64,000 nucleotides of DNA from Parvicellaceae bacterium (GCA_965230535.1 OZ246010.1:2202792-2266791), one strand, 5' to 3'. Positions 1 through 64,000 are shown, counted from the first letter of the stretch. Notes: generated by a model from the sequence alone, not told the origin. Program-made: numbers and translations.

Positions 1-108
1 AAACTATGGGGTCTGTGATCTCAGGTAAATACGTTGAAGTGCGTAAATCCAAAAACATAAACTGAACCTTTTTCGCTAAAGTGTGTATCAAATAAAAACC
101 ACAAACCA

Positions 109-735
109 ATGATCAGATCAATTTTCCTTCTCCTGACTTTTGTCTTTTCGACCAGCTATACAAACGCACAGCTTATAGTGCGGAAAAGACCTGACATTAG
201 TAAAAAGGAAGCTGAAAAACGCATAAGCGCCTGGTATGAAAAACATGCAGAGGGATATAGTTTCTCCGTTCCTGAGGAGGACGCGGACATTAAGGTTACC
301 CGGTACCATCCGGAAAGAGCTGAAGAAAAAAACAACTTGATTCAGGTACACTGGCTGGGAATGACCATTACTCTGGCATTTGACAAACCCTTTGATGAAA
401 TTGACCAGACTTCTGAGGGACTTCAGGCTGCCTTTTTATATGTGTCTGTAGACGACATTTATAATTCTATTAACACACCTGGCTGGAATGTTTACCCTCG
501 AACACCAAGCTCATCAAATAATAAGAAGGACTGTGTTAAGTTTACAAAATTTGAGAACGGAGAAATCTCATTTTCCCTAAACTGGAACATCTATACTGTT
601 TTTGGTTACAGCACAAAGGAAAAATGCTTTAAACAAAGGGGTATTGCCGACGGGAGTGTCTCTGAGGAGTGTATGGTAGAGGTGCGTCAAAAATTGCCTC
701 TTGAGATTAAAGTTAGTGGGAAAATCATGAAATAA
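109..735 (+). CDS. hypothetical secreted protein
   Basis: 208-aa ATG ORF. The N-terminus MIRSIFLLLTFVFSTSYTNAQ resembles a Sec signal peptide. I recognise no domain motif. Confidence 0.5.
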   Translation: MIRSIFLLLTFVFSTSYTNAQLIVRKRPDISKKEAEKRISAWYEKHAEGYSFSVPEEDADIKVTRYHPERAEEKNNLIQVHWLGMTITLAFDKPFDEIDQTSEGLQAAFLYVSVDDIYNSINTPGWNVYPRTPSSSNNKKDCVKFTKFENGEISFSLNWNIYTVFGYSTKEKCFKQRGIADGSVSEECMVEVRQKLPLEIKVSGKIMK

Positions 736-792
736 AACCATATAAACCAACTACCTGAGAAGTGCAAGCAGTTGGCCTATATGAACTTGCTG

Positions 793-966
793 CTAAGATT
801 TACTGTACTTATATATAGCCATGCTTGGCACTGCCACAAATGCCAGACTCGCTATGCCGAGCACTAAACCAATATTAGCTCCTGGCCAATGCATGACCTT
901 AAAAAGCACAGATAAGGCGGTTAAACTAAGGCCAATTCCTGTTGATAGATAAGCTGTTCTTTTCAT
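793..966 (-). CDS. small two-TM membrane protein (57 aa, below the ORF-track cutoff)
   Basis: Hand translation of the minus strand gives MKRTAYLSTGIGLSLTALSVLFKVMHWPGANIGLVLGIASLAFVAVPSMAIYKYSKS. Two hydrophobic helices flank a KVMHWPGA turn. The ORF lies in an otherwise empty 370-bp gap. Confidence 0.35.
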   Translation of the reverse strand: MKRTAYLSTGIGLSLTALSVLFKVMHWPGANIGLVLGIASLAFVAVPSMAIYKYSKS

Positions 967-1105
967 CTTTTTAGTTTTAATGGTTTTAGATGAAATGTGT
1001 TTTTGTGAAAATGGTACAATAACGGTTCGTATGACAAGAATAAATCATATGCGAACTTCTGAGGCCCTATATGTCGGCTCTGTTAACAAATAGAAGCAAG
1101 CTGCT

Positions 1106-1795
1106 CTACTTAAGTTTATCTAAAAAGGCTTCTTTGTATGTGGCGCTTATGGAAAGACGCTTGTCCCCGATATACACATGATTATCTTCTACTTTATGAA
1201 CCCATGGCAGTGAAACCAAATATGATCTGTGGATTTGAACAAAATCTCCAGAGTCGAGCAAGTCCTTTGTTTCCTTCATAGACGCTCTGACCAAAATTCT
1301 TTCTGTTTCTGTATGATACTGTACATAGTTCCCATCACTTTCCACATAAAGGATTTCATTATAGAACAACCTTTTGCTTTGGTGTCCGGTATTTACGAAA
1401 AAGAAGTCTCGATCTCTTTTTGGTGCCTTATTAGGCGCAGACTTAAGCATGATTTTGGCCTTGTTTACCGCTTTTAAAAAACGACCTGCCTGAAAAGGCT
1501 TTAGAAGGTAATCCACTGCCGCCAACTCGTAACTGTCTACGGCATATTCGCTATAAGCAGTTGTGAATATAATGAGTGGTGGATTTGAAAGGTTTTGCAC
1601 TAAACTTAGTCCATCCAACTCTGGCATATTTATGTCACAAAATAGCAAATCAATGTCATGCTCGTTCATGTAGTTCAGTGCCTCAAACGGGTTTAAAAAG
1701 GTGGCTTCCAATTTCAAAAAAGACACTTTTTCCGCATGTCGTTTAATTACCTCAAGCGCCTTTGGTTCATCATCTATAGCAATACTTCTAATCAT
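1106..1795 (-). CDS. LytTR/AlgR-family response regulator (REC + LytTR DNA-binding domain)
   Basis: REC motifs are present (IDDEP, DLLFCDINMPELDG, LLKPF). The C-terminal LytTR pattern is also present (LYVESDGNYVQYHT...VQIHRSYLVSL). The start overlaps the kinase stop by 1 nt. Confidence 0.9.
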   Translation of the reverse strand: MIRSIAIDDEPKALEVIKRHAEKVSFLKLEATFLNPFEALNYMNEHDIDLLFCDINMPELDGLSLVQNLSNPPLIIFTTAYSEYAVDSYELAAVDYLLKPFQAGRFLKAVNKAKIMLKSAPNKAPKRDRDFFFVNTGHQSKRLFYNEILYVESDGNYVQYHTETERILVRASMKETKDLLDSGDFVQIHRSYLVSLPWVHKVEDNHVYIGDKRLSISATYKEAFLDKLK

Positions 1796-2871
1796 TAAGA
1801 CAATTGTATTTGTAGTTCAACTTTGTAGGTTTTTCCGCCATTTGATTGGTTTTCAGAAATAATCAGTTCGTGTTTCCCAGGATATAACAAGGCTAATCTG
1901 TTTTTCGCATTATTTATGCCCAATCCGCCTGAGTTCATAGCCCCTGGTTCGTTCACCACATTGTTCATCACAGACATACTTAGGTGTTGGTTTTTTAAAT
2001 CAATTTGCAAATCAATTTTGGATGTTTGGCTTGGATTAACACCATATTTAAACGCGTTTTCTATAAACGGAATTAACAACATTGGGGCAATCTTTTCTTT
2101 TCCATATAGCCCATCATTAATATTAATACTACAACTAACTTGGGTATTTTCTGTTGTCCTCAACTGCTGTAACTCTATATAGTTTTGGATGTACTCAATT
2201 TCCTTGTTCAACAGAATGTAATCAGCCTGAGAGTCATTCAAACCATAGCGCATCAACCCTCCAAGCCGAGCAATTCCATCGGCAGTCTTTACACCATTTT
2301 CATCCAGAGATAGCGCATATAAACTATTTAGTGTGTTGAACAAGAAGTGTGGATCAACCTGCGATCTCAGAAAGGCTAACTCCATTTTGTTTCTCTCTGC
2401 TTGTAGCGCTTCAATCCTGTTGAGGTTAATAACCCAGTCTCTTGTAAACCTGTAACCTGTTGAGAAAAACATAATGGTCACAAAAGACCCCAGAACATTT
2501 CCGCTGTTCATAAAGTTTGACTGTATCTCCAGCCATAAGTCTGCTTGCTCATTAGGAAAGAAGGGGGATATGATACCTATTCTTAGCACCTCAGAAGCAA
2601 ACGCTGACAACACAACGAGAGTGCAATAGCTTATCCACTTCTTTCTACTAAGATATCTGGGAATAAGTCCAAATGCGTTGAAATAAAACAACCCAGGAAT
2701 GTAAAGCACATAAAAGATGTTCTGTACTTTAAGATAGTCTGGAAACTCACGCCAGGTCGAAAGCTCCGTCATAAGCAAAAGCGTCAACAGGAAAGACCAG
2801 CCAAGAAGATGGAGAATTAATTCTCCATTTCTGGCCCCGTAAGATCTTATTTTGGCAAGCTTCCCAGACAT
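1795..2871 (-). CDS. LytS/YehU-type sensor histidine kinase (His_kinase + HATPase)
   Basis: Multi-TM N-terminus, then the FLRSQVDPHFLFNTLNSLYAL signature of PF06580-type kinases and a C-terminal ATPase region (GGLGINNAKNRL). I prefer the ATG at 2869-2871 (MSGKLAKIRS). The track ORF extends to 2958 and would overlap the permease gene. Confidence 0.85.
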   Translation of the reverse strand: MSGKLAKIRSYGARNGELILHLLGWSFLLTLLLMTELSTWREFPDYLKVQNIFYVLYIPGLFYFNAFGLIPRYLSRKKWISYCTLVVLSAFASEVLRIGIISPFFPNEQADLWLEIQSNFMNSGNVLGSFVTIMFFSTGYRFTRDWVINLNRIEALQAERNKMELAFLRSQVDPHFLFNTLNSLYALSLDENGVKTADGIARLGGLMRYGLNDSQADYILLNKEIEYIQNYIELQQLRTTENTQVSCSININDGLYGKEKIAPMLLIPFIENAFKYGVNPSQTSKIDLQIDLKNQHLSMSVMNNVVNEPGAMNSGGLGINNAKNRLALLYPGKHELIISENQSNGGKTYKVELQIQLS

Positions 2872-2902
2872 CCTTTTCAACTTATTATCCAAACTTAAAC
2901 TA

Positions 2903-3679
2903 TTACTTAATATCACCTTTGTTTTCCTGATAAAACCCCAATAAAGAGAATAGGGCAAAGAAACTTAGGCTTAATACCAAAACTCTGTTGATCATTGATG
3001 GGTCAAAGTTATTCAATGATTCAGGAGATGTAAACATAGCATAACAGTACGGCACATACTGAGCGATACTTGGTTTGCTTGCTATCATCAAGCTCAAAAT
3101 AAAACCTAACATTCCTATGCCAAGAGGTGCCAGGTAGTTCTTAAACCGATAACTCATCCAGTATTGGATCCCAATGATCCCCATAATTGAGATATAAGAT
3201 TTAAACACATTAGACCACACTGCCATCATGTCCGGGTTTGCATTCTGAAAACCATATTCTGGCACCAAAATGCCAAGCAGCCACCCTGCAAATAGTGAGC
3301 TAAGAACATATATTAAATAAGTGATAGCTACCAACACCAGTACAACCAGTAGTTTGGAAAAATAGACTTGCCCTCTTGATTGTGGCAGGCAATAAAGTTG
3401 CTTCCAGGCGTTGGATTTATGCTCTACATTGACTAATGAATTTGTGACTAACACAACGAATGGTATCATTAATAAAATTGAGACAAAGTTGAGTCCCAAA
3501 CCAAAGAATTCTTGCCAGGGGTCGGTCATTTCTGCGACATTGGGTATTCTCAAAAGATAGATTAAGGACATAAATGCGGTCACTAGTACACCGCCCAACA
3601 GGCACAACCATAATATAGGGGTACGCTTAAGTTTGTACCTTTCGGCCAGTAGGTTTCTGTAGAATAATTGAAGTTTCAT
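2903..3679 (-). CDS. ABC-2 type transporter permease
   Basis: 258-aa protein with about 6 hydrophobic segments. It lies 10 nt downstream of the ABC ATPase gene on the same strand. Confidence 0.75.
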   Translation of the reverse strand: MKLQLFYRNLLAERYKLKRTPILWLCLLGGVLVTAFMSLIYLLRIPNVAEMTDPWQEFFGLGLNFVSILLMIPFVVLVTNSLVNVEHKSNAWKQLYCLPQSRGQVYFSKLLVVLVLVAITYLIYVLSSLFAGWLLGILVPEYGFQNANPDMMAVWSNVFKSYISIMGIIGIQYWMSYRFKNYLAPLGIGMLGFILSLMIASKPSIAQYVPYCYAMFTSPESLNNFDPSMINRVLVLSLSFFALFSLLGFYQENKGDIK

Positions 3680-3689
3680 AGTCTTGTTT

Positions 3690-4598
3690 TTATTGGTTCG
3701 TTAATTGAAGAAAAAGTTGTTCCAGATTGTGAGTAACCGGACTTAGTTCATAGAGATCTATTTGATGCTTATGTATAAATTTTGCGACCTCTGGCAGTTG
3801 AGATCTGTTTGACAAATGCAACTCCAGGCCATCTGGTAAACTGCCCACTTCATATTGATCTTTTAACAAATCGTAGAGCTTGTTATTATCGGAGCCCACA
3901 ACCTTTACCGATAATTGATTTTGTTTAAGCGTTTCTAGTTCTTTAATACTTCCTTCAAACAAAAGTTTACCAGACTTCAAAATGCCAACATGGGTGGCAA
4001 TTCGTTCAATTTCTCCAAGTAAATGACTTGACAGAAGAATTGTTGTTCCATTTTTGTTAAGCTCCCTTATAATGTTTCTAATTTCAATGATTCCGTTTGG
4101 ATCTAGTCCGTTAGTTGGCTCATCCAGAATCAACAACTTAGGATCAGAAAGTAGTGCAATGGCTAAACCCAAACGTTGCTTCATTCCCATTGAATATTGT
4201 TTGGTGCTTTTACCAGAATAATTTTGAAGATTGACCAGTTTTAGCACATGGTCTACTCTGGTTTTCGGAAGATCAAGGTATGTACATGTTATTTTAAGAA
4301 TCTCCCTGGCGTTAAGGTGCTTGTATAAACTTGGGGACTCAATGAGAGTACCGATTTTCTGTAGAATGGCTTGTTTGTTTTTTTGAATATTCTTTCCAAA
4401 TACCTCAATACTGCCAGATTGAGGAGATAGCAGGCCTAAAATTGCACGAATTGTGGTGCTCTTTCCTGCGCCATTTCCACCTAAAAAGCCATATATACTG
4501 CCTTCGGGTACGTTTAAATCCAAACCTTTAAGAACCTTAGCATCCTTGGTGTAGCCATAATCAAGTTGATTAATTGAAATAATGTGTTGTGTTTTCAT
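3690..4598 (-). CDS. ABC transporter ATP-binding protein
   Basis: Walker A GGNGAGKST, ABC signature YSMGMKQRLGLA and Walker B LLILDEPTNGLD. Confidence 0.92.
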   Translation of the reverse strand: MKTQHIISINQLDYGYTKDAKVLKGLDLNVPEGSIYGFLGGNGAGKSTTIRAILGLLSPQSGSIEVFGKNIQKNKQAILQKIGTLIESPSLYKHLNAREILKITCTYLDLPKTRVDHVLKLVNLQNYSGKSTKQYSMGMKQRLGLAIALLSDPKLLILDEPTNGLDPNGIIEIRNIIRELNKNGTTILLSSHLLGEIERIATHVGILKSGKLLFEGSIKELETLKQNQLSVKVVGSDNNKLYDLLKDQYEVGSLPDGLELHLSNRSQLPEVAKFIHKHQIDLYELSPVTHNLEQLFLQLTNQ

Positions 4599-4667
4599 AT
4601 GCTTGTAATTTCTCTACAAGCTTACAGACACCACAATAAAGACTAAAAATAAGGTGGTGGTTGATTG

Positions 4668-4698
4668 AAACTTTGGTACGAAATAGCCAAATTTTGGT
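4668..4698 (-). promoter_or_regulatory. candidate LytTR operator: two 10-nt direct repeats with a 21-nt period
   Basis: AAACTTTGGT (4668-4677) and AAATTTTGGT (4689-4698) match at 9 of 10 positions with starts 21 nt apart. They lie 70-100 nt upstream of the ABC/kinase/LytTR operon start. LytTR regulators such as AgrA and ComE bind direct repeats at about this spacing. Confidence 0.3.
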
Positions 4699-4809
4699 GT
4701 GAGTTGTTTTCCAATAATTTAAATGATTGAATCAATAGACTTACAATCAACCATCAGTTCATCATAAAATTTAAAAATTCGGTATCTTGCCAGTCCAAAA
4801 GTTTTGATT

Positions 4810-5859
4810 ATGCCAATTAACGTAGACCTTCTAGCTAAAATTTGCAAGGCACCAGGGGCGCCGGGCTTTGAAAAAGAGATCAGGGAACTTGTTCTTAAGG
4901 AAATAGAGGGCCTCTGCGATTCCATAGATATCGATAACATGGGCAATGTTACGGCTATTAAAAAGGGCCGTGAAGACAAACGTGTGATGATTGGTGCGCA
5001 CATGGATGAAATTGGATTTATCGTGACCCATATTGATAAAAATGGGTTTTTAAGGTTTCATACACTTGGTGGGTTCGACCCAAAAACTCTGACTGCTCAG
5101 CGCGTGATTGTTCACGGAAAGAAGGATTTGCTTGGTGTCATGAGCTCTAAGCCTATTCATGTAATGACTGCTGAGGAGCGTCAAAAGCTACCAAAGACCA
5201 CTGATTATTTTATTGATCTGGGAATGCCTTACGATGAAGTAATTAAGTATGTGGAAGTGGGCTCTCCTATCACCCGTGAACGTGAGTTGATTGAAATGGG
5301 AGATTGCGTTAACTCAAAGTCGCTTGACAACAGGTTAGCCGTTTTCATTTTGATAGAATTGTTGCGTGAATTAAAGGACAAGGAAGTGCCTTACGATATT
5401 TATGGTGTATTTACTGTCCAGGAAGAAATTGGCATCAGAGGTGCCAGCGTAAGCGCACAAAAGATTCAACCGGATTTTGGTTTTGGACTGGACACGACCA
5501 TTGCTTTTGATTTGCCGGGAGCAGCTGAACATGAAAAAGTGACCTCCCTTGGAGAAGGCGCTGCCATCAAAGTAATGGACAGCAGAACTGTGTGCGACTA
5601 TAGAATGGTTCGCTACATGAAAGAAACGGCCAGTAAACACAACATTAAGTGGCAACCGGAAATTTTAACGGCAGGAGGAACAGACACTGCTGGTATTCAG
5701 CAAATGACTGCTGGAGGTTCTATTGCCGGGGCCGTATCTATTCCAACACGCCACCTGCACCAGGTAGTAGAAATGGCTCACAAACAAGACATCAGAGATT
5801 GTATAGATTTACTGAAAGCATGCGTGTCTGATTTAGACAAAGGTGACTGGGCTTTTTAA
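4810..5859 (+). CDS. M42 family metallopeptidase (FrvX / glutamyl aminopeptidase-like)
   Basis: Motifs MGNVTAIKKG, IGAHMDEIGFIVTHI, SKSLDNR and FTVQEEIGIRGA. The ATG at 4810 is preferred over the TTG at 4804. Confidence 0.9.
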   Translation: MPINVDLLAKICKAPGAPGFEKEIRELVLKEIEGLCDSIDIDNMGNVTAIKKGREDKRVMIGAHMDEIGFIVTHIDKNGFLRFHTLGGFDPKTLTAQRVIVHGKKDLLGVMSSKPIHVMTAEERQKLPKTTDYFIDLGMPYDEVIKYVEVGSPITRERELIEMGDCVNSKSLDNRLAVFILIELLRELKDKEVPYDIYGVFTVQEEIGIRGASVSAQKIQPDFGFGLDTTIAFDLPGAAEHEKVTSLGEGAAIKVMDSRTVCDYRMVRYMKETASKHNIKWQPEILTAGGTDTAGIQQMTAGGSIAGAVSIPTRHLHQVVEMAHKQDIRDCIDLLKACVSDLDKGDWAF

Positions 5860-5865
5860 ACTTGT

Positions 5866-7347
5866 ATGAAACGTATTAAATCCTGGCTCTCTGTTGAGCA
5901 CAACGCATATCGTTTATCGATTTTAGTTCTTGTTATAACCTGTGTTTTCTCGGTAGGTTACCACCATTTCGATGAGCATTTTCAGTTGCTGGAGTTTGCC
6001 GGAATTAAGTTAGGTCTCAATACCCCGGAAGAACTTCCGTGGGAGTATCACGAACAAATGAGGCCGGCATTTCAGCCTTTTATTGTCTACTGCACTGCCA
6101 AAATTCTTGGACTCGTCAATCTGGATGATCCCTTTACCATCACTTTAGTTCTGCGCATATTTTCTGCTGCCCTAAGCTTCATTGCGCTTTTATTGCTTTA
6201 CAGAACCTTCAAGCCTCAAATTAGAGACAAACAACTCAACAACTGGTTTTTGTTTCTTTCCTTTTTCTTTTGGCTAGGGATGTACAATGCTGTTCGGTTT
6301 TCGTCAGAAGGTTGGGCAGCTTCACTATTCACCATAGGTTTTTGCCTGTATCTCAACATCAGAGAGCCCAGGTTTAGGTTTTTATCGAATAAACCACTTC
6401 TGTCGTTTCTGTCTGTTGGACTTATTCTTGGTGGTGCTTTCTTATCAAGATATCAAGCCGGATTTCTCATTGTGGGTTTCGGAGCCTGGATGCTTTTTAT
6501 GGGTAGAGAAAAATTCAAGCACCTGCTTATCATTCTGATTGGAATTTTGGTCATGTTTGGGGTTGGTGTATTGCTGGATCGTTGGCTATATGGTGAATGG
6601 ACGCTTACTACATGGAACTATCTGGACGTAAATATTCTTCAGGATAAAGCGGCTAAGTTTGGTGTATCACCCTGGTATCATTATTTCGAACAGTTTTTCA
6701 TTCACGGCATACCGCCATTCAGCCTGGCTCTACTCTTAGGCCTGGTGTACTATGTGGTTCGCTTCTGGAAAAGTCCTTTGGCCTGGTCAATTGTACCTTT
6801 TCTTCTCATTCATTTCATGATCGGACACAAGGAGCTTAGGTTTTTATTTCCAGTCGTGATATTTCTCCCTGTACTTTTTATTCTTCCGGTTCAGGAGTTA
6901 AAAGATCGTTGGAAAAACAGTGCGTCACTTTCAAAGTTTTTACGCGTTTTTGTCAGCATATTTTTCGTGGTAAACAGTGTGCTTTTGGGTATTGTCATGA
7001 TCAAACCGGCAGATACGCATCTCTCTCTCTATAGAAGCATCTACAACAACTACGAAGAACCCATTACTTTGTATTATGTGGACATCAATCCCTTTAACAG
7101 GATTAAGAACATTCACTTTTACAGACGTCCTAACCTTGAGTTAAAACACGTCACCAATCTCGATTCTTTAGAGCAAATTAAGGATGAAACTTTCCTGGTT
7201 GTGTTAACGCCTAAAAGCAAAAAAGAGTCATTCGTTAAAGACAAAAAAGTCATTTTTCAATCCTATCCGGATTGGATACAATCCATCAACTATGGTGGTT
7301 GGGTAGAAAGGTCCAAAGCCTGGTTTTTGTATGAAGTGTCAAACTGA
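5866..7347 (+). CDS. GT-C fold glycosyltransferase, family 22-like (Alg9/PIG-B-type mannosyltransferase homolog)
   Basis: Polytopic membrane protein whose first loop carries HHFDEHFQLLEFAG, matching the GT22 H-x-DE-x-FQ-x-x-E pattern. Confidence 0.7.
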   Translation: MKRIKSWLSVEHNAYRLSILVLVITCVFSVGYHHFDEHFQLLEFAGIKLGLNTPEELPWEYHEQMRPAFQPFIVYCTAKILGLVNLDDPFTITLVLRIFSAALSFIALLLLYRTFKPQIRDKQLNNWFLFLSFFFWLGMYNAVRFSSEGWAASLFTIGFCLYLNIREPRFRFLSNKPLLSFLSVGLILGGAFLSRYQAGFLIVGFGAWMLFMGREKFKHLLIILIGILVMFGVGVLLDRWLYGEWTLTTWNYLDVNILQDKAAKFGVSPWYHYFEQFFIHGIPPFSLALLLGLVYYVVRFWKSPLAWSIVPFLLIHFMIGHKELRFLFPVVIFLPVLFILPVQELKDRWKNSASLSKFLRVFVSIFFVVNSVLLGIVMIKPADTHLSLYRSIYNNYEEPITLYYVDINPFNRIKNIHFYRRPNLELKHVTNLDSLEQIKDETFLVVLTPKSKKESFVKDKKVIFQSYPDWIQSINYGGWVERSKAWFLYEVSN

Positions 7348-7384
7348 CGTCACTCTGGTTTTCAGGATTTCGTAAATTCATTTC

Positions 7385-8350
7385 ATGATAAAACAGGCCA
7401 TTTTAGTATTTTTCATTTTTCTCATAAATGCCGGGTTCTCGCAAAAAAGCAGTAAGCATGAGGAATTGGGAGCGGTAGATTGGCTCCGGGACTATGATGC
7501 GGCTGTTGAACAATCAAAACAAAATGGAAAGGATATTTTAATTCTGTTTCAGGAAGTTCCGGGTTGTGCAACATGCAGAAACTACGGCCACAATGTTTTG
7601 AGCAATCCTTTAATGGTTGAAGCCATAGAAAACAACTTTGTTCCCCTGGCTATTTTTAATAACCTTGGCGGAAAGGACAATGAGATTTTGGAAAAATTTG
7701 GAGAGTACAGTTGGAACAACCCGACTGTTAGGATTGTTAACACAAAAGAGGAAACCATTGTTCCCAGGATCAGTGAAGACTACTCTGCGTTAACCCTGTG
7801 CTCGCGAATGATTCAGGCCATTTCTAAAAACAAACAGACCATTCCGAATTATCTAAGTTTACTGGAACAACAATTGTTGAGTAATGCCAAAAACCGGGCT
7901 GATATATACTTCAAAGTGCCTTGTTTTTGGTCGGGCGAAAAAACTTTTGGCAACATGACAGGTGTTCTGCAAACTTCTTCCGGGTTTAGTGGCGGATTTG
8001 AAGTGGTAAAAATCTCTTACAATTCAGATTTGGTTTCAGAAAAGGAGATAAAGTCGCGTGGCAACAAAGACGGCTATGAATTCATCGATCCTAAGCAGGT
8101 GGACTTTGTGGTTTCTGATGAAGACGTGCATTATTACCTCAAAAACTCGGATTACGTCTATCTGGCCTTATCAGATATTCAAAAAACCAGGGTTAACAGT
8201 GCGTTGGGTAGAGGTGTTTCTCCATTAAAGTATCTAAGTCCAAATCAACTAAGGTGCTGGTATGCTGTTGAGAAATCTAAAGAAGGAAAGCAGCCATTGA
8301 TTAAGCATACTTTCTCTTATGCCTGGGGCTTGATGATGAGCTATCTGTAA
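7385..8350 (+). CDS. secreted thioredoxin-fold (CxxC) / MsrA-like two-domain protein
   Basis: Signal peptide, then ILILFQEVPGCATCRNY (thioredoxin-like CxxC). The C-terminal part, YFKVPCFWSGEKTFGNMTGVLQTSSGFSGGFEVVKISYN, resembles the MsrA GCFWG...GY.GG...EVV.V.Y core. Confidence 0.6.
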   Translation: MIKQAILVFFIFLINAGFSQKSSKHEELGAVDWLRDYDAAVEQSKQNGKDILILFQEVPGCATCRNYGHNVLSNPLMVEAIENNFVPLAIFNNLGGKDNEILEKFGEYSWNNPTVRIVNTKEETIVPRISEDYSALTLCSRMIQAISKNKQTIPNYLSLLEQQLLSNAKNRADIYFKVPCFWSGEKTFGNMTGVLQTSSGFSGGFEVVKISYNSDLVSEKEIKSRGNKDGYEFIDPKQVDFVVSDEDVHYYLKNSDYVYLALSDIQKTRVNSALGRGVSPLKYLSPNQLRCWYAVEKSKEGKQPLIKHTFSYAWGLMMSYL

Positions 8351-8358
8351 ATGCTGTT

Positions 8359-9165
8359 CTAAAAGCTCATTTCTCCGTCCTTAGACTTTTTCTTTTTGGG
8401 CTTTTTACTGCCTTTTTTCTGACGTTTTTTGCTTCCCAAATCAGTGAAGGGATTTTCTCCTGGCCTTACCTTTCTTGGATATAGGGCCAGGTTAGGCGCC
8501 TCTTGTCTTTTTTTGTTCGCCTTGTCCAGTTTTCTTCTGTTGGTTTTAAACTGGGGATTGTTGTTCTTAACTTTTTCCTTCTTTACGCGCTTATCACCCT
8601 TCTTTCTTCTGTGTTTTTTTCGGTCGTCGTGCTTATCTCTTTTGGCTCGTTTTTGTTTTTTGTCTTTGAATTTGTAGCGACCCTTTCCTTTGTTTTTACC
8701 CTTGTTGCCGCCATATTTTCCGCTAAACGGGTCTTTATTTTTACCTGAGTTTTTCTGCCTTTTCCCCCCGGCCGCAAAAGGGTCTTTCTTGCTGTATTTT
8801 GGTTTTTTTCCAGCCTTATAACTGAACAAATCCGATTTAGATTTGGCCTTTTTTCTTCGGGTTTTATCGCGGTAAGTAAAGCTATCTGGTTTAGACTTAT
8901 GTCTTTTGGTTTTTTGTTTTTGAGTGAATGAATCTCCTTGTCGTTTGCGCCTTGTGCTCTTAGACTTACTTCTAAAGGTATCGCCGGTTTTGGTAGATTT
9001 TTTTCTGGCAGGTTTGTAGCTAAAAGAACCCGATAAGGACTTTTTGCTTTTCTTTTTGGACTTGGAATTGAAGGTTTTCTTACCGTCGTTTACGTTCCCT
9101 CCTTTTTGAGCACTAGCCGAAATGCAGAATAAGGAAATGAGTAATATGAGTAGAAATGCCTTCAT
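8359..9165 (-). CDS. hyper-basic Lys/Arg-rich repeat protein with signal peptide
   Basis: MKAFLLILLISLFCISASAQ signal peptide from the ATG at 9163-9165. The rest is a K/R-rich low-complexity sequence punctuated by recurring D-x-F-x-x-K units (GSFSYK, DTFRSK, DSFTQK, DSFTYR, DLFSYK, DPFAAG, DPFSGK, NPFTDL). Confidence 0.6.
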   Translation of the reverse strand: MKAFLLILLISLFCISASAQKGGNVNDGKKTFNSKSKKKSKKSLSGSFSYKPARKKSTKTGDTFRSKSKSTRRKRQGDSFTQKQKTKRHKSKPDSFTYRDKTRRKKAKSKSDLFSYKAGKKPKYSKKDPFAAGGKRQKNSGKNKDPFSGKYGGNKGKNKGKGRYKFKDKKQKRAKRDKHDDRKKHRRKKGDKRVKKEKVKNNNPQFKTNRRKLDKANKKRQEAPNLALYPRKVRPGENPFTDLGSKKRQKKGSKKPKKKKSKDGEMSF

Positions 9166-9210
9166 GTTCACTAGTAAATATACGGCAAATGGGAAAAATG
9201 GATTCAAGAA

Positions 9211-9242
9211 GCAAAAAAGGCGTTCATGGTTGAACGCCTTTT
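9211..9242 (-). terminator. rho-independent terminator downstream of the ferritin gene
   Basis: Perfect 10-bp stem AAGGCGTTCA (9217-9226) / TGAACGCCTT (9231-9240) with a 4-nt loop, followed on the minus strand by a T-run. Confidence 0.6.
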
Positions 9243-9267
9243 AAATTCTTTTTTGGAAAACAGTTTC

Positions 9268-9786
9268 CTATGCTGTCTGATCAGGAGCAGCTACAGTGAT
9301 GTTCATTTGCTCTAGGTCTCTGTCGAACAAGTACAAGCCTCCTTTATCATTGCCAATCATGTTGATTTTATCCATAATGGTTCTTGCCAACGCTTCTTCT
9401 TCAATCTGCTCTGATACATACCACTGCATAAAGTTGTGTGTAGTGTAGTCTTTCTCCATCAGACAAACATGCACCACTTCATTGATGGACTCTGTTACCA
9501 TTTCCTCATGATCCAGTAAGTTCTGAAAAACCTGCTTCAAAGATTTAAAAGATGCTGGTGGTTTAGACAATGCCGGAATAATGGCTTTTCCGCCTCTTTC
9601 GTTCACAAACTTAACCAGCTTTAGCATGTGCATTCTTTCTTCATCAGAATGATCATATAAAAACTGTGCAGTTCCATTCAGTCCTTCTGATTCTGCCCAT
9701 GAAGCCATGGCCAGATAAAACTGAGATGACTCTGCTTCTTTCTTAATTTGATCGTTAAGTGCTTTTTCTATTTTCTTCTTTAGCAT
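9268..9786 (-). CDS. ftnA: non-heme ferritin
   Basis: Ferritin-like di-iron motifs: ESSQFYLAMASWAE, HSDEERMHMLKLVKFVNERGG and NFMQWYVSEQIEEE. Confidence 0.9.
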   Translation of the reverse strand: MLKKKIEKALNDQIKKEAESSQFYLAMASWAESEGLNGTAQFLYDHSDEERMHMLKLVKFVNERGGKAIIPALSKPPASFKSLKQVFQNLLDHEEMVTESINEVVHVCLMEKDYTTHNFMQWYVSEQIEEEALARTIMDKINMIGNDKGGLYLFDRDLEQMNITVAAPDQTA

Positions 9787-9803
9787 AGCTGGTTTGTTTT
9801 AGT

Positions 9804-9811
9804 CAAAATTA
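9804..9811 (-). promoter_or_regulatory. Bacteroidota-type -7 promoter box (TAnnTTTG) upstream of the ferritin gene
   Basis: The minus strand reads TAATTTTG, a perfect TAnnTTTG, ending 17 nt upstream of the ferritin ATG. I could not locate a clear -33 TTG. Confidence 0.35.
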
Positions 9812-9924
9812 CGTAGATATTGTGGAAGAATGAAAAACAGGCCTCAATTCTTACTTAGTCTAAATTAGCTTTCTTATTGTATAAAACACCTAAAAGAGGG
9901 AAAAGGTTCCCGATAAAAGAGAGC

Positions 9925-11883
9925 TTACTTAAACGGGTTTTGTCTGAGCATAGTGACAATGCCTTTTTCTTCAAAAGCTTCACCATCAAAACCGGTTGCT
10001 TTAATCACATAAAAATAGGTTCCGTCTGTTACTCTTTGACCAGCAGGAGCAGTTCGTCCATCCCACCAACCTTCCGGACCATGCCATTCGTATACAAGGG
10101 CGCCATATCTGTTAAAAATCTGTCCATGAAGCTGAGTAATTCCAATGGCCGTTGGTTTAAATACATCATTGATTCCATCTCCATTTGGTGTAAACACATT
10201 TGGAACTGTTAATCCTGGTTCTCCTATAATTTCTATAACCACACTTGCGGTATCTGTACAATTTCCGTCACTCACCGTCAAAATGGCTGTAAACGTGCCT
10301 GCTGTGTTGTAAACATAACTTGGACTAACATCCGTAGAGCTTCCCGAATCACCAAAATCCCATGAATAATTCGTTGCACCAATACTCGCATCAGTGAAAT
10401 CGACAGTCACAGGAATAAACCCGGTAACCGGATTTGCAGAGAAATTTGCCACAGGCGTCCCGGGGCCACTTAGCGTTACCTGAGAACTTGTCACACATCC
10501 ATCATCATCTACCAAAACAATGTTGTAGACCCCAACCCCAAGATTTGGAAACGAATCTGTCGGGAATAAGATTTGCCCGTTGTCAATGCTATACTGAATT
10601 GGTCCGGATTGTGACAAAGCGTTAATCACAATGCTTCCGTCTGTGCTGGTTGGGCAAGTTGGCTGAATAACATCTATACTCACAATGGTTGGTCCTCCGC
10701 CCGAATTGATTACAACCGATCCACTGTCTGTACATCCATTGGCATCCTGAACGTAATAATAGTAGGTTCCCGGAGCAATTCCCGGATAACTTGAAGCGCT
10801 CGTATAGGTTGCTCCGCTGTCTATCGAGTACATATATGCCGGAGAACCTCCTGTTGGGTTAAAGCTAAGAGATGCGTTTCCTCCAACACATGTTTCATCT
10901 AAAGACACCGGATTAGCTATCAAAGGGTCTGGTTCTACCATAACTATGCTGGCGCCTACCGGACAACCATTGACGTCTTCTACCACCACATCATAGGTTC
11001 CCGGTCCTAAACCGGTAAATGTATTGTTTGCCTGAAAGTTCTGGCCTCCGTCATTTGAATAGGTAATGGGCTGACTTCCAAAGGCCATAACGGTTATGGA
11101 CCCATCGTTTCCTCCATTACAGAACGGGTTGATGAAGTTAAGTGTAATGATATCCGGACCAAATCCGGTTGCGCTGTTCACAAAAATGGTATTGGTGTCT
11201 GTACAACCTGCTCCATCAATAACAACGCCCGTGTATACCCCGGCTGCTTGCGAACCAAAAAAGTTAGGAGCCTGATATCCTGCTCCACCGTCTATACTAT
11301 ACATATAGCTGCCATCACCACCAACTGCGTTGATAGTGATGTCTCCATCACTTGCCGGACAAGAAGCATCTGTTGTGACGCTTGTAAACGTCAGTTCTGT
11401 TGGTTCGTTGATGGTGAAGGTGGTAGTATCCACACAAAAAGTCGTATCCATAATTACCAGCGTGTAATTGCCGGCCGCTAAGTCTAAAAAGTTGCCATTA
11501 TCCTGAATGGTGTCTCCTACCAGTTCGAAGGTAAGAGGTCCGGTACCAGTCGCAGTTACTGTAAGCGACCCATCGGTAAAGCCAAAACACGTGGCGTCCG
11601 TTGTAGCAAAGCTATTTTGAGTAATTCCCCCTGTTCCGTAAAGAGTATAATGCAAAGTGTCGGTAAAGCCTGTGGCGTTTTCAGCAATTAGAGTGTACTG
11701 ACCTGGTGCCAGGTTAGAAAAAGTAGAATCTGTCTGGTAGGTTTGTCCGCTATCGGCTGAAAACATAAAGCCTGTTCCACCAGAAGCATTGATTGTGATG
11801 CTTCCATCTGATGCACCACAAGTTGGTGTGGTTACATCAATACTATCTATGGTAATAACTTGTCCAAACGACTGTACAGACAA
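9925..11883 (-). CDS. large surface protein: SprB-type repeats + PKD domain + T9SS type B (CHU_C) C-terminal sorting domain
   Basis: Repeated C-x-G/A-x-DGSI-x-I-x-A-x-GG units and a PKD signature (VDFTDAS...YSWDFGD). The C-terminus is VPNVFTPNGDGINDVFKP...WDGRT...GTYFYVIKA. The 5' end is uncertain: the track starts at a TTG inside an apparent signal peptide (see findings). Confidence 0.85.
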   Translation of the reverse strand: MSVQSFGQVITIDSIDVTTPTCGASDGSITINASGGTGFMFSADSGQTYQTDSTFSNLAPGQYTLIAENATGFTDTLHYTLYGTGGITQNSFATTDATCFGFTDGSLTVTATGTGPLTFELVGDTIQDNGNFLDLAAGNYTLVIMDTTFCVDTTTFTINEPTELTFTSVTTDASCPASDGDITINAVGGDGSYMYSIDGGAGYQAPNFFGSQAAGVYTGVVIDGAGCTDTNTIFVNSATGFGPDIITLNFINPFCNGGNDGSITVMAFGSQPITYSNDGGQNFQANNTFTGLGPGTYDVVVEDVNGCPVGASIVMVEPDPLIANPVSLDETCVGGNASLSFNPTGGSPAYMYSIDSGATYTSASSYPGIAPGTYYYYVQDANGCTDSGSVVINSGGGPTIVSIDVIQPTCPTSTDGSIVINALSQSGPIQYSIDNGQILFPTDSFPNLGVGVYNIVLVDDDGCVTSSQVTLSGPGTPVANFSANPVTGFIPVTVDFTDASIGATNYSWDFGDSGSSTDVSPSYVYNTAGTFTAILTVSDGNCTDTASVVIEIIGEPGLTVPNVFTPNGDGINDVFKPTAIGITQLHGQIFNRYGALVYEWHGPEGWWDGRTAPAGQRVTDGTYFYVIKATGFDGEAFEEKGIVTMLRQNPFK

Positions 11884-12135
11884 GAATACAAGTAGAATAG
11901 CAGCAATATGTTTAAAACAGTAAGTAATGGGTCTTTCTTTATACTTGTATGACGCTTTAAGTCAGCAACACGTTGCTTATACTGTTTGGCGCATAAAATG
12001 TTCCAATTTTACTCAAAAATATTGGTTTGTGCGATCATTTGATATGAGGATACACGAACTTTCCGACAAGACATTGTTATGAAGTATCATTTTCTTAACA
12101 TTTTGAGACTGTCATATTCGTAATTTAGTGATACA

Positions 12136-14289
12136 ATGGGAAGAAAACACGGGAAAAAGAAGAACCCAAAAAAGAATAAAGTTTTAAGACAGCTCACCGG
12201 ACCGGTTTTAGCCGTATTTGAGAACAGTCCGAAACGGTCTTTTAACTACAAGCAAATAGCCGCCATATTTAAGGTTTCTGATGCGCCTACCAGGCAAGCT
12301 ATTATCGAGATTTTGGCCGTTCAGAAAGCCAAGGGGCGCCTTAAAGAGATTTCTCCGGGTAAGTTTGCCATCGCTAAAATGGACAAGGTTGTTGAAGGCA
12401 GGATAGAAATTACCCGAAGAGGGTCGGGATATGTGGTGAACGATACAATGGATGATATTTTTATTCATCCGAGCAAAACCGGTGGCGCTTTTAACGGAGA
12501 CACAGTGGCCGTAACTGTCTTTAAAAAAGGACGTGGTGCAAAGCTGGAAGGTAAAGTAATAGAAGTTGTTGAGAGGGTTAGAAAGCAGTATGTTGGAACT
12601 TTTAAGGCCAATAAAGATTTTGGTTTTGTAGTGTGCGATGACAAATTTATGCACGTGGATTTTTATATCCCCTACAACATGACAGGCGGTGCCAAAGACG
12701 GCGAAAAAGTGGTGGTGAAACTCATCTCCTGGGAAGAACAAGATGATAGCCCAAGAGGAGAGGTGGTTGAGGTTTTAGGTGAAGCCGGAGCACATCATAC
12801 AGAAATGCATGCAATTTTGGCTGCTTACGGGCTTCCGTCTAAGTTTCCGGATTCTGTGGAACAAGCTGCTGAAAACATTCGGGTAGAGATTAATGAAGAT
12901 GATTTAAAGGACAGAGAAGACATTAGGGATTTGCTAACCTTTACCATTGACCCGGAAGATGCCAAGGATTTTGATGATGCATTGTCGCTTAAAAAACTGG
13001 AAAATGGCAACTACGAAATTGGTGTACACATTGCAGACGTATCTCACTATGTAAAACCAGGTGATTTAATTGACCAGGAAGCTTTTTCCAGGGCCACTTC
13101 CGTTTATCTGGTAGATCGGGTAGTTCCTATGCTGCCGGAAAAACTCTCGAATGGTGTATGCTCTTTGAGACCAAATGAAGATAAACTTTGCTATTCTGTG
13201 TTTTTTGAGATGACGGAAAAGGCATCTGTGGTGAATCATAGAATTGTGAAAACCGCCATTCATTCTGACCGCAGGTTTACTTACGAAGAAGCTCAGGAAA
13301 GAATTGAAACTAAAGAAGGTGATCTGGCAGAAGAGATTAACCTGATGGACGGCCTGGCAAAAATTTTGAGACGTAACCGCATGAGTTCCGGTGCGCTTGA
13401 AATTGGTGGTGAAGAAGTGAAGTTCCGGTTAGATTCTGATGGTGGCGCCATAGAGGTTTATACCAAGGTTACCAAAGACGCCAATAAGCTAATTGAGGAG
13501 TTTATGTTGTTGGCGAACAAGTATGTGGCCATGGCCGTTGGTAAACCAAAGAAAGGAAATGAACCAAAGCCATTTGTATACCGAGTGCACGAACCACCAG
13601 ATCCGGATAAATTGAGCAGATTAGTTCGTTTTTTAAAGCACATAGGCTACAACATTTCAAATCTGACACCAGAAAACTGCACAACCGAACTGAACAAGTT
13701 GTTTAAGGACATGGAAGACAAGCAGGAAAGCAGTATGATAAAAACTATGGCTATTAGAACCATGTCTAAAGCCGAGTACTCTACGGATAATGTTGGGCAC
13801 TTTGGTTTGGCTTTTAGGTATTACAGTCATTTTACCTCTCCGATTAGACGGTACCCGGATTTGATTATTCACCGTTTGTTGCATCAGTACCTGACCAAAA
13901 AGGGAAAATATAGCCTGGATCTAGAGCATGCCTGCAAGCACACAAGTACTCAGGAAAAGCTGGCAGCGGAGGCCGAAAGGGAGTCTATTAAATACAAACA
14001 GGTTGAATATTTACAAGACAAAGTTGGTTTGGTATTTAAGGGTGTGATATCCGGGTTTAACGACAAAGGCATGTTTGTGGAGCTCACAGAATCTAAGTGC
14101 GAAGGTATGGTACGTTTGAGCGACATTATGGACGATAACTATCGTTTTGACGAATCTTTATACCTGGTAAAAGGACAGAAACATGGCAAAGAATATTTCC
14201 TGGGAGATGAGGTAGATGTTTTGGTAAGACAAACCGATTTACATAGAAAGCAGGTTGACCTAGAGCTGGTAGACGAGAATTTCTTTTAG
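12136..14289 (+). CDS. rnr: ribonuclease R
   Basis: RNB catalytic region (FTIDPEDAKDFDDALS, VYLVDRVVPMLPEKLSNGVCSL, HFGLAFRYYSHFTSPIRRYPDL) and a C-terminal S1 domain. Confidence 0.95.
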   Translation: MGRKHGKKKNPKKNKVLRQLTGPVLAVFENSPKRSFNYKQIAAIFKVSDAPTRQAIIEILAVQKAKGRLKEISPGKFAIAKMDKVVEGRIEITRRGSGYVVNDTMDDIFIHPSKTGGAFNGDTVAVTVFKKGRGAKLEGKVIEVVERVRKQYVGTFKANKDFGFVVCDDKFMHVDFYIPYNMTGGAKDGEKVVVKLISWEEQDDSPRGEVVEVLGEAGAHHTEMHAILAAYGLPSKFPDSVEQAAENIRVEINEDDLKDREDIRDLLTFTIDPEDAKDFDDALSLKKLENGNYEIGVHIADVSHYVKPGDLIDQEAFSRATSVYLVDRVVPMLPEKLSNGVCSLRPNEDKLCYSVFFEMTEKASVVNHRIVKTAIHSDRRFTYEEAQERIETKEGDLAEEINLMDGLAKILRRNRMSSGALEIGGEEVKFRLDSDGGAIEVYTKVTKDANKLIEEFMLLANKYVAMAVGKPKKGNEPKPFVYRVHEPPDPDKLSRLVRFLKHIGYNISNLTPENCTTELNKLFKDMEDKQESSMIKTMAIRTMSKAEYSTDNVGHFGLAFRYYSHFTSPIRRYPDLIIHRLLHQYLTKKGKYSLDLEHACKHTSTQEKLAAEAERESIKYKQVEYLQDKVGLVFKGVISGFNDKGMFVELTESKCEGMVRLSDIMDDNYRFDESLYLVKGQKHGKEYFLGDEVDVLVRQTDLHRKQVDLELVDENFF

Positions 14290-14298
14290 GCAGACAGT

Positions 14299-14437
14299 GG
14301 CACAAGGATAGCAGCGTTAGCCATGCGCAGACGAAACTTACTTAGACTTGCACGAGTAGGCGACCGAAGGGAGCCCGCGGCAGTGTTAGTTTAAGTTGTT
14401 TAGGCAAGAATGCTATAGCGAATAGCCTGGTTGTGCC
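14299..14437. other. GC-rich structured intergenic element (candidate ncRNA, 3' UTR structure or bidirectional terminator)
   Basis: About 52% G+C by hand count, against AT-richer flanks. GGCACAA (14299-14305) pairs with TTGTGCC (14431-14437). Two imperfect direct copies occur at 14299-14322 and 14403-14427. The element lies between convergent rnr and a response-regulator gene. Confidence 0.3.
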
Positions 14438-14445
14438 CGAAAAAG

Positions 14446-15198
14446 CTAGATTAGATTGATACGATTTACCAACTCTTCTTTGTAGGACCCACCTATTGGA
14501 ATGATTTTTTTGTCGTTTTCAAGAATTAAGTTTGGCTGCTCTATAGCCGAAATTTTATCTAAACGCACAATGAATGAACGGTGCACACGGATGAAGTTGT
14601 CTCCCGGCAATTTTCGCTCAATATCTTTCATGGTAGAGTGGATGGTGTATCTGCTGTTTAGCGTATTGATAACCACGTAGTCCTTTAAGGCCTCTACAAA
14701 GTAGATGTCTTCTGTTTTAAGCTTAACCAAACGCGAATTAGATTTAACAAAGATGAAATCTGTATTTTCTTTGTTTTCCACAATGTTGAAAAGCAGATCT
14801 CTTTCTTTTTCCACTTCTTTTTCTTTGCCGTGTTTATACAGGGCCATTTCTATTGAAGTGTGTAAATCTATTTCTTTAAACGGCTTGATGATGTACCCGT
14901 AAGGCTCGGTAATTTTTGCTTTAGCCAGAGTAGATTCATCTGCATAGGCGGTTAGAAATATAACCGGAATACCTTTAATTTCTTTAACACGCGCTGCAGT
15001 ATCGATACCGGTCATATCGCCTTTTAACATGATGTCCATTAAAACGATATCCGGGTTTTCTGAAGCTACCAACTCCAGAGCTTTTTCTCCTGTTGCAGCA
15101 GCTCCAACAACATTATAACCCAATTTTTTGAGACTGTGTTGAATGTCTTTAGAAACGATACTCTCGTCCTCAACTACCAATACATTTGTTTTAGCCAT
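14446..15198 (-). CDS. LytTR-family response regulator (REC + LytTR)
   Basis: REC motifs (VLVVEDES, DIVLMDIMLKGDMTG, IIKPF) and a LytTR domain (IYFVEALKDYVVINT...IRVHRSFIVRL). Overlaps the upstream kinase gene by 8 nt. Confidence 0.9.
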   Translation of the reverse strand: MAKTNVLVVEDESIVSKDIQHSLKKLGYNVVGAAATGEKALELVASENPDIVLMDIMLKGDMTGIDTAARVKEIKGIPVIFLTAYADESTLAKAKITEPYGYIIKPFKEIDLHTSIEMALYKHGKEKEVEKERDLLFNIVENKENTDFIFVKSNSRLVKLKTEDIYFVEALKDYVVINTLNSRYTIHSTMKDIERKLPGDNFIRVHRSFIVRLDKISAIEQPNLILENDKKIIPIGGSYKEELVNRINLI

Positions 15199-18100
15199 GC
15201 GTTTTTTGCTTTTGTCGCGTAAAAGTAATTAAATATTTAGTGCCATTTTCCTGTATCAAGGTCAATTTACCGTCTAATTGCTCGACCAGTGTTACCACTA
15301 ATTGCAAACCAAGGGTATTGGTGTTTTCGTAATCGAAATTTGGTGGCAGACCTATCCCATTGTCAGACACTACCATGGTAATTTCGTCATTTTCTTCGGA
15401 TAAACCAATAAATATGCTGGCTTTTTTCTGGTTTTCCCCATCCATTTCAGGGAAAGCGTATTTGAGCGCATTAGACACTAACTCGTTAACAATGAGCCCA
15501 CAAGGTATGGCCTGATCCAAATCCAAAGAAATTTCACTGATGTCGTACTGCTGATCCAGTTTGCCCGGATTTACCTGATAGGTATATACCAGGTTTTTAG
15601 ACAAATTAAGGATGTATTCTGAGAAGTTAATAGAACTGAACGTTTCTGTTTGGTAGAGGCTTTCGTGGATGAAAGACATAGACTTTATCCTGTTCTGACT
15701 TTCCCTAAGTATGTTTAGTGTGTTTTTGTCCTCAACGTAGGACGACTGAAGATTGAGTATGCTGGAAATTACCTGAAGGTTGTTTTTTACCCTGTGGTGT
15801 ACTTCTTTTAGCAGGATTTCCTTTTCGTATAACGATTCTTTGATCTTCTCTTCTGTATATTTTTTGTCCGTGATTTCGTGGGCAAGACAGGCAATTTCTC
15901 TGATTTCTCCATTCTCAAGAATAATTGGACTGAGGTATAGCTCAAGCCAAAAGTCGTTTTTACGAATGTCTCTTAGTTTTACCTCAAACTGTTGGGTAGT
16001 ACCTCTAAGCGCCCGGTTAAAGTAAGACATGAAATAATCATAATCTTCTGTTGTGAGGTGTTTTTCAACCATAGACAACAAGCTTTCTGTGGCCTCAGGT
16101 TTTTCTCCCAAAAGAAGTTTAGCAGCATTGAAAAAACTGTTGTTGAATGAGATGAAATTCAGGTGTTCATCCACAATCCAGATTAACATGTTTGAGTTGC
16201 TCTCGAATATAGATTTAATGGTAGATGATTGCTCACTTAAAACCCTTTCAACATCTTTTATTTCTGTGATGTCCCGGCTGATACCCATGGATCCAATTTG
16301 CTTGCCTTCTTCGTTTTTGATGATAGAGGCAGACAGAATGGAACTAAACACCTTTCCGCTTTTGTCAACATTCTCTACTTCACCAATAAAACGACCTTTG
16401 TCATTAAGGTGCTTGGCCACATTATCGTAGGTTTCCGGATTCTTGTACAGGCGTTTTGGACTGATGTTGATGATTTCATCAAAGGTATACCCAAATTTAT
16501 CGAGGGCGGCCTGATTAATTTCGCTGATGTTACCTTCGTTGTCTGAGGCCAATATCATATCCAGTGAACTATCGAGTAGGTTCTTAGTAAATCTCTGGTT
16601 TTCTCTAAGCTGTTTTTGAGTACGCATGTGCTCCTCTATCTCGTTTTCTAAGAGCGTGTTTTCTGCCTGAGCTTTAATGAGTTCTTTTTTGGCCGTAATG
16701 TCGTTAAACACAGCCTGAATAGCTTTCTCGCCTTTGTAAGTAATCAAAGACGATCTTGTTTCTACATCAATGATGTTTCCGGAAAGTGTTTTGAGCTTTA
16801 CTTCAATAAATGGCAGTTCGTCTCCACCCAACAATTTGTCTTTTCTTTCGAAGGCATGATCGTGATACTCATCCAGTAAAAATTCGTAGATGGTTCGTCT
16901 GGCCATTTTATCATCCTTGAAGTATTCCTCATAAGATAAAAGCTCGTCAGTTTCTTCCGCATTGATTTGGATGCCGAGTAATTCAAAGGCTTTGTGGTTT
17001 GCGTACTTTATTTGACCGTCTTGATGAATCACAATTCCGTAAGGAGAGCCGTCAATCAAATGTTGATACTCTTCTCTTCTGGTGTTGATGGTTTGTTCGT
17101 AATGTTTTCTGGAAGTAATATCTGTAATAAACCCTTCCAATCCACACGGTTTTCCTTCTTCATCAAAAATGACCTCACACTGTTCCCAAACCCACTTTTC
17201 TTTTCCGGATTTATCTACGATGGGATATTCGAAAACAAAGCGCCTTTTTGTTGAGGCTTCATCCAGGATTTCATCAAATGCAGATCTATAGTCCTCATGA
17301 ATAATGTCGTTAAAAGAAAGTGTCTTATTACCAATGATGTCTTCTGGTTGATAACCGGTTAGTTCGACACAACCATCACTCATATACTCCATGGTCCAGT
17401 TTTCATCGATTTTGCACCTGTAGGCCATTCCCGGAAGTTTACCAAGTAAGGTTGCCAGCGCATGTTCACTTTCCATAAGCGCCTCACCGGTTTCTTTAAG
17501 CTCGGTAATATCTATCAACGTTCCTTCAATCAGCTGCCAGTCTTCATTTAAATTGGCATTGATGAGACACCAAATTGGTTCGCCGTTTTTGCGTTTCAAA
17601 CACACTTCATAGTTGGTAATTGCCTTTTTCTTTTTAAGCTCACTTACCAGTTTTATCTGGTCTTCACGCTTGTAGTAAAGGTCTTTTACCATCACACTCT
17701 TAATGTCCCGAATGTTGTCGTAGCCAAGCAAATTCACCAAAGAAATGTTACAATCGATTACCTTGTCTTTAGGCGATACTCTAAACACACCCGCCATGTT
17801 GCGCTCAACCAACCCTCTGTACCTTTTTTCGGAAATTCTCAATGCTTCTTCTGCAAATTTCTTCTGCGTCACATCTCGCATGATTCCGAACTTGGCCATG
17901 ATTTTACCATCCTCAACTTTAGGATAAATGTTTTCTTCTATCCAATGATAGTTCAGTGTTTTCTGATTTCTAAGACGGTAGGTTATGGAAATGGGTTTTT
18001 GTTTCTCAATAATCACCTTAATCATGGCAATGACATTATCCAAATCTTCCGGATGAACAAAGCTTGCAAGTCCTTCGGAACGAGATTTCTCCTCATACTC

Positions 18101-19717
18101 CTGAGGAGTCATTCCTATGATGTCTTCAATTTGAGGTGAAATGTATTTGAAAACCCCATTTTTATGTTCCTCAGTCGTTTCAATATTGTAAATAATATCG
18201 TCCAAACTATTGATCACCAAAGACAGGTTCTCTTCACTTTCTCTGAGGGCTTCCTGAGTTTCTTTTAATTGAGTAATTTCAATCAGAGTCCCTTCTATGT
18301 ATGATGGTTTACCATTTTCCTCAACCACCATTGAATTTTCAAGTATCCAAATTTCCCTTCCATTGATTAATTCAATTTTGCTTTCGTGGTTAATCATGGA
18401 TTTTCTGGACAGTAGTTTTTCATGAAAACTACCCTGATCAGAACTGGCCACATAGATATCGGGAGAATACTTTCCTATTACTTCTTCCTTCTCTTCAAAC
18501 CCAAAGATCCTCGCAAATGAATCGTTACAATCCAGGATTTTCTTATCAGAAACGGATGCTTTGTAGACACCTGCCAGATTTCTTTCGAACAAAGATCTAT
18601 AGCGTTCTTCAGAATCTTTTAGTGCATTTTCATATTGTTTTCTGGCGGTAACATCTGTTCCCAAACCATAGTAACCTATGACTTCACCATGGTTGTTGAA
18701 CTGAGGAAAAACCTGTTCTTCAATCCAAACATATTCGTCTTTTTTGGGTTGCTTGAATCGATAGGTAATGATCACATTTTGCTTATTCCCAAGTCGACGA
18801 TTAGCCTCTACCACACTGTCTCTGTCATCCTCATGCACAAGACTTAAAATCGTACCCTGGAGAAAGTGTTTTTTGTATTCTTCAATACTGATGCCATATA
18901 CCGAATCTATTCTATCGGAGACGAAATCCAAATTCTGCTTACCATCAATAAATCTCGTGCTATAAACAACCGCATTCACTGCATTTATAACAATGTTGAG
19001 TTGTTCGTTCATATGCTCAATATTACCTCTGGCTTCAACCGTTTCGGTAATATCTATGATACGGGTAACATAATATTTGTTTTTCTTAACCTGAAGAGGA
19101 GTGATGCTTACTTTTCCCCAGAATTCTCTACCATCTATAGTCTGATATTGCAGGTTTTTTTCCCAAATACCTTTTAGCGCAATTTGCTTCTTACACTTTG
19201 TAAATTCTTCGTCGCTTAACTTATTGATGATAATCTCGTCTCTGCTTGCTCCAATGAGGCTTTGTTTTTCTTTGTAGCCAAACATCTTTACAGCTCTGTC
19301 ATTGCAATCAACTATGTTTCTGCTGTAAAAATCTAACAGGAAAATGGCATCCGGCGAATTGTTAAAAACCTCATTTAGTAAATCCCCTTTATACCTACTG
19401 GCTTCATTAATGAACAGGCTTTTTGCAAAGATGAAGTAAAACAAAAGCAGGTTAATTGCGGAGATGATACAGTTGTAAATCAGGATCTCAATTTCCACAT
19501 CATGTACAATACAGGCAGTGAAAGAAACAAGGATACCTCCGGCCAATAAAATGTACCCTCTGCGTGATTTTGAAAACTGTGCAGAAGCCAATAGAAATAC
19601 CAGAGCTGAAAAAATTAATTTCTCTGCGTCCAGTTCATTTAAAAACAGAAGAACAGTAACTACTACACTTAGTAGGATGCTTACAAAAGGAAAGTCGCTT
19701 GTAGCTTTGCTCTGCAT
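15191..19717 (-). CDS. 1508-aa membrane-anchored multi-PAS sensor histidine kinase (HisKA_2 + HATPase_c)
   Basis: N-terminal TM segments and at least 8 PAS/PAC-like modules (recurring W...E...DI.G....I..DIT..K patterns). Also EVHHRVKNNLQVISSILNLQS (HisKA_2 H-box) and an ATPase region (IVNELVSNALKYAF, DNGIGLP). Confidence 0.9.
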   Translation of the reverse strand: MQSKATSDFPFVSILLSVVVTVLLFLNELDAEKLIFSALVFLLASAQFSKSRRGYILLAGGILVSFTACIVHDVEIEILIYNCIISAINLLLFYFIFAKSLFINEASRYKGDLLNEVFNNSPDAIFLLDFYSRNIVDCNDRAVKMFGYKEKQSLIGASRDEIIINKLSDEEFTKCKKQIALKGIWEKNLQYQTIDGREFWGKVSITPLQVKKNKYYVTRIIDITETVEARGNIEHMNEQLNIVINAVNAVVYSTRFIDGKQNLDFVSDRIDSVYGISIEEYKKHFLQGTILSLVHEDDRDSVVEANRRLGNKQNVIITYRFKQPKKDEYVWIEEQVFPQFNNHGEVIGYYGLGTDVTARKQYENALKDSEERYRSLFERNLAGVYKASVSDKKILDCNDSFARIFGFEEKEEVIGKYSPDIYVASSDQGSFHEKLLSRKSMINHESKIELINGREIWILENSMVVEENGKPSYIEGTLIEITQLKETQEALRESEENLSLVINSLDDIIYNIETTEEHKNGVFKYISPQIEDIIGMTPQEYEEKSRSEGLASFVHPEDLDNVIAMIKVIIEKQKPISITYRLRNQKTLNYHWIEENIYPKVEDGKIMAKFGIMRDVTQKKFAEEALRISEKRYRGLVERNMAGVFRVSPKDKVIDCNISLVNLLGYDNIRDIKSVMVKDLYYKREDQIKLVSELKKKKAITNYEVCLKRKNGEPIWCLINANLNEDWQLIEGTLIDITELKETGEALMESEHALATLLGKLPGMAYRCKIDENWTMEYMSDGCVELTGYQPEDIIGNKTLSFNDIIHEDYRSAFDEILDEASTKRRFVFEYPIVDKSGKEKWVWEQCEVIFDEEGKPCGLEGFITDITSRKHYEQTINTRREEYQHLIDGSPYGIVIHQDGQIKYANHKAFELLGIQINAEETDELLSYEEYFKDDKMARRTIYEFLLDEYHDHAFERKDKLLGGDELPFIEVKLKTLSGNIIDVETRSSLITYKGEKAIQAVFNDITAKKELIKAQAENTLLENEIEEHMRTQKQLRENQRFTKNLLDSSLDMILASDNEGNISEINQAALDKFGYTFDEIINISPKRLYKNPETYDNVAKHLNDKGRFIGEVENVDKSGKVFSSILSASIIKNEEGKQIGSMGISRDITEIKDVERVLSEQSSTIKSIFESNSNMLIWIVDEHLNFISFNNSFFNAAKLLLGEKPEATESLLSMVEKHLTTEDYDYFMSYFNRALRGTTQQFEVKLRDIRKNDFWLELYLSPIILENGEIREIACLAHEITDKKYTEEKIKESLYEKEILLKEVHHRVKNNLQVISSILNLQSSYVEDKNTLNILRESQNRIKSMSFIHESLYQTETFSSINFSEYILNLSKNLVYTYQVNPGKLDQQYDISEISLDLDQAIPCGLIVNELVSNALKYAFPEMDGENQKKASIFIGLSEENDEITMVVSDNGIGLPPNFDYENTNTLGLQLVVTLVEQLDGKLTLIQENGTKYLITFTRQKQKTHG

Positions 19718-19722
19718 AAGAG

Positions 19723-21264
19723 CTACAAGTTAGGTTTTATTTTTTTACCATCAATTTTATATTCCACTCCATTTTTATACTGAATGGACATGTAGACTGT
19801 GGCATCCGGGAGGTATTTTTTCCATTCTCCCATTCTTCTGCCAGCCTTATATTTTCCTTCAAATTTCTTAAAACCGTTTTCGTGATAATAGGTATGCTTG
19901 CCTTCTTCATAGCCACTTATGTATTCACCTTCGAACCGCTTTTTGCCGTTTCCATAAGTCTGTACCCACTCACCTTCCTTTAGATCGTCTCTATAAGCAC
20001 CTTCTTCACTGTAATCGTTGTACTCGTAGAACCATGGACCATCTCTTAAACCGGCAATATATTCTCCTTTAGCTATGATGTTTCCGGTGGAATCGTACTC
20101 AATAGACTCTCCTTCTTTCAAGCCTTTTCTATACGTTTCTTCTCTTTGAGGCATGCCGTTGCTAAATTGCCATTTCCAGAAACCATTAGCTTTTCCTTTT
20201 TTGTATTTTCCTTTTTGCTCTACTTTTCCATTTTCATGATAGTAAATCCACTGCCCTTCTTTTAAGCCATTCTCGTACTTACCTTCTGCCTTCTTTTCAC
20301 CACTCAGATAAAAGTAATTCCAATCACCTTCATAATCACCTTTGGCGTTGATGATACCTTCGGCTATGACCTTATCGGCTTCATAAAGAAAACCATTGAT
20401 GATGTTTCCTTTCATGTCGTACTCTCTGAAAACACCTTGCTTCTTTCCATCTTTTAAACCACCGACCAACTTCTCGCTGCCATCCGGATGATATTCTCTG
20501 TACAATTCAATGAAAAACAATTCTGGCGCATCCTCTTCAATCACACCTTCATCATATTTTGTAATGTCCTTTAGAGAACCATTTTTATCATACTCTTTGG
20601 CAAGTCCGTTTAGTGTTCCATCCTGGTATTCCGCTTCAGATTTGATCGTTCCATCTTTGTAGTATTCTTTCCAAACACCAACTTTTTTATTGTTTTCGTC
20701 GTAGCGATTGATTTTCTCTATTGAGCTGGTAAATCCTGATTTATAGTCATAGATGGTGATCTGTCTGCCGTCTTCACCATATTCAATGGATTTGCCATCT
20801 TCTTTTCCTTTCACATAGACGATTTCCTGTCTTAGTTTTCCTGATGGATAATACAATGTTGAAACACTGTCTTTTTGATTGTTTTTATAGAAACTGGTTT
20901 CGATGAGCGCACCAGAATCATTGTAGACTTTTGACAAACCATGTTTTTTTCCGGCTATGTATGTGATCTCACTTTCTAAAGTACCATCCGCCCGGAAGAA
21001 TTTCCATGCATCATTGATTTGACCATCTGCCCAGTTACCAACAGATTTTTTGGTACCATCTTCATAATAAGTTGTCCACTCACCATGCGGCTTCCCATCC
21101 TTCATATTACCTTCGCTGGAAACCTGGCCGTTTTTATAAAAGAATTGATTAAATCCGTTAGGATCAATATCTGAACCGTTTTGGGAAAGTACACAATTTC
21201 CTAAACTGAGTGTACAGATAAGTAATAATATATATTTAAAATTATTTAAAGTTTTATTATTCAT
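19723..21264 (-). CDS. MORN-repeat-variant (YwqK-like) repeat protein with signal peptide
   Basis: Signal peptide, then about 20 tandem units of the G-x-W-x-x-Y-Y-x-N/D-G-x-x-K type. The stop lies 5 nt upstream of the multi-PAS kinase start. Confidence 0.8.
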   Translation of the reverse strand: MNNKTLNNFKYILLLICTLSLGNCVLSQNGSDIDPNGFNQFFYKNGQVSSEGNMKDGKPHGEWTTYYEDGTKKSVGNWADGQINDAWKFFRADGTLESEITYIAGKKHGLSKVYNDSGALIETSFYKNNQKDSVSTLYYPSGKLRQEIVYVKGKEDGKSIEYGEDGRQITIYDYKSGFTSSIEKINRYDENNKKVGVWKEYYKDGTIKSEAEYQDGTLNGLAKEYDKNGSLKDITKYDEGVIEEDAPELFFIELYREYHPDGSEKLVGGLKDGKKQGVFREYDMKGNIINGFLYEADKVIAEGIINAKGDYEGDWNYFYLSGEKKAEGKYENGLKEGQWIYYHENGKVEQKGKYKKGKANGFWKWQFSNGMPQREETYRKGLKEGESIEYDSTGNIIAKGEYIAGLRDGPWFYEYNDYSEEGAYRDDLKEGEWVQTYGNGKKRFEGEYISGYEEGKHTYYHENGFKKFEGKYKAGRRMGEWKKYLPDATVYMSIQYKNGVEYKIDGKKIKPNL

Positions 21265-21671
21265 TATTAGTCCGTGGAAACTGTTAATAGTTTGTTCTAA
21301 ATTTATTGTCTTAATGACTTATTAAGGTTTTATTCAATTTTATAAACAATCATTAAAAACGTAATAAGCTCATTTAATTAAACTTATTTACTTTGTTAAC
21401 ATTGTGTTGATATCCTAAAACTTAATAAAATTACTAAAAAAGAAGACATAATTTTTGTTCATAACCATAGGCTTATCTTTTAATAACTCATGAAAAATGC
21501 AACGAATATTGTGCCATTAGAAAAATAATTGAGAAATAGGAGATAATTTTATCGCCAGATATTAACATGTAATTAATACTAAGGTAAAAACCCTGTGAAA
21601 AATCATGAGTTTTAAATAATTGAAAACTAAAGAGTTAATAAAATACTAACAAAAGAGTAACAATCGGAAAA

Positions 21672-22103
21672 ATGGAAAAAACTATAGCAATTGGGTGTGA
21701 TCATGCAGGGTATGCTTTAAAACTGGCGATTATTGATGTGTTGAAAAACAAGGGATATGAGGTCAACGATTATGGAACAGATTCTGAAGAAAGCACAGAT
21801 TATCCGGATTATGCCCATCCTGTTGCATTAGATGTTGTGGATAATGAGCGTTTAGGGATTGTTATTTGTGGAAGTGGAAACGGAATTAATATGACGGCCA
21901 ACAAACATGAAGATGTGAGATCTGCATTGTGTTGGGAGCCAGAAATTGCTGAATTGGCACGTCTCCATAACAACGCCAACGTATTGGCATTACCAGCACG
22001 TTTCATCAGTCAGGAGAAGGCAATGGATATTGTCGAGAAGTTTTTGGGAACGGAATTTGAAGGAGGAAGACACGAAAGACGTGTGAACAAAATAAATTGT
22101 TGA
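21672..22103 (+). CDS. rpiB: ribose-5-phosphate isomerase B
   Basis: IAIGCDHAGYALK, GIVICGSGNGINMTANK and EGGRHERRVNKI. Confidence 0.93.
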   Translation: MEKTIAIGCDHAGYALKLAIIDVLKNKGYEVNDYGTDSEESTDYPDYAHPVALDVVDNERLGIVICGSGNGINMTANKHEDVRSALCWEPEIAELARLHNNANVLALPARFISQEKAMDIVEKFLGTEFEGGRHERRVNKINC

Positions 22104-22104
22104 T

Positions 22105-23664
22105 ATGATTAGATCCTTTTCGTTCCTGTTAATAAGCCTGCCATTATTTGGATCTGCTCAAGAAGATCTTTCAAAAAAATATGCGAAAGAAATTGATGCA
22201 GAAACATTAAAGAAGCACCTGATGGTTATTGCTTCAGATGAGTATGCAGGCAGAGAAACAGGATTTGAAGGACAAAAGAAAACAGAAAAATACCTGGTAG
22301 AGCAGTTTAAGAAAATTGGTTTGGCTCCGGGTAATAATGGCTCGTATGTTCAGGAGTTTGATGTGGTAACCTCAAAACCAGAGGGCAGTTTAACTGTTGA
22401 TGACAAACAATACGACTTTCTGTCTGAGTTCTATTTCTACTATAAATTCGAGAAGGACTTTTCTGAAGACGACATCATTTTTGCCGGATATGGAATAGAT
22501 TCCGATAATTATTCTGATTACAAAAATCTGGATGTTGAGGGAAAGATTGTGATGATTCTGGAAGATGAACCTTTTGATAAAAAGGGTAAGTCTTTGGTGA
22601 CCAGAAAGAAGAAAGAATCCGAATGGTCGTACAGCTGGAAGAAGAAGTATGAGACAGCGGTGAAACAAGGTGCTGCAGGCATGATTACCATTGTTCAGGA
22701 TTATGAGAACAAAAGAGAATTGGTAAGAGGGTATTTATCGTCTCCAAGAATGAGCCTGGTTTCAAATGATGAAAAGGATGAGTTGGCAGATGCACCACCA
22801 ATGATTTATATGTCTGAAAAATTGGCGAACAGCATTCTTTCTAAAAAAGAAACCAACCTGGAGGAGATTAAACAAGCAATTACAAAAACAAAAAAATCGA
22901 TCAGCCATACTGTTCCTGTAAAAATGACCATGGACTTTTTGCCGCAGGGAGACAGGTTAAAATCATCAAATGTTCTGGCTTTTCTCGAGGGGACCGACAA
23001 AAAAGAAGAGGTTTTGATAATTACTGCCCACTATGATCATCTTGGTAAAAATGGTGATCTCATTTTCAATGGTGCGGATGATGATGGAACCGGAACAGTG
23101 TCTTTATTGGAGCTGGCTCAAGCTTTTAAGCAGGCAAAAGACGATGGTAACGGGCCAAGAAGAAGTATCTTATTTATGCCTGTTTCAGGTGAAGAAAAAG
23201 GACTTTTGGGATCTGAATACTACAGTGAGAATCCGGTATATCCCATTGAAAAAACAGTGGCCGATCTTAATATTGATATGATAGGTCGACATGATACTTT
23301 ACACAATCATTCAAACTATGTGTACCTGATAGGATCTGACAGATTAAGTTCAGAGCTTCATGAGATCAGCGAGAAAGTCAATAAAACGTATACCAATCTT
23401 GAGCTGGATTATACTTATAATGAAAAAGATGACCCCAACCAGTTCTATTACAGGTCAGATCACTACAACTTTGCAAGAAAAGGAGTTCCGGTAATTTTCT
23501 ATTTCAGTGGTGTACATGAAGATTATCATGAAGCGACAGATACCGTTGATAAAATTGAGTTTGGAAAGATGACAACAATAGCCAGACTGGTTTTCCATAC
23601 GGCGTGGGAACTGGCTAACCGAGATGAAAAAATCAAGGTAGACCAACCAATAGAGTGGGACTAA
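22105..23664 (+). CDS. secreted M28 family metallopeptidase with PA domain
   Basis: Signal peptide and a PA-like insert. Zn-ligand motifs ITAHYDHLG, GADDDGTGTVSLLELA, SGEEKGLLGS and HEDYHEATD. Confidence 0.88.
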   Translation: MIRSFSFLLISLPLFGSAQEDLSKKYAKEIDAETLKKHLMVIASDEYAGRETGFEGQKKTEKYLVEQFKKIGLAPGNNGSYVQEFDVVTSKPEGSLTVDDKQYDFLSEFYFYYKFEKDFSEDDIIFAGYGIDSDNYSDYKNLDVEGKIVMILEDEPFDKKGKSLVTRKKKESEWSYSWKKKYETAVKQGAAGMITIVQDYENKRELVRGYLSSPRMSLVSNDEKDELADAPPMIYMSEKLANSILSKKETNLEEIKQAITKTKKSISHTVPVKMTMDFLPQGDRLKSSNVLAFLEGTDKKEEVLIITAHYDHLGKNGDLIFNGADDDGTGTVSLLELAQAFKQAKDDGNGPRRSILFMPVSGEEKGLLGSEYYSENPVYPIEKTVADLNIDMIGRHDTLHNHSNYVYLIGSDRLSSELHEISEKVNKTYTNLELDYTYNEKDDPNQFYYRSDHYNFARKGVPVIFYFSGVHEDYHEATDTVDKIEFGKMTTIARLVFHTAWELANRDEKIKVDQPIEWD

Positions 23665-24854
23665 TATCTAACAATCTTTTTTGAATAAGACCGGCCATCA
23701 TTTTCGATCAAACGAATGATGTAAACGCCTGCTTTTAATGGCTTATTTGAAGTAGCTATATCTCCATTAACAAGTCTTGTATCAACCAGTTTTCCCAGAA
23801 CATTATATAAGTACAGTTTCCCGGTAAATACTTCCGAGAAATGCAGGTCATCTTGCTTAAACCAAACGTTGAAGTTTTTTTCTTCCTGCTCCTCAATAGA
23901 ATTAAACCCTGTGATCTTGACTAAACCACCGCCATTGGTTCCAATCCAAACATCTGGACCAACAACTTCTATACAATGAATATAATCTTCGGGAAGTGGT
24001 GAATTTGATGTGTTGAAGTTGGTAAACTGTCCACCATTATATTTGAAAACACCCTTGTCGTAAGAACCAATGTACACATCATTATCTCCTTCAATAAAAG
24101 TCAGGTTATCTGTAGTTAAATTGCTGCTCGATTCCGTGTGAAAAGAGAATAAACCAGGTCCATTATAAATGGTGATTCCCTGAGAAGGTGTAGCACACCA
24201 AATTTTGTTGTTAAACGTGTCAACCGACAACACGGTATTGTCTGGAAAAGTGCTTGTATAAGAATTGTAGACCGTAACATTGGTATCTTCTATTACAGAC
24301 AAACCTCCGTTAAACGAGCCCAGATAGACAGAGCTATCGGCAAAAACAGAACCTGAAATATTGTTGGACCATAGTGGGCTGTTAAAAGCATTTCTAACTG
24401 TCCATGTGTTGCCTGGAGACTTTTGAGCAATCCCAAAGGTGGTTCCGGCCCATATGTTTCCACTGGTATCAGCAGTTATTGTTTTAACAAAGTTATCTGG
24501 TAAACCAGAGTTGAAAGTGGTATAACTTGTGAATGTTGTCCCGTCAAAATGAATCAGGCCACTGTCTGTGGTACCAATCCAAAGTTCGTTGTTTTGATCC
24601 AGTTCAAGAGCACGGATGTTGTTACTTGGAATTGCTGAATTGGATGTGTCGTAAGTTATCCATGAAGAACCATCGAACCAGTACAAACCGTAGTCTGTTC
24701 CAACCCAGATATTCTGCATATCATCTTCTTCAATAACTCTGACTGAATTATCCTGAAGCGGGGAATTAGAGTCGTCATAAATGTCCCATTGAAATTGTGC
24801 ATTTCCCATGAAAACAACGGGAAATAGTAGGAGAAACGAACAAAAAAACTTCAT
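23661..24854 (-). CDS. Reg_prop (two-component regulator propeller) repeat protein with T9SS type A C-terminal domain
   Basis: Recurring N-I/V-W-x-G-T-x-x-G-L blades. The C-terminus ...KAGVYIIRLIENDGRSYSKKIVRY is typical of a Por secretion tail. The ATG overlaps the upstream stop (TAATG). Confidence 0.8.
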   Translation of the reverse strand: MKFFCSFLLLFPVVFMGNAQFQWDIYDDSNSPLQDNSVRVIEEDDMQNIWVGTDYGLYWFDGSSWITYDTSNSAIPSNNIRALELDQNNELWIGTTDSGLIHFDGTTFTSYTTFNSGLPDNFVKTITADTSGNIWAGTTFGIAQKSPGNTWTVRNAFNSPLWSNNISGSVFADSSVYLGSFNGGLSVIEDTNVTVYNSYTSTFPDNTVLSVDTFNNKIWCATPSQGITIYNGPGLFSFHTESSSNLTTDNLTFIEGDNDVYIGSYDKGVFKYNGGQFTNFNTSNSPLPEDYIHCIEVVGPDVWIGTNGGGLVKITGFNSIEEQEEKNFNVWFKQDDLHFSEVFTGKLYLYNVLGKLVDTRLVNGDIATSNKPLKAGVYIIRLIENDGRSYSKKIVRY

Positions 24855-26905
24855 TATTGAGCAATGATAAATCGTTGGGTAATGACTTGATTCATAATGT
24901 TAAGTCTCACAAAGTAAACACCTGGAACTACAGACTCCAAATTGAGCTCTTTCTGATAAAGTCCGGTACTCGAATCTTCCATTTTAGATAGCACTACTTT
25001 TCCGTTAACATCAACAATGTCGTATAAAAAACTTGCTGTTCCCGGAATTTCCAGATTCATGGTAAAGTTTCCGTTATTTGGATTAGGAGAAATACTCAGG
25101 TTTTGAGTTAAATCCACATCATCAATACCATCACAGTTTTCAACCTGAATTGTATGTGAAGTAGTTGGACCTGCACAAGAACTTAAACCAACTTCCAGAA
25201 CCCAATCATAGAAGTAGTAATAGAACCCTCCTCCAGCTGTAGAGCCTGTTATAGACATGGTATCTACAATTTCGTATGGATAAGAAATGCCAGCACTACT
25301 TCTGTATAGATTTGCATTTGTAGGAACTGTAATCTGGTAGTTATTTCCTACAGCTAGGTCATAGTTTAGATTAATCACTGACTCTCCATCAGGCAAATTG
25401 TAAGTACCACCAGTTACCAGATTTCCTCCCTGGTCTAAGACCTGAATGGTTCTTGGTCCTGCACCATTTGCAAATACTTTAACTGACTTTATTCTTAAAG
25501 GAATCATTACATCAAACAACATGTATTGGCTTCCTGAAAAATAGCCACCGTTTCCTCCAACAGTATCCGGAATACCATTTGTTACCGTTGCGCCTGCAGT
25601 TGATAACAATGGTTCGGCCATATAAGTAGCGGTTGAATTTAGTGAAGGTGTTGTAAAAGGAGAACCTGTACCCACCAAAAAACCATTCTGATCGTACCAA
25701 TTCACATCTGTGGTTCCGGCACTTAATTGAACAGACTGTCCTTCACAAACCAGGGTATCACCAGTAACGGTTGTTGCGCTAGGTGCTGGCAATACACTAA
25801 CAGTAATAGGTTGACTGGTTGCGGTTCCACAATGGTTGGTCAAGTTCACATCAAAAGTTCCACTTTGTGTCACAACAATAGATTGTGTTGTGTCTCCATT
25901 GCTCCATTGATAATCCGTTCCGGCGGGAGCAGTAAGTGTAACAGAAGTACCTGCACAAAACTCCGTTCCTCCATTGGAAGTAATTTGAAAGTTAGGATTT
26001 CCAGGGGGGTCCTGAAGCGTTAATGTTATAGGAACAGCTGTATAGTTGTTGGTTTCGTCTTCTTCAATGAAGTTGTTTTTTGGATCCACTTCCGCGACTA
26101 TCCAGTAATCACCGTTACATGTCCCAGGTGGAATATTGATCCACATACCATCCAGGTTTTCACTATAAATATCTGTGTAACCGGAAGAAATACCTTGTTC
26201 AACAACAGAACAGTTGTAGTTTCCTCCTCCAAGGCCCCAGTTAGGGAAATCTCCGTTAAGCAAATCATTACCCATCAGGTAAGTAGTATTATCGTCTTTA
26301 CAATGGCCAAGGTAACTGGAACATGTTCCATAGTCCATCAGACAAAAACCAAGCTTAGCACCATCTCCAACAATGGGCCAGTTTCTTGGATCTGGTTCGT
26401 TCGGATCTTCAAGTCTTAGAGAGAAAACACCCCAATCGTCTACATGATTATGTCCATGAGAAGGGTGGTATGTCATAGCACCAGCCCATATGTCCGTGTA
26501 AGTCATGGTACTGTCTGCATTTCTGTGATAAATTCTTTGAACTATGAGCTGTCTTGGAGCAGAACCGTCTGGACAAATACCCGGATCACCCAGCACTGTA
26601 TCTCCTCCACAAACAAAGTAATCGGAACCACGAACCGTTAAAGGACCATGTCCAATATTTGCAGTAGATCCGGTTAATTTTAAACGTCCATTATCTGGCC
26701 CGTTCCCGGTTTGAGAATACTCATTAGGACCGCTCATGTGATTGACAATGGCGTACCATGAGATGGTAATATCGGGAAGAAGATCACAGTCTGAACTACC
26801 ATCTTTACAAACACAAGAAGCGCCATTGGTGATAGTACACTGAGCAAAAATGCCTTTGCCCAACAGTAAAAAACATCCCAGGAGAAAAACACGAAAAATC
26901 TTCAT
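24854..26905 (-). CDS. lysyl-oxidase-like catalytic domain protein with Ig-like repeats and T9SS C-terminal domain
   Basis: YHPSHGHNHVDDW versus the LOX Cu site WHSCHQHYHS. GAKLGFCLMD versus GHKASFCLED. QGISSGYTDIY versus QGLSPGCYDTY. GMWINIPPG...GDYWIVAEVDP...EEDETNN versus QWIDITDV..GNYILKVSVNP...ESDYTNN. The C-terminal tail is VPGVYFVRLNI...RFIIAQ. The ATG at 26903-26905 is preferred over the GTG at 26911. Confidence 0.75.
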   Translation of the reverse strand: MKIFRVFLLGCFLLLGKGIFAQCTITNGASCVCKDGSSDCDLLPDITISWYAIVNHMSGPNEYSQTGNGPDNGRLKLTGSTANIGHGPLTVRGSDYFVCGGDTVLGDPGICPDGSAPRQLIVQRIYHRNADSTMTYTDIWAGAMTYHPSHGHNHVDDWGVFSLRLEDPNEPDPRNWPIVGDGAKLGFCLMDYGTCSSYLGHCKDDNTTYLMGNDLLNGDFPNWGLGGGNYNCSVVEQGISSGYTDIYSENLDGMWINIPPGTCNGDYWIVAEVDPKNNFIEEDETNNYTAVPITLTLQDPPGNPNFQITSNGGTEFCAGTSVTLTAPAGTDYQWSNGDTTQSIVVTQSGTFDVNLTNHCGTATSQPITVSVLPAPSATTVTGDTLVCEGQSVQLSAGTTDVNWYDQNGFLVGTGSPFTTPSLNSTATYMAEPLLSTAGATVTNGIPDTVGGNGGYFSGSQYMLFDVMIPLRIKSVKVFANGAGPRTIQVLDQGGNLVTGGTYNLPDGESVINLNYDLAVGNNYQITVPTNANLYRSSAGISYPYEIVDTMSITGSTAGGGFYYYFYDWVLEVGLSSCAGPTTSHTIQVENCDGIDDVDLTQNLSISPNPNNGNFTMNLEIPGTASFLYDIVDVNGKVVLSKMEDSSTGLYQKELNLESVVPGVYFVRLNIMNQVITQRFIIAQ

Positions 26906-26968
26906 AACCACAAGTTATAGACTGAAAAGGTACTAAATTTATACGTGAAAGGTTAAGTTATTGATTCA

Positions 26969-28261
26969 ATGTACAAGGACATTTATGTAAAGGGACATCC
27001 AATTTTTGGACAGGGATTGAAATTTAAAGCTGATCCTCTGGCTTTTTTTGAAGAAATTAAAACACATAATCCCGGGATTCAAAAATTCAGATTTGGTTAC
27101 TTGCCAATGGTAAATTTGTCTCATCCGGAGTTGATCAAACATGTGCTTCAAACCAATAACAAAAACTACCATAAAGGCCGGGAATACATGCACCTAAGAC
27201 CTGTATTGGGAAATGGGTTGCTCACCAATGAAGGCGAGAGTTGGCTGACACAAAGAAGGTTGGCTCAACCTGCATTTCACAAGCAAAAAATCCAAAACTT
27301 TATTCAAGTCATGGAATCTTCTACTGATGCCATGTTTACTATTGATCAAAAAGAGCTTAGCGCAGACATTCACGATTGGATGATGAAGCTCACAATGGAT
27401 ATAGTATCAAGGACTATGTTTGGTGTTCAGGTTAAAGAAGATGAAGAAAAAGTCGAACACGCCCTGTCTGTTGCTATCGAAAGTTCCTATGGTCGGGTAA
27501 AAACACTCATTAATCCACCGCTTTGGTTGCCTACAAAAACAGTAAGACGATATAACCAGAGCATCAAAGACCTGAATGAGGTGGTCAATACAATTGTGGC
27601 GCAGAGGAGAGAGTCAAGGGGTCGTTACGACGATTTATTGGACATGCTGATGTATGCACAGGATGAAGAAACCAAAGAAACCATGTCAGACATTCAGCTG
27701 AGAGATGAAGTGATGACTATTTTTCTGGCAGGACATGAAACAACGGCAAATGCATTGACCTGGGCGCTTTATATTCTCAATAAGAACAAGCAACAGAAGC
27801 AACACTTATTAGATGAATTAGAATCTCATAACTGGGCTTACGACACCCCCTACCTCAACCTGATAATTAAGGAAGTGTTGAGGTTATTTCCTCCTGCATG
27901 GGCAGTTGGCAGAAGGGCAATAGAATCGGATGAAATAGGAGGTGTACCTGTTCCTGCAAAAAGCAACTTAACGATTTGTAGCTATCAGGTGCACAGAGAC
28001 CCTGAGTTTTGGGAAGACCCGCATATTTTTAAACCAGAGAGGTTCGAGAATGAAAAGGATTATCATAAGTTTCAATACTTCCCTTTTGGAGGCGGACCAA
28101 GGTTTTGTATTGGGAATAACTTTGCTCAAATAGAAATGCAGATCATTCTGAGTAAATTTCTGAGAAAGTTTACGTACTCATGTTCCAATGAAGTTGAAAA
28201 GGAACCATTGATAACCTTAAGACCAAAAGGAGGTTTGCCTGTGCGGCTTACTCAGCGATAA
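26969..28261 (+). CDS. cytochrome P450
   Basis: Heme-binding loop FPFGGGPRFCIGNNFA, I-helix AGHETTA and the ExxR motif (EVLRL). Confidence 0.92.
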   Translation: MYKDIYVKGHPIFGQGLKFKADPLAFFEEIKTHNPGIQKFRFGYLPMVNLSHPELIKHVLQTNNKNYHKGREYMHLRPVLGNGLLTNEGESWLTQRRLAQPAFHKQKIQNFIQVMESSTDAMFTIDQKELSADIHDWMMKLTMDIVSRTMFGVQVKEDEEKVEHALSVAIESSYGRVKTLINPPLWLPTKTVRRYNQSIKDLNEVVNTIVAQRRESRGRYDDLLDMLMYAQDEETKETMSDIQLRDEVMTIFLAGHETTANALTWALYILNKNKQQKQHLLDELESHNWAYDTPYLNLIIKEVLRLFPPAWAVGRRAIESDEIGGVPVPAKSNLTICSYQVHRDPEFWEDPHIFKPERFENEKDYHKFQYFPFGGGPRFCIGNNFAQIEMQIILSKFLRKFTYSCSNEVEKEPLITLRPKGGLPVRLTQR

Positions 28262-29501
28262 GTTCGTCTACAATTTTGTTGAATTCCTCAACTGTTTCTT
28301 TGTATTTCTCACCAGTTCCGGGACCGTAAAAACCAGTATGAATTTTTCTCACCTTTCCTTTTTTATCAATGAAAATAGTGGTTGGAAAAGACATGATGTG
28401 GTTAAGCATTGGCAATTGCTTGTTTGCCTCAGACTTACTGGCTACACCGGCATATAGAAAAGTGTAATCGGCATTTAAATGATCTCTTAATCTTTTCACA
28501 TTACCCATGGCTATGCTGTGAACGTCAGATTTTTCGAAACAAAGCGCTACTATTTCAAGGTCTTTTTTAGACTTTTTCTGACTAATTTCTGTCAACAGTT
28601 TTGTTTCATCAAGGCAGTTAGGACACCATGATCCCATGATTTCGATGATGGTTACCTTGTCTTCAAATCGATCTGAAGGATACTCTACCATCTCATTTTC
28701 AATATTCGGAAAAGAGAACTTAATACCATCATAACCGTCTTTTATATAGGTAAGAGAGAAAGGGTTTCTCAATTCAAAACCCGGATTAATATTGGCAACC
28801 CAAGGTTCGGACCAGTGTGTTCCGGACTTAAAATATCCCTGGTCAATTTTGTCTTCAGCAGAAAAGTGCGCTTTAAATAAGAAAGCATGAGACCCGTCAA
28901 AACAACTTAAAATAAGTGTGTCTCTGCAAAAACTTCCGGCCAAATAACGATAGTCTCCGGTTTCCGTTAAAAACGTACCATGAACAGCATCACCAACAGA
29001 GCGAAACAAACCAATGGCATCATAAGCATCTTCCGGGTTGTTGGGAGAAAAATGAACTTCCCAGTTATCGCCATTGTTTAATGGAAACTTGTCCGGCTTA
29101 CATGCATAGCGTTTCTTGTCAGTTCTTTCTGCCTTAAAGGCTATTTTGTAGTCCTTACTTTTTGCGTAGTTATACCAGTATCCTTCAATTGATGAATTAG
29201 AGTTGACCTTTCCTTTAAACTCGGAATCAAAAACCGGCAACATCATAAAGATAGAATCACCTTTATACATGATTTCATCAACGGTTATTCTTTCATCAGC
29301 ATTGAGGATCACCCCGTGGTGGGCATCCGTAAATTCGAACTCAAACTCAAGTATATCACCAGCACCAAGGTCCATTGAAAATAACCAGGCACCAGCCTCA
29401 GGAGTAGAAATATTTTGGCTTAATTTGTCTGCTGTTGACTTCTTAACTTCACATGAAGATAGAGTCAGGAACAAAATAAGCAGGCTTAAAAGTTGTTTCA
29501 T
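28248..29501 (-). CDS. TlpA-like thioredoxin-fold lipoprotein (thiol:disulfide oxidoreductase family)
   Basis: Lipoprotein signal MKQLLSLLILFLTLSSC from the ATG at 29499-29501. C-terminal thioredoxin fold with a WCPNC active site. The N-terminal roughly 270 aa are of unknown function. Confidence 0.8.
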   Translation of the reverse strand: MKQLLSLLILFLTLSSCEVKKSTADKLSQNISTPEAGAWLFSMDLGAGDILEFEFEFTDAHHGVILNADERITVDEIMYKGDSIFMMLPVFDSEFKGKVNSNSSIEGYWYNYAKSKDYKIAFKAERTDKKRYACKPDKFPLNNGDNWEVHFSPNNPEDAYDAIGLFRSVGDAVHGTFLTETGDYRYLAGSFCRDTLILSCFDGSHAFLFKAHFSAEDKIDQGYFKSGTHWSEPWVANINPGFELRNPFSLTYIKDGYDGIKFSFPNIENEMVEYPSDRFEDKVTIIEIMGSWCPNCLDETKLLTEISQKKSKKDLEIVALCFEKSDVHSIAMGNVKRLRDHLNADYTFLYAGVASKSEANKQLPMLNHIMSFPTTIFIDKKGKVRKIHTGFYGPGTGEKYKETVEEFNKIVDELIAE

Positions 29502-29630
29502 AAAGTAGTGGTGTACCAAAGTACAATAAATAGCTGTATTTTGATGTCTACAAATGTAAGTAATAAAGAAAATTAGTCCTCATGCAACTTTTTGCACAAA
29601 CTTGTAGTCTTAACTCCGAACCTGTGATGT

Positions 29631-30164
29631 ATGACAGATGAGCAACTTATTAAATCGAGTATAAAAGGCGATAGGGTTGCGCAAAAGAAGTTGTACGAAA
29701 AGTACGCGGGCAAAATGATGGGTGTGTGCATGAGATATGTAGACAACTCTGATGATGCCAGTGATGTTTTACAGGATGGGTTCATTAAGATCTTTGAAAA
29801 ACTGGGCTCTTACAAGCATCAAGGTTCTTTTGAAGGGTGGATAAGGCGAATATTTGTGAATACAGCTTTAGACCACTTGAGGAGGAACAAAAACATGAAG
29901 TATGCTGTTGAGTTAGATGGGGCAGAATATTTGGCTCCTCAGATGGAAAACGTCATGAGTGGATTGGCAGCTGAAGATTTGCTGCAAATTTTGAATAAAA
30001 TACCTTCCGGCTACCGGACAGTATTTAACATGTACGCCATTGAGGGATATAGTCATAAAGAAATTGCAGAAGCATTGGATATTTCAGTGAACACATCTAA
30101 ATCTCAGTACTCGAGAGCAAAAAGTTTTTTAAGGAAATTGGTAGAACAATACGATTTAAGATAA
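29631..30164 (+). CDS. ECF-type RNA polymerase sigma-70 family factor
   Basis: Region 2 (DASDVLQDGFIKIFEKL...WIRRIFVNTALDHLRR) and region 4 HTH (YRTVFNMYAIEGYSHKEIAEALDISVNTSKSQYSRAK). Confidence 0.9.
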   Translation: MTDEQLIKSSIKGDRVAQKKLYEKYAGKMMGVCMRYVDNSDDASDVLQDGFIKIFEKLGSYKHQGSFEGWIRRIFVNTALDHLRRNKNMKYAVELDGAEYLAPQMENVMSGLAAEDLLQILNKIPSGYRTVFNMYAIEGYSHKEIAEALDISVNTSKSQYSRAKSFLRKLVEQYDLR

Positions 30165-31340
30165 TTGGGCAAAAAGGATAACATAGAAGAGGTTTTTAAA
30201 GACGCATTTGAGTCTTTTGAAGCACCCGTGGATCCGTCTGTATGGGCAGGGGTTCAGTCCGGAATGTCTGGTGCAGGGTCTGGCGCTGCTGCTGCCGGAA
30301 CAAGCCTTACTGCAAAAATCGTTGGTTTTACTGTGGCTGCAGCCATCACTACAGCTGCGGTTGTTGGCATCTACCAGTACACATCTTCAGAAGAAGAGCC
30401 TGTGCAAAAAGATGACAATAAAGAATTGGTGGAAAACACCACTACTCCAAAAGAAGATATTGAGGCACCCATTGCTTTAGAAGATAAGTCAACGGACTCT
30501 ATTAAGGAACCGGCATCTAAAGAAGAGACCAATACACCGGAAGAAAAATCAGATGTTGTAAATAACGGTTCTTCAGGAAATGCAAATCCTGCCGCTTCTG
30601 CCGACACGCATTCTCCTGATAAAACAGATTCCACTCCAGACAAGTCCAATGATGCCAATACGGCGACGGATAAGTCGGATGCGACTAAAGAAAAGACTGA
30701 TAACACCAAAACATCCAGCGACAAAGAAGCTACAACAGAGTCTAAGGATGAACCAAAGCACGATCCTTTAACTGTAAGTGCACGTCTTGAAAACCAGAAG
30801 GGAACTGCTCCTCTTACGGTGAAAATGCTTGGTACCACTAATGGTTCTGACTTGATCTGGACTGTTAATGATGGAAACGGAAACAAAGTTCTTGAAGGGA
30901 ATGAACAATCATTCACTTTTGAAGAGTCTGGAAACTTCCTGGTTGTTGTTGAAGGCACAAATGAGCACGGAGAGAAGGAAAGACAAGAGTTTTTAGTTGA
31001 GGTAGAGCCAGATGTACAAATTTCCATGAACCTTGATCAGGCTGTTTTGGAAAGAGACGGAAGCGTTCTTTTAATTCCGAATAGCTTTGATAAGAATGAA
31101 TTAAAGTTTGTGGTTGAGAATGAAGATTCCATTGATTTCTTCAAGATGGTTGTGGTAGACGGGAATACACAAAAAATCGTCTTCGAAACAACAGACATTT
31201 CACAAAGAAACTGGAACGGAACCAATCAATTTGGAGAGCCTTTACCTGCCGGTCAGAGTTACTATCTAACTATTTTCGCTGGTGATAAAGATGGCAATAT
31301 GGTTGAACCAATCAGAAAGCGATTGGCCATTGTTCGCTAA
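30165..31340 (+). CDS. putative membrane anti-sigma factor with PKD-like and CHU_C-like extracytoplasmic domains
   Basis: The TTG start directly abuts the sigma-factor stop codon. The protein has a short cytoplasmic N-terminus, one TM (AKIVGFTVAAAITTAAVVGIYQY) and a T/S/D/K-rich linker. It also has a PKD-like module and a C-terminal LIPNSF...WNGTNQFGEPLPAGQSYYLTIFAGDKDGN segment resembling T9SS type B tails. The start codon is uncertain. Confidence 0.55.
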   Translation: MGKKDNIEEVFKDAFESFEAPVDPSVWAGVQSGMSGAGSGAAAAGTSLTAKIVGFTVAAAITTAAVVGIYQYTSSEEEPVQKDDNKELVENTTTPKEDIEAPIALEDKSTDSIKEPASKEETNTPEEKSDVVNNGSSGNANPAASADTHSPDKTDSTPDKSNDANTATDKSDATKEKTDNTKTSSDKEATTESKDEPKHDPLTVSARLENQKGTAPLTVKMLGTTNGSDLIWTVNDGNGNKVLEGNEQSFTFEESGNFLVVVEGTNEHGEKERQEFLVEVEPDVQISMNLDQAVLERDGSVLLIPNSFDKNELKFVVENEDSIDFFKMVVVDGNTQKIVFETTDISQRNWNGTNQFGEPLPAGQSYYLTIFAGDKDGNMVEPIRKRLAIVR

Positions 31341-34300
31341 TCTATTCTTACGCCGATTACAAGCACATCATCCACTTGTTTTTGATCTCCCTGCCACGAT
31401 TTAAACGCGTCATTCAGTCTTGTGTGCTGATCTTCCATGCTTAAGTGGTTTACTTCTAACAACAGTTGTTTGAAACGCTTTCTGGTGAACTTCTTGTTCT
31501 TTGGTCCACCAAACTGATCCGTGAAACCATCAGAGAACACATACAAACAATCTCCGTGCTCCAATTGAAACTCATGAGAGCTGAAGTTTTTGTCGTGATC
31601 GTATGAACCACCAATCGACTCTTTTGTGGGCTCAAAAATCATGAGCTCTCCGTTTCTTACAACATACAACGGGTTAAATGCACCTGCAAACTGGCACATC
31701 ATACTGTCTAAATGAACAGCACAAAGCGCGATATCCATACCATCTTTTGTACTGGCCACACCTTCTTCACTTTGGTGAAGCGCACGAATGATCATTTTAT
31801 CTAATCGCTCAAGGGCCTGGTGAGGCGCATCAATGTTACTGTTGTTTACAATCTGATGTAAGAACTCGTTTCCTATCATGCTCATAAAAGCACCAGGAAC
31901 ACCATGTCCGGTACAATCTGCAGCAGCAAACACCAAAACACCTCTAATATGAGAGAACCAGTAGAAGTCTCCGGAAACAATGTCTCTTGGTTTATACAAC
32001 ACAAACGAAGACTTAAAATAGGATTGCATAATCCCAATATCCGGAAGTACCGCTCGCTGAATTTGCTTGGCATAAACAATGCTGTCGGTTAAATCTTTAT
32101 TGGTTTGTATCAGGCGGTTTGCAATCTGTTTTCTATCGGTGATGTCCGTGTAGACCACCACAATGTTTCTTAGTATTCCATCTTGATATACTGGCGTGAG
32201 AGAAGCCGTGGTCCACATAATTTCACCGTTCTTCTTGTTGTGAAAAGAATCGTAGAAAATGGTCTCTGAGCTAATATGGAAGTTCTGAACAATCTCTTCA
32301 ATATTCTTGTTGGAACTGAGGTTTTGAATGCTATGCGCCTTTTCAATAATTTTCCCAAACTCCTCTTTGGTGTACCCCGAGTTTCTGACCATACCAAAGT
32401 TGTAGTACTGGATAACACCAAACTCATCGGTAATGATAACGGCCTCATTCATTCTTTGAGCAACCATAGAGAGCTTTTCCAGCTCCTTGTTTTTCTTTCT
32501 TAGCTCGCTTTCAAAGGTTTTTCTGTCGGTAATGTCTGTATAGACACCAATGATGTTTTGAAGCTTTCCTTTCTTATTGTAGATGGGTGTGAGAGTGCCT
32601 CCTGTCCAGCGCTTGTTGCCAGTTTTGCTGAGATGCAAACTGTCATATCTAAAGGCTTTATCAACTTCATGGAACCCAGCAATAACAGCAGGTAGTTCAT
32701 CATAAGAACTAAGATCTTTCAGGTTCTTAATCTTCCCATACTTAGATGCCTGAAACTCTTCCAGCGTTTCATAACCGGCCATTTCGTGGAACGATTTGTT
32801 GTACCACTCAATGTTGCCATACGCATCACAAATCAAAACGGCATCATAAATTTCTCTTGCCACAATAGACAGGCGTTCTAAGTCTTTATTGTTTTTCTGA
32901 AGCTCAAACGTGCGTTGTCTGATCAACTCTTCCAGACGTCTTTTGGATCTTGATAAACGACGGGTCCTCCAAAGCAACAGGAAGTATATAATGATGATGG
33001 ACAGAGGAATTATGATTGCATAAAACCAGGTTTTCGTCCAGAACGGCCCTTCGATTTCAAAGTGATATTCTTTTTCGTCACTCCAGTTGCCATAAGCGTC
33101 TCTACACCTAACCTTAAACGTATAGCTTCCAGGCGGCAAATATGGGTATGAAGCAGAGGTTTCCTTGGTTTCCGGCGACCAGTCATTATCATAGCCCTCC
33201 AGCATAAACTGATAAACTACCCCGTCAGCATTTTGGAAATCAATACCGGTAAAGTCAAAGGAAATGTGGTTATGCTCATGATCAAATACCGGGTTAACAG
33301 GCAAACCATTCTTTTCTTTATAATCCGGATATGCTGTTCTCCAGTTCACCGCACCATATTGAATCCTTAATCCCTTGAGGAGCATAAAAGGCGCCGTGGT
33401 TTTTGGAATGTCGTTTTCCTGAACATAGCGGTAGGCCCCTTTGATACTTCCGAACCACACACTGCCGTCCGACCCCACAATAAACGCCTTGTCGTTGGTT
33501 TCAACACCACCAAATCCGTCTGCACTTGAAAAGGATCTTTTGGTATTGATCATCCCGTTGGAGCTAAGAACAATTCGATCTAAACCAGATTGATGTCCCA
33601 CCCATAAAAACCCGTCTACAAACCTTACAAAATAAGGACTGTTATTACTGAGTCCGTTGGTTTCATTTAACAAAATACTGGAGCCATCTTCCCGAATCAC
33701 AGAAACCCCAAGCTGATGTAAAACAAAGTGGTTACCATGATTGTCCTGAGTAATATCTCTGAAAGACCCCGTTTCCACAGAGAAACTGTATTCGTGAGAT
33801 TTGCTGCCATCGTAGCTAATGACCTTGCTTTCTGTTAAGAACCAAACCAGGCCATCCAGGTCTTCATAGATATAATTAACAGTTGTTTCGCCCAAAATGG
33901 AAGGCAGTAAATGATAGATGCTATCCTTGGTTAAAACCTGAACTCCATCGTCTGTGGACAACCACATTTCTCCTGGATTGGCCTCATAAACAGAGTAAAC
34001 TTCTGTGTCGTCAAATTGTTTGGGATAAAGAACGGAGTCTCCATGACTTTTAATGAGGGCCACACCTTTTATGGTAGATACCCAGACATCACCAGAGTGG
34101 TCTTCAATAACAGAAGTGACATAATCGTGTGGCAATCCGTTCTCGCTTGAAAAGGATTTAATGCTGCCATCAGGAGCCATTCTGTCCAGGCCTTTTTCGG
34201 AACCGAACCAAACGTTTCCAAATCGGTCTTCTTCCAAACACATGATCTGATTGCTGGACAGCCCGATTTTTTTGTTGTAAGAGGTAAAGGCAAACCCCTG

Positions 34301-35239
34301 AAATAAGGAAATACCTGTTCCATCAGTTCCTACCCACAAGTTATTGTTGTTGTCTTTGTACAGGTCGTAAATGTAGTTGGTGTTCAGTCCGTTTTCATCG
34401 GTTATGAAATGACTTTTTCCTTTGCTGTAAATATGAATGCCGTCTTCTTCCGTGGCCACCCAAATACTGTTATTCGGACCCTCTTCAACATCAATTAAAC
34501 TCATGGTATGCAGACTGGAATCTACAAATTCCGGCCTTTTGAATATGTCGTCTTCAAGCTGCCAAAGTCCATTGTCTGAAGCACAGAAAAAACGGTTTTT
34601 CTCATCCAATAAGAAGGCATTTACCAGCTTGGCATCAAAATGAGAAATGCCTGTGACGTTTTTGGCTTTGTGGTTTTTAATTCTGGCCACACCGTAACCG
34701 TACGACCCAACCCAAATATTCCCAACGGCATCTTCTCCAATGGCGTTTACTTTACTAAAACCCAGGCCATCATTGATCCCGTAGTGGGTGAAATTCTTTC
34801 CGTTAAACATGTACAAGCCATGTTCTTCCGTTCCAATCCAAACATTATTTAGGCGGTCTTCAAATATGCACCAAACCGGTGATGTGGTAAACCCATCTTG
34901 TTCTGTGTATTGTTTAATCTTGTTGTTTTTGGCCTGGAAAAGTCCAGACTCTGAAGCAATCCACAAAGAACCATCGGAAGCACTGATAATCTTCCATACG
35001 GTGAGACTTGAGAATTTATCGCTGTGAAAGTTTTTGAAGTTGTGCCCATCAAAAGTATTGATCCCCCCACTCTGGGTTGCAATGTAAATTAACCCGTCGT
35101 TTGCATGGGCCATGCTCAACACCTGAGACTGACTTAGACCGTCTTCTGTACTATAATGCCTGAAATGATAGTTTTGCGCATGTGTGTGAAAGCCAAGGCT
35201 AATAAAAAGAGATATCAGTATGTACAGGGGCAGTTTCAC
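31337..35239 (-). CDS. hybrid sensor phosphatase: periplasmic Reg_prop propellers + Y_Y_Y + TM + 2 PAS + PP2C/SpoIIE domain
   Basis: Signal peptide with a GTG start. Many Reg_prop blades (NxIWVGTxxGL) and a Y_Y_Y motif (YQFMLEGYDNDWS...PPGSYTFKVRCRD.YGNWS). One TM (FYAIIIPLSIIIIYFLLLW) and two PAS/PAC modules ending in YTDITDRK. SpoIIE motifs SGDFYWF, AADCTGHGVPGAFMSMIG and FSDGFTDQFG. Confidence 0.85.
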   Translation of the reverse strand: MKLPLYILISLFISLGFHTHAQNYHFRHYSTEDGLSQSQVLSMAHANDGLIYIATQSGGINTFDGHNFKNFHSDKFSSLTVWKIISASDGSLWIASESGLFQAKNNKIKQYTEQDGFTTSPVWCIFEDRLNNVWIGTEEHGLYMFNGKNFTHYGINDGLGFSKVNAIGEDAVGNIWVGSYGYGVARIKNHKAKNVTGISHFDAKLVNAFLLDEKNRFFCASDNGLWQLEDDIFKRPEFVDSSLHTMSLIDVEEGPNNSIWVATEEDGIHIYSKGKSHFITDENGLNTNYIYDLYKDNNNNLWVGTDGTGISLFQGFAFTSYNKKIGLSSNQIMCLEEDRFGNVWFGSEKGLDRMAPDGSIKSFSSENGLPHDYVTSVIEDHSGDVWVSTIKGVALIKSHGDSVLYPKQFDDTEVYSVYEANPGEMWLSTDDGVQVLTKDSIYHLLPSILGETTVNYIYEDLDGLVWFLTESKVISYDGSKSHEYSFSVETGSFRDITQDNHGNHFVLHQLGVSVIREDGSSILLNETNGLSNNSPYFVRFVDGFLWVGHQSGLDRIVLSSNGMINTKRSFSSADGFGGVETNDKAFIVGSDGSVWFGSIKGAYRYVQENDIPKTTAPFMLLKGLRIQYGAVNWRTAYPDYKEKNGLPVNPVFDHEHNHISFDFTGIDFQNADGVVYQFMLEGYDNDWSPETKETSASYPYLPPGSYTFKVRCRDAYGNWSDEKEYHFEIEGPFWTKTWFYAIIIPLSIIIIYFLLLWRTRRLSRSKRRLEELIRQRTFELQKNNKDLERLSIVAREIYDAVLICDAYGNIEWYNKSFHEMAGYETLEEFQASKYGKIKNLKDLSSYDELPAVIAGFHEVDKAFRYDSLHLSKTGNKRWTGGTLTPIYNKKGKLQNIIGVYTDITDRKTFESELRKKNKELEKLSMVAQRMNEAVIITDEFGVIQYYNFGMVRNSGYTKEEFGKIIEKAHSIQNLSSNKNIEEIVQNFHISSETIFYDSFHNKKNGEIMWTTASLTPVYQDGILRNIVVVYTDITDRKQIANRLIQTNKDLTDSIVYAKQIQRAVLPDIGIMQSYFKSSFVLYKPRDIVSGDFYWFSHIRGVLVFAAADCTGHGVPGAFMSMIGNEFLHQIVNNSNIDAPHQALERLDKMIIRALHQSEEGVASTKDGMDIALCAVHLDSMMCQFAGAFNPLYVVRNGELMIFEPTKESIGGSYDHDKNFSSHEFQLEHGDCLYVFSDGFTDQFGGPKNKKFTRKRFKQLLLEVNHLSMEDQHTRLNDAFKSWQGDQKQVDDVLVIGVRID

Positions 35240-35256
35240 AACAACAATATACCAAA

Positions 35257-35844
35257 TTATCTATATAAGACTTTGGTTTCGTGCGTGGCAAGTCCGACCA
35301 TAGGTAGGTCAGAAGCATCATTTCCATAACAATAAACATCTGAATAATCACTGAGATTATACAGTTCTTTGATCCGCTTTACCTTTTCGTCTCCCTTGCA
35401 ATTCTTGCCTTCAAGCTGCCCTGTATATCCCTTATTTGTTTTTTTGAGTTTAGATGCGATTAGTGTAAAGCCTTTTTGGTCGCACCAGGGTTTTAACCAT
35501 AGCTCACAACTTGCGCTGACAATTACGATTTCTGCCTGTTCGTTCTTAAGAAAGTCCAATTCCTCGGAAGCAGCCTTATAGATCCGCTCATCAAATGACT
35601 CAGTGAGCTTTGAAACAGCTTCTGAGATGGCTTCTTCAGACACATTACTTAAAACATATCCGAGAAACTGTTCTTTGGCTTTTTGAGAAGACCTCAGTTT
35701 GAGTTTTTTCAGGATGATGTTAAAACTACTCTTAATCAAAGCGGTTCGAACGAATGAGTTTCCCTTTAGAGTTTTGGCAAACTCCAGCATGGAATCGCCA
35801 TTGTAAATGGTGCCGTCAAAATCTATGAAGGCGATCTTTTTCAC
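35257..35844 (-). CDS. HAD-superfamily (subfamily IB-like) phosphatase
   Basis: Motif I FIDFDGTIY, VIVSAS, and C-terminal YGNDASDLPM. The GTG start overlaps the upstream stop (GTGA). Confidence 0.8.
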   Translation of the reverse strand: MKKIAFIDFDGTIYNGDSMLEFAKTLKGNSFVRTALIKSSFNIILKKLKLRSSQKAKEQFLGYVLSNVSEEAISEAVSKLTESFDERIYKAASEELDFLKNEQAEIVIVSASCELWLKPWCDQKGFTLIASKLKKTNKGYTGQLEGKNCKGDEKVKRIKELYNLSDYSDVYCYGNDASDLPMVGLATHETKVLYR

Positions 35845-37937
35845 AGAGAAAGCTTTTTGAAAATAAACTCAGGAACATGCTTAATCACCCACATAATTGG
35901 TCTCCAGACAGCCTTAGTATATACCACACTCTTTTTGCGTTTGTAGGCCTTAAAACAAGCTTGTGCCACATCTTCAGGCATGGCGGTTAAAGGGCCGGGA
36001 GTTTTTAAATCGCCAATCATTTTAGTTTTAACAAAGCCCGGCTTTATGGTTGCTACATGAACCCCATGTTTGACGCAGTGATTTCTTAAGCCCGACAAAT
36101 AAGCTGTAAACCCTGCCTTGGCACTACCGTAAATGTAGTTGCTACCCCTTCCTCTGTCTCCGGCAACAGAAGAAATTCCCAGTATACTGCCTTCCTTACG
36201 TTGTTTAAAGTCTTCTGCAATGATGTTTAATATGGAAACCGCTCCGGTATAATTGGTTTGGATCGAATTGACCGTTTCACTGAGTGTTTTTCTGGCCTTG
36301 TCTTCATCCGGAAGCACACCAAAAGCACAAATAACCACGTTGGGTTTTCGCGTGAGCTTTTGGTAAAAGTCTGCATGGCTATTCATGTCGCAAGCATCAA
36401 AATAAACGATCTCTTTGTCGCCTGAAATAGATGAGCTCCATTTCTCCATAGCTTCAAGATTACGACTCGCCAGGGTGAGTGAATATCCTTTTTCGGCAAA
36501 CAGCTTAGCACAGGCCTGAGCCATGTCTGAGTTTGCACCCAGAATCAATACATTTTTCATAAACGACTTTGATTGTGTGTGTGGTTGTTCTGTATTTAAT
36601 AGGTTTAATCTTAAGGCCAGATCCGAATTGAAAACGCCCTTTGGATTGTGTTCCTGTATTACCTTTTGAAAACGTGGCAACTCAGGATAAGAGTTCTTAA
36701 AAGTCTCGGCAGACATGCGCGCATCTTTTGCCAGATAAATCCTTCCTCCCAGCTCAAGCACCATCTTATCTAGCTCATCCAAAAGGGCATGCGTTTTACT
36801 ATTGATTTTGATGTCCAAAGCCAGGTTAAGCCCTTCAAGAGGAAACGCCAGATAGTTCTCCTGTCTTTCTGCTCCAAACATTTTAAGAACCGATAAGAAG
36901 CTTGCCGTTCCTGATGAGGCAATCTTGTCAAGAATTTGTCTCATACCCTCAGAAGCCCTGTCTGTTGGCAAAACAAACTGGTACTGAACAAACCCCTTTC
37001 TTCCATAAATTTTATTCCAATGGTGAATGCCATCAAGCGGGTAGTAATAAGGGTCGTAATGCACAATGGCATCCTTTTCTTTCGACAGTTGCTTGTTGTA
37101 GTATAGCCAGTTAAAAATCTTTACGCTGAGTTTGTTTAAGACAAAAGGAGGAAAGAAAAAAGGCACAGATAAACGTCCTTGCTTATGTAGTTTTAAAGGG
37201 TCTTTTTTCTGTTTAGGGCTGAGATCTTTCAGGCTGGCATGTTCGCCCAAATAGAGCACAGATCGCCCAAGTTTTTTGCCTTTTTTTAAGCAGTCTATCC
37301 AGGCCACAGAATAAGTGTAGGAAGCCGTTTTGTTCATTTGATCTATGGCTTCTTCCAGAGACAAACATTTAATGGCTTTGAGTTTGATGTAAGCTGTTTC
37401 AACCTTTTTTAAACGAAGAAACACATCCTGAATAAAACCGGTAATTCCCATGCCGCCCATGGTGGCCCAAAACAAATCGCTGTTTTTGTCAGAAGAGCAA
37501 AAGACAGTTTCACCGTTTGCCAAAACCAAATTAAAGCCTTCTACCCATGCTGAAATGTTTCCATCAATATGGTGGTTTTTGCCATGAATGTCCGCAGCCA
37601 AAGCGCCAGCCAATGAAACAAACTTAGTACCTGGCGTTACGGGCAAGAAGAAACCTTTTGGCACACAAAACTCAAGTATTTCGGATAACAACAGGCCACT
37701 TTCACAATGCAATATCCCGGTTTTTAAGTCCAGAGAATGAATTTTTTTAAAAGCTGTTGCCTCCAGGCTTTGGGCATAGTTTGAGGCATCTCCATAACTT
37801 CTTCCGTTCCCTCGAATGTTTACTGAGTCCTGTTCATGAAGAAAAGGCGCCAACTCTGCTCGCGTGCTCACTTTTTTGTGCCACGCCTTTTTCATGGGGA
37901 ATAGTCCCCAACCAGATATGTTCTTTTTATCCGCCAT
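35841..37937 (-). CDS. fusion protein: DprE1-like FAD-dependent oxidase + DprE2-like short-chain dehydrogenase/reductase
   Basis: N-terminal FAD_binding_4/PCMH region with IRGNGRSYGDAS (compare M. tuberculosis DprE1 RGLGRSYGD). C-terminal SDR with VLILGANSDMAQACA (nucleotide-binding turn) and YGSAKAG (YxxxK). The ATG at 37935-37937 overlaps the UbiA gene stop by 11 nt. Confidence 0.8.
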   Translation of the reverse strand: MADKKNISGWGLFPMKKAWHKKVSTRAELAPFLHEQDSVNIRGNGRSYGDASNYAQSLEATAFKKIHSLDLKTGILHCESGLLLSEILEFCVPKGFFLPVTPGTKFVSLAGALAADIHGKNHHIDGNISAWVEGFNLVLANGETVFCSSDKNSDLFWATMGGMGITGFIQDVFLRLKKVETAYIKLKAIKCLSLEEAIDQMNKTASYTYSVAWIDCLKKGKKLGRSVLYLGEHASLKDLSPKQKKDPLKLHKQGRLSVPFFFPPFVLNKLSVKIFNWLYYNKQLSKEKDAIVHYDPYYYPLDGIHHWNKIYGRKGFVQYQFVLPTDRASEGMRQILDKIASSGTASFLSVLKMFGAERQENYLAFPLEGLNLALDIKINSKTHALLDELDKMVLELGGRIYLAKDARMSAETFKNSYPELPRFQKVIQEHNPKGVFNSDLALRLNLLNTEQPHTQSKSFMKNVLILGANSDMAQACAKLFAEKGYSLTLASRNLEAMEKWSSSISGDKEIVYFDACDMNSHADFYQKLTRKPNVVICAFGVLPDEDKARKTLSETVNSIQTNYTGAVSILNIIAEDFKQRKEGSILGISSVAGDRGRGSNYIYGSAKAGFTAYLSGLRNHCVKHGVHVATIKPGFVKTKMIGDLKTPGPLTAMPEDVAQACFKAYKRKKSVVYTKAVWRPIMWVIKHVPEFIFKKLSL

Positions 37938-38793
37938 AAATAATGACACCAAATGAAACGACCCACAATACAATTATGATTTGGAGCAATCGATCGTCAT
38001 ACAAAACCTGGGTAGGCTTACCGGATACGTTCTTTTTGTAAATGAGCCAGTAGTACCTCAACAAGCCAAGCGCCACAAAAATGGTGGTGATGGGTACCAT
38101 GTTTCCAATTCTGTCCTGAATGGATGATGACAATGTGTACAACAAATAGAACAGCAAGGTGAGAAATGAGCTCAGAATAATGCCCACATTAATCATAGGC
38201 ATGGAGTACAAACTGATGGATTTACGAGTCTCTTTTCCCTGTTGTTGAAAGAGGATGTAGTCGTGTCGCCTTTTTGCAAAGGCAAGGAAAAGCGCCAGAA
38301 AGAAAGTAACGATGATGATCCAAAATGACAAGGGGACATCTGCTACCATACCTCCGCTGATAATTCTGATGATAAAACCAATAGATATGATGATGACATC
38401 CAGAATTGGAAAGTTCTTGAGGCCTGCTGAATAGGCCAGATTCATTCCAAAATAACCGAGAATGATCATGGCAAATTTGATGTCGATGAGTCCGCCTAAT
38501 ACAATGGCAGAAGACAGGAATAACAAAACCAACCTGAATACTTTCTCCATATTGATTTTTCCGGAAGCAATTGGTCGGTTCTTTTTTTCGGGGTGCATTC
38601 TGTCTACCGGTGCATCAAACCAATCGTTCATGATATAAACAGCACTTGCTGCCAAAGAAAATGCAGCAAATCCACCAACGAGATTTAGAATCAGCTCTCC
38701 GGTCCACTCAACAGAAGCAAAAAATGCAGGAAAAAACATAAAGCCGTTTTTAATCCATTGCTTGGGTCGTATGAGTGTGATAAGATCCTTCAA
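37927..38793 (-). CDS. UbiA-family prenyltransferase, decaprenyl-phosphate phosphoribosyltransferase-like
   Basis: RPKQWIKN N-terminal motif, an Asp-rich NDWFDAPVDRMHPEKKNRPIASG motif and about 8 TM segments. The TTG start (38791-38793) directly follows the upstream TAG. Confidence 0.85.
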   Translation of the reverse strand: MKDLITLIRPKQWIKNGFMFFPAFFASVEWTGELILNLVGGFAAFSLAASAVYIMNDWFDAPVDRMHPEKKNRPIASGKINMEKVFRLVLLFLSSAIVLGGLIDIKFAMIILGYFGMNLAYSAGLKNFPILDVIIISIGFIIRIISGGMVADVPLSFWIIIVTFFLALFLAFAKRRHDYILFQQQGKETRKSISLYSMPMINVGIILSSFLTLLFYLLYTLSSSIQDRIGNMVPITTIFVALGLLRYYWLIYKKNVSGKPTQVLYDDRLLQIIIVLWVVSFGVIIYGG

Positions 38794-40464
38794 CTAGTCT
38801 ACTTCTATGGTGTAAAAATATGAATTGCGACTTGGGAAATAAATTACCCCGCTAATTCCACACGAAAGTAAGTATTTGCCCGGCTTATTTGGTGTGGGAA
38901 TACTAAGTTTTAATGTAGAGTCGAGTAATTCGTTACTCATGTTAATATTTGGAAAGCAAGTCAGCACAACACTTTTTTCCTGAATCCATGTGAACGCTAA
39001 ATTAGGCGTAATATTATCTCTTGGTGACCAATTGTGTTCGTGTTCCGGGTTTTTATTGACAATGGAAACGCTGATGTCCAGATTATCTGTGGACTGAACT
39101 TTATCGGGGGAACCTATGTCCATCCATATGAATTGATATGATCTGAAATCCGGGATTACTCTGAAGCAGATTTCATCTTTCTCGTATGTAAAGAACTCAT
39201 GACAATCATTCTTTTTTCCGCCCACCTCAACGACCGTTTTACCATCGAATTGAAACGACCAGTCCATTAAGTCGAATTGATTACCACGGTAAAAACTCGT
39301 GTTTAGTGAGTGTGAATAGTCGCCAGAATAGAACATGTACAAAGAAGGATTCTGGTACGAGTCGAGGAATACAACCGGCCTGCCATTTGCTTTCTCCTGA
39401 ATAGTGAGCGCCCAATTTTTGTAATAGGCGTACTTAAAATTCAGATTAACCTTATCCTTAAACTGACCAGCAATTAGCTCTATCCTGACAAATAGAATGC
39501 ACAATATGGGAAGGGCGGTAACAGCAAGAATTTTTTTGAAGTTGAGGGTTTCTATAGACTTGTATGATACAATTAATAAAGGTGCATAGGCCAGTGCGCT
39601 CCAGTTGGCTTCAACCTGATTTCTAAGAGAGAGAAGCAGCAGAAAACTGAAAAAAGCAAGAGAAAAATGGAGCATGGTTTTCTGAAAAGAATCCAGAGCA
39701 GAACGTTTCCAGCCAGACTGCCAGGACAACAATAGTAAAGGCAATAGTAAGAGGAGCTGACCACCAATAAAGTAAACAATCCATACCGGATTATAATCTA
39801 CCAGATCTCGATTAAAAAGGTGGAACCTGAAGCTTACCCAGTCGTGGTTATGTTGCCAAATTAAGTGAGGTACGAATAGGGCCAAAGCGCCCAAGGGAAT
39901 AAGATAAAACAGAAGTTGTTTTCGATACCTCAACAAAAGCAGAAACAAGATGCCCAAAAACACCAAAGCGTGGTATTTACTATACAACATACATGCGCCT
40001 ATTACACTCAGGCTAAGTGCCTGCAAGGGTTGGATTTTGTCCTTAAGTTTTGATAGTTGAAGTAAAAACAAACAGGAGAAAAATATCAGGGGTGCATCTG
40101 GAACGGCCAACATAGACCCTGCATGGATCAAAAACAAAGACCCGCATACCAGAGCAAAAATGATGGGCTTTTGTGCCTTGGTGAGCTTGTAAATGATTCC
40201 AAGATTAATGATGTGTGTGAGTATGACCAGCAGACGGACGCCCAATTCATTTTGAAACAGAGAATATCCAAGCTTGATGAAAAGCGCCACCATGGGCGGT
40301 TGTTCAAAGTAACCCCAGCTCAACTCTTTTGTGTACATCCAGTACAATGCTTCATCAGGATGCAGTTCGGTGAAATAAGCCTGAAACAGACAAATAAGCA
40401 GCCATATTCCGGCGATGAACCAAAGTTGCTTGTTTTGAAATGGGCTATTTTGTTCGGTGGGCAT
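38794..40464 (-). CDS. GT-C fold membrane glycosyltransferase (ArnT/PMT, family 39/83-like) with C-terminal soluble domain
   Basis: Polytopic N-terminal roughly 380 aa whose first loop reads HPDEALYWMYTKELSWGYFEQPPM (acidic DE motif). The C-terminal roughly 175 aa are non-membrane. Confidence 0.8.
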   Translation of the reverse strand: MPTEQNSPFQNKQLWFIAGIWLLICLFQAYFTELHPDEALYWMYTKELSWGYFEQPPMVALFIKLGYSLFQNELGVRLLVILTHIINLGIIYKLTKAQKPIIFALVCGSLFLIHAGSMLAVPDAPLIFFSCLFLLQLSKLKDKIQPLQALSLSVIGACMLYSKYHALVFLGILFLLLLRYRKQLLFYLIPLGALALFVPHLIWQHNHDWVSFRFHLFNRDLVDYNPVWIVYFIGGQLLLLLPLLLLSWQSGWKRSALDSFQKTMLHFSLAFFSFLLLLSLRNQVEANWSALAYAPLLIVSYKSIETLNFKKILAVTALPILCILFVRIELIAGQFKDKVNLNFKYAYYKNWALTIQEKANGRPVVFLDSYQNPSLYMFYSGDYSHSLNTSFYRGNQFDLMDWSFQFDGKTVVEVGGKKNDCHEFFTYEKDEICFRVIPDFRSYQFIWMDIGSPDKVQSTDNLDISVSIVNKNPEHEHNWSPRDNITPNLAFTWIQEKSVVLTCFPNINMSNELLDSTLKLSIPTPNKPGKYLLSCGISGVIYFPSRNSYFYTIEVD

Positions 40465-40469
40465 ATAAA

Positions 40470-40508
40470 AATCAAAAAGTCCCGACCTTGTTTTGGATCG
40501 GGACTTTA
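40470..40508 (-). terminator. rho-independent terminator after tRNA-Cys
   Basis: 10-bp stem AAAGTCCCGA (40476-40485) / TCGGGACTTT (40498-40507), followed on the minus strand by TTGATTTTT. Confidence 0.55.
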
Positions 40509-40512
40509 CTTG

Positions 40513-40583
40513 AGGTCTCGAGCGGATTCGAACCGCTGTAGATGGTTTTGCAGACCACTGCCTAGCCGCTCGGCCACGAGACC
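40513..40583 (-). tRNA. tRNA-Cys (anticodon GCA)
   Basis: The minus strand reads GGTCTCGTGGCCGAGCGGCTAGGCAGTGGTCTGCAAAACCATCTACAGCGGTTCGAATCCGCTCGAGACCT. It has a 7-bp acceptor stem (GGTCTCG/CGAGACC), anticodon loop CTGCAAA, T-arm AGCGG-TTCGAAT-CCGCT and discriminator U (a Cys identity element). CCA is not encoded. Confidence 0.9.
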
Positions 40584-40659
40584 CTAATTGCCTTTTTCCA
40601 CGTGAGGAATATCAATCGGCGGATGGCAAATTTAATATAATTCTAAAAACTAAGCCTGT

Positions 40660-41019
40660 TTACTTAAAGGATTCTTCCCAAATCATCGCAACATGGTCTA
40701 CCTCTCCCCCAATTGGAGCGTTGTACTTGCGCAAAACCAGTCTAAGAGACAAGATATCCGGAAACTCCTTTTTGAGGCTGTCTGACATTCTTTTGATGAC
40801 GGTTTCAATAAGCTTTGCCCTGGTTTTTATTTCTACTTCAACCAACTCCCTCACCTTTACGTAATCAATGGTCTTGTTAAGATCATCCGTCAGAGCTGAT
40901 TCTGTGTAATCATATTCCAAAGACACATCTGCTTCAAACCAGGTGCCTGCCAAAGCTTCTTCATCAAGGCAACCATGATAACCATACACCCTGATTCCGT
41001 TTACCTCAATACGCTTCAT
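40660..41019 (-). CDS. folB: dihydroneopterin aldolase
   Basis: 119 aa with IRVYGYHGCLDEE and TIDYVKV motifs typical of FolB. Overlaps the gltX stop by 4 nt. Confidence 0.85.
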   Translation of the reverse strand: MKRIEVNGIRVYGYHGCLDEEALAGTWFEADVSLEYDYTESALTDDLNKTIDYVKVRELVEVEIKTRAKLIETVIKRMSDSLKKEFPDILSLRLVLRKYNAPIGGEVDHVAMIWEESFK

Positions 41020-42557
41020 TGAGCTGTTTTTAACTGAGAAATGGCCTCAACGCCTGTTTGAATTCTTGAGATTACTTCATCTTTTCCAAGAACCTCACAG
41101 ATCTCAAACATGGATGGTCCTGCTCCTTTTCCACTTACCAGAACTCTAAAGTTTGGCAAAACTCTTCCTAAGCCTAATTCCTTTTCTTCAAGGAAGGCTT
41201 TGAAGCGTGTTTCAATGTTTGCAGCATCAAATGCTTCAATTTCTGAAAGAACACCAGCCAAACTTGTCATTGTCTCAGCTGTGCTTTCCTTCCATTTCTT
41301 TCTTACCGTTTTTTCGTCATACGATTCAGGTGCTTCAAAGAAGAATTTGCCTTCTGTCCAAATGTCCTTAACAAAAGTAGCTCGTTCTTTAACCAGACCA
41401 CAAACGTTTTCGACGAATGATGTTTCACGTGAAACACCGTTTTCTTCTAGTGTTGGGGCGATTAATTCTGCAAGCTCTGTGTTGCTTTTTGATCTCAAAT
41501 ATTGTTGGTTGAACCACTTGGTTTTGTCGTGGTCAAACTTAGATCCGCTCTTCCCTACTCTTTCAAGAGAAAATGCCTCAACAAGTTCTTCCAAAGAGAA
41601 GATTTCCTGATTGGTTCCCGGGTTCCAGCCCAGCATGGCCAGCATGTTGATGAATGATTCCGGGAAATAGCCATCCTCTCTGTAACCGCTGAACGTTTCG
41701 TCTGTTCCCGGAACTTTCCACATGGTTGGGAAAACAGAGAACCCAAGACGATCGCCATCACGCTTACTCAACTTACCTTTTCCATCAGGTCTTAGTAATA
41801 ATGGCAGGTGGGCAAACTTTGGAGCTTCCCAGCCCAAAAATTCATACAACATCACATGAAGCGGAGCAGAAGGCAACCATTCTTCACCTCTAATTACATG
41901 CGAGATTTCCATATGATGATCATCTACCACATTTGCCATATGATAAGTGGGTAAACCATCTGATTTAAATAATACTTTATCATCAAGATTGTTGGTGTTA
42001 ACCACAACCCAGCCTCTGATTTCATCATGAAAACGAATCTCATGATTTCTTGGCATCTTAGCTCTGATAACGTAAGGGTCTCCGTTATCGAGACGCTCCT
42101 TTACCTCATCTTCCGAAAGGCTCAAAGAGTTTTTCATAGAAGAACGGGTGATGTGGTTGTATTGCCACCCCGGAAGGCCAGCTTTTTGAGCCGCCTCTCT
42201 TGCGTTGGTTAAATCGTCAGATGTGTCAAAAGCATAATAAGCATGACCTGAAGCCAGCAATTTTTCAGCATAAGGCTTATAAATATCGCTTCTCTGTGAT
42301 TGTACGTAAGGGCCAAAGTCTCCACCTAATTGCGGGCTTTCATCAGGCGTAATGCCACACCAGTTAAGCGCATCTACAATATAGGCTTCCGCGCCCTCAA
42401 CAAAACGGGTTTGGTCTGTGTCCTCAACTCTTAGAATAAAAGAGCCACCGTGTTTTTTAGCAAATAAGTAGTTATACAAAGCGGTTCTTACACCCCCCAT
42501 ATGTAGTGGGCCTGTTGGACTTGGGGCAAAACGAACGCGTACAGATTTGTTATCCAT
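41016..42557 (-). CDS. gltX: glutamate--tRNA ligase
   Basis: RFAPSPTGPLHMGG (HIGH-type) and GKLSKRDG (KMSKS-type). The ATG at 42555-42557 is preferred over the TTG at 42575. Confidence 0.95.
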   Translation of the reverse strand: MDNKSVRVRFAPSPTGPLHMGGVRTALYNYLFAKKHGGSFILRVEDTDQTRFVEGAEAYIVDALNWCGITPDESPQLGGDFGPYVQSQRSDIYKPYAEKLLASGHAYYAFDTSDDLTNAREAAQKAGLPGWQYNHITRSSMKNSLSLSEDEVKERLDNGDPYVIRAKMPRNHEIRFHDEIRGWVVVNTNNLDDKVLFKSDGLPTYHMANVVDDHHMEISHVIRGEEWLPSAPLHVMLYEFLGWEAPKFAHLPLLLRPDGKGKLSKRDGDRLGFSVFPTMWKVPGTDETFSGYREDGYFPESFINMLAMLGWNPGTNQEIFSLEELVEAFSLERVGKSGSKFDHDKTKWFNQQYLRSKSNTELAELIAPTLEENGVSRETSFVENVCGLVKERATFVKDIWTEGKFFFEAPESYDEKTVRKKWKESTAETMTSLAGVLSEIEAFDAANIETRFKAFLEEKELGLGRVLPNFRVLVSGKGAGPSMFEICEVLGKDEVISRIQTGVEAISQLKTAQ

Positions 42558-42611
42558 GAGAAAAAATTTTGCCAAAGATATGCATCCCGAAATTATTTGA
42601 GACGATTAGCG

Positions 42612-42652
42612 AAAACAAAAAGCCCTCTCATTCATAAAGGAGAGGGCTTTTA
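42612..42652 (-). terminator. rho-independent terminator after the PKD/T9SS protein gene
   Basis: 10-bp stem AAGCCCTCTC (42620-42629) / GAGAGGGCTT (42640-42649), followed on the minus strand by TTTTGTTTT. Confidence 0.6.
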
Positions 42653-42673
42653 ATGAGTCAATCTCTTAATGAC

Positions 42674-44359
42674 TTAGTGCTTGCTAATAGGATAAGTTTT
42701 GAATCCTTTTTTGGCATAAATAGACACAAAGTAGTATCCTGAGCTTAGACTGCTGAGGTCTATTCTGTTGTTAAGTACCCGAATTTCTCCATTAATCAGG
42801 AGTCTTCCCTGCTCATCATGAATAAAGTAAAGCCCGTTTACCAGGTGCTCATTAGCATCAATATACAATGTGGTGTTCACAGGGTTTGGATACACATTTA
42901 CGCCCTCGAAAATGGCCTCATTTACGCCGACATAGCTGACGTTTTCACAATATTGATTCGTACAGCCATTGCTATATATCACATCCAGACAAACATTAAA
43001 TGGTCCGGCTCCGGAAAAAGTATAGGTTGGTGTTTGCTGGGTGGAAGTTCCTGTTCCATCACCAAAATCCCAGGCATAACTCGTAGCAACCGGAGCTCCC
43101 TGAAATTCGGTTTGAGTACCACCCAAATTGTTTAAAGTAAAAGTTGGAATTGGATTAGGTAAAAATGCAAGCGCTACTTCTGTTCCCGGACTTTCACATC
43201 CATTAACGGTTTCTGTAACGTAAACCGTATCTGTTAAGGTGATACCTGAACTAAATGGACTCCCGGTTCCCAAAACCGTGCTTAGGCCCATGTCGTCGTA
43301 CCATGTAAAGTTTGATCCGGACCCGGTAGCTGTTAAATCCAAAGCCGGAGTATATTCACAAACCGGTGCAGGAGGAGTTGAGTTAGGTGCCGCCGGAATG
43401 GCAAAAATGTCAATAGAATGAGTCACGTTGTCTGTACAAAACCCGGTCCACATAAAAATAGTATCCGTTAATGTGACATTATAAGTCCCTGGCGCAGCAA
43501 ACGTGTTGCTGCCATGCTCTGAGTATGGGCTGTTATTCCCATCTCCATAATCCCAGTGATAGCTAATAGGACTGCCAGAGAAAACGTCCTGATTGTAGAA
43601 CTTACTTTTGATGGGTCCTGTTGAAGTATTGTTGAAGTTGACAGGAATACCAACACACCCGGTTCCGGGATTGGAGAATTTGGCATCCATGGTGTAGCTT
43701 ACGAAAGGCTCCATGGTAAAATCAAAATCACCCAAGGCCCATAGGTCAAGGTTTTTTCTCCAGGTACCAATAGGTTCATAGTAACTCGCAGATAAGCCCT
43801 GCCCTGCTCCATCGTTGTTGTCTTCGTCATTACTGGCCAGAAACAGATAGTCTGTATTCATGTTTTCAATAACCAATGCGTAATGTGTATTTAGTACAAC
43901 AGGACTCGAAAAAACAACGTCTCTTTGTGAGTTTGCAGGAAGCGCGTCCACACTAATGGTTTCAGAGGCCAATGGACTTCCCGTTGGTAAAGAGTCTGTG
44001 CCCACTTCATAAATCGAGCATGTAATGTTTAAAACAGGACTGGTCATTCCTGAAGGGTCGAAACTATAGCCATACCATCTAAAACCATGAACGGTGATAG
44101 GCATGCTGGAGGATGCCGCAAACATTTGTGATGCTCTTGAAGAATAAGAACCGTCACTGTACAGAATTTTTGTTTCTGAATTGGATGTTTTGGCCTGAAC
44201 ATAAGCCACAGTATCTACACTACAATTTACAATTGCACGACTATTTTCATGACTCTTTAATGGCCAGTTAATGGACTGGTTAACATGTTTTAGGGGAACT
44301 TGACTAAGGCCAACGGCGGCACTCATAATAAGTGAAGCACTAAGCAGTAATTGTTTCAT
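42674..44359 (-). CDS. secreted protein with two PKD domains and T9SS type A C-terminal domain
   Basis: Signal peptide and PKD signatures (YHWDYGDGN...GTYNVTLT; YAWDFGDGTG...GPFNVCLDV). C-terminus VYPNPVNTTLYI...GYYFVSIYAKKGFKTYPISKH. Confidence 0.8.
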   Translation of the reverse strand: MKQLLLSASLIMSAAVGLSQVPLKHVNQSINWPLKSHENSRAIVNCSVDTVAYVQAKTSNSETKILYSDGSYSSRASQMFAASSSMPITVHGFRWYGYSFDPSGMTSPVLNITCSIYEVGTDSLPTGSPLASETISVDALPANSQRDVVFSSPVVLNTHYALVIENMNTDYLFLASNDEDNNDGAGQGLSASYYEPIGTWRKNLDLWALGDFDFTMEPFVSYTMDAKFSNPGTGCVGIPVNFNNTSTGPIKSKFYNQDVFSGSPISYHWDYGDGNNSPYSEHGSNTFAAPGTYNVTLTDTIFMWTGFCTDNVTHSIDIFAIPAAPNSTPPAPVCEYTPALDLTATGSGSNFTWYDDMGLSTVLGTGSPFSSGITLTDTVYVTETVNGCESPGTEVALAFLPNPIPTFTLNNLGGTQTEFQGAPVATSYAWDFGDGTGTSTQQTPTYTFSGAGPFNVCLDVIYSNGCTNQYCENVSYVGVNEAIFEGVNVYPNPVNTTLYIDANEHLVNGLYFIHDEQGRLLINGEIRVLNNRIDLSSLSSGYYFVSIYAKKGFKTYPISKH

Positions 44360-44514
44360 ACGAGTAACAAATTTGACTTCTTACTACGTAAAATATGATG
44401 AAAGGTTTTGCTCTTAGGCAACACATGTGGTATTTTTACATAGAAAGTTCGCAACAAAGCACTGAAAATATGCGTTTAAGTGAACACAGCTAACCTTAAG
44501 GTGTAGTGTTAATC

Positions 44515-47500
44515 ATGAATCATTCTTATAAGCAACTGATATCAAAACTTGATGGTTTCATTCGGAAATTCTATAAAAACGAATTACTGAAGGGCTTAAT
44601 TTGGTTTCTAGCCTTAGGGTTGATTTTGTTTTTAAGCATCATTGGTCTTGAAGCGATTGGTCGTTTTGGGTCCACTACCCGATCGTTAATGTTCTACGGG
44701 TTTGTTGCAGGATCAGGCTTTTTGTTATTCAGATACATTCTAACCCCCTTGTTTAAGCTTTACAAGATTGGAAAAACGATTGACCATGCCCAGGCAGCAC
44801 AAATTCTTGGTCGACACTTTCCGGAAGTAGGCGATAAACTGATCAACACCCTTCAACTCAAGAAAGAAGCAGAGAATACCAATAACGATCTTCTATTAGC
44901 CAGTATTGATAAAAGAGTCGGATCCCTGTCTCCAGTACCATTTAACAACGCTGTAGACTATAAAGAAAACCGTAGGTACGCCAAGTTTGTTCTAATACCA
45001 CTGTCTGTTCTGGTTGTTTTATTGTTTGTCAATGCAAAATGGGTAACCGAGCCAACAGACAGAATTGTGCATTACGACGACGAGTACACGCCTCCCCCAC
45101 CCTATGAGATTGTTTTGGAAAACGACGACCTATCCGTTGTAGAGCAGGAAGAAGTGGTTTTAAGAGTTCGTGTTAACGGGAATGAGGTTCCACCAAGCGT
45201 TTCCGTGATCAAGAATGGTAGCAAATACCGAATGAAGAAGGTCTCAAACCGTGAGTATGTCTATAAAATGAGAGCAGATGGCCATACCACACTTAAGTTT
45301 ACTTCAGGTGAGATAGACAGTAGAAGATATGTATTAGAGGTGCTGCCAAGACCAAGTATAGAAGAGTTTACTTTAGAGCTGGATTATCCCGATTATACGG
45401 GCATTTCGGATCAAAAACTGAAGAGCATTGGGGATTTGAATATTCCTGAAGGAACCATAGTGAAATGGACATTTAATACTCAGAATGTGTCTAAAGTATA
45501 CATGAATTCTCAAATGATAGACACGGTTTTAAAGGTTGATGTCATGGACGAAACGAGTGTTTCAAGACAGTTGTTCAACTCCGAGCAGTATGTCGTGACA
45601 ACAGAGAATGAGTATTTATCCAAAGCAGATTCTGCTGTGTATTTTGTTGAGGTAAGTAAAGATGAATATCCTGCCATTAAAGTCACGGAGGACAAGGACA
45701 GCACCAATGACCGACTGAGATACTTCACAGGAAAAGTGTCTGATGACTATGGAATCCGAAACCTTGCCATGTCTGTTAATTACCGTAAAGGAGACAGAAA
45801 GGGTCAGAGCAAATCATTCCCGGTACGCATCAGTGAGGGTGTATTGTCAGAAGATTTTATGCACTATATCAACTTTGATCAATTAGAGCTACTTCCCGGA
45901 GAGGAGATTAGCTACTACTTTACTGTTTGGGATAACGATGGTATTAATGGAAGCAAGAGCAGCAGCAGTGGTGCCAGAATATTTGCCATGCCTACAAAGG
46001 AGGAAATGGAGGATATGTATAACCAAAGCTCGGAAAACACTATGTCCGAGATGGAAAAGGCAATTAAAGAAGCTTCTGAGCTTAAAAAGCAGATGAAGCA
46101 AATGCAAAATGAGTTGTCTAATTCTCAGAACATGAGCTGGCAACAGAAGCAAAAGCTGGAAAACATGCTCGAAAAGCAAATGAGCCTTCAGGAAAAAGTG
46201 GATGAGCTTAAGAAGCAATTCAAGAAAGACAATGAGGATCAGGACAAGTTCAAGGATATTGCTGAAGAAGATAAAGAAAAGCGTGAGAAGCTGGAAGAGT
46301 TAATGGAAGAACTGTTTACTCCGGAAATGAAGGAAATGCTTAAGGAACTTCAGGAGTTGATGAAGGAACTCAACAAGGATAAAATTCAGCAAAACCTTGA
46401 AGAAATGAATCTTGAGAACGAGAATCTCGAGAAAACTCTGGAACAAGCCCTAGAGCACATGAAACAGCTTCAATTTCAGGAAAAGCTGAAAGACCTGGTT
46501 GAAGACACTAAAGAATTGTCTGAGAAACAAGACCAGTTGGCCGAAAAAATGGCCGAAAAAGACATTGATGAGAAAGAAGCTAAAGAAGCTCAGGAGGAGA
46601 TTGATGAAGAGATGAAGGAGATCGACGATAAAATGAAAGAGCTTCAGGAGAAGAACGACGATCTCGGCAAGAAACACGATCTGGATGAGGCAAAAGACGA
46701 GCAGAAGGCTTCAGAAGACGCCCAAAAGCAATCTCAGGAGCAAATGCAGAACGGGAAAATGAAAAAAGCCTCTCAGTCCCAAAAGCAAGCAGCTCAGCAA
46801 ATGCAAAAGATGTCAGAATCTCTTGCCAGCATGCAGGCACAGGCTCAACAACAACAGCAACAAGAAGACATGGATGCCCTAAGGCAGTTGCTTGAGAACC
46901 TGCTTGAAATGTCTTTTACTCAGGAAGAGATCATGGAAGACATCAAAAGCTTGTCGGCTCACGACCCTAAGTATGTTGAGGTTGGGCGTAAACAAAGGAA
47001 AATCAAAGATGATGCTGAGATGGTTAAGGACTCATTATTTGCGTTGAGTAAGCGAGTAATAGAAATCAAGCCTATCATTAATGAGGAAATCGGACAGATC
47101 AATTATTACATGGACAAATCTCTTGACGATATCGGAGAAAGAAGAACCAATGAAGCCCGTTCCAAGCAGCAGTTTATCATGAGCTCTACCAACAACCTGG
47201 CGCTCCTTTTAGATGAGGTTTTGAAGCAGATGCAGCAGCAAATGCAGGCGCAATCACAATCTTCCGGTTCGGGATCATGTATGAAGCCCGGGGCCGGACA
47301 AAGCAAACCAACCTCCATTCCGAGTCTTCAACAAATGCAGGAACAGCTTGGAAAGCAGCTGGAGAAGATGAAAAAAGGCATGAAAGATGGCAAGGGAGAA
47401 GACGGAAAAGGGAAAAAGCCAGGAGAAAAAGGCAGTCAGGGCGGAAACAAGCCAAATGGTCAGGGCGGAACAAGCGGTGGCTCAGGAGAAGGAGATCAGG

Positions 47501-47934
47501 AAGGACAGCAGCAAAGCGAGAGCTTATCAAAATTGGCAGCACAACAGGCAGCCATTCGCGAACAGTTAAAGAAGTTGAGAAAAGAGCTTAATCAGGACGG
47601 AAGCGGCAATGGTAACGGCTTAAACAAGATCATTGACGACATGGAGAAGACAGAGGAAGATATCATCTATAACAAGATTGGTGATCAGACTTTGAAGCGT
47701 CAAAAAGATATTTTGACGAGACTTTTGGAGCACGAAAGAGCAGAGAGAGAAAGGGATTGGGACGAAAAGCGTGAATCAAAAGAAGCAAAAAATGAAGAAT
47801 TTAGTAACCCTGATCGTTTTTTGGAGTATAAGAGGAGGAAAGAAAAGGAAATTGAGTTGTTGCGAACCATCCCGCCTGATCTAAAAAAGTATTACAGAAG
47901 AAAGGTGAATGCCTACTTTAACAGTGCAGAATAA
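44515..47934 (+). CDS. giant membrane-anchored coiled-coil / Gln-Glu-Lys-rich protein (DUF4175-like)
   Basis: Two N-terminal TM helices, a roughly 450-aa globular region, then about 600 aa of charged heptad-like low complexity (QQQQQQED, GKGEDGKGKKPGEKG). The family call is from memory of similar Bacteroidota proteins. The ATG at 44515 is preferred over the GTG at 44506. Confidence 0.7.
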   Translation: MNHSYKQLISKLDGFIRKFYKNELLKGLIWFLALGLILFLSIIGLEAIGRFGSTTRSLMFYGFVAGSGFLLFRYILTPLFKLYKIGKTIDHAQAAQILGRHFPEVGDKLINTLQLKKEAENTNNDLLLASIDKRVGSLSPVPFNNAVDYKENRRYAKFVLIPLSVLVVLLFVNAKWVTEPTDRIVHYDDEYTPPPPYEIVLENDDLSVVEQEEVVLRVRVNGNEVPPSVSVIKNGSKYRMKKVSNREYVYKMRADGHTTLKFTSGEIDSRRYVLEVLPRPSIEEFTLELDYPDYTGISDQKLKSIGDLNIPEGTIVKWTFNTQNVSKVYMNSQMIDTVLKVDVMDETSVSRQLFNSEQYVVTTENEYLSKADSAVYFVEVSKDEYPAIKVTEDKDSTNDRLRYFTGKVSDDYGIRNLAMSVNYRKGDRKGQSKSFPVRISEGVLSEDFMHYINFDQLELLPGEEISYYFTVWDNDGINGSKSSSSGARIFAMPTKEEMEDMYNQSSENTMSEMEKAIKEASELKKQMKQMQNELSNSQNMSWQQKQKLENMLEKQMSLQEKVDELKKQFKKDNEDQDKFKDIAEEDKEKREKLEELMEELFTPEMKEMLKELQELMKELNKDKIQQNLEEMNLENENLEKTLEQALEHMKQLQFQEKLKDLVEDTKELSEKQDQLAEKMAEKDIDEKEAKEAQEEIDEEMKEIDDKMKELQEKNDDLGKKHDLDEAKDEQKASEDAQKQSQEQMQNGKMKKASQSQKQAAQQMQKMSESLASMQAQAQQQQQQEDMDALRQLLENLLEMSFTQEEIMEDIKSLSAHDPKYVEVGRKQRKIKDDAEMVKDSLFALSKRVIEIKPIINEEIGQINYYMDKSLDDIGERRTNEARSKQQFIMSSTNNLALLLDEVLKQMQQQMQAQSQSSGSGSCMKPGAGQSKPTSIPSLQQMQEQLGKQLEKMKKGMKDGKGEDGKGKKPGEKGSQGGNKPNGQGGTSGGSGEGDQEGQQQSESLSKLAAQQAAIREQLKKLRKELNQDGSGNGNGLNKIIDDMEKTEEDIIYNKIGDQTLKRQKDILTRLLEHERAERERDWDEKRESKEAKNEEFSNPDRFLEYKRRKEKEIELLRTIPPDLKKYYRRKVNAYFNSAE

Positions 47935-47936
47935 GT

Positions 47937-48362
47937 ATGATTGAAATGGAACAAGAAGCCACAGTTATTCAAAAGATTGAGCTTGAATCAACCTCAGAGA
48001 ACATTGCTAAGGTTGAGAAATTGATTGATGAAGTGTGTGAAGTCAGCAAGGTAAATCAAGACTATTACGGAAATATTCTGATCGCGATCACAGAAGCGGT
48101 CAACAATGCCATCGTTCATGGCAATAAAAAAGATCCTCACAAGAAATTCAGCGTGTCATGCGCTACTAAAAAAGAAAGCCTGTGCTTTACAGTGTCAGAT
48201 GAGGGCGAAGGGTTTGATTACGACAATCTACCCGACCCTACGGATCCGGAAAACATTGAAAAACCGAATGGAAGGGGCGTTTTCCTGATGAGAAACCTGG
48301 CAGATGAGGTGAATTTCGAAGACGATGGACGCATTGTCCAACTGGATTTTAATTTGTCCTAA
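47937..48362 (+). CDS. RsbW/SpoIIAB-like anti-sigma regulatory Ser/Thr kinase (HATPase_c_2)
   Basis: 141 aa with N-box AITEAVNNAIVHGN and G-boxes SDEGEGFD and GRGVFLMRNLAD. Starts 2 nt after the upstream stop. Confidence 0.75.
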   Translation: MIEMEQEATVIQKIELESTSENIAKVEKLIDEVCEVSKVNQDYYGNILIAITEAVNNAIVHGNKKDPHKKFSVSCATKKESLCFTVSDEGEGFDYDNLPDPTDPENIEKPNGRGVFLMRNLADEVNFEDDGRIVQLDFNLS

Positions 48363-48365
48363 CCC

Positions 48366-48779
48366 ATGGTAGAAATTTTTTATGAAGACTGGCAGGAGCC
48401 GGTCTTTTTTTCTTTTGAGCCGTCTGAGTGGTTAAGTGCCTTATGTGATAAAGAGGACAAGGAACTCATTGAAATCAATCTCATTTTTTGTTCTGATAAC
48501 TACCTTCTGGACAAGAACATTGAAATCTTAAACCATGATTATTATACAGACATTATTACATTGGATTACTGTATTGATAGTCAGGTGATAGGAGACTTGT
48601 TTATTAGCATTGATCGGGTTACTGAAAACGCCAGGAAATCGGGGGCAGAATTTTATGATGAATTATGCAGAGTGGTCGCCCACGGAACGCTTCACTTGTG
48701 TGGATATGGAGATAAGACCCCTGAGGAAATCAAGGAAATGAGAGCTAAAGAGGATTTCTATCTATCTTTGCGGCCTTAA
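48366..48779 (+). CDS. ybeY: rRNA maturation endoribonuclease YbeY
   Basis: Zn-binding H-x-x-x-H-x-x-x-x-x-H motif within VAHGTLHLCGYGD. Confidence 0.9.
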   Translation: MVEIFYEDWQEPVFFSFEPSEWLSALCDKEDKELIEINLIFCSDNYLLDKNIEILNHDYYTDIITLDYCIDSQVIGDLFISIDRVTENARKSGAEFYDELCRVVAHGTLHLCGYGDKTPEEIKEMRAKEDFYLSLRP

Positions 48780-48797
48780 TGTTTCACGTGAAACGAT

Positions 48798-50669
48798 ATG
48801 CTAAGAGAATATGATGTCATAGTAGTTGGAGCAGGTCACGCAGGATGTGAAGCGGCTGCGGCTGCGGCAAACCTGGGGTCAAGTGTTTTATTGGTTACAA
48901 TGAACATGAACACCATTGCTCAGATGAGTTGTAATCCCGCTATGGGAGGAATTGCCAAGGGTCAAATCGTTCGTGAAATAGACGCCCTTGGTGGATATAG
49001 TGGAATCGTTACGGATGAGACCATGATCCAGTTTAGAATGCTGAACAGATCTAAAGGACCAGCCATGTGGAGCCCAAGAGCTCAATCTGACAGAATGAGG
49101 TTTGCTGAGAAGTGGCGACTGATGTTGGAACAAACACCGAATGTGGATTTTTGGCAGGACATGATCACAGGACTTTTGTTGGAGGGCGATAAAGTGTGCG
49201 GAGTCAAAACATCCATAGGAACAGAAATAAAGGCCAAAACCGTTGTGCTTACCAACGGAACATTTCTGAATGGACTCATTCATTTGGGAGAGAAGAATTT
49301 TGGTGGAGGACGTGCAGGAGAAAGAGCTGCTTTTGGAATTACAGAACAATTGATTGAACTAGGGTTTGAATCCGGAAGAATGAAAACAGGAACGCCTCCA
49401 AGAGTAGATGGCAGATCCCTGGATTATTCTAAAATGGAAGAGCAGGCAGGAGATGAAATTGCCGGAAAATTCTCGTTTACGGATACGAAAGCTCTTGAAG
49501 GGCAGAGGCCGTGTCACATTACTTATACCAATCCGGATGTGCACGATTTGTTGAGAACAGGGTTTGATAAAAGCCCAATGTTCAATGGTGCAATTCAAGG
49601 TTCTGGACCAAGGTATTGTCCGTCTATCGAAGACAAGATTAATCGCTTTGCCGAAAGAGATCGTCATCAAATTTTCGTAGAGCCGGAAGGGTGGAATACC
49701 ATCGAAATTTATGTAAATGGATTTAGCACGTCTCTTCCAGAGGATGTTCAAATGGCGGCAATGAAATTGATTCCTGGCTTTGAAAACGTGAAGATGTTTA
49801 GGCCGGGTTATGCCATAGAGTATGATTACTTCCCTCCTACCCAACTTAAATACACGCTTGAAACTAAGTTGGTGTCTGGCTTATATTTTGCCGGACAAAT
49901 TAACGGAACTACCGGGTATGAGGAAGCTGCTTGCCAGGGCTTAATGGCAGGCATCAATGCGGCCTTGTCTGTTCAGGAAAAGGAAAGTTTTATTCTCAAG
50001 AGATCTGAGGCTTATATAGGTGTTTTGATAGATGATCTAATCACGAAAGGAACAGAGGAGCCTTATAGAATGTTTACGAGCAGGGCAGAGTTTAGAATTC
50101 TTTTAAGACAAGACAATGCCGATCTAAGATTAACGCCTTTGAGTCACAATATTGGTTTGGCTTCAGACGAAAGATTGAAGAAAGTAGAAGAGAAAAACCA
50201 ACGTTCTGAGGACTTGTTAAAGTATATTGATAAGACAAGTATTAAACCAGAAGAAGTGAATTCTGTGTTGGCAGAAAAGAAGGGGTCTCCGATCAAACAC
50301 TCTGTTAAATTAAGAAGTGTTTTGAGCAGGCCCGAGATGACTTTTACCGATTTAAGAAGCTCAGTGCAATGGTTTGATGAGAAGTTAAAAGACGAGGAAA
50401 GCTGTAATGTTGAAATTGTAGAACAAGCGCAAATCCGCGTGAAATATGACGGCTATATTTCGAGAGAACAGGAGCAGGCAAATAAACTCGAAAGACTGGA
50501 TTATGTCAAAATTCCTGAGGACACAGACTACTCCAAGTTTGGATCACTGTCAGCAGAAGCAAGAGAAAAATTAAAAAACTTACGACCAGAAACAATTGGC
50601 CAGGCAAGCAGAATTAGTGGTGTGTCGCCATCAGATGTATCCATATTGCTGGTCTATTTAGGTCGATAA
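48798..50669 (+). CDS. mnmG: tRNA uridine-5-carboxymethylaminomethyl(34) synthesis enzyme MnmG (GidA)
   Basis: [19 protein letters not shown] motif, [27 protein letters not shown] and C-terminal [21 protein letters not shown]. Confidence 0.96.
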
Positions 50670-50685
50670 ATTAAAGAGGTTTCAC

Positions 50686-51567
50686 GTGGAACAAAACTTA
50701 AACTTACTTCAAACTTGTCCGCTTTGTGGAGGAACGGAATCGGAAACTTTTCTTGAGGCCAAGGATCATTCCTATTCAAAAGAATCCTTCAAAATAGAGT
50801 CCTGTAAATCTTGTGGATTCAAGTTCACAAATCCCATCCCCACAGAAGATACTATTGGGAATTATTATAAATCTGAGATCTATATTTCACACAACGATTC
50901 AAACAAAGGTTTGATGAACAAGGTGTATAAATGGGTTCGAAAGAGAGCCATCAGATCAAAAGAAAATATCGTTTCCGGGTTGACTTCAGAAAGACGAATT
51001 TTGGATATCGGATGTGGTACCGGAGATTTTTTGGCCTTTTGTAAAGAGAACGGATGGGTCACCAGGGGACTTGAACCGGATTCAGGGGCAAGAGAGAAAT
51101 GCCAGGAAAAGGGAATAGATGTATCGGACATTAATCAACTTCATGACGACAGCATGCCCAAAGTAAATGTTATTACCATGTGGCATGTTCTGGAGCACGT
51201 GTATCACCTTCAAAGAGATTTTGCAAGAATGGTTGAGCTACTGGAAGATAATGGTGCGATGGTGATTGCAGTTCCAAATCATACGAGCTATGACGCAAAA
51301 AAGTATGAGGGCTATTGGGCGGCCTATGATCTACCGATTCATTTATATCATTTCAGACCAGAAGACATTAAGTCTTTGGCGGAACAACATCACCTGCAAT
51401 TTGAAAAAATGATTCCAATGAAATGGGATGCATATTATGTGTCTATGTTGTCAGAATCTTTCAAAGGAAAAAATAAATGGTTGGGATTAAAAACCGGATT
51501 CTTGTCTAACATGAAGGCAAAAAATGGAGAGTACTCGTCTCAGATCTATATTTTAAGGAAGAAATAG
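50686..51567 (+). CDS. class I SAM-dependent methyltransferase with N-terminal Cys4 zinc ribbon
   Basis: CPLCGG...CKSCGF ribbon and SAM motif I ILDIGCGTGDF. GTG start. Confidence 0.8.
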   Translation: MEQNLNLLQTCPLCGGTESETFLEAKDHSYSKESFKIESCKSCGFKFTNPIPTEDTIGNYYKSEIYISHNDSNKGLMNKVYKWVRKRAIRSKENIVSGLTSERRILDIGCGTGDFLAFCKENGWVTRGLEPDSGAREKCQEKGIDVSDINQLHDDSMPKVNVITMWHVLEHVYHLQRDFARMVELLEDNGAMVIAVPNHTSYDAKKYEGYWAAYDLPIHLYHFRPEDIKSLAEQHHLQFEKMIPMKWDAYYVSMLSESFKGKNKWLGLKTGFLSNMKAKNGEYSSQIYILRKK

Positions 51568-51683
51568 GCATTTTAACGTCTTTTAACGCTTTTTTTGCAT
51601 CCTTTACGTCTCTTTGGTCGTTTTTTAGCAGAAAACCAATTTAAGGCCTGTTTCTGGAGGTCGAAATAAATAGTTGTTTATCA

Positions 51684-52958
51684 ATGAATTACAAAATAAA
51701 AACAAAGCAAGCTCCTGTTTATCAGGTGATTATGTTGTTTGGTGCTTTTTTGGCACTTTTCTTTTTCTCAGCATGTTCTGATTCTGAAGATGAAAATAAC
51801 AAAGCTCAATCTGAAAAACCGAAACCAGACTATTATGCCCTTGAATCTGAAAAATTGGATTCAACTTTGAATCAAAGTACTTATCTGGAAGAATACAAGG
51901 CCGGAAAAGCAGTCTTGAGAGCACTGGGGTCTGACAATAAACCTCCTTTACTAAATACTGATCTCTATAAAACAGCAGGTAAATATGCCTTTAGAATCAT
52001 GAACAATGATTATCCTTCAACAGAAGAGTTGTTGATGAACGCCCCATTATTACTGGAAGCCAAGGCGATTTATGATGATTTTCCTCCCAAATTGTATGAT
52101 TTGAATGAGTCCGATTATCAGCCAATTCTATTTTCTGCAACGGAAGTTTTGGAAGAAGACAAACCTGACTTTGAGTGGAGCGCTTCCTATGAACATCTTT
52201 TATTGTCGATCGTAACTCGTTACGCTCAAATGCCTGAAGCATATTCTCTATATGAAATAGAAAAAGTTAATCCGGAAGAGATTCAAGACAACGAGATCAA
52301 AACGTTGGCTTATTTATACAAAGCGGTTAACTTTTCTGAACATGGATTGCCTTACCATGCCGCTGAAAATGCGCAATTGGCAAGGAAAACAATCGAAAAA
52401 ACAGAGAACTTAAGTGGAACGTTTACCAAGTCTATCGTCATAGAAGCCGGAGATGAAGACGCAGAGATCTCTAAGGCACGTTTGACTCAAATTTGTTTGC
52501 TTGTTGAAGGCTTGGCACACATGCAGATGTCAGATGAAGATGATAAAAAGAAAGGCATTCCGGTACTTAAAGAGTATATGGCTCTTAGCAAGGATCAAAA
52601 GTTAGTTGACGAATGGACGGTTTTGTCAGAACTGGTTACCCAAATGCAAGCCAACAGATACGATAATTCAGACGCTTTGCTCGACAAATATGGCAAGCAT
52701 CAAAACTTGTCGTTTTCTGAAAAGTCAAGCTTGTTGGCGGAAAGGAAAAAAGCTTCTGCTAATGATGCTGCGGGACTCAGAAACATTGTGATTACGGGAA
52801 TTGTGGCAGAAAAACTCTACAGATATATTCAGGGCACAACCTGGTTTAAAGACCTTGAAAGTAACCCAATTGGAGATGGCATGATCAATGCTTTTGATCG
52901 CGTGCAAGGGTTCGAAGACAAACTTGGCGACCTGAATTCTCTGAGCAAATTCTTTTAG
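51684..52958 (+). CDS. hypothetical lipoprotein (helical, unknown function)
   Basis: Lipobox-like LFFFSAC after a hydrophobic N-terminus. I recognise no domain. Confidence 0.55.
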   Translation: MNYKIKTKQAPVYQVIMLFGAFLALFFFSACSDSEDENNKAQSEKPKPDYYALESEKLDSTLNQSTYLEEYKAGKAVLRALGSDNKPPLLNTDLYKTAGKYAFRIMNNDYPSTEELLMNAPLLLEAKAIYDDFPPKLYDLNESDYQPILFSATEVLEEDKPDFEWSASYEHLLLSIVTRYAQMPEAYSLYEIEKVNPEEIQDNEIKTLAYLYKAVNFSEHGLPYHAAENAQLARKTIEKTENLSGTFTKSIVIEAGDEDAEISKARLTQICLLVEGLAHMQMSDEDDKKKGIPVLKEYMALSKDQKLVDEWTVLSELVTQMQANRYDNSDALLDKYGKHQNLSFSEKSSLLAERKKASANDAAGLRNIVITGIVAEKLYRYIQGTTWFKDLESNPIGDGMINAFDRVQGFEDKLGDLNSLSKFF

Positions 52959-53533
52959 GCAAAACGCTCCATCATCCATAGTTTTCCAGCAGGCAAATCA
53001 AGCTCTTTGTAGCAACGGAAACCATAGCGCTGATAAAGCGCTTTCGTTCTTGGCAGTGGGGTTTCAGCATAAATGGGCAGTCTTTTTTTAGCTGATAGTG
53101 AAAAACTAAAATCCCTAATGGCCTGAATGGGCTCTAAACCTTTATTGTTGGGATCTATTGCCAACATCCAGAAGTAAAGGTGCTCACCGGCTTTTCTGTT
53201 CAGGTCCACTTTTTTTCTGTTGGAAAGCGCTTTTTTACTAACGCCAAAACCCAAAAAAGAAAACAGTTTTAGTTGTGTGCTTAAGTGAATTGTGAAAGGT
53301 TTTTTCTTTTTGGAATTATAGATCACAGCAATTCCTTTCCTGGACTCATCATAGTATACAGAACGTATTTTGATGAGTTCTGGCAATAAAATTGAGAATA
53401 GTTTCATTCGACCTTCATAGTCAGACCCCCGACTAAAGAGCACTTCTATGGTTGGATTATTGTCATATGCACGGGCCAGTAAATCGGCTATCCAGGGAAT
53501 GTCTTTTTTCTCAGCAACTGTCATTGTCTTCAA
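52955..53533 (-). CDS. putative GNAT-family N-acetyltransferase
   Basis: Size, and a C-terminal ...YQRYGFR motif typical of the GNAT acetyl-CoA region. This is weak evidence. Confidence 0.45.
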   Translation of the reverse strand: MKTMTVAEKKDIPWIADLLARAYDNNPTIEVLFSRGSDYEGRMKLFSILLPELIKIRSVYYDESRKGIAVIYNSKKKKPFTIHLSTQLKLFSFLGFGVSKKALSNRKKVDLNRKAGEHLYFWMLAIDPNNKGLEPIQAIRDFSFSLSAKKRLPIYAETPLPRTKALYQRYGFRCYKELDLPAGKLWMMERFA

Positions 53534-54302
53534 ATTGAGTTGAGTTCAAAATTAATCCAGAACCCGGTGCAATGTTTCTTAAATGTGTATCTGGTGGTTC
53601 AATTAATGACTGTTTGATGTCGTTGAGCGAAATTTCTCCTTTTCCCAGGGTTTCCAGTTGTCCCATCATCAGCCTTACCTGGTAGCGCATAAACCCTTTG
53701 GATCTGATTGTATAGACATAGCTGTTTTCCGGAAAAAAATTGGCTGTAAAACGCGTGTTTTTCTCAATTCTGCTATGTTCAACTGTTCGGATAAATTGCG
53801 TGTTTTCTGATGGTTTGGTGCAGTACTGCTTGAAATTATGAGTGCCTTCAAACAGAAGCGCTCCTTCCATCATCAATTCAATGTCCAGTTCTGCTGAAAA
53901 TGTGGCCATTAAAGGCGCACAAAAGGGATGAAGCTTTTCTCCAAAAGAAAACAGATAGAGATATTCTTTCATCTTTGGATTCTGGATGATGTTGAAATCC
54001 TTGCCGACCTTATCCACAGAGATGGCCCGAATGTCGTATGGCAAATTGAGATTAAAACTGTCTAAAAAAGCCGTTTCATTTTCAATAGCCTCTTCCAGGA
54101 ACAACTCAAAAGCCATATCAAGCGCAGATACCCGAGCATCTGTTCTGCTACCTCCAAGCGTTTTGAACTTATCGTGACCCAACACATAAGGCAATGTTCG
54201 GTCTATCATCTTATGTACCGTTTTTTGATTGGGCTGTTTGGCCCACCCACTGTAGCGGTAGCCCAAAAACTGAATTCTTATGAGGTAGTAATGCTTTTTC
54301 AT
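53511..54302 (-). CDS. truA: tRNA pseudouridine(38-40) synthase TruA
   Basis: RIQFLGYRYSGWAKQPN and the catalytic-Asp motif GGSRTDARVSA. The ATG at 54300-54302 (MKKHYYL) is preferred over the track start at 54347. Confidence 0.88.
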   Translation of the reverse strand: MKKHYYLIRIQFLGYRYSGWAKQPNQKTVHKMIDRTLPYVLGHDKFKTLGGSRTDARVSALDMAFELFLEEAIENETAFLDSFNLNLPYDIRAISVDKVGKDFNIIQNPKMKEYLYLFSFGEKLHPFCAPLMATFSAELDIELMMEGALLFEGTHNFKQYCTKPSENTQFIRTVEHSRIEKNTRFTANFFPENSYVYTIRSKGFMRYQVRLMMGQLETLGKGEISLNDIKQSLIEPPDTHLRNIAPGSGLILNSTQFEDNDSC

Positions 54303-54334
54303 CCTAACTTTAGGACGCGAAAGATAAAACAAAC

Positions 54335-54652
54335 ATGGCTTTAACAAACAACGACATCATCAAGAAATTACGCGTGGCACTTCAACTACGAGATGATGAT
54401 ATCATTGAGATTCTGGCATTGGTAGATTATAAAATAGGGAAGAGCGAACTAGGGGCTTTTTTCAGGCATGAGACACACCCGAAATACAAACCTCTTAAAG
54501 ACCAGATTCTTCGTAATTTCCTTAATGGATTGGTGATCTATAAACGTGGACCAATGGATCCACCGAAGAAAAAAGAAAAGAAGCCCCTATTTGAAAAAAG
54601 GCCTCTCAATAAGAAGCCTGTCAAAAAAGATAATCATACCGAAGAAAAGTAA
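54335..54652 (+). CDS. DUF1456 (YehS-like) family protein
   Basis: N-terminal NNDIIKKLRVALQLRDDDIIEIL pattern, recalled from DUF1456 proteins. Basic C-terminal tail. Confidence 0.55.
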   Translation: MALTNNDIIKKLRVALQLRDDDIIEILALVDYKIGKSELGAFFRHETHPKYKPLKDQILRNFLNGLVIYKRGPMDPPKKKEKKPLFEKRPLNKKPVKKDNHTEEK

Positions 54653-54663
54653 TCGGAATCTGC

Positions 54664-55167
54664 TTATGGATGCTGCATTTTCTTCAGCTTTCTTGGATGC
54701 GGCTTTCCTCTTTCCACAAAGTATTTCAGTTCTTCAAGGAGTTCATTAAAACTCTTTTTGATAAGTGGTCTGATCATGAATGAAAGGAGTTTTCCCTTCA
54801 ACGACATGGTAAAATCAGATGCCCAGGTCACTTTAGTTGTGTATGGGTCCACTGAAGTTAGACTCACTACAGCATTGTTTTCTTTAACCGGAATACTCCT
54901 GTTTTTTGGAACCACGCGAATCTTTAAAACTTTATTAATCTCATCGTAACCCGTTATGGTCTCGTCGGCAATTGGGCCATTGGCTTTAGTACTTAATTCG
55001 CATACTCTTCCTGACATTGGAGAATCCGGAACATCTGTATCTTCTTCTTTTCTATATGATTTAGGAACTTGGGACAACCAGTCTCCCACTTTATCAAAGT
55101 CTTCGGCCAGCACTTTCCAAATGTTTTGAGCGGGCACATTGATGACGATACTATTGGTCGTTTTCAT
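54664..55167 (-). CDS. SRPBCC (START/polyketide cyclase-like) superfamily protein
   Basis: 167 aa. The N-terminal I.INVPAQNIWKVLAEDFDKVGDW pattern is typical of the family. Confidence 0.6.
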   Translation of the reverse strand: MKTTNSIVINVPAQNIWKVLAEDFDKVGDWLSQVPKSYRKEEDTDVPDSPMSGRVCELSTKANGPIADETITGYDEINKVLKIRVVPKNRSIPVKENNAVVSLTSVDPYTTKVTWASDFTMSLKGKLLSFMIRPLIKKSFNELLEELKYFVERGKPHPRKLKKMQHP

Positions 55168-55183
55168 AATTTCTAAGTTTTGA

Positions 55184-55762
55184 TTAGTGATACTGTTTTC
55201 TAATTGTTTTTGAATTGTCCTTATTTACCGCCTCTCCTGTGGTCACATAATGTTCAACAAAAGCCGCATGATCGCCAATGATCTTTTTGAATTTACCCTT
55301 GGCCATGGCACCCATAAACGCAGGTTTGGTTCTATAGGTCATGTCTATCGTTAATTGACTTGTGTGCTTGTCAAGCTCAGTTACCTTGTAAACAGCATTG
55401 GTATATTCTGGCACTGTAGGTACTCCCGAGCTGCTGTAAATTTGAGCTTTAAAGGTTCTGTTCTCCGGGTCGTATTCAAGTTGTTTTTCCTTGACATATT
55501 TGGTGCCCTCATCATTTAGATTGCAAACACGCTCACAACCTTCTCCGCTTTCTGTACTGCCATTTACATAATTGGAACTCACAATCCCGCCATGGTATTT
55601 GGCAACATCAGCATAACCTTCTCCTACAACAGCCCAAACACTATCTGCAGAGGCATGAATGGTTCTTGAAACCGTGAAGCTTTGCACTTTTTTTTGTGCA
55701 AGAGAACTAAAACTGATTAGAGACATGGCAACCAGCAAACCTTTTTTATACATCTTTTTCAT
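55184..55762 (-). CDS. secreted SRPBCC superfamily protein
   Basis: Signal peptide MKKMYKKGLLVAMSLISFSSLAQ, then TIHASADSVWAVVGEGYADVAKYH. Paralogous in architecture to the downstream gene. Confidence 0.6.
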   Translation of the reverse strand: MKKMYKKGLLVAMSLISFSSLAQKKVQSFTVSRTIHASADSVWAVVGEGYADVAKYHGGIVSSNYVNGSTESGEGCERVCNLNDEGTKYVKEKQLEYDPENRTFKAQIYSSSGVPTVPEYTNAVYKVTELDKHTSQLTIDMTYRTKPAFMGAMAKGKFKKIIGDHAAFVEHYVTTGEAVNKDNSKTIRKQYH

Positions 55763-55847
55763 TGTTATATCTGTTTTTGTTTCACACAACAAAATTGAGA
55801 TATAGAAAAAGGAAGCTTTTGGACAAAAAGACCAAAAAATTGTAAAA

Positions 55848-56699
55848 TTAGCTCAGCTGCTTTTTTCGGTATTCTGAAGGAGAAAGCTTATAAAAAGCGT
55901 TGAAGGCTTTCGAAAAATAAGCCAGGTCGTTAAAACCGCAATCAAAAGCAATGTCGGAGACCCTTTGATTGGTTGTAATCAGCAGATTCTCGGCTTTCTC
56001 TAAACGCTTAAGCTTAATGTATTGGGCTGGACTCGTTCCAAAGATTTGCTTGAATTTTCGTTTAAATGACGAGAGACTCAGATTCGTGAAAAAAGCCAGA
56101 TCACTTACACTCAAGTCTTCATATAAGTGAGCGTGTATGATGTCTTTAAAACCATATTCGTTCAGAACAAACAGGTTGTTTAGAATGGACTTTAGGCGGC
56201 CCTGACTATCTGAGTTGAGTAAAATTTGTACCAGTTCCCGGAATTTGATTTTGAGTAGATCTTCCGTCATCATCTCAGGATTATTAAAGTAATACCTGAG
56301 GCTATTGACATAATGTGTGATCATATCATTACACTCAATTTTTTCTACAGGAGATGAATGATCAATGGTTTTTGGAGAAGAGAAAACACCCGGCATATCG
56401 TGAGCGTATACCTCTTTTAAAAGGGCTGGCACAAAACGAATAACGATGACTTCAGTGGCTTCTCCATCTTTGTTTTTTGACCAGGAGTTTACAAAGCTTT
56501 CGCATTTCATAATGAAACTGTCCGTTTTCCTGAGGTCTATTTTTTGATTGGGAACATAGAGCTTAGAGTTGCCATTGACCACATGTACAAAACGTGCTTC
56601 ATTGTGCATGATCTGGCTGGCTTTGTAGGGAGGTTCAAAGCTTGTTCGGCCCATGATTACTTCCCCATGAAAATCAAAATCCTGTCGGTCAAAAACCAT
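55848..56699 (-). CDS. AraC-family transcriptional regulator
   Basis: C-terminal double HTH: LSVSDLAFFTNLSLSSFKRKFKQIFGTSPAQY ... VSDIAFDCGFNDLAYFSKAFNAFYKLSPSEYR. Confidence 0.88.
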   Translation of the reverse strand: MVFDRQDFDFHGEVIMGRTSFEPPYKASQIMHNEARFVHVVNGNSKLYVPNQKIDLRKTDSFIMKCESFVNSWSKNKDGEATEVIVIRFVPALLKEVYAHDMPGVFSSPKTIDHSSPVEKIECNDMITHYVNSLRYYFNNPEMMTEDLLKIKFRELVQILLNSDSQGRLKSILNNLFVLNEYGFKDIIHAHLYEDLSVSDLAFFTNLSLSSFKRKFKQIFGTSPAQYIKLKRLEKAENLLITTNQRVSDIAFDCGFNDLAYFSKAFNAFYKLSPSEYRKKQLS

Positions 56700-56741
56700 A
56701 ATGCCAATTTAAGAAAGTCTGACCAAAAATGTAGAGCATGC

Positions 56742-58697
56742 TTACTGAGGAATTCTAACTCCGCCTTGTTTCATGAGTTCTTTCCAGATTTGGCGAGCGG
56801 TCTTTTTGGCTTCTTTCTTTAGAGCGTCTTTAACCGGATTGAAATGATATTGCTGTGAAGTGAAGTCACAACTTGATCGTTCTGTGTAGAATAAATCCGT
56901 TTCAAATTTTTCCTGAGTAACGTCCAAAAACTCCTTATTGGCCATATCGTATTGAGCATGTGTGAGCAGAACTCCTTTGCTATCAACAGTCATTGCAGAA
57001 GTTGCCAAATACATATCTCCGGCTGAAGCCAGAGCAGAACTCAGGTCTTCAATTCTTGAAAGCTGGTTGGCAGAAAGGTCTGTGATCAGAATCAAATGAC
57101 TGAACCTGTTCAGAGCCATACGCCGGGCTGTAATCAGGGCCCGCCGTACTCCAGGAGCAGGGCTGGTGCCTCCGCCCGTTCCATTTGCCTCTAAAAGCCG
57201 ACTTAACTCCTCGATAGTGATGCCCGACTTTTTCCCGACATAAATTTCTTTCGCCGAATTTGCAAAGGCAGTTATGGAAATAACGGCATCTTCAGGTGCT
57301 TTTTCGAAGAGATATTTTAAACTGTTGATAGCCCGGCTTTTCTCATGTTTCATGGAGCCTGAATAGTCAACTACAAAGTGGTAATTCATGGTATCCGAGA
57401 AGATCTCTGAGCATTCACATCCAATGGCGGTTTCGCTGCTGCCGTTGGTTCGATATAGTTGCGAAATCGCATGACTCAGCTCAGAGGGAGTTGTTGGAAT
57501 ATAAGATACCTGATAAGGGTCCAGACGTTCTATTTTCTTAATTTCCTTTTCAATTTGAACGATGGTCAGTCGCCTGCCATGTGTTTCGTATTGAGCCTTC
57601 ACAAGTTCTTCAATTTTAGTAGTAATCGTAAAAGCTCCATCAGAAATTAATACCATTCTGGCTGAGTCGAGTCCGTTCACTTTTAAGCTACCATAAGCTT
57701 CACTTAGACCACTCAGAACATTTGTACCACCACCAAGCTGAACGTTGGCAAGCAAACTATCCACTCTTAAGCGTGTTGCATCAGACAACTTTCCGGTAAA
57801 AAGCATCTTGGAAGAAGAAGAGAACGTAGCAAAACTCGCATGTGTCCCGTTGGGCAGGCGAGCCAGCAAATTCCGCAGATTATGGCGCAAAGAGTCGAAA
57901 AGGGCGCCTGTTTTCATAGACCCTGAAACATCCAAAGCAAATAAATAAGGTTGAATTGTTTCCTGAATACTGTCTTTAACCACTTCCGGAAGTTTTGTGG
58001 CACAATGACAATCAGTGGAGTCGTTACTTTCCAAAACAGAGAAGTTGTCGAACTGATAATACGCTTTAGATTGAAAAGCATCTAACTCAAAATAAGCCTC
58101 CATATCAAGGTCACTGATTCGAAGGCTCTTACTCTTCCCAAACTTTCCAATAGACAGAAATTTTTCACCACCGCTGGCTATATAATATCCACAGTACTTT
58201 TTCCATTTGGTGTTGATAATAGGGTCGCCACCATCCATGTACAGACTTGCCTTATAATTCTGTGGCTCAATTTGCTTAATTAGCTCCTTATCATGATGAA
58301 AAAACACACCAGCATCAGTAGCGGCCCAGCGAGATGTTCTGTGTAAAAGAGAATGAAAACAAACACAATATGCCTGCCCCTTTTTTAGTGGACTTTTGAG
58401 TTCTCCGGTTAAATACTCCAACTTGGTTTTTTCTTGTCTGCCTCCACCTAACACCAAACCAACCGCACCGGTTCCGGACTGGGCTTTGGCTACACTTTTT
58501 TTAGGCTCCACGAAATAATGAGGTGATCGTTTGTTCAAAGGACTGTACCAGTTGGGCAGCAAATACCCTGCGTTTCTGATCTCCTTTACACCGTTGGGTG
58601 TACGCTCGCCATCTTCGAAATCAGGGTTAATCACTAAGTTGGTTTGTGTGAAGCCAACAAAGGAAAACAAAAACGATATGGCCAAGAGTTGTTTCAT
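56742..58697 (-). CDS. secreted protein with an N-terminal beta-sandwich-like domain and two vWA domains
   Basis: Signal peptide and two MIDAS motifs (LDVSGSM at the first vWA, VDYSGSM at the second), each followed by GGGT(N/S). Confidence 0.8.
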   Translation of the reverse strand: MKQLLAISFLFSFVGFTQTNLVINPDFEDGERTPNGVKEIRNAGYLLPNWYSPLNKRSPHYFVEPKKSVAKAQSGTGAVGLVLGGGRQEKTKLEYLTGELKSPLKKGQAYCVCFHSLLHRTSRWAATDAGVFFHHDKELIKQIEPQNYKASLYMDGGDPIINTKWKKYCGYYIASGGEKFLSIGKFGKSKSLRISDLDMEAYFELDAFQSKAYYQFDNFSVLESNDSTDCHCATKLPEVVKDSIQETIQPYLFALDVSGSMKTGALFDSLRHNLRNLLARLPNGTHASFATFSSSSKMLFTGKLSDATRLRVDSLLANVQLGGGTNVLSGLSEAYGSLKVNGLDSARMVLISDGAFTITTKIEELVKAQYETHGRRLTIVQIEKEIKKIERLDPYQVSYIPTTPSELSHAISQLYRTNGSSETAIGCECSEIFSDTMNYHFVVDYSGSMKHEKSRAINSLKYLFEKAPEDAVISITAFANSAKEIYVGKKSGITIEELSRLLEANGTGGGTSPAPGVRRALITARRMALNRFSHLILITDLSANQLSRIEDLSSALASAGDMYLATSAMTVDSKGVLLTHAQYDMANKEFLDVTQEKFETDLFYTERSSCDFTSQQYHFNPVKDALKKEAKKTARQIWKELMKQGGVRIPQ

Positions 58698-58722
58698 GTG
58701 TCATTAATTTAAATGACAAGAT

Positions 58723-59298
58723 TTATGCCAACTGCTTGCTTATTAAGCTTTGCCAGAACGTTCTTAACTCTGGTTGATCCTTTAAAAGCGTTTTAAGATC
58801 GTCTATTTTCCAAACCAAAGCTTCAGAGTTGTCTCTATCGGATGAGATGCTTGTCTCCGTTCCGTTTTCAGGATTCACATACCCCTTTGAATTCATAAGT
58901 TGAATGTCTTCATCAATTAAAACCAGTGCCACAGAGTCAGCGTCTACCGTAAGATTAAATTTTCCGGAATTAGAAGCGGCAACGTCTATCCAGGACTTGA
59001 AAAGCTTATGATCCAAATTAGGGTCTATGCGCTGAAGGGTGTTGTATTCTTGCTCACTTAAACGAACAGGTTTTCTCGATCTAAACAGAACGAACAATTG
59101 GACAATGTTAATCAGGAAAAAAGCAACACCCCAGGCAACAGGCTGCCAAAGAGGTCCTCCCGAAACTAAAAAGTAATACCCCATTAAAGCCAGTCCGCCA
59201 ACGATTGTCAGAATTCTCAAGAGAAAAATACCGCTTACCAAATAAGAGGTGAGGTATAGTAGGTTGCCAATCAACAAAAAGATTTCAGATTTTTCCAT
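58723..59298 (-). CDS. three-TM membrane protein with C-terminal soluble domain (possibly Popeye/cNMP-binding-like)
   Basis: Three hydrophobic helices in aa 5-75, followed by FRSRKPVRLSEQEYNTLQ. See findings for the tentative resemblance. Confidence 0.5.
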   Translation of the reverse strand: MEKSEIFLLIGNLLYLTSYLVSGIFLLRILTIVGGLALMGYYFLVSGGPLWQPVAWGVAFFLINIVQLFVLFRSRKPVRLSEQEYNTLQRIDPNLDHKLFKSWIDVAASNSGKFNLTVDADSVALVLIDEDIQLMNSKGYVNPENGTETSISSDRDNSEALVWKIDDLKTLLKDQPELRTFWQSLISKQLA

Positions 59299-59300
59299 GC

Positions 59301-59876
59301 CTACGCTTTTTGTGATATAACTAGTTTTTGAACGGCCTCTACAACATCATTACTGTCCGCAATTCCTGCCACACTTTTATTTTGGAAATGAAACTGAAGC
59401 GTTCCGGTTTTATCAACCAGCAAAACGCCTCCTTGTTGCCAGTTATCGCCCTGAACTTTACTTTGCCCAATTCCTTTGGAAAAGGATCTGACATAGTCAC
59501 CGAGCGTTCTAAAACTAAAAACCGTCCAGAAAGACCGTTTCATTTCAGCTAGTTCATAAGACTTTAAACTTGGATCCGTAAATATGGAAATCCCTTTATT
59601 ATGAAGACGAAATTTATCCTTAAACCCTTCGATAAAGTTTGGAGCACCATTTCCGATAACCACCAAATTAACGCCCAGTTGGTTGAGCTCTTCAATTCTT
59701 GGAGAAATGGCGTCCATTTGAGCTGTACAACCAATGCACCCAAAGTGTCTCACAAAAACAATCAAAGCAGGTTTGTCCTTCCAAAAGGATTGAAAAATAT
59801 GCTTTTCATTGTTTTCCCCTTGGATCGACAGTTTCGATAATTCTTCGGGGATGGGCGCGTTCAATTTTAGGGGCAT
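59301..59876 (-). CDS. peroxiredoxin-like (AhpC/TSA-fold) family protein
   Basis: ALIVFVRHFGCIGC thioredoxin-fold active-site region. Starts 2 nt upstream of the next gene in the same orientation. Confidence 0.7.
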   Translation of the reverse strand: MPLKLNAPIPEELSKLSIQGENNEKHIFQSFWKDKPALIVFVRHFGCIGCTAQMDAISPRIEELNQLGVNLVVIGNGAPNFIEGFKDKFRLHNKGISIFTDPSLKSYELAEMKRSFWTVFSFRTLGDYVRSFSKGIGQSKVQGDNWQQGGVLLVDKTGTLQFHFQNKSVAGIADSNDVVEAVQKLVISQKA

Positions 59877-59955
59877 GTCAAGTGTAATTGACTAAATATA
59901 AGTAATTTAATTGACAGCCCGGAGCCCGTCTCTGATTAGGGTTTTAGAGGACCGA

Positions 59956-60942
59956 CTATTTTTGGTATTCCTTTACCACCTGATTTATTTTACCAAAAAT
60001 CGATTCTCCATTTTCGTCTTTCATCTCTATTTCGATTCTGTCTCCAAAACTCATAAAAGGTGTAGATGCTTTACCATCTCTCACAATTTCCAGGCACCTC
60101 ACTTCTGCCAAACAACTGGAGCCATCTTTGCTTCCCTGATTTGCGACAGTTCCTGAGCCAATTACGGTTCCTGCCATTAAAGAACGTGTTTTGGCGGCAT
60201 GAGCAACCAATTGTCCAAAATCAAAAGTCATATCCACTCCGGCATTGGGCGCACCAACCAGCGAGCCGTTTAGTGTTGACAGGAGTGGTAAGTGGAGTTT
60301 TCCATCTTTCCAGCTGTTTTCAATTTCGTCTGGTGTTACCACCACTGGTGCGAAACTCGTCCAGGGTTTAGACTGGTAAAACCCAAATTGTTTAGAGAGC
60401 TCACTTGGAATGAGGTTTCGTAAAGAGACATCATTGATAATGGTAATTAGCTTGATGTGGTCCAAAGCATCTTTTGAGGAAACACCTGCAGGAACATCAT
60501 CCGTAATAACAGCCACTTCAGACTCAAAGTCAATTCCCCAGTCTTCATTTTCTATTCGAATGTCATCATTGGCCCCAATAAATGCATCAGACGCCCCCAT
60601 ATACATCAAGGGGTCAGTCCAGAAAGATTCTGGTAACTCGGCATTTCTGGCTTTACGTACAAGCTCAACATGTGTCACATAAGCGCTGCCATCTGCCCAA
60701 TGGTATGCTCTTGGTATTGGTGCCATCACCCGAACACTTGAAAAATCGATGACATCATCCATTTCACCAGAATTTAATTGCTGATAAATGTGGTTTAATT
60801 GATCTTTTACTTCATGCCAACCATCCATGGCCATTTGCATAGTGTGTGCAATTTCCGGAACCTTGACCGCCTTGGTCAAGTCTTTACTAACAACAACCAA
60901 TTGCCCGTCTCTGGTTTGATTGTCTATTGAAGCTAATTTCAT
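59956..60942 (-). CDS. fumarylacetoacetate hydrolase (FAH) family protein
   Basis: C-terminal FAH fold pattern (DFESEVAVI, MTFDFGQLVAHAAKTRSLMAGTVIGSGTV). The ATG at 60940-60942 (MKLASIDN) is preferred over the track start. Confidence 0.8.
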   Translation of the reverse strand: MKLASIDNQTRDGQLVVVSKDLTKAVKVPEIAHTMQMAMDGWHEVKDQLNHIYQQLNSGEMDDVIDFSSVRVMAPIPRAYHWADGSAYVTHVELVRKARNAELPESFWTDPLMYMGASDAFIGANDDIRIENEDWGIDFESEVAVITDDVPAGVSSKDALDHIKLITIINDVSLRNLIPSELSKQFGFYQSKPWTSFAPVVVTPDEIENSWKDGKLHLPLLSTLNGSLVGAPNAGVDMTFDFGQLVAHAAKTRSLMAGTVIGSGTVANQGSKDGSSCLAEVRCLEIVRDGKASTPFMSFGDRIEIEMKDENGESIFGKINQVVKEYQK

Positions 60943-61290
60943 GTGCTTTTCTAAATTTTTTACAGCACACATAGTTACCAAAAAATGTGGTATAAGCAAT
61001 CATTTTTCTGAAGCATAAATAGATTACGCTCTGACCCTGCAACTTTGTCTTAGATAAAAATGAAAGCCACATCTACCACAATTATGGTAGAGCAAAAATA
61101 CCAGAGTTCTGGGAGGTTAAAATCACTGAATTCAGGGAGGCAAAAAATACGGTTAATAGTTAACATTGTGACAACTATAAGCCAGGAAAAGATTTCATTA
61201 AAAAGCCTTAAACAGAGGTTAACATGCCTACTGCTATTTAGCAATAGGTTTGAGATTCTGTATAACAGGATATTCAGGGCACTAAACTAA

Positions 61291-61698
61291 ATGGGTAATA
61301 CTATGCGACATTTATTATTGATACTTATGTGTTTTATGGGAGGGCTAACTGCTCAATCCCAAATTAAGGATGCTGAAGGCAACATCATGTTTGAGGTGGA
61401 TTCCTTGGGAGACGTGATGGAATTTGGCATGTCAGACATGATTCATTTTGTCGACGGCGACATTCATGATATGAACCAGGATGATTTGGCGCACATCTCA
61501 GGAGACACTTTATATGATGTTAACAATGATGTCTTAGGGCATTATAGCTCAGGAACCTTTTATGACACCAACAATGATGTATTGGGTGTGTTTACCTCTG
61601 GCCGAATAGAGGATCAGGACGGTGTATTAATAGCCACATATGTAGGTGTAGGGGAGATAGAGGCCAGCTATCTGTTGTTTTTCCATTTGATGTTTTAA
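61291..61698 (+). CDS. small secreted repeat protein (unknown function)
   Basis: Signal peptide LLLILMCFMGGLTAQSQ. Internal repeats are DTLYDVNNDVLGHYSSGTFYD, TNNDVLGVFTSGRIED and QDGVLIATYVG. Confidence 0.5.
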   Translation: MGNTMRHLLLILMCFMGGLTAQSQIKDAEGNIMFEVDSLGDVMEFGMSDMIHFVDGDIHDMNQDDLAHISGDTLYDVNNDVLGHYSSGTFYDTNNDVLGVFTSGRIEDQDGVLIATYVGVGEIEASYLLFFHLMF

Positions 61699-61710
61699 AA
61701 AGGAGTAAGG

Positions 61711-64000
61711 ATGATTGAGATAAAAAGAATAGTAACCGTAAGCTTGTTTAGTTTAATCTGTTTGCTGAGCGGTAAGACGGTTGAAGCTCAGGGAGAACTT
61801 CCTGTTTCTAAAAATTTAAAATCTTATGATGACAATTCGGGTTTACCGTTTTCATTGGATGTCTCCGACTATTTTGGAAGATCCATGGTACAGATGGGTG
61901 ACATTGATGACAATGGCTATGTAGATTTTGCTGTAGGCGCTCACGGAGATGATGATTATTTGACAGATGCTGGGGCCGTTTATGTGCTCTTTATGGACAC
62001 ACTAGACAGCATAGCAAGCTATACAAAACTACTTCCTCCATCGTCTATATCCGTTGGGGCATTTTTTGGTGTTTCTCTCACCAACATGGGGGATATGGAC
62101 GGCAACGGTTACGATGATTTATTGGTTGGGGCTCACAAAGACGAGTACACCTCAGGTAATGACATGGGGTCAGTAACACTTTTAATGATGAATGATACGG
62201 CGGGGTATGACACATCCTACCATACTACCCGAAACCAAAACGGCATGGGCAACTACTCATGGATGAATAGTAATGACGACTTTGGCGCCGCAGTGGCCAA
62301 TATTGGTGATATTGACGGGAATGGCGTTAACGATATGGCTGTAGGAATGACTGGAGACGACAGCTCTAACCCGAATCACGGAGCGCTACTTATTATAACT
62401 CTAGACACAGACTTTTCAGTGCTAAATACAAATAGATATGGATATAATTATTTTCCTTATGACAGCCTCCCAGCGCATACTAGACTAGGGAGTTCTATTG
62501 CAAATATTGGAGATTTGGATGGTAATGGTGTAGATGACATAGTCGTAGGCGCCCAAAATTTTAGAGGAGAAGGAAACTGGGCAAACAGTGGAGGGGTTTA
62601 TACTGTCTTTCTTAATTCGGATGGCACCTTAAAGTCGTATAATAAAAATACCATGCCTTTGGTAGGTAGATCGAACTACATCAAACAGGCAGAGTATTTC
62701 GGCAGAAGCTTGAGCTATTTGGGAGATATCAATAACGATGGTTTAAGAGATATCGCAATAGGAGGATTTAATTATGATTATAAAGGAAATGAGCAATTAA
62801 GCGGTGCAATTTTTATTGGTTCGCTTAACTCTGATGGGGATTTTGCTGCCCTTCGAAAGTATGGTAATCGCAACTCTGGTTTTCCAGAGATACTTCCTGC
62901 AAGCACCGCTTTTGGAGCATCATGTGCGGTTCTTCCGGACAGTGATGATGATGGCGCTGATGAGCTACTTATAGGAGCTATTTGGGCTGATTCAAGTAGA
63001 GGAAGGCTATACCGTTTTAGATATGAGTTTTTGAACGAAACACCGATAGGCACTGTGACTTGGCTTAACAAAGTGAATGAGGTAAGTGGTTTTAAAAAGG
63101 GCGCTACAAATATCAATCTAAATAGTGGAGATAACTTTGGTTATTCTATATGTGAATTGGGGGATATTGATGGTGACGGTAATCCAGACTTTATCTCTGG
63201 TGTGCCATATAGAGATGTAGGGTTTACCAATGCTGGAGCCATTTCAGTTTTGTTTACAGATGATAATGGCCATATTAAGAAAAGCCAGTGGATTCATAAT
63301 GGAAGCTTTCCATCCACGCAATTAGGCACATCAGATTATTTCGGGATTTCAGTAGATACCATAGGAGATTTTGATGGCAATGGGGTAGTAGACATTGCTG
63401 TAGGAGCCATAAACGACGACGATGGGTTTGGTAATGCCGGAGCAGTTTATTTAATATATCTGGATACAGCAGGAGGGACCATATCTGTAGATAGCACCAA
63501 TAAAATCAGTGCCACTCAGGGAGGTTTTACAGGAACTCTTGGGGCAAACGATTGGTTCGGGGGAAGTGTAGCTAGTATTGGTGATTTGGATAACGATGGC
63601 GTGATGGATTTAGCTGTAGGTGCCTGGAGAGACGATGACGGTGGAACAGACAAAGGCGCAGTTTATATCTTATTTATGAATTCTGATGGAACGGTGAGCA
63701 GCCATCAAAAAATTAGTGATACCCAAGGCAATTTTACTTCCTGGATGGCGGGCTATGCAAGGTTTGGTTGGGATGTTGATGGCATTGGAGACATGGATGG
63801 AGACGGCAATGAAGACATTGTTGTCGGCTATAGAGGAGGCACCTCTAATCCGGGAGGAATTTTTATCCTTAATTTAAATAGTACAGGAACAGTCAAAACA
63901 GAAACTTTAATTGACCAAACTGACATTCCTGGGATTCAAACCAACAGTGCTTTTGGTGGAGGAGTGTCTTCTATTCCGGATATTAATGGTGACAGTATAC
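61711..64000 (+). CDS. large FG-GAP (integrin-alpha-type) repeat protein, 3' end beyond the window
   Basis: Absent from the ORF track because no stop is reached. My hand translation from the ATG at 61711 is open to position 64000. After a signal peptide, at least 10 units of FG.S(L/V)...GD(I/L/M)DGNG..D...GA...D occur (e.g. GDIDDNGYVDFAVGAHGDDD, GDLDGNGVDDIVVGAQNF). Confidence 0.85.
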   Translation, partial: MIEIKRIVTVSLFSLICLLSGKTVEAQGELPVSKNLKSYDDNSGLPFSLDVSDYFGRSMVQMGDIDDNGYVDFAVGAHGDDDYLTDAGAVYVLFMDTLDSIASYTKLLPPSSISVGAFFGVSLTNMGDMDGNGYDDLLVGAHKDEYTSGNDMGSVTLLMMNDTAGYDTSYHTTRNQNGMGNYSWMNSNDDFGAAVANIGDIDGNGVNDMAVGMTGDDSSNPNHGALLIITLDTDFSVLNTNRYGYNYFPYDSLPAHTRLGSSIANIGDLDGNGVDDIVVGAQNFRGEGNWANSGGVYTVFLNSDGTLKSYNKNTMPLVGRSNYIKQAEYFGRSLSYLGDINNDGLRDIAIGGFNYDYKGNEQLSGAIFIGSLNSDGDFAALRKYGNRNSGFPEILPASTAFGASCAVLPDSDDDGADELLIGAIWADSSRGRLYRFRYEFLNETPIGTVTWLNKVNEVSGFKKGATNINLNSGDNFGYSICELGDIDGDGNPDFISGVPYRDVGFTNAGAISVLFTDDNGHIKKSQWIHNGSFPSTQLGTSDYFGISVDTIGDFDGNGVVDIAVGAINDDDGFGNAGAVYLIYLDTAGGTISVDSTNKISATQGGFTGTLGANDWFGGSVASIGDLDNDGVMDLAVGAWRDDDGGTDKGAVYILFMNSDGTVSSHQKISDTQGNFTSWMAGYARFGWDVDGIGDMDGDGNEDIVVGYRGGTSNPGGIFILNLNSTGTVKTETLIDQTDIPGIQTNSAFGGGVSSIPDINGDSI

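Follow-up and report, generated by a model that had tools for sequence, protein, structure and literature searches.

An operon predicted to make and transfer lipid-linked D-arabinofuranose in an uncultured Bacteroidota bacterium

"Three-component" pentofuranose systems, in which DprE1/E2 serve as auxiliary epimerases, have been described as widespread (Kelly et al., PNAS 2024, PMC11127046). Examples include ORF15-ORF14-ORF12 of Citrobacter youngae O1/O2 and the DprE1/E2-containing arabinofuranose (Araf) loci of Stenotrophomonas maltophilia and Rathayibacter; the C. youngae ORF15/ORF12 system is experimentally established, and DprE1/E2 serve Araf glycans (PMC11127046). These systems start from PRPP and combine a UbiA-type polyprenyl-P phosphoribosyltransferase, whose N-terminal domain is the HAD phosphoribose phosphatase, with a periplasmic-transfer GT-C of family GT136 (described as EpsG-like) and a MATE/SMR flippase gene in O-antigen or capsule loci. 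In the mycobacterial and corynebacterial pathway, the corresponding set comprises UbiA (Rv3806c), Rv3807c, DprE1 (Rv3790), DprE2 (Rv3791), and the Emb/Aft arabinosyltransferases. D-Araf glycosylation of pilin in Pseudomonas aeruginosa PA7/Pa5196 is likewise experimentally established for PsPA7_6245-6249 with TfpW; the system involves PsPA7_6245-6251, including a GtrA-like protein (6247), together with TfpW/TfpX, the biosynthetic and transferase genes being unlinked. In Azorhizobium caulinodans, another Gram-negative bacterium, noeC/H/O/P mediate D-arabinosylation of Nod factor, a secreted lipochitooligosaccharide, using DprE1/DprE2/UbiA-like genes for the D-Ara donor. ArnT (GT83), the undecaprenyl-P-L-Ara4N:lipid A transferase, handles a cationic aminopyranose whose donor is made via UDP-GlcA/ArnABCD.

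Here we analyzed a 64 000-nucleotide stretch of DNA (the window) from an uncultured member of Bacteroidota. The genome closest to it, a Bacteroidia MAG, is fully syntenic and shows 64–97% amino acid identity over the eight genes compared. Within the window, a four-gene minus-strand operon (35257-40464) is surrounded by housekeeping genes and not by a polysaccharide locus. It quite probably encodes a self-contained extracytoplasmic D-arabinofuranosylation system, with the donor pathway coupled to a GT-C glycosyltransferase and no particular acceptor implied. The features are as follows.

38794-40464, minus strand: GT-C ORF, 556 aa, ATG start
39469-40464, minus strand: GT-C transmembrane catalytic domain, residues 1-332
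38797-39468, minus strand: GT-C periplasmic C-terminal part, residues 333-556, an alpha/beta subdomain followed by a beta-sandwich
37927-38793, minus strand: UbiA ORF, 288 aa, TTG start; predicted polyprenyl-phosphate 5-phosphoribosyltransferase (UbiA superfamily, Rv3806c/PPPRS-like; NF008977 and PDB 8j8j)
35841-37973, minus strand: FAD-SDR fusion ORF, 698 aa from the ATG at 37937
36597-37937, minus strand: DprE1 domain, predicted FAD-dependent polyprenyl-P-ribose 2'-oxidase, residues 1-447
35844-36560, minus strand: DprE2 domain, predicted SDR 2-keto reductase, residues 460-698; stop codon 35841-35843
35257-35844, minus strand: HAD-IB phosphatase ORF, 195 aa, GTG start; motifs DFDGT, SAS, and GNDASD
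31337-35239, minus strand: possible co-transcribed sensor, 1300 aa (Pfam domains)
40476-40507, minus strand: 12-bp G+C-rich hairpin followed by a T-run, directly after tRNA-Cys
40512-40583: tRNA-Cys

The four ORFs leave no intergenic space, as the first-pass annotation had described. Read from the sequence, the GT-C stop (TAG, 38794-38796) abuts the UbiA start (TTG, 38791-38793) at 'GAC TAG TTG AAG', UbiA and the fusion overlap by 11 nt (37927-37937, ATGGCGGATAA), and the fusion and HAD genes share a GTGA overlap (35841-35844, CTGTGAAAA). With one stop-start abutment and two overlaps, the four genes are translationally coupled. The TTG and GTG starts are required because conserved N-terminal motifs would otherwise be lost, and with them the proteins are as long as their homologues (UbiA 287–291 aa, HAD 195–203 aa). 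The ATG at 37937 reads as the true start of the fusion, since the resulting 698 aa agree with homologue lengths; the protein shares 85% amino acid identity with its counterpart in the closest MAG. The motifs RPKQWIKN, NDWFDAPVDR, RGNGRSYGD, and DFDGT, quoted in the earlier annotation, all occur in the translations.

The UbiA protein has nine hydrophobic segments and an NDxxDxxxD motif (N56, D57, D60, D64) formed by the same residues that C. youngae ORF15 and Mtb DPPRS were shown to require (PMC11127046). It scored 213 (NF008977, below the cut-off of 234), 193, and 169 bits against three NCBIfam decaprenyl-phosphate phosphoribosyltransferase models, and its closest solved structure is Mtb DPPR synthase (8j8j, 136 bits; next UbiA 31 bits). 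Heme O, chlorophyll, menaquinone-type, and other prenyltransferase models reached ≤55 bits, and a function of those types was rejected. The DprE1 domain scored 434 bits against NF053785 (cut-off 500) and 308 bits against M. smegmatis DprE1 (PDB 4aut); residue-by-residue alignment to 4aut showed that the catalytic Lys (YLAKD) is kept, whereas the benzothiazinone-target Cys of the mycobacterial enzyme is Ala. In Foldseek, the AF2 model of the FAD domain matched DprE1 structures at TM 0.86–0.94, and identity as another FAD oxidase was discarded (alditol oxidase, TM 0.73). Across a linker of ~12 residues, the DprE2 domain carries the motifs YGSAK (the conserved SDR YxxxK) and GANSD, and scored 303 bits against NF005489 (above the cut-off of 267), 193 bits against NF053786 (DprE2, cut-off 250), and 116 bits against Mtb DprE2 (PDB 21gq_C; next SDR 66 bits). 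The whole fusion was modeled with AF2 at pLDDT 91 and pTM 0.85. It has neither signal peptide nor transmembrane segment, consistent with P. aeruginosa DprE1, shown to be cytoplasmic. Orthology of UbiA, DprE1, and DprE2 to the mycobacterial-type enzymes, their closest solved and characterized homologues, is likely but uncertified, because the equivalog cut-offs of NF008977, NF053785, and NF053786 were missed. The HAD protein matched Pfam HAD (98.6 bits) and TIGR01490 (114.5 bits, passing the cut-off), conserves the DxDxT motif, and would be the polyprenyl-P-ribose-5-phosphate 5'-phosphatase, equivalent to the 'PRP' domain of Gram-negative systems. These family assignments support the polyprenyl-P-pentofuranose donor proposed in the first-pass annotation. 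Its mycobacterial analogy stands for UbiA, DprE1, and DprE2, which follow the same reaction logic, but fails for the phosphatase, as Rv3807c is no HAD enzyme and comes from a different, structurally unrelated family (PMC11127046).

The GT-C is predicted from its model to have an ArnT-like fold and not to be of the GT136, Emb, or Aft type. Its sole Pfam match is PMT_2 (53 bits); neither NCBIfam models, that of ArnT included, nor PDB sequences matched. The AF2 model (pLDDT 89.6, pTM 0.89) found ArnT as the best full-length Foldseek match (5ezm/5f15, E 4e-8, TM 0.57–0.59 across 551 columns, with 11–13% structure-based sequence identity), with Pmt4 (8e-5, TM 0.38–0.42) and PglB (2.6e-4, TM 0.32–0.38) scoring lower. 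Emb/Aft structures were absent among the hits; of the relatives named in the first-pass annotation, ArnT thus held and Emb/Aft did not. ArnT and the window GT-C share PMT_2, an acidic pair in the first periplasmic loop (here the invariant D37-E38), and, as far as the donor can be deduced, a polyprenyl-monophosphate pentose. Past the ArnT-like part, the window protein adds a beta-sandwich (~residues 420–556 in the AF2 model and Foldseek alignments).

By homology, we infer the following route. PRPP would enter through the UbiA-type polyprenyl-P phosphoribosyltransferase, with undecaprenyl-P (C55) as the presumed lipid carrier (C50 in mycobacteria), and the soluble HAD-IB phosphatase would remove the 5'-phosphate. 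The single-chain DprE1-DprE2 would then oxidize C2' with FAD and re-reduce it with NAD(P)H, converting Ribf to Araf and giving polyprenyl-P-beta-D-Araf. A flippase encoded outside the operon would bring this donor to the periplasmic leaflet, where the ArnT-fold GT-C, through its D37-E38 loop, would pass Araf to a periplasmic acceptor. Compared with ArnT, the putative sugar is a neutral furanose made via PRPP/UbiA/DprE, and the acceptor is putative. Three-component systems share the PRPP origin, the UbiA and HAD activities, the DprE1/E2 step, and a GT-C with an extra C-terminal beta-rich domain; here, however, the HAD phosphatase has a gene of its own, a single chain carries both DprE1 and DprE2, the GT-C is PMT_2/ArnT-like, and the operon has no MATE/SMR flippase gene and lies outside an O-antigen/capsule locus, in the phylum Bacteroidota. 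The epimerase fusion and the ArnT-fold transferase also separate it from the mycobacterial pathway, and a homologue of the GtrA-like Rv3789 is absent from the cluster. P. aeruginosa shares the Gram-negative D-Araf donor pathway with UbiA/DprE1/DprE2 homologues and a GT-C transferase, which the window encodes inside the operon; pilin, TfpX, and GtrA genes were not found near it. No characterized equivalent in Bacteroidota was found in the literature searched, as first suggested, and Kelly et al. list none from this phylum in their paper or supplement (PMC11127046). As that study had already generalized the pathway type as widespread, the novelty is smaller than the first-pass annotation implied and lies in the phylum and the protein architectures.

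The genes of the operon also lie together in 12 loci of other organisms, spread over two phyla, so their grouping exceeds chance; all named homologues come from uncultured MAGs. Synteny of UbiA-DprE1/E2-HAD (the module) is conserved across the Bacteroidota loci examined, in keeping with the first-pass reading, with the HAD gene downstream of DprE1/E2 in the seven module loci where it was detected. The order UbiA-fusion-HAD recurs in L001, L006, L009, and L010, and L002 reads HAD(weak)-UbiA-fusion; a polytopic membrane protein or a homologue of the window GT-C (tblastn) adjoins each of these five, the polytopic neighbors having 8–11 hydrophobic segments and a soluble tail. An unfused order identical to the window, GT-C-UbiA-DprE1-DprE2-HAD, occurs in L016 and L065 (GT-C 31–36% identical), and Bdellovibrionota encode a HAD-UbiA fusion, DprE1, DprE2, and a PMT_2 GT-C. 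BLAST showed no similarity between the window GT-C and the partners in L006, L010, and L002, indicating that the module's GT-C partner is not a single family. A scan of 11 module loci detected no flippase gene in the operon or within ~8 kb of it, although it did pick up the SMR gene of L097. The latter is a UbiA-HAD-SMR-epimerase-membrane protein locus of the three-component type, whose stand-alone HAD is 28% identical to that of the window (E 1e-24).

LPS (lipid A or core) is our favored guess for the acceptor, held tentatively. ArnT, the best structural match, is a lipid A transferase, and for ten members of the window GT-C family an LpxZ-like gene of the lipid A deacylase family is the immediate neighbor; two of the ten also have an LpxL-like acyltransferase close by. 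This lipid A link is a guess from paralogues and from a weak LpxZ-family match (21–33 bits); D-Araf on lipid A phosphates does occur in nature (review PMC5713287). Another envelope glycan is a somewhat unlikely acceptor: with the same donor, the GT-C could modify a surface polysaccharide (O-antigen, capsule, or EPS side chain), its C-terminal beta-sandwich serving as a carbohydrate-binding module. Characterized Gram-negative three-component systems do decorate polysaccharides, the beta-rich C-terminal CBM of ORF12 binds unmodified O-antigen (Kelly et al., PMC11127046), and the module of the Cyclobacteriaceae loci L010/L011 lies near Wzy_C, OEP, Acyl_transf_3, and GT1 genes. Yet the module sits among housekeeping genes not only in the window but also in L001, L006, L016, and L065, the window GT-C is unrelated to the DUF6044 membrane-protein partner in the Kelly-type locus L097, and the beta-sandwich resembles only generic Ig/MG folds (TM ~0.12).

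Proteins are improbable acceptors, although TfpW sets a precedent for D-Araf on protein. TfpW- or PMT-like O-glycosylation of T9SS cargo, lipoproteins, or pilins from the same donor would suit the PMT_2 match, a family named after protein mannosyltransferases, the presence of Pmt4 and PglB/STT3 among the structural matches, and the T9SS sorting domains and cargo genes within the window; but ArnT is clearly the better match, and no conserved candidate acceptor gene, pilin, or TfpX-like partner was found beside the module at any locus. It is very unlikely that the fusion yields a non-arabinose pentofuranose or a 2-keto sugar, or uses a non-ribosyl lipid. Its scores under the equivalog cut-offs and the diversification of pentoses by other epimerases (Xylf via ORF13; Kelly et al., PMC11127046) would allow this, but among FAD oxidases and SDRs, DprE1 and DprE2 are by a wide margin the closest to the two halves, catalytic residues are retained, and the known Araf-glycan loci of Gram-negative bacteria and Rathayibacter carry DprE1/E2 homologues (PMC11127046). 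Least likely of all is an incidental adjacency, with the lipid-pentose serving another transferase or being an end-product membrane lipid: most members of the GT-C family lie elsewhere (1/80 metagenome loci adjoins the module), some modules have unrelated membrane-protein neighbors, and L014 holds a GT-C and UbiA without epimerase or HAD, but no nucleotide separates the GT-C gene from UbiA, the five-gene order persists in L016/L065 despite GT-C divergence, a rough NJ tree groups the UbiA-linked GT-Cs in a single clade, and a polytopic GT-C-like neighbor was present at every module locus examined, Bdellovibrionota included.

The 1300-aa sensor (Reg_prop propellers, Y_Y_Y, two PAS, and a SpoIIE/PP2C phosphatase domain; Pfam) is an uncertain member of the operon system. 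Its GTG start lies 17 nt beyond the HAD stop, with no terminator-like site found in this gap, and it is kept in L001; related SpoIIE-domain proteins (39–42% identity) adjoin the module in L009 and L014 but at none of the other module loci. At the other end, the hairpin behind tRNA-Cys ends 11 nt ahead of the GT-C ATG, leaving scarcely any promoter space, and delimits the operon upstream.

Four minus-strand genes at 35257-40464 are predicted to supply a lipid-linked pentofuranose donor together with its own GT-C transferase, a proposal of the first-pass annotation that family assignments and synteny support. The pathway type is known, with the mycobacterial decaprenyl-phospho-arabinose (DPA) pathway and pilin arabinosylation in Pseudomonas aeruginosa as earlier-known relatives; the phylum and the architecture are new. 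ORF calling gave the following genes:

38794-40464, minus strand: GT-C glycosyltransferase, 556 aa
37927-38793, minus strand: UbiA protein, 288 aa, TTG start
35841-37973, minus strand: ORF of the DprE1-DprE2 fusion, 698 aa from its sensible start, the ATG at 37937
35257-35844, minus strand: HAD protein, 195 aa, GTG start

The gene junctions are as first described: the GT-C stop abuts the UbiA start (minus-strand junction GAC TAG TTG AAG), UbiA and the fusion overlap by 11 nt at 37927-37937 (minus-strand sequence ATGGCGGATAA), and the fusion and HAD genes share a GTGA overlap at 35841-35844 (minus-strand sequence CTGTGAAAA). The four motifs quoted at that stage (RPKQWIKN, NDWFDAPVDR, RGNGRSYGD, and DFDGT) were each found in the translations. 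The TTG and GTG starts are needed because the N-terminal motifs RPKQWIKN (UbiA) and DFDGT (HAD) are otherwise lost, and the protein lengths from these non-ATG starts equal those of homologues. The host is Bacteroidota. The nearest locus (L001), in a "Bacteroidia bacterium" MAG, is fully syntenic from gltX to a sigma factor (64-97% amino acid identity), and T9SS C-terminal sorting domains are encoded in the window.

Flanked by tRNA-Cys/folB/gltX on one side and a sensor gene on the other, the operon stands outside any polysaccharide locus. The tRNA-Cys gene (40512-40583, minus strand) is followed by a 12-bp hairpin and T-run (40507-40476) ending 11 nt before the GT-C ATG, so that space for a promoter of the operon is hard to see. 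Transcription might come from read-through or from a promoter that overlaps the tRNA or terminator, or the transcript might be leaderless; a sigma-70 promoter scan, which does not cover Bacteroidota promoters, stayed at background levels and was uninformative. At the 3' end, a gene for a 1300-aa sensor (31337-35239, minus strand; Reg_prop propellers, Y_Y_Y, two PAS domains, and a SpoIIE/PP2C phosphatase) starts 17 nt past the HAD stop, and a terminator-like site is absent from the gap. The sensor is kept in L001. Its PP2C domain shares 42% identity with a HAMP-SpoIIE protein ~4 kb from the module (UbiA, DprE1/DprE2, and HAD) in another fused-module locus, L009, where a Reg_prop/Y_Y_Y sensor gene is in addition transcribed divergently from UbiA, and 39% identity with a TPR-SpoIIE protein encoded convergently to UbiA in locus L014. 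The sensor-module link is possibly due to chance, since the remaining module loci have no such neighbours.

The UbiA protein (Pfam UbiA, 88 bits) has nine hydrophobic segments, matching the ~9 transmembrane helices of the UbiA fold, and its residues 4-285 align with those of its best solved relative, the Mycobacterium tuberculosis (Mtb) DPPR synthase 8j8j (136 bits; next UbiA 31 bits). It contains the motif N56-D57-x-x-D60-x-x-x-D64 (NDWFDAPVD, residues 56-64), a loop whose residues are essential in the Mtb decaprenyl-phosphate phosphoribosyltransferase and in ORF15 of Citrobacter youngae (PMC11127046). Three NCBIfam decaprenyl-phosphate phosphoribosyltransferase models, the highest-scoring specifically named ones, scored 213, 193, and 169 bits, the best remaining below its equivalog cut-off of 234, and the generically named HAD-UbiA fusion model NF006088 scored 170.5 bits. 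By contrast, models for heme O synthase, chlorophyll synthase, GGGP synthase, 4-HB polyprenyltransferase, and EboC gave at most 55 bits, which places the protein, as the first-pass annotation required, nearer to the phosphoribosyltransferases than to heme O/chlorophyll-type prenyltransferases. Sequence comparison supports its prediction as a polyprenyl-phosphate 5-phosphoribosyltransferase that would move Rib-5-P from PRPP to a polyprenyl phosphate.

The HAD protein belongs to type HAD-IB (Pfam HAD, 98.6 bits; TIGR01490 above cut-off) and has complete catalytic motifs (DFDGT, VSAS, and GNDASD). It is linked to UbiA in the window operon and in L001, L006, L009, L010, L016, and L065, and it shares 28% identity (E 1e-24) with a stand-alone HAD beside UbiA in a phage-labelled scaffold (L097), a homology that ties it to the phosphoribose phosphatase (PRP) role. 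The HAD portion of a fusion protein from Bdellovibrionota resembled it weakly (E 8e-4), and the model NF006088 gave no match. In Mycobacterium, the corresponding phosphatase, Rv3807c, is of another type and unrelated to the window HAD. The HAD protein of L006, a Flavobacteriales MAG, is longer (9100-10134, 344 aa), with a HAD domain, a hydrophobic segment, and ~100 residues of unassigned nature.

The first-pass annotation described the third product as a DprE1-type FAD oxidase fused to an SDR, and both halves do occur in one 698-aa chain. The DprE1 half adopts the two-domain FAD_binding_4 fold in an AF2 model of the fusion built on 42 homologues (pLDDT 91, pTM 0.85), with Foldseek TM scores of 0.86-0.94 to 49 DprE1 chains vs 0.73 for the nearest non-DprE1 flavoenzyme, alditol oxidase. 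Its sequence scores 308 bits against M. smegmatis (Msm) DprE1 (PDB 4aut) and 434 bits against NF053785, under the equivalog cut-off of 500 of this model, which was built on actinobacterial sequences. The catalytic Lys (Mtb K418/Msm K425) is kept, YLAKD standing opposite YTAKD of 4aut, and K404 is invariant in 42 fusion proteins. In the 4aut alignment, the benzothiazinone-reactive Cys (Msm C394) is replaced by Ala in the DprE1 domain (36597-37937, minus strand), the catalytic Lys being retained. The DprE2 half is a classical SDR (Pfam adh_short, 92 bits; GANSD and YGSAK motifs) in which Y603 and K607 are invariant. It is nearest to Mtb DprE2 (21gq_C, 116 bits; next SDR 66 bits), passes the threshold of NF005489 (303 bits vs 267), and misses that of the DprE2 equivalog model (193 bits vs 250). 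The whole-chain pTM suggests a defined inter-domain arrangement in the modelled fusion.

Each of the 119 other matches listed (90%-identity clusters) is a full-length DprE1-DprE2 fusion, with a length of 662-742 aa and 94-100% query coverage, and the named carriers among cluster members (Flavobacteriales, Cyclobacteriaceae, Sediminibacterium, and Chitinophagaceae) are MAGs in each case, none of them cultured. The literature searched contains nothing relevant on natural DprE1-DprE2 fusions. The fusion arose from neighbouring genes, as loci L016 and L065 keep DprE1 and DprE2 separate and overlapping in the same order. The fusion protein has neither a hydrophobic segment nor a signal peptide; as it needs NAD(P)H, this provides indirect evidence for cytoplasmic epimerization. 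Signal-less fusions bear on the still-debated epimerization site of DprE1, an M. tuberculosis drug target, and might be used as stable models for the DprE1-DprE2 complex.

The pathway resembles the three-component pentofuranose systems described by Kelly, Duong, Nothof, Lowary, and Whitfield (PNAS 2024, PMC11127046). In C. youngae, ORF15, which joins a HAD PRP domain to a UbiA-type polyprenyl-phosphate phosphoribosyltransferase (PPPRS), was shown experimentally to convert PRPP to polyprenyl-P-Ribf, and ORF12, the GT-C protein that founded GT136, transfers Ribf in the periplasm. Auxiliary epimerases alter the sugar: ORF13 leads to Xylf, and homologues of DprE1/E2 go with glycans that contain Araf (PMC11127046). 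These authors called the system widespread, with examples from Proteobacteria, Rathayibacter, Bacillus, and one phage; a Bacteroidota example is absent from the text and supplement (PMC11127046). The window operon differs from these systems in its phylum (Bacteroidota), its single-chain DprE1-DprE2, its separate HAD gene, and its ArnT-like transferase. Kelly-type systems also have a dedicated MATE/SMR/GtrA-like flippase, whereas the window operon contains no small flippase gene: no free ORF of 70-220 aa with at least three hydrophobic segments was found near it, the nearest in the window being 18 kb off. A crude hydropathy scan of 80-200-aa ORFs in 11 module loci likewise found no small GtrA/SMR/ArnE-like flippase and did detect the SMR protein of L097 as a control; both scans covered small ORFs.

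The Caudoviricetes example cited in that study (BK026208.1; PMC11127046) was not recovered by tblastn of the phage collection, in which MT837543.1 (L097) was the sole match. This unannotated 6.6-kb human faecal scaffold, labelled "Bacteriophage sp.", encodes at 898-5419, in order, UbiA, the stand-alone HAD, an SMR/EamA-like transporter (118 aa), an NAD-dependent epimerase, and a DUF6044 membrane protein (565 aa). Its UbiA shares 39.5% identity with that of the window. This complete locus of pentofuranose type may be a second seroconversion-like system carried by a phage, or one derived from gut Bacteroidales, and DUF6044 may be a GT-C family. Comparison of the window GT-C with this DUF6044 protein showed no similarity, which speaks against a GT136/DUF6044-type assignment only if DUF6044 corresponds to GT136.

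The synteny that the first-pass annotation set as a check holds across related genomes. UbiA lies directly upstream of the fusion, with HAD alongside, in each fused-form context examined (L001, L002, L006-8, L009, and the Cyclobacteriaceae loci L010-11), and each fused locus has either an adjoining polytopic membrane protein, with 8-11 hydrophobic segments and a soluble tail, or an adjoining tblastn homologue of the window GT-C. L016 and L065, found through the GT-C, contain the unfused form in the window order (GT-C-UbiA-DprE1-DprE2-HAD). In Bdellovibrio bacteriovorus and two other Bdellovibrionota (L003-L005), it is HAD and UbiA that are fused (470-471 aa), with DprE1 and DprE2 separate. Because the fusions differ by phylum, joining HAD to UbiA or DprE1 to DprE2, they provide Rosetta-stone evidence that all parts act in one pathway. 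A PMT_2 GT-C adjoins the Bdellovibrionota module in both loci examined (L004 and L005); L004 has additional polytopic membrane proteins of unassigned family (389 and 508 aa) beside the module. The GT-C partner of the module is not a single family, as BLAST finds no resemblance between the window GT-C and the partners in L006, L010, and L002; the 571-aa polytopic protein after HAD in L006 has no Pfam, NCBIfam, or window-GT-C BLAST match either. The closest non-trivial GT-C homologue (L014, 8001-10534; 46% identity) is followed by UbiA alone, and DprE1/E2 and HAD are absent within 8 kb. A ribofuranose variant is one possibility here and a location of the missing genes elsewhere another; the locus fits the view of the epimerase as an auxiliary part, with the phosphatase step unaccounted for there. 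The genome-contig scan used a single protein and gave 5 loci, making the survey of named genomes thin.

PMT_2 was the sole Pfam match of the GT-C protein. Searches gave no NCBIfam match at E≤0.01 and none to PDB sequences at E≤1, so its placement comes from predicted structure (AF2; pLDDT 89.6, pTM 0.89). Foldseek ranked the lipid A aminoarabinose transferase ArnT (5ezm/5f15) closest (E 4e-8, TM 0.57-0.59, 551 aligned columns), followed by ALG9/ALG12, Pmt4, and PglB/STT3. The model has a GT-C_A fold with the ArnT-type transmembrane and periplasmic arrangement, which together with the PMT_2 domain agrees with the ArnT/PMT-like label of the first-pass annotation. Residues D37-E38, after the first transmembrane helix, are invariant in 42 homologues, as are R77, D123, Y161-S-K-Y-H165, and H200. 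Beyond the last transmembrane helix, the C-terminal part comprises an alpha/beta subdomain and then a beta-sandwich. An Emb/Aft/AftD identity was rejected: EmbA/B/C, AftA, and AftD are absent from the 50 listed Foldseek PDB matches and gave no sequence hits. By family description the protein belongs to PMT_2, whereas ORF12 (GT136) is described as EpsG-like. The window GT-C differs from ArnT/GT83 in having neither an ArnT profile match nor accompanying arnABCD-type genes, and its co-encoded donor route is PRPP-based.

The acceptor was approached through paralogues of the transferase. A GT-C family profile scan of metagenomes gave 80 loci (26-39% identity), one of which (L065) has the module adjoining the GT-C. 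An LpxZ-like "Lipid_A_deac" gene lies directly beside the GT-C in 8 of the 80 (L037, L042, L045, L055, L066, L067, L089, and L094) and in two further loci, L013 of Mucilaginibacter puniceus and L015; the name is based on a precomputed Pfam hit (PF28590) and a weak NCBIfam LpxZ_fam match (21-33 bits). An LpxL-like acyltransferase is near the GT-C in L015 and L066. By gene association, the GT-C/LpxZ-like pairing suggests lipid A remodelling. A rough NJ tree groups the UbiA-linked GT-Cs (window, L001, L014, L016, and L065) in one clade and most of the deacylase-linked ones in another. Rhodospirillum tenue is an example of a bacterium with D-arabinofuranose on lipid A phosphates. The lipid A of B. 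bacteriovorus has mannose in place of phosphate, and we know of no report of arabinose in it. Natural lipid A variants with D-arabinofuranose on the phosphates exist (review PMC5713287). The ArnT fold, the deacylase context of the sister GT-Cs, and these natural variants lead us to favour lipid A or the LPS core as acceptor, a tentative choice made by association through paralogues.

A polysaccharide acceptor is a serious rival: the GT-C contains a CBM-like beta-sandwich, as ORF12 does, and the gene context at L010 is of polysaccharide type. A protein acceptor, of the kind arabinosylated in P. aeruginosa pili, is less likely. If lipid A or the LPS core is the acceptor, the lipid A phosphates of environmental Bacteroidota would be capped or replaced by the ArnT-like GT-C, with PRPP-derived undecaprenyl-P-D-Araf as donor, in a neutral-sugar counterpart of the L-Ara4N system. 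The enzyme would then be one member of a wider Bacteroidota group of ArnT-like enzymes that remodel lipid A and are also paired with LpxZ-like deacylases, and the possibly co-transcribed periplasmic-sensor PP2C phosphatase might regulate the D-Araf system. Taken as a whole, this scenario, in which the operon would be the so far missing genetic basis of D-arabinofuranose on lipid A or the inner core, is somewhat doubtful. The lipid A hypothesis is testable, with a 132-Da pentose expected on lipid A/LPS.

The operon predicts a D-Araf glycoconjugate in Bacteroidota and recurs in the 119 other protein clusters listed at 90% identity; neither such a glycoconjugate nor a lipid-linked pentofuranose donor from Flavobacterium/Bacteroidota is described in the literature searched. 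With it, the pentofuranose paradigm of Kelly and Whitfield would reach a new phylum and a new, ArnT-like transferase family. Its practical impact is modest, since the chemistry involved is known and the carriers are uncultured. The GT-C/LpxZ-like pair is itself recurrent and apparently undescribed, and it includes a cultured species, M. puniceus. Elsewhere in the window, a gene for T9SS cargo (24854-26911, minus strand; lysyl-oxidase-like and Ig_7 domains) lies beside a cytochrome P450 gene on the opposite strand (26969-28261, plus strand; 286 bits), a type of gene uncommon in small Bacteroidia genomes.
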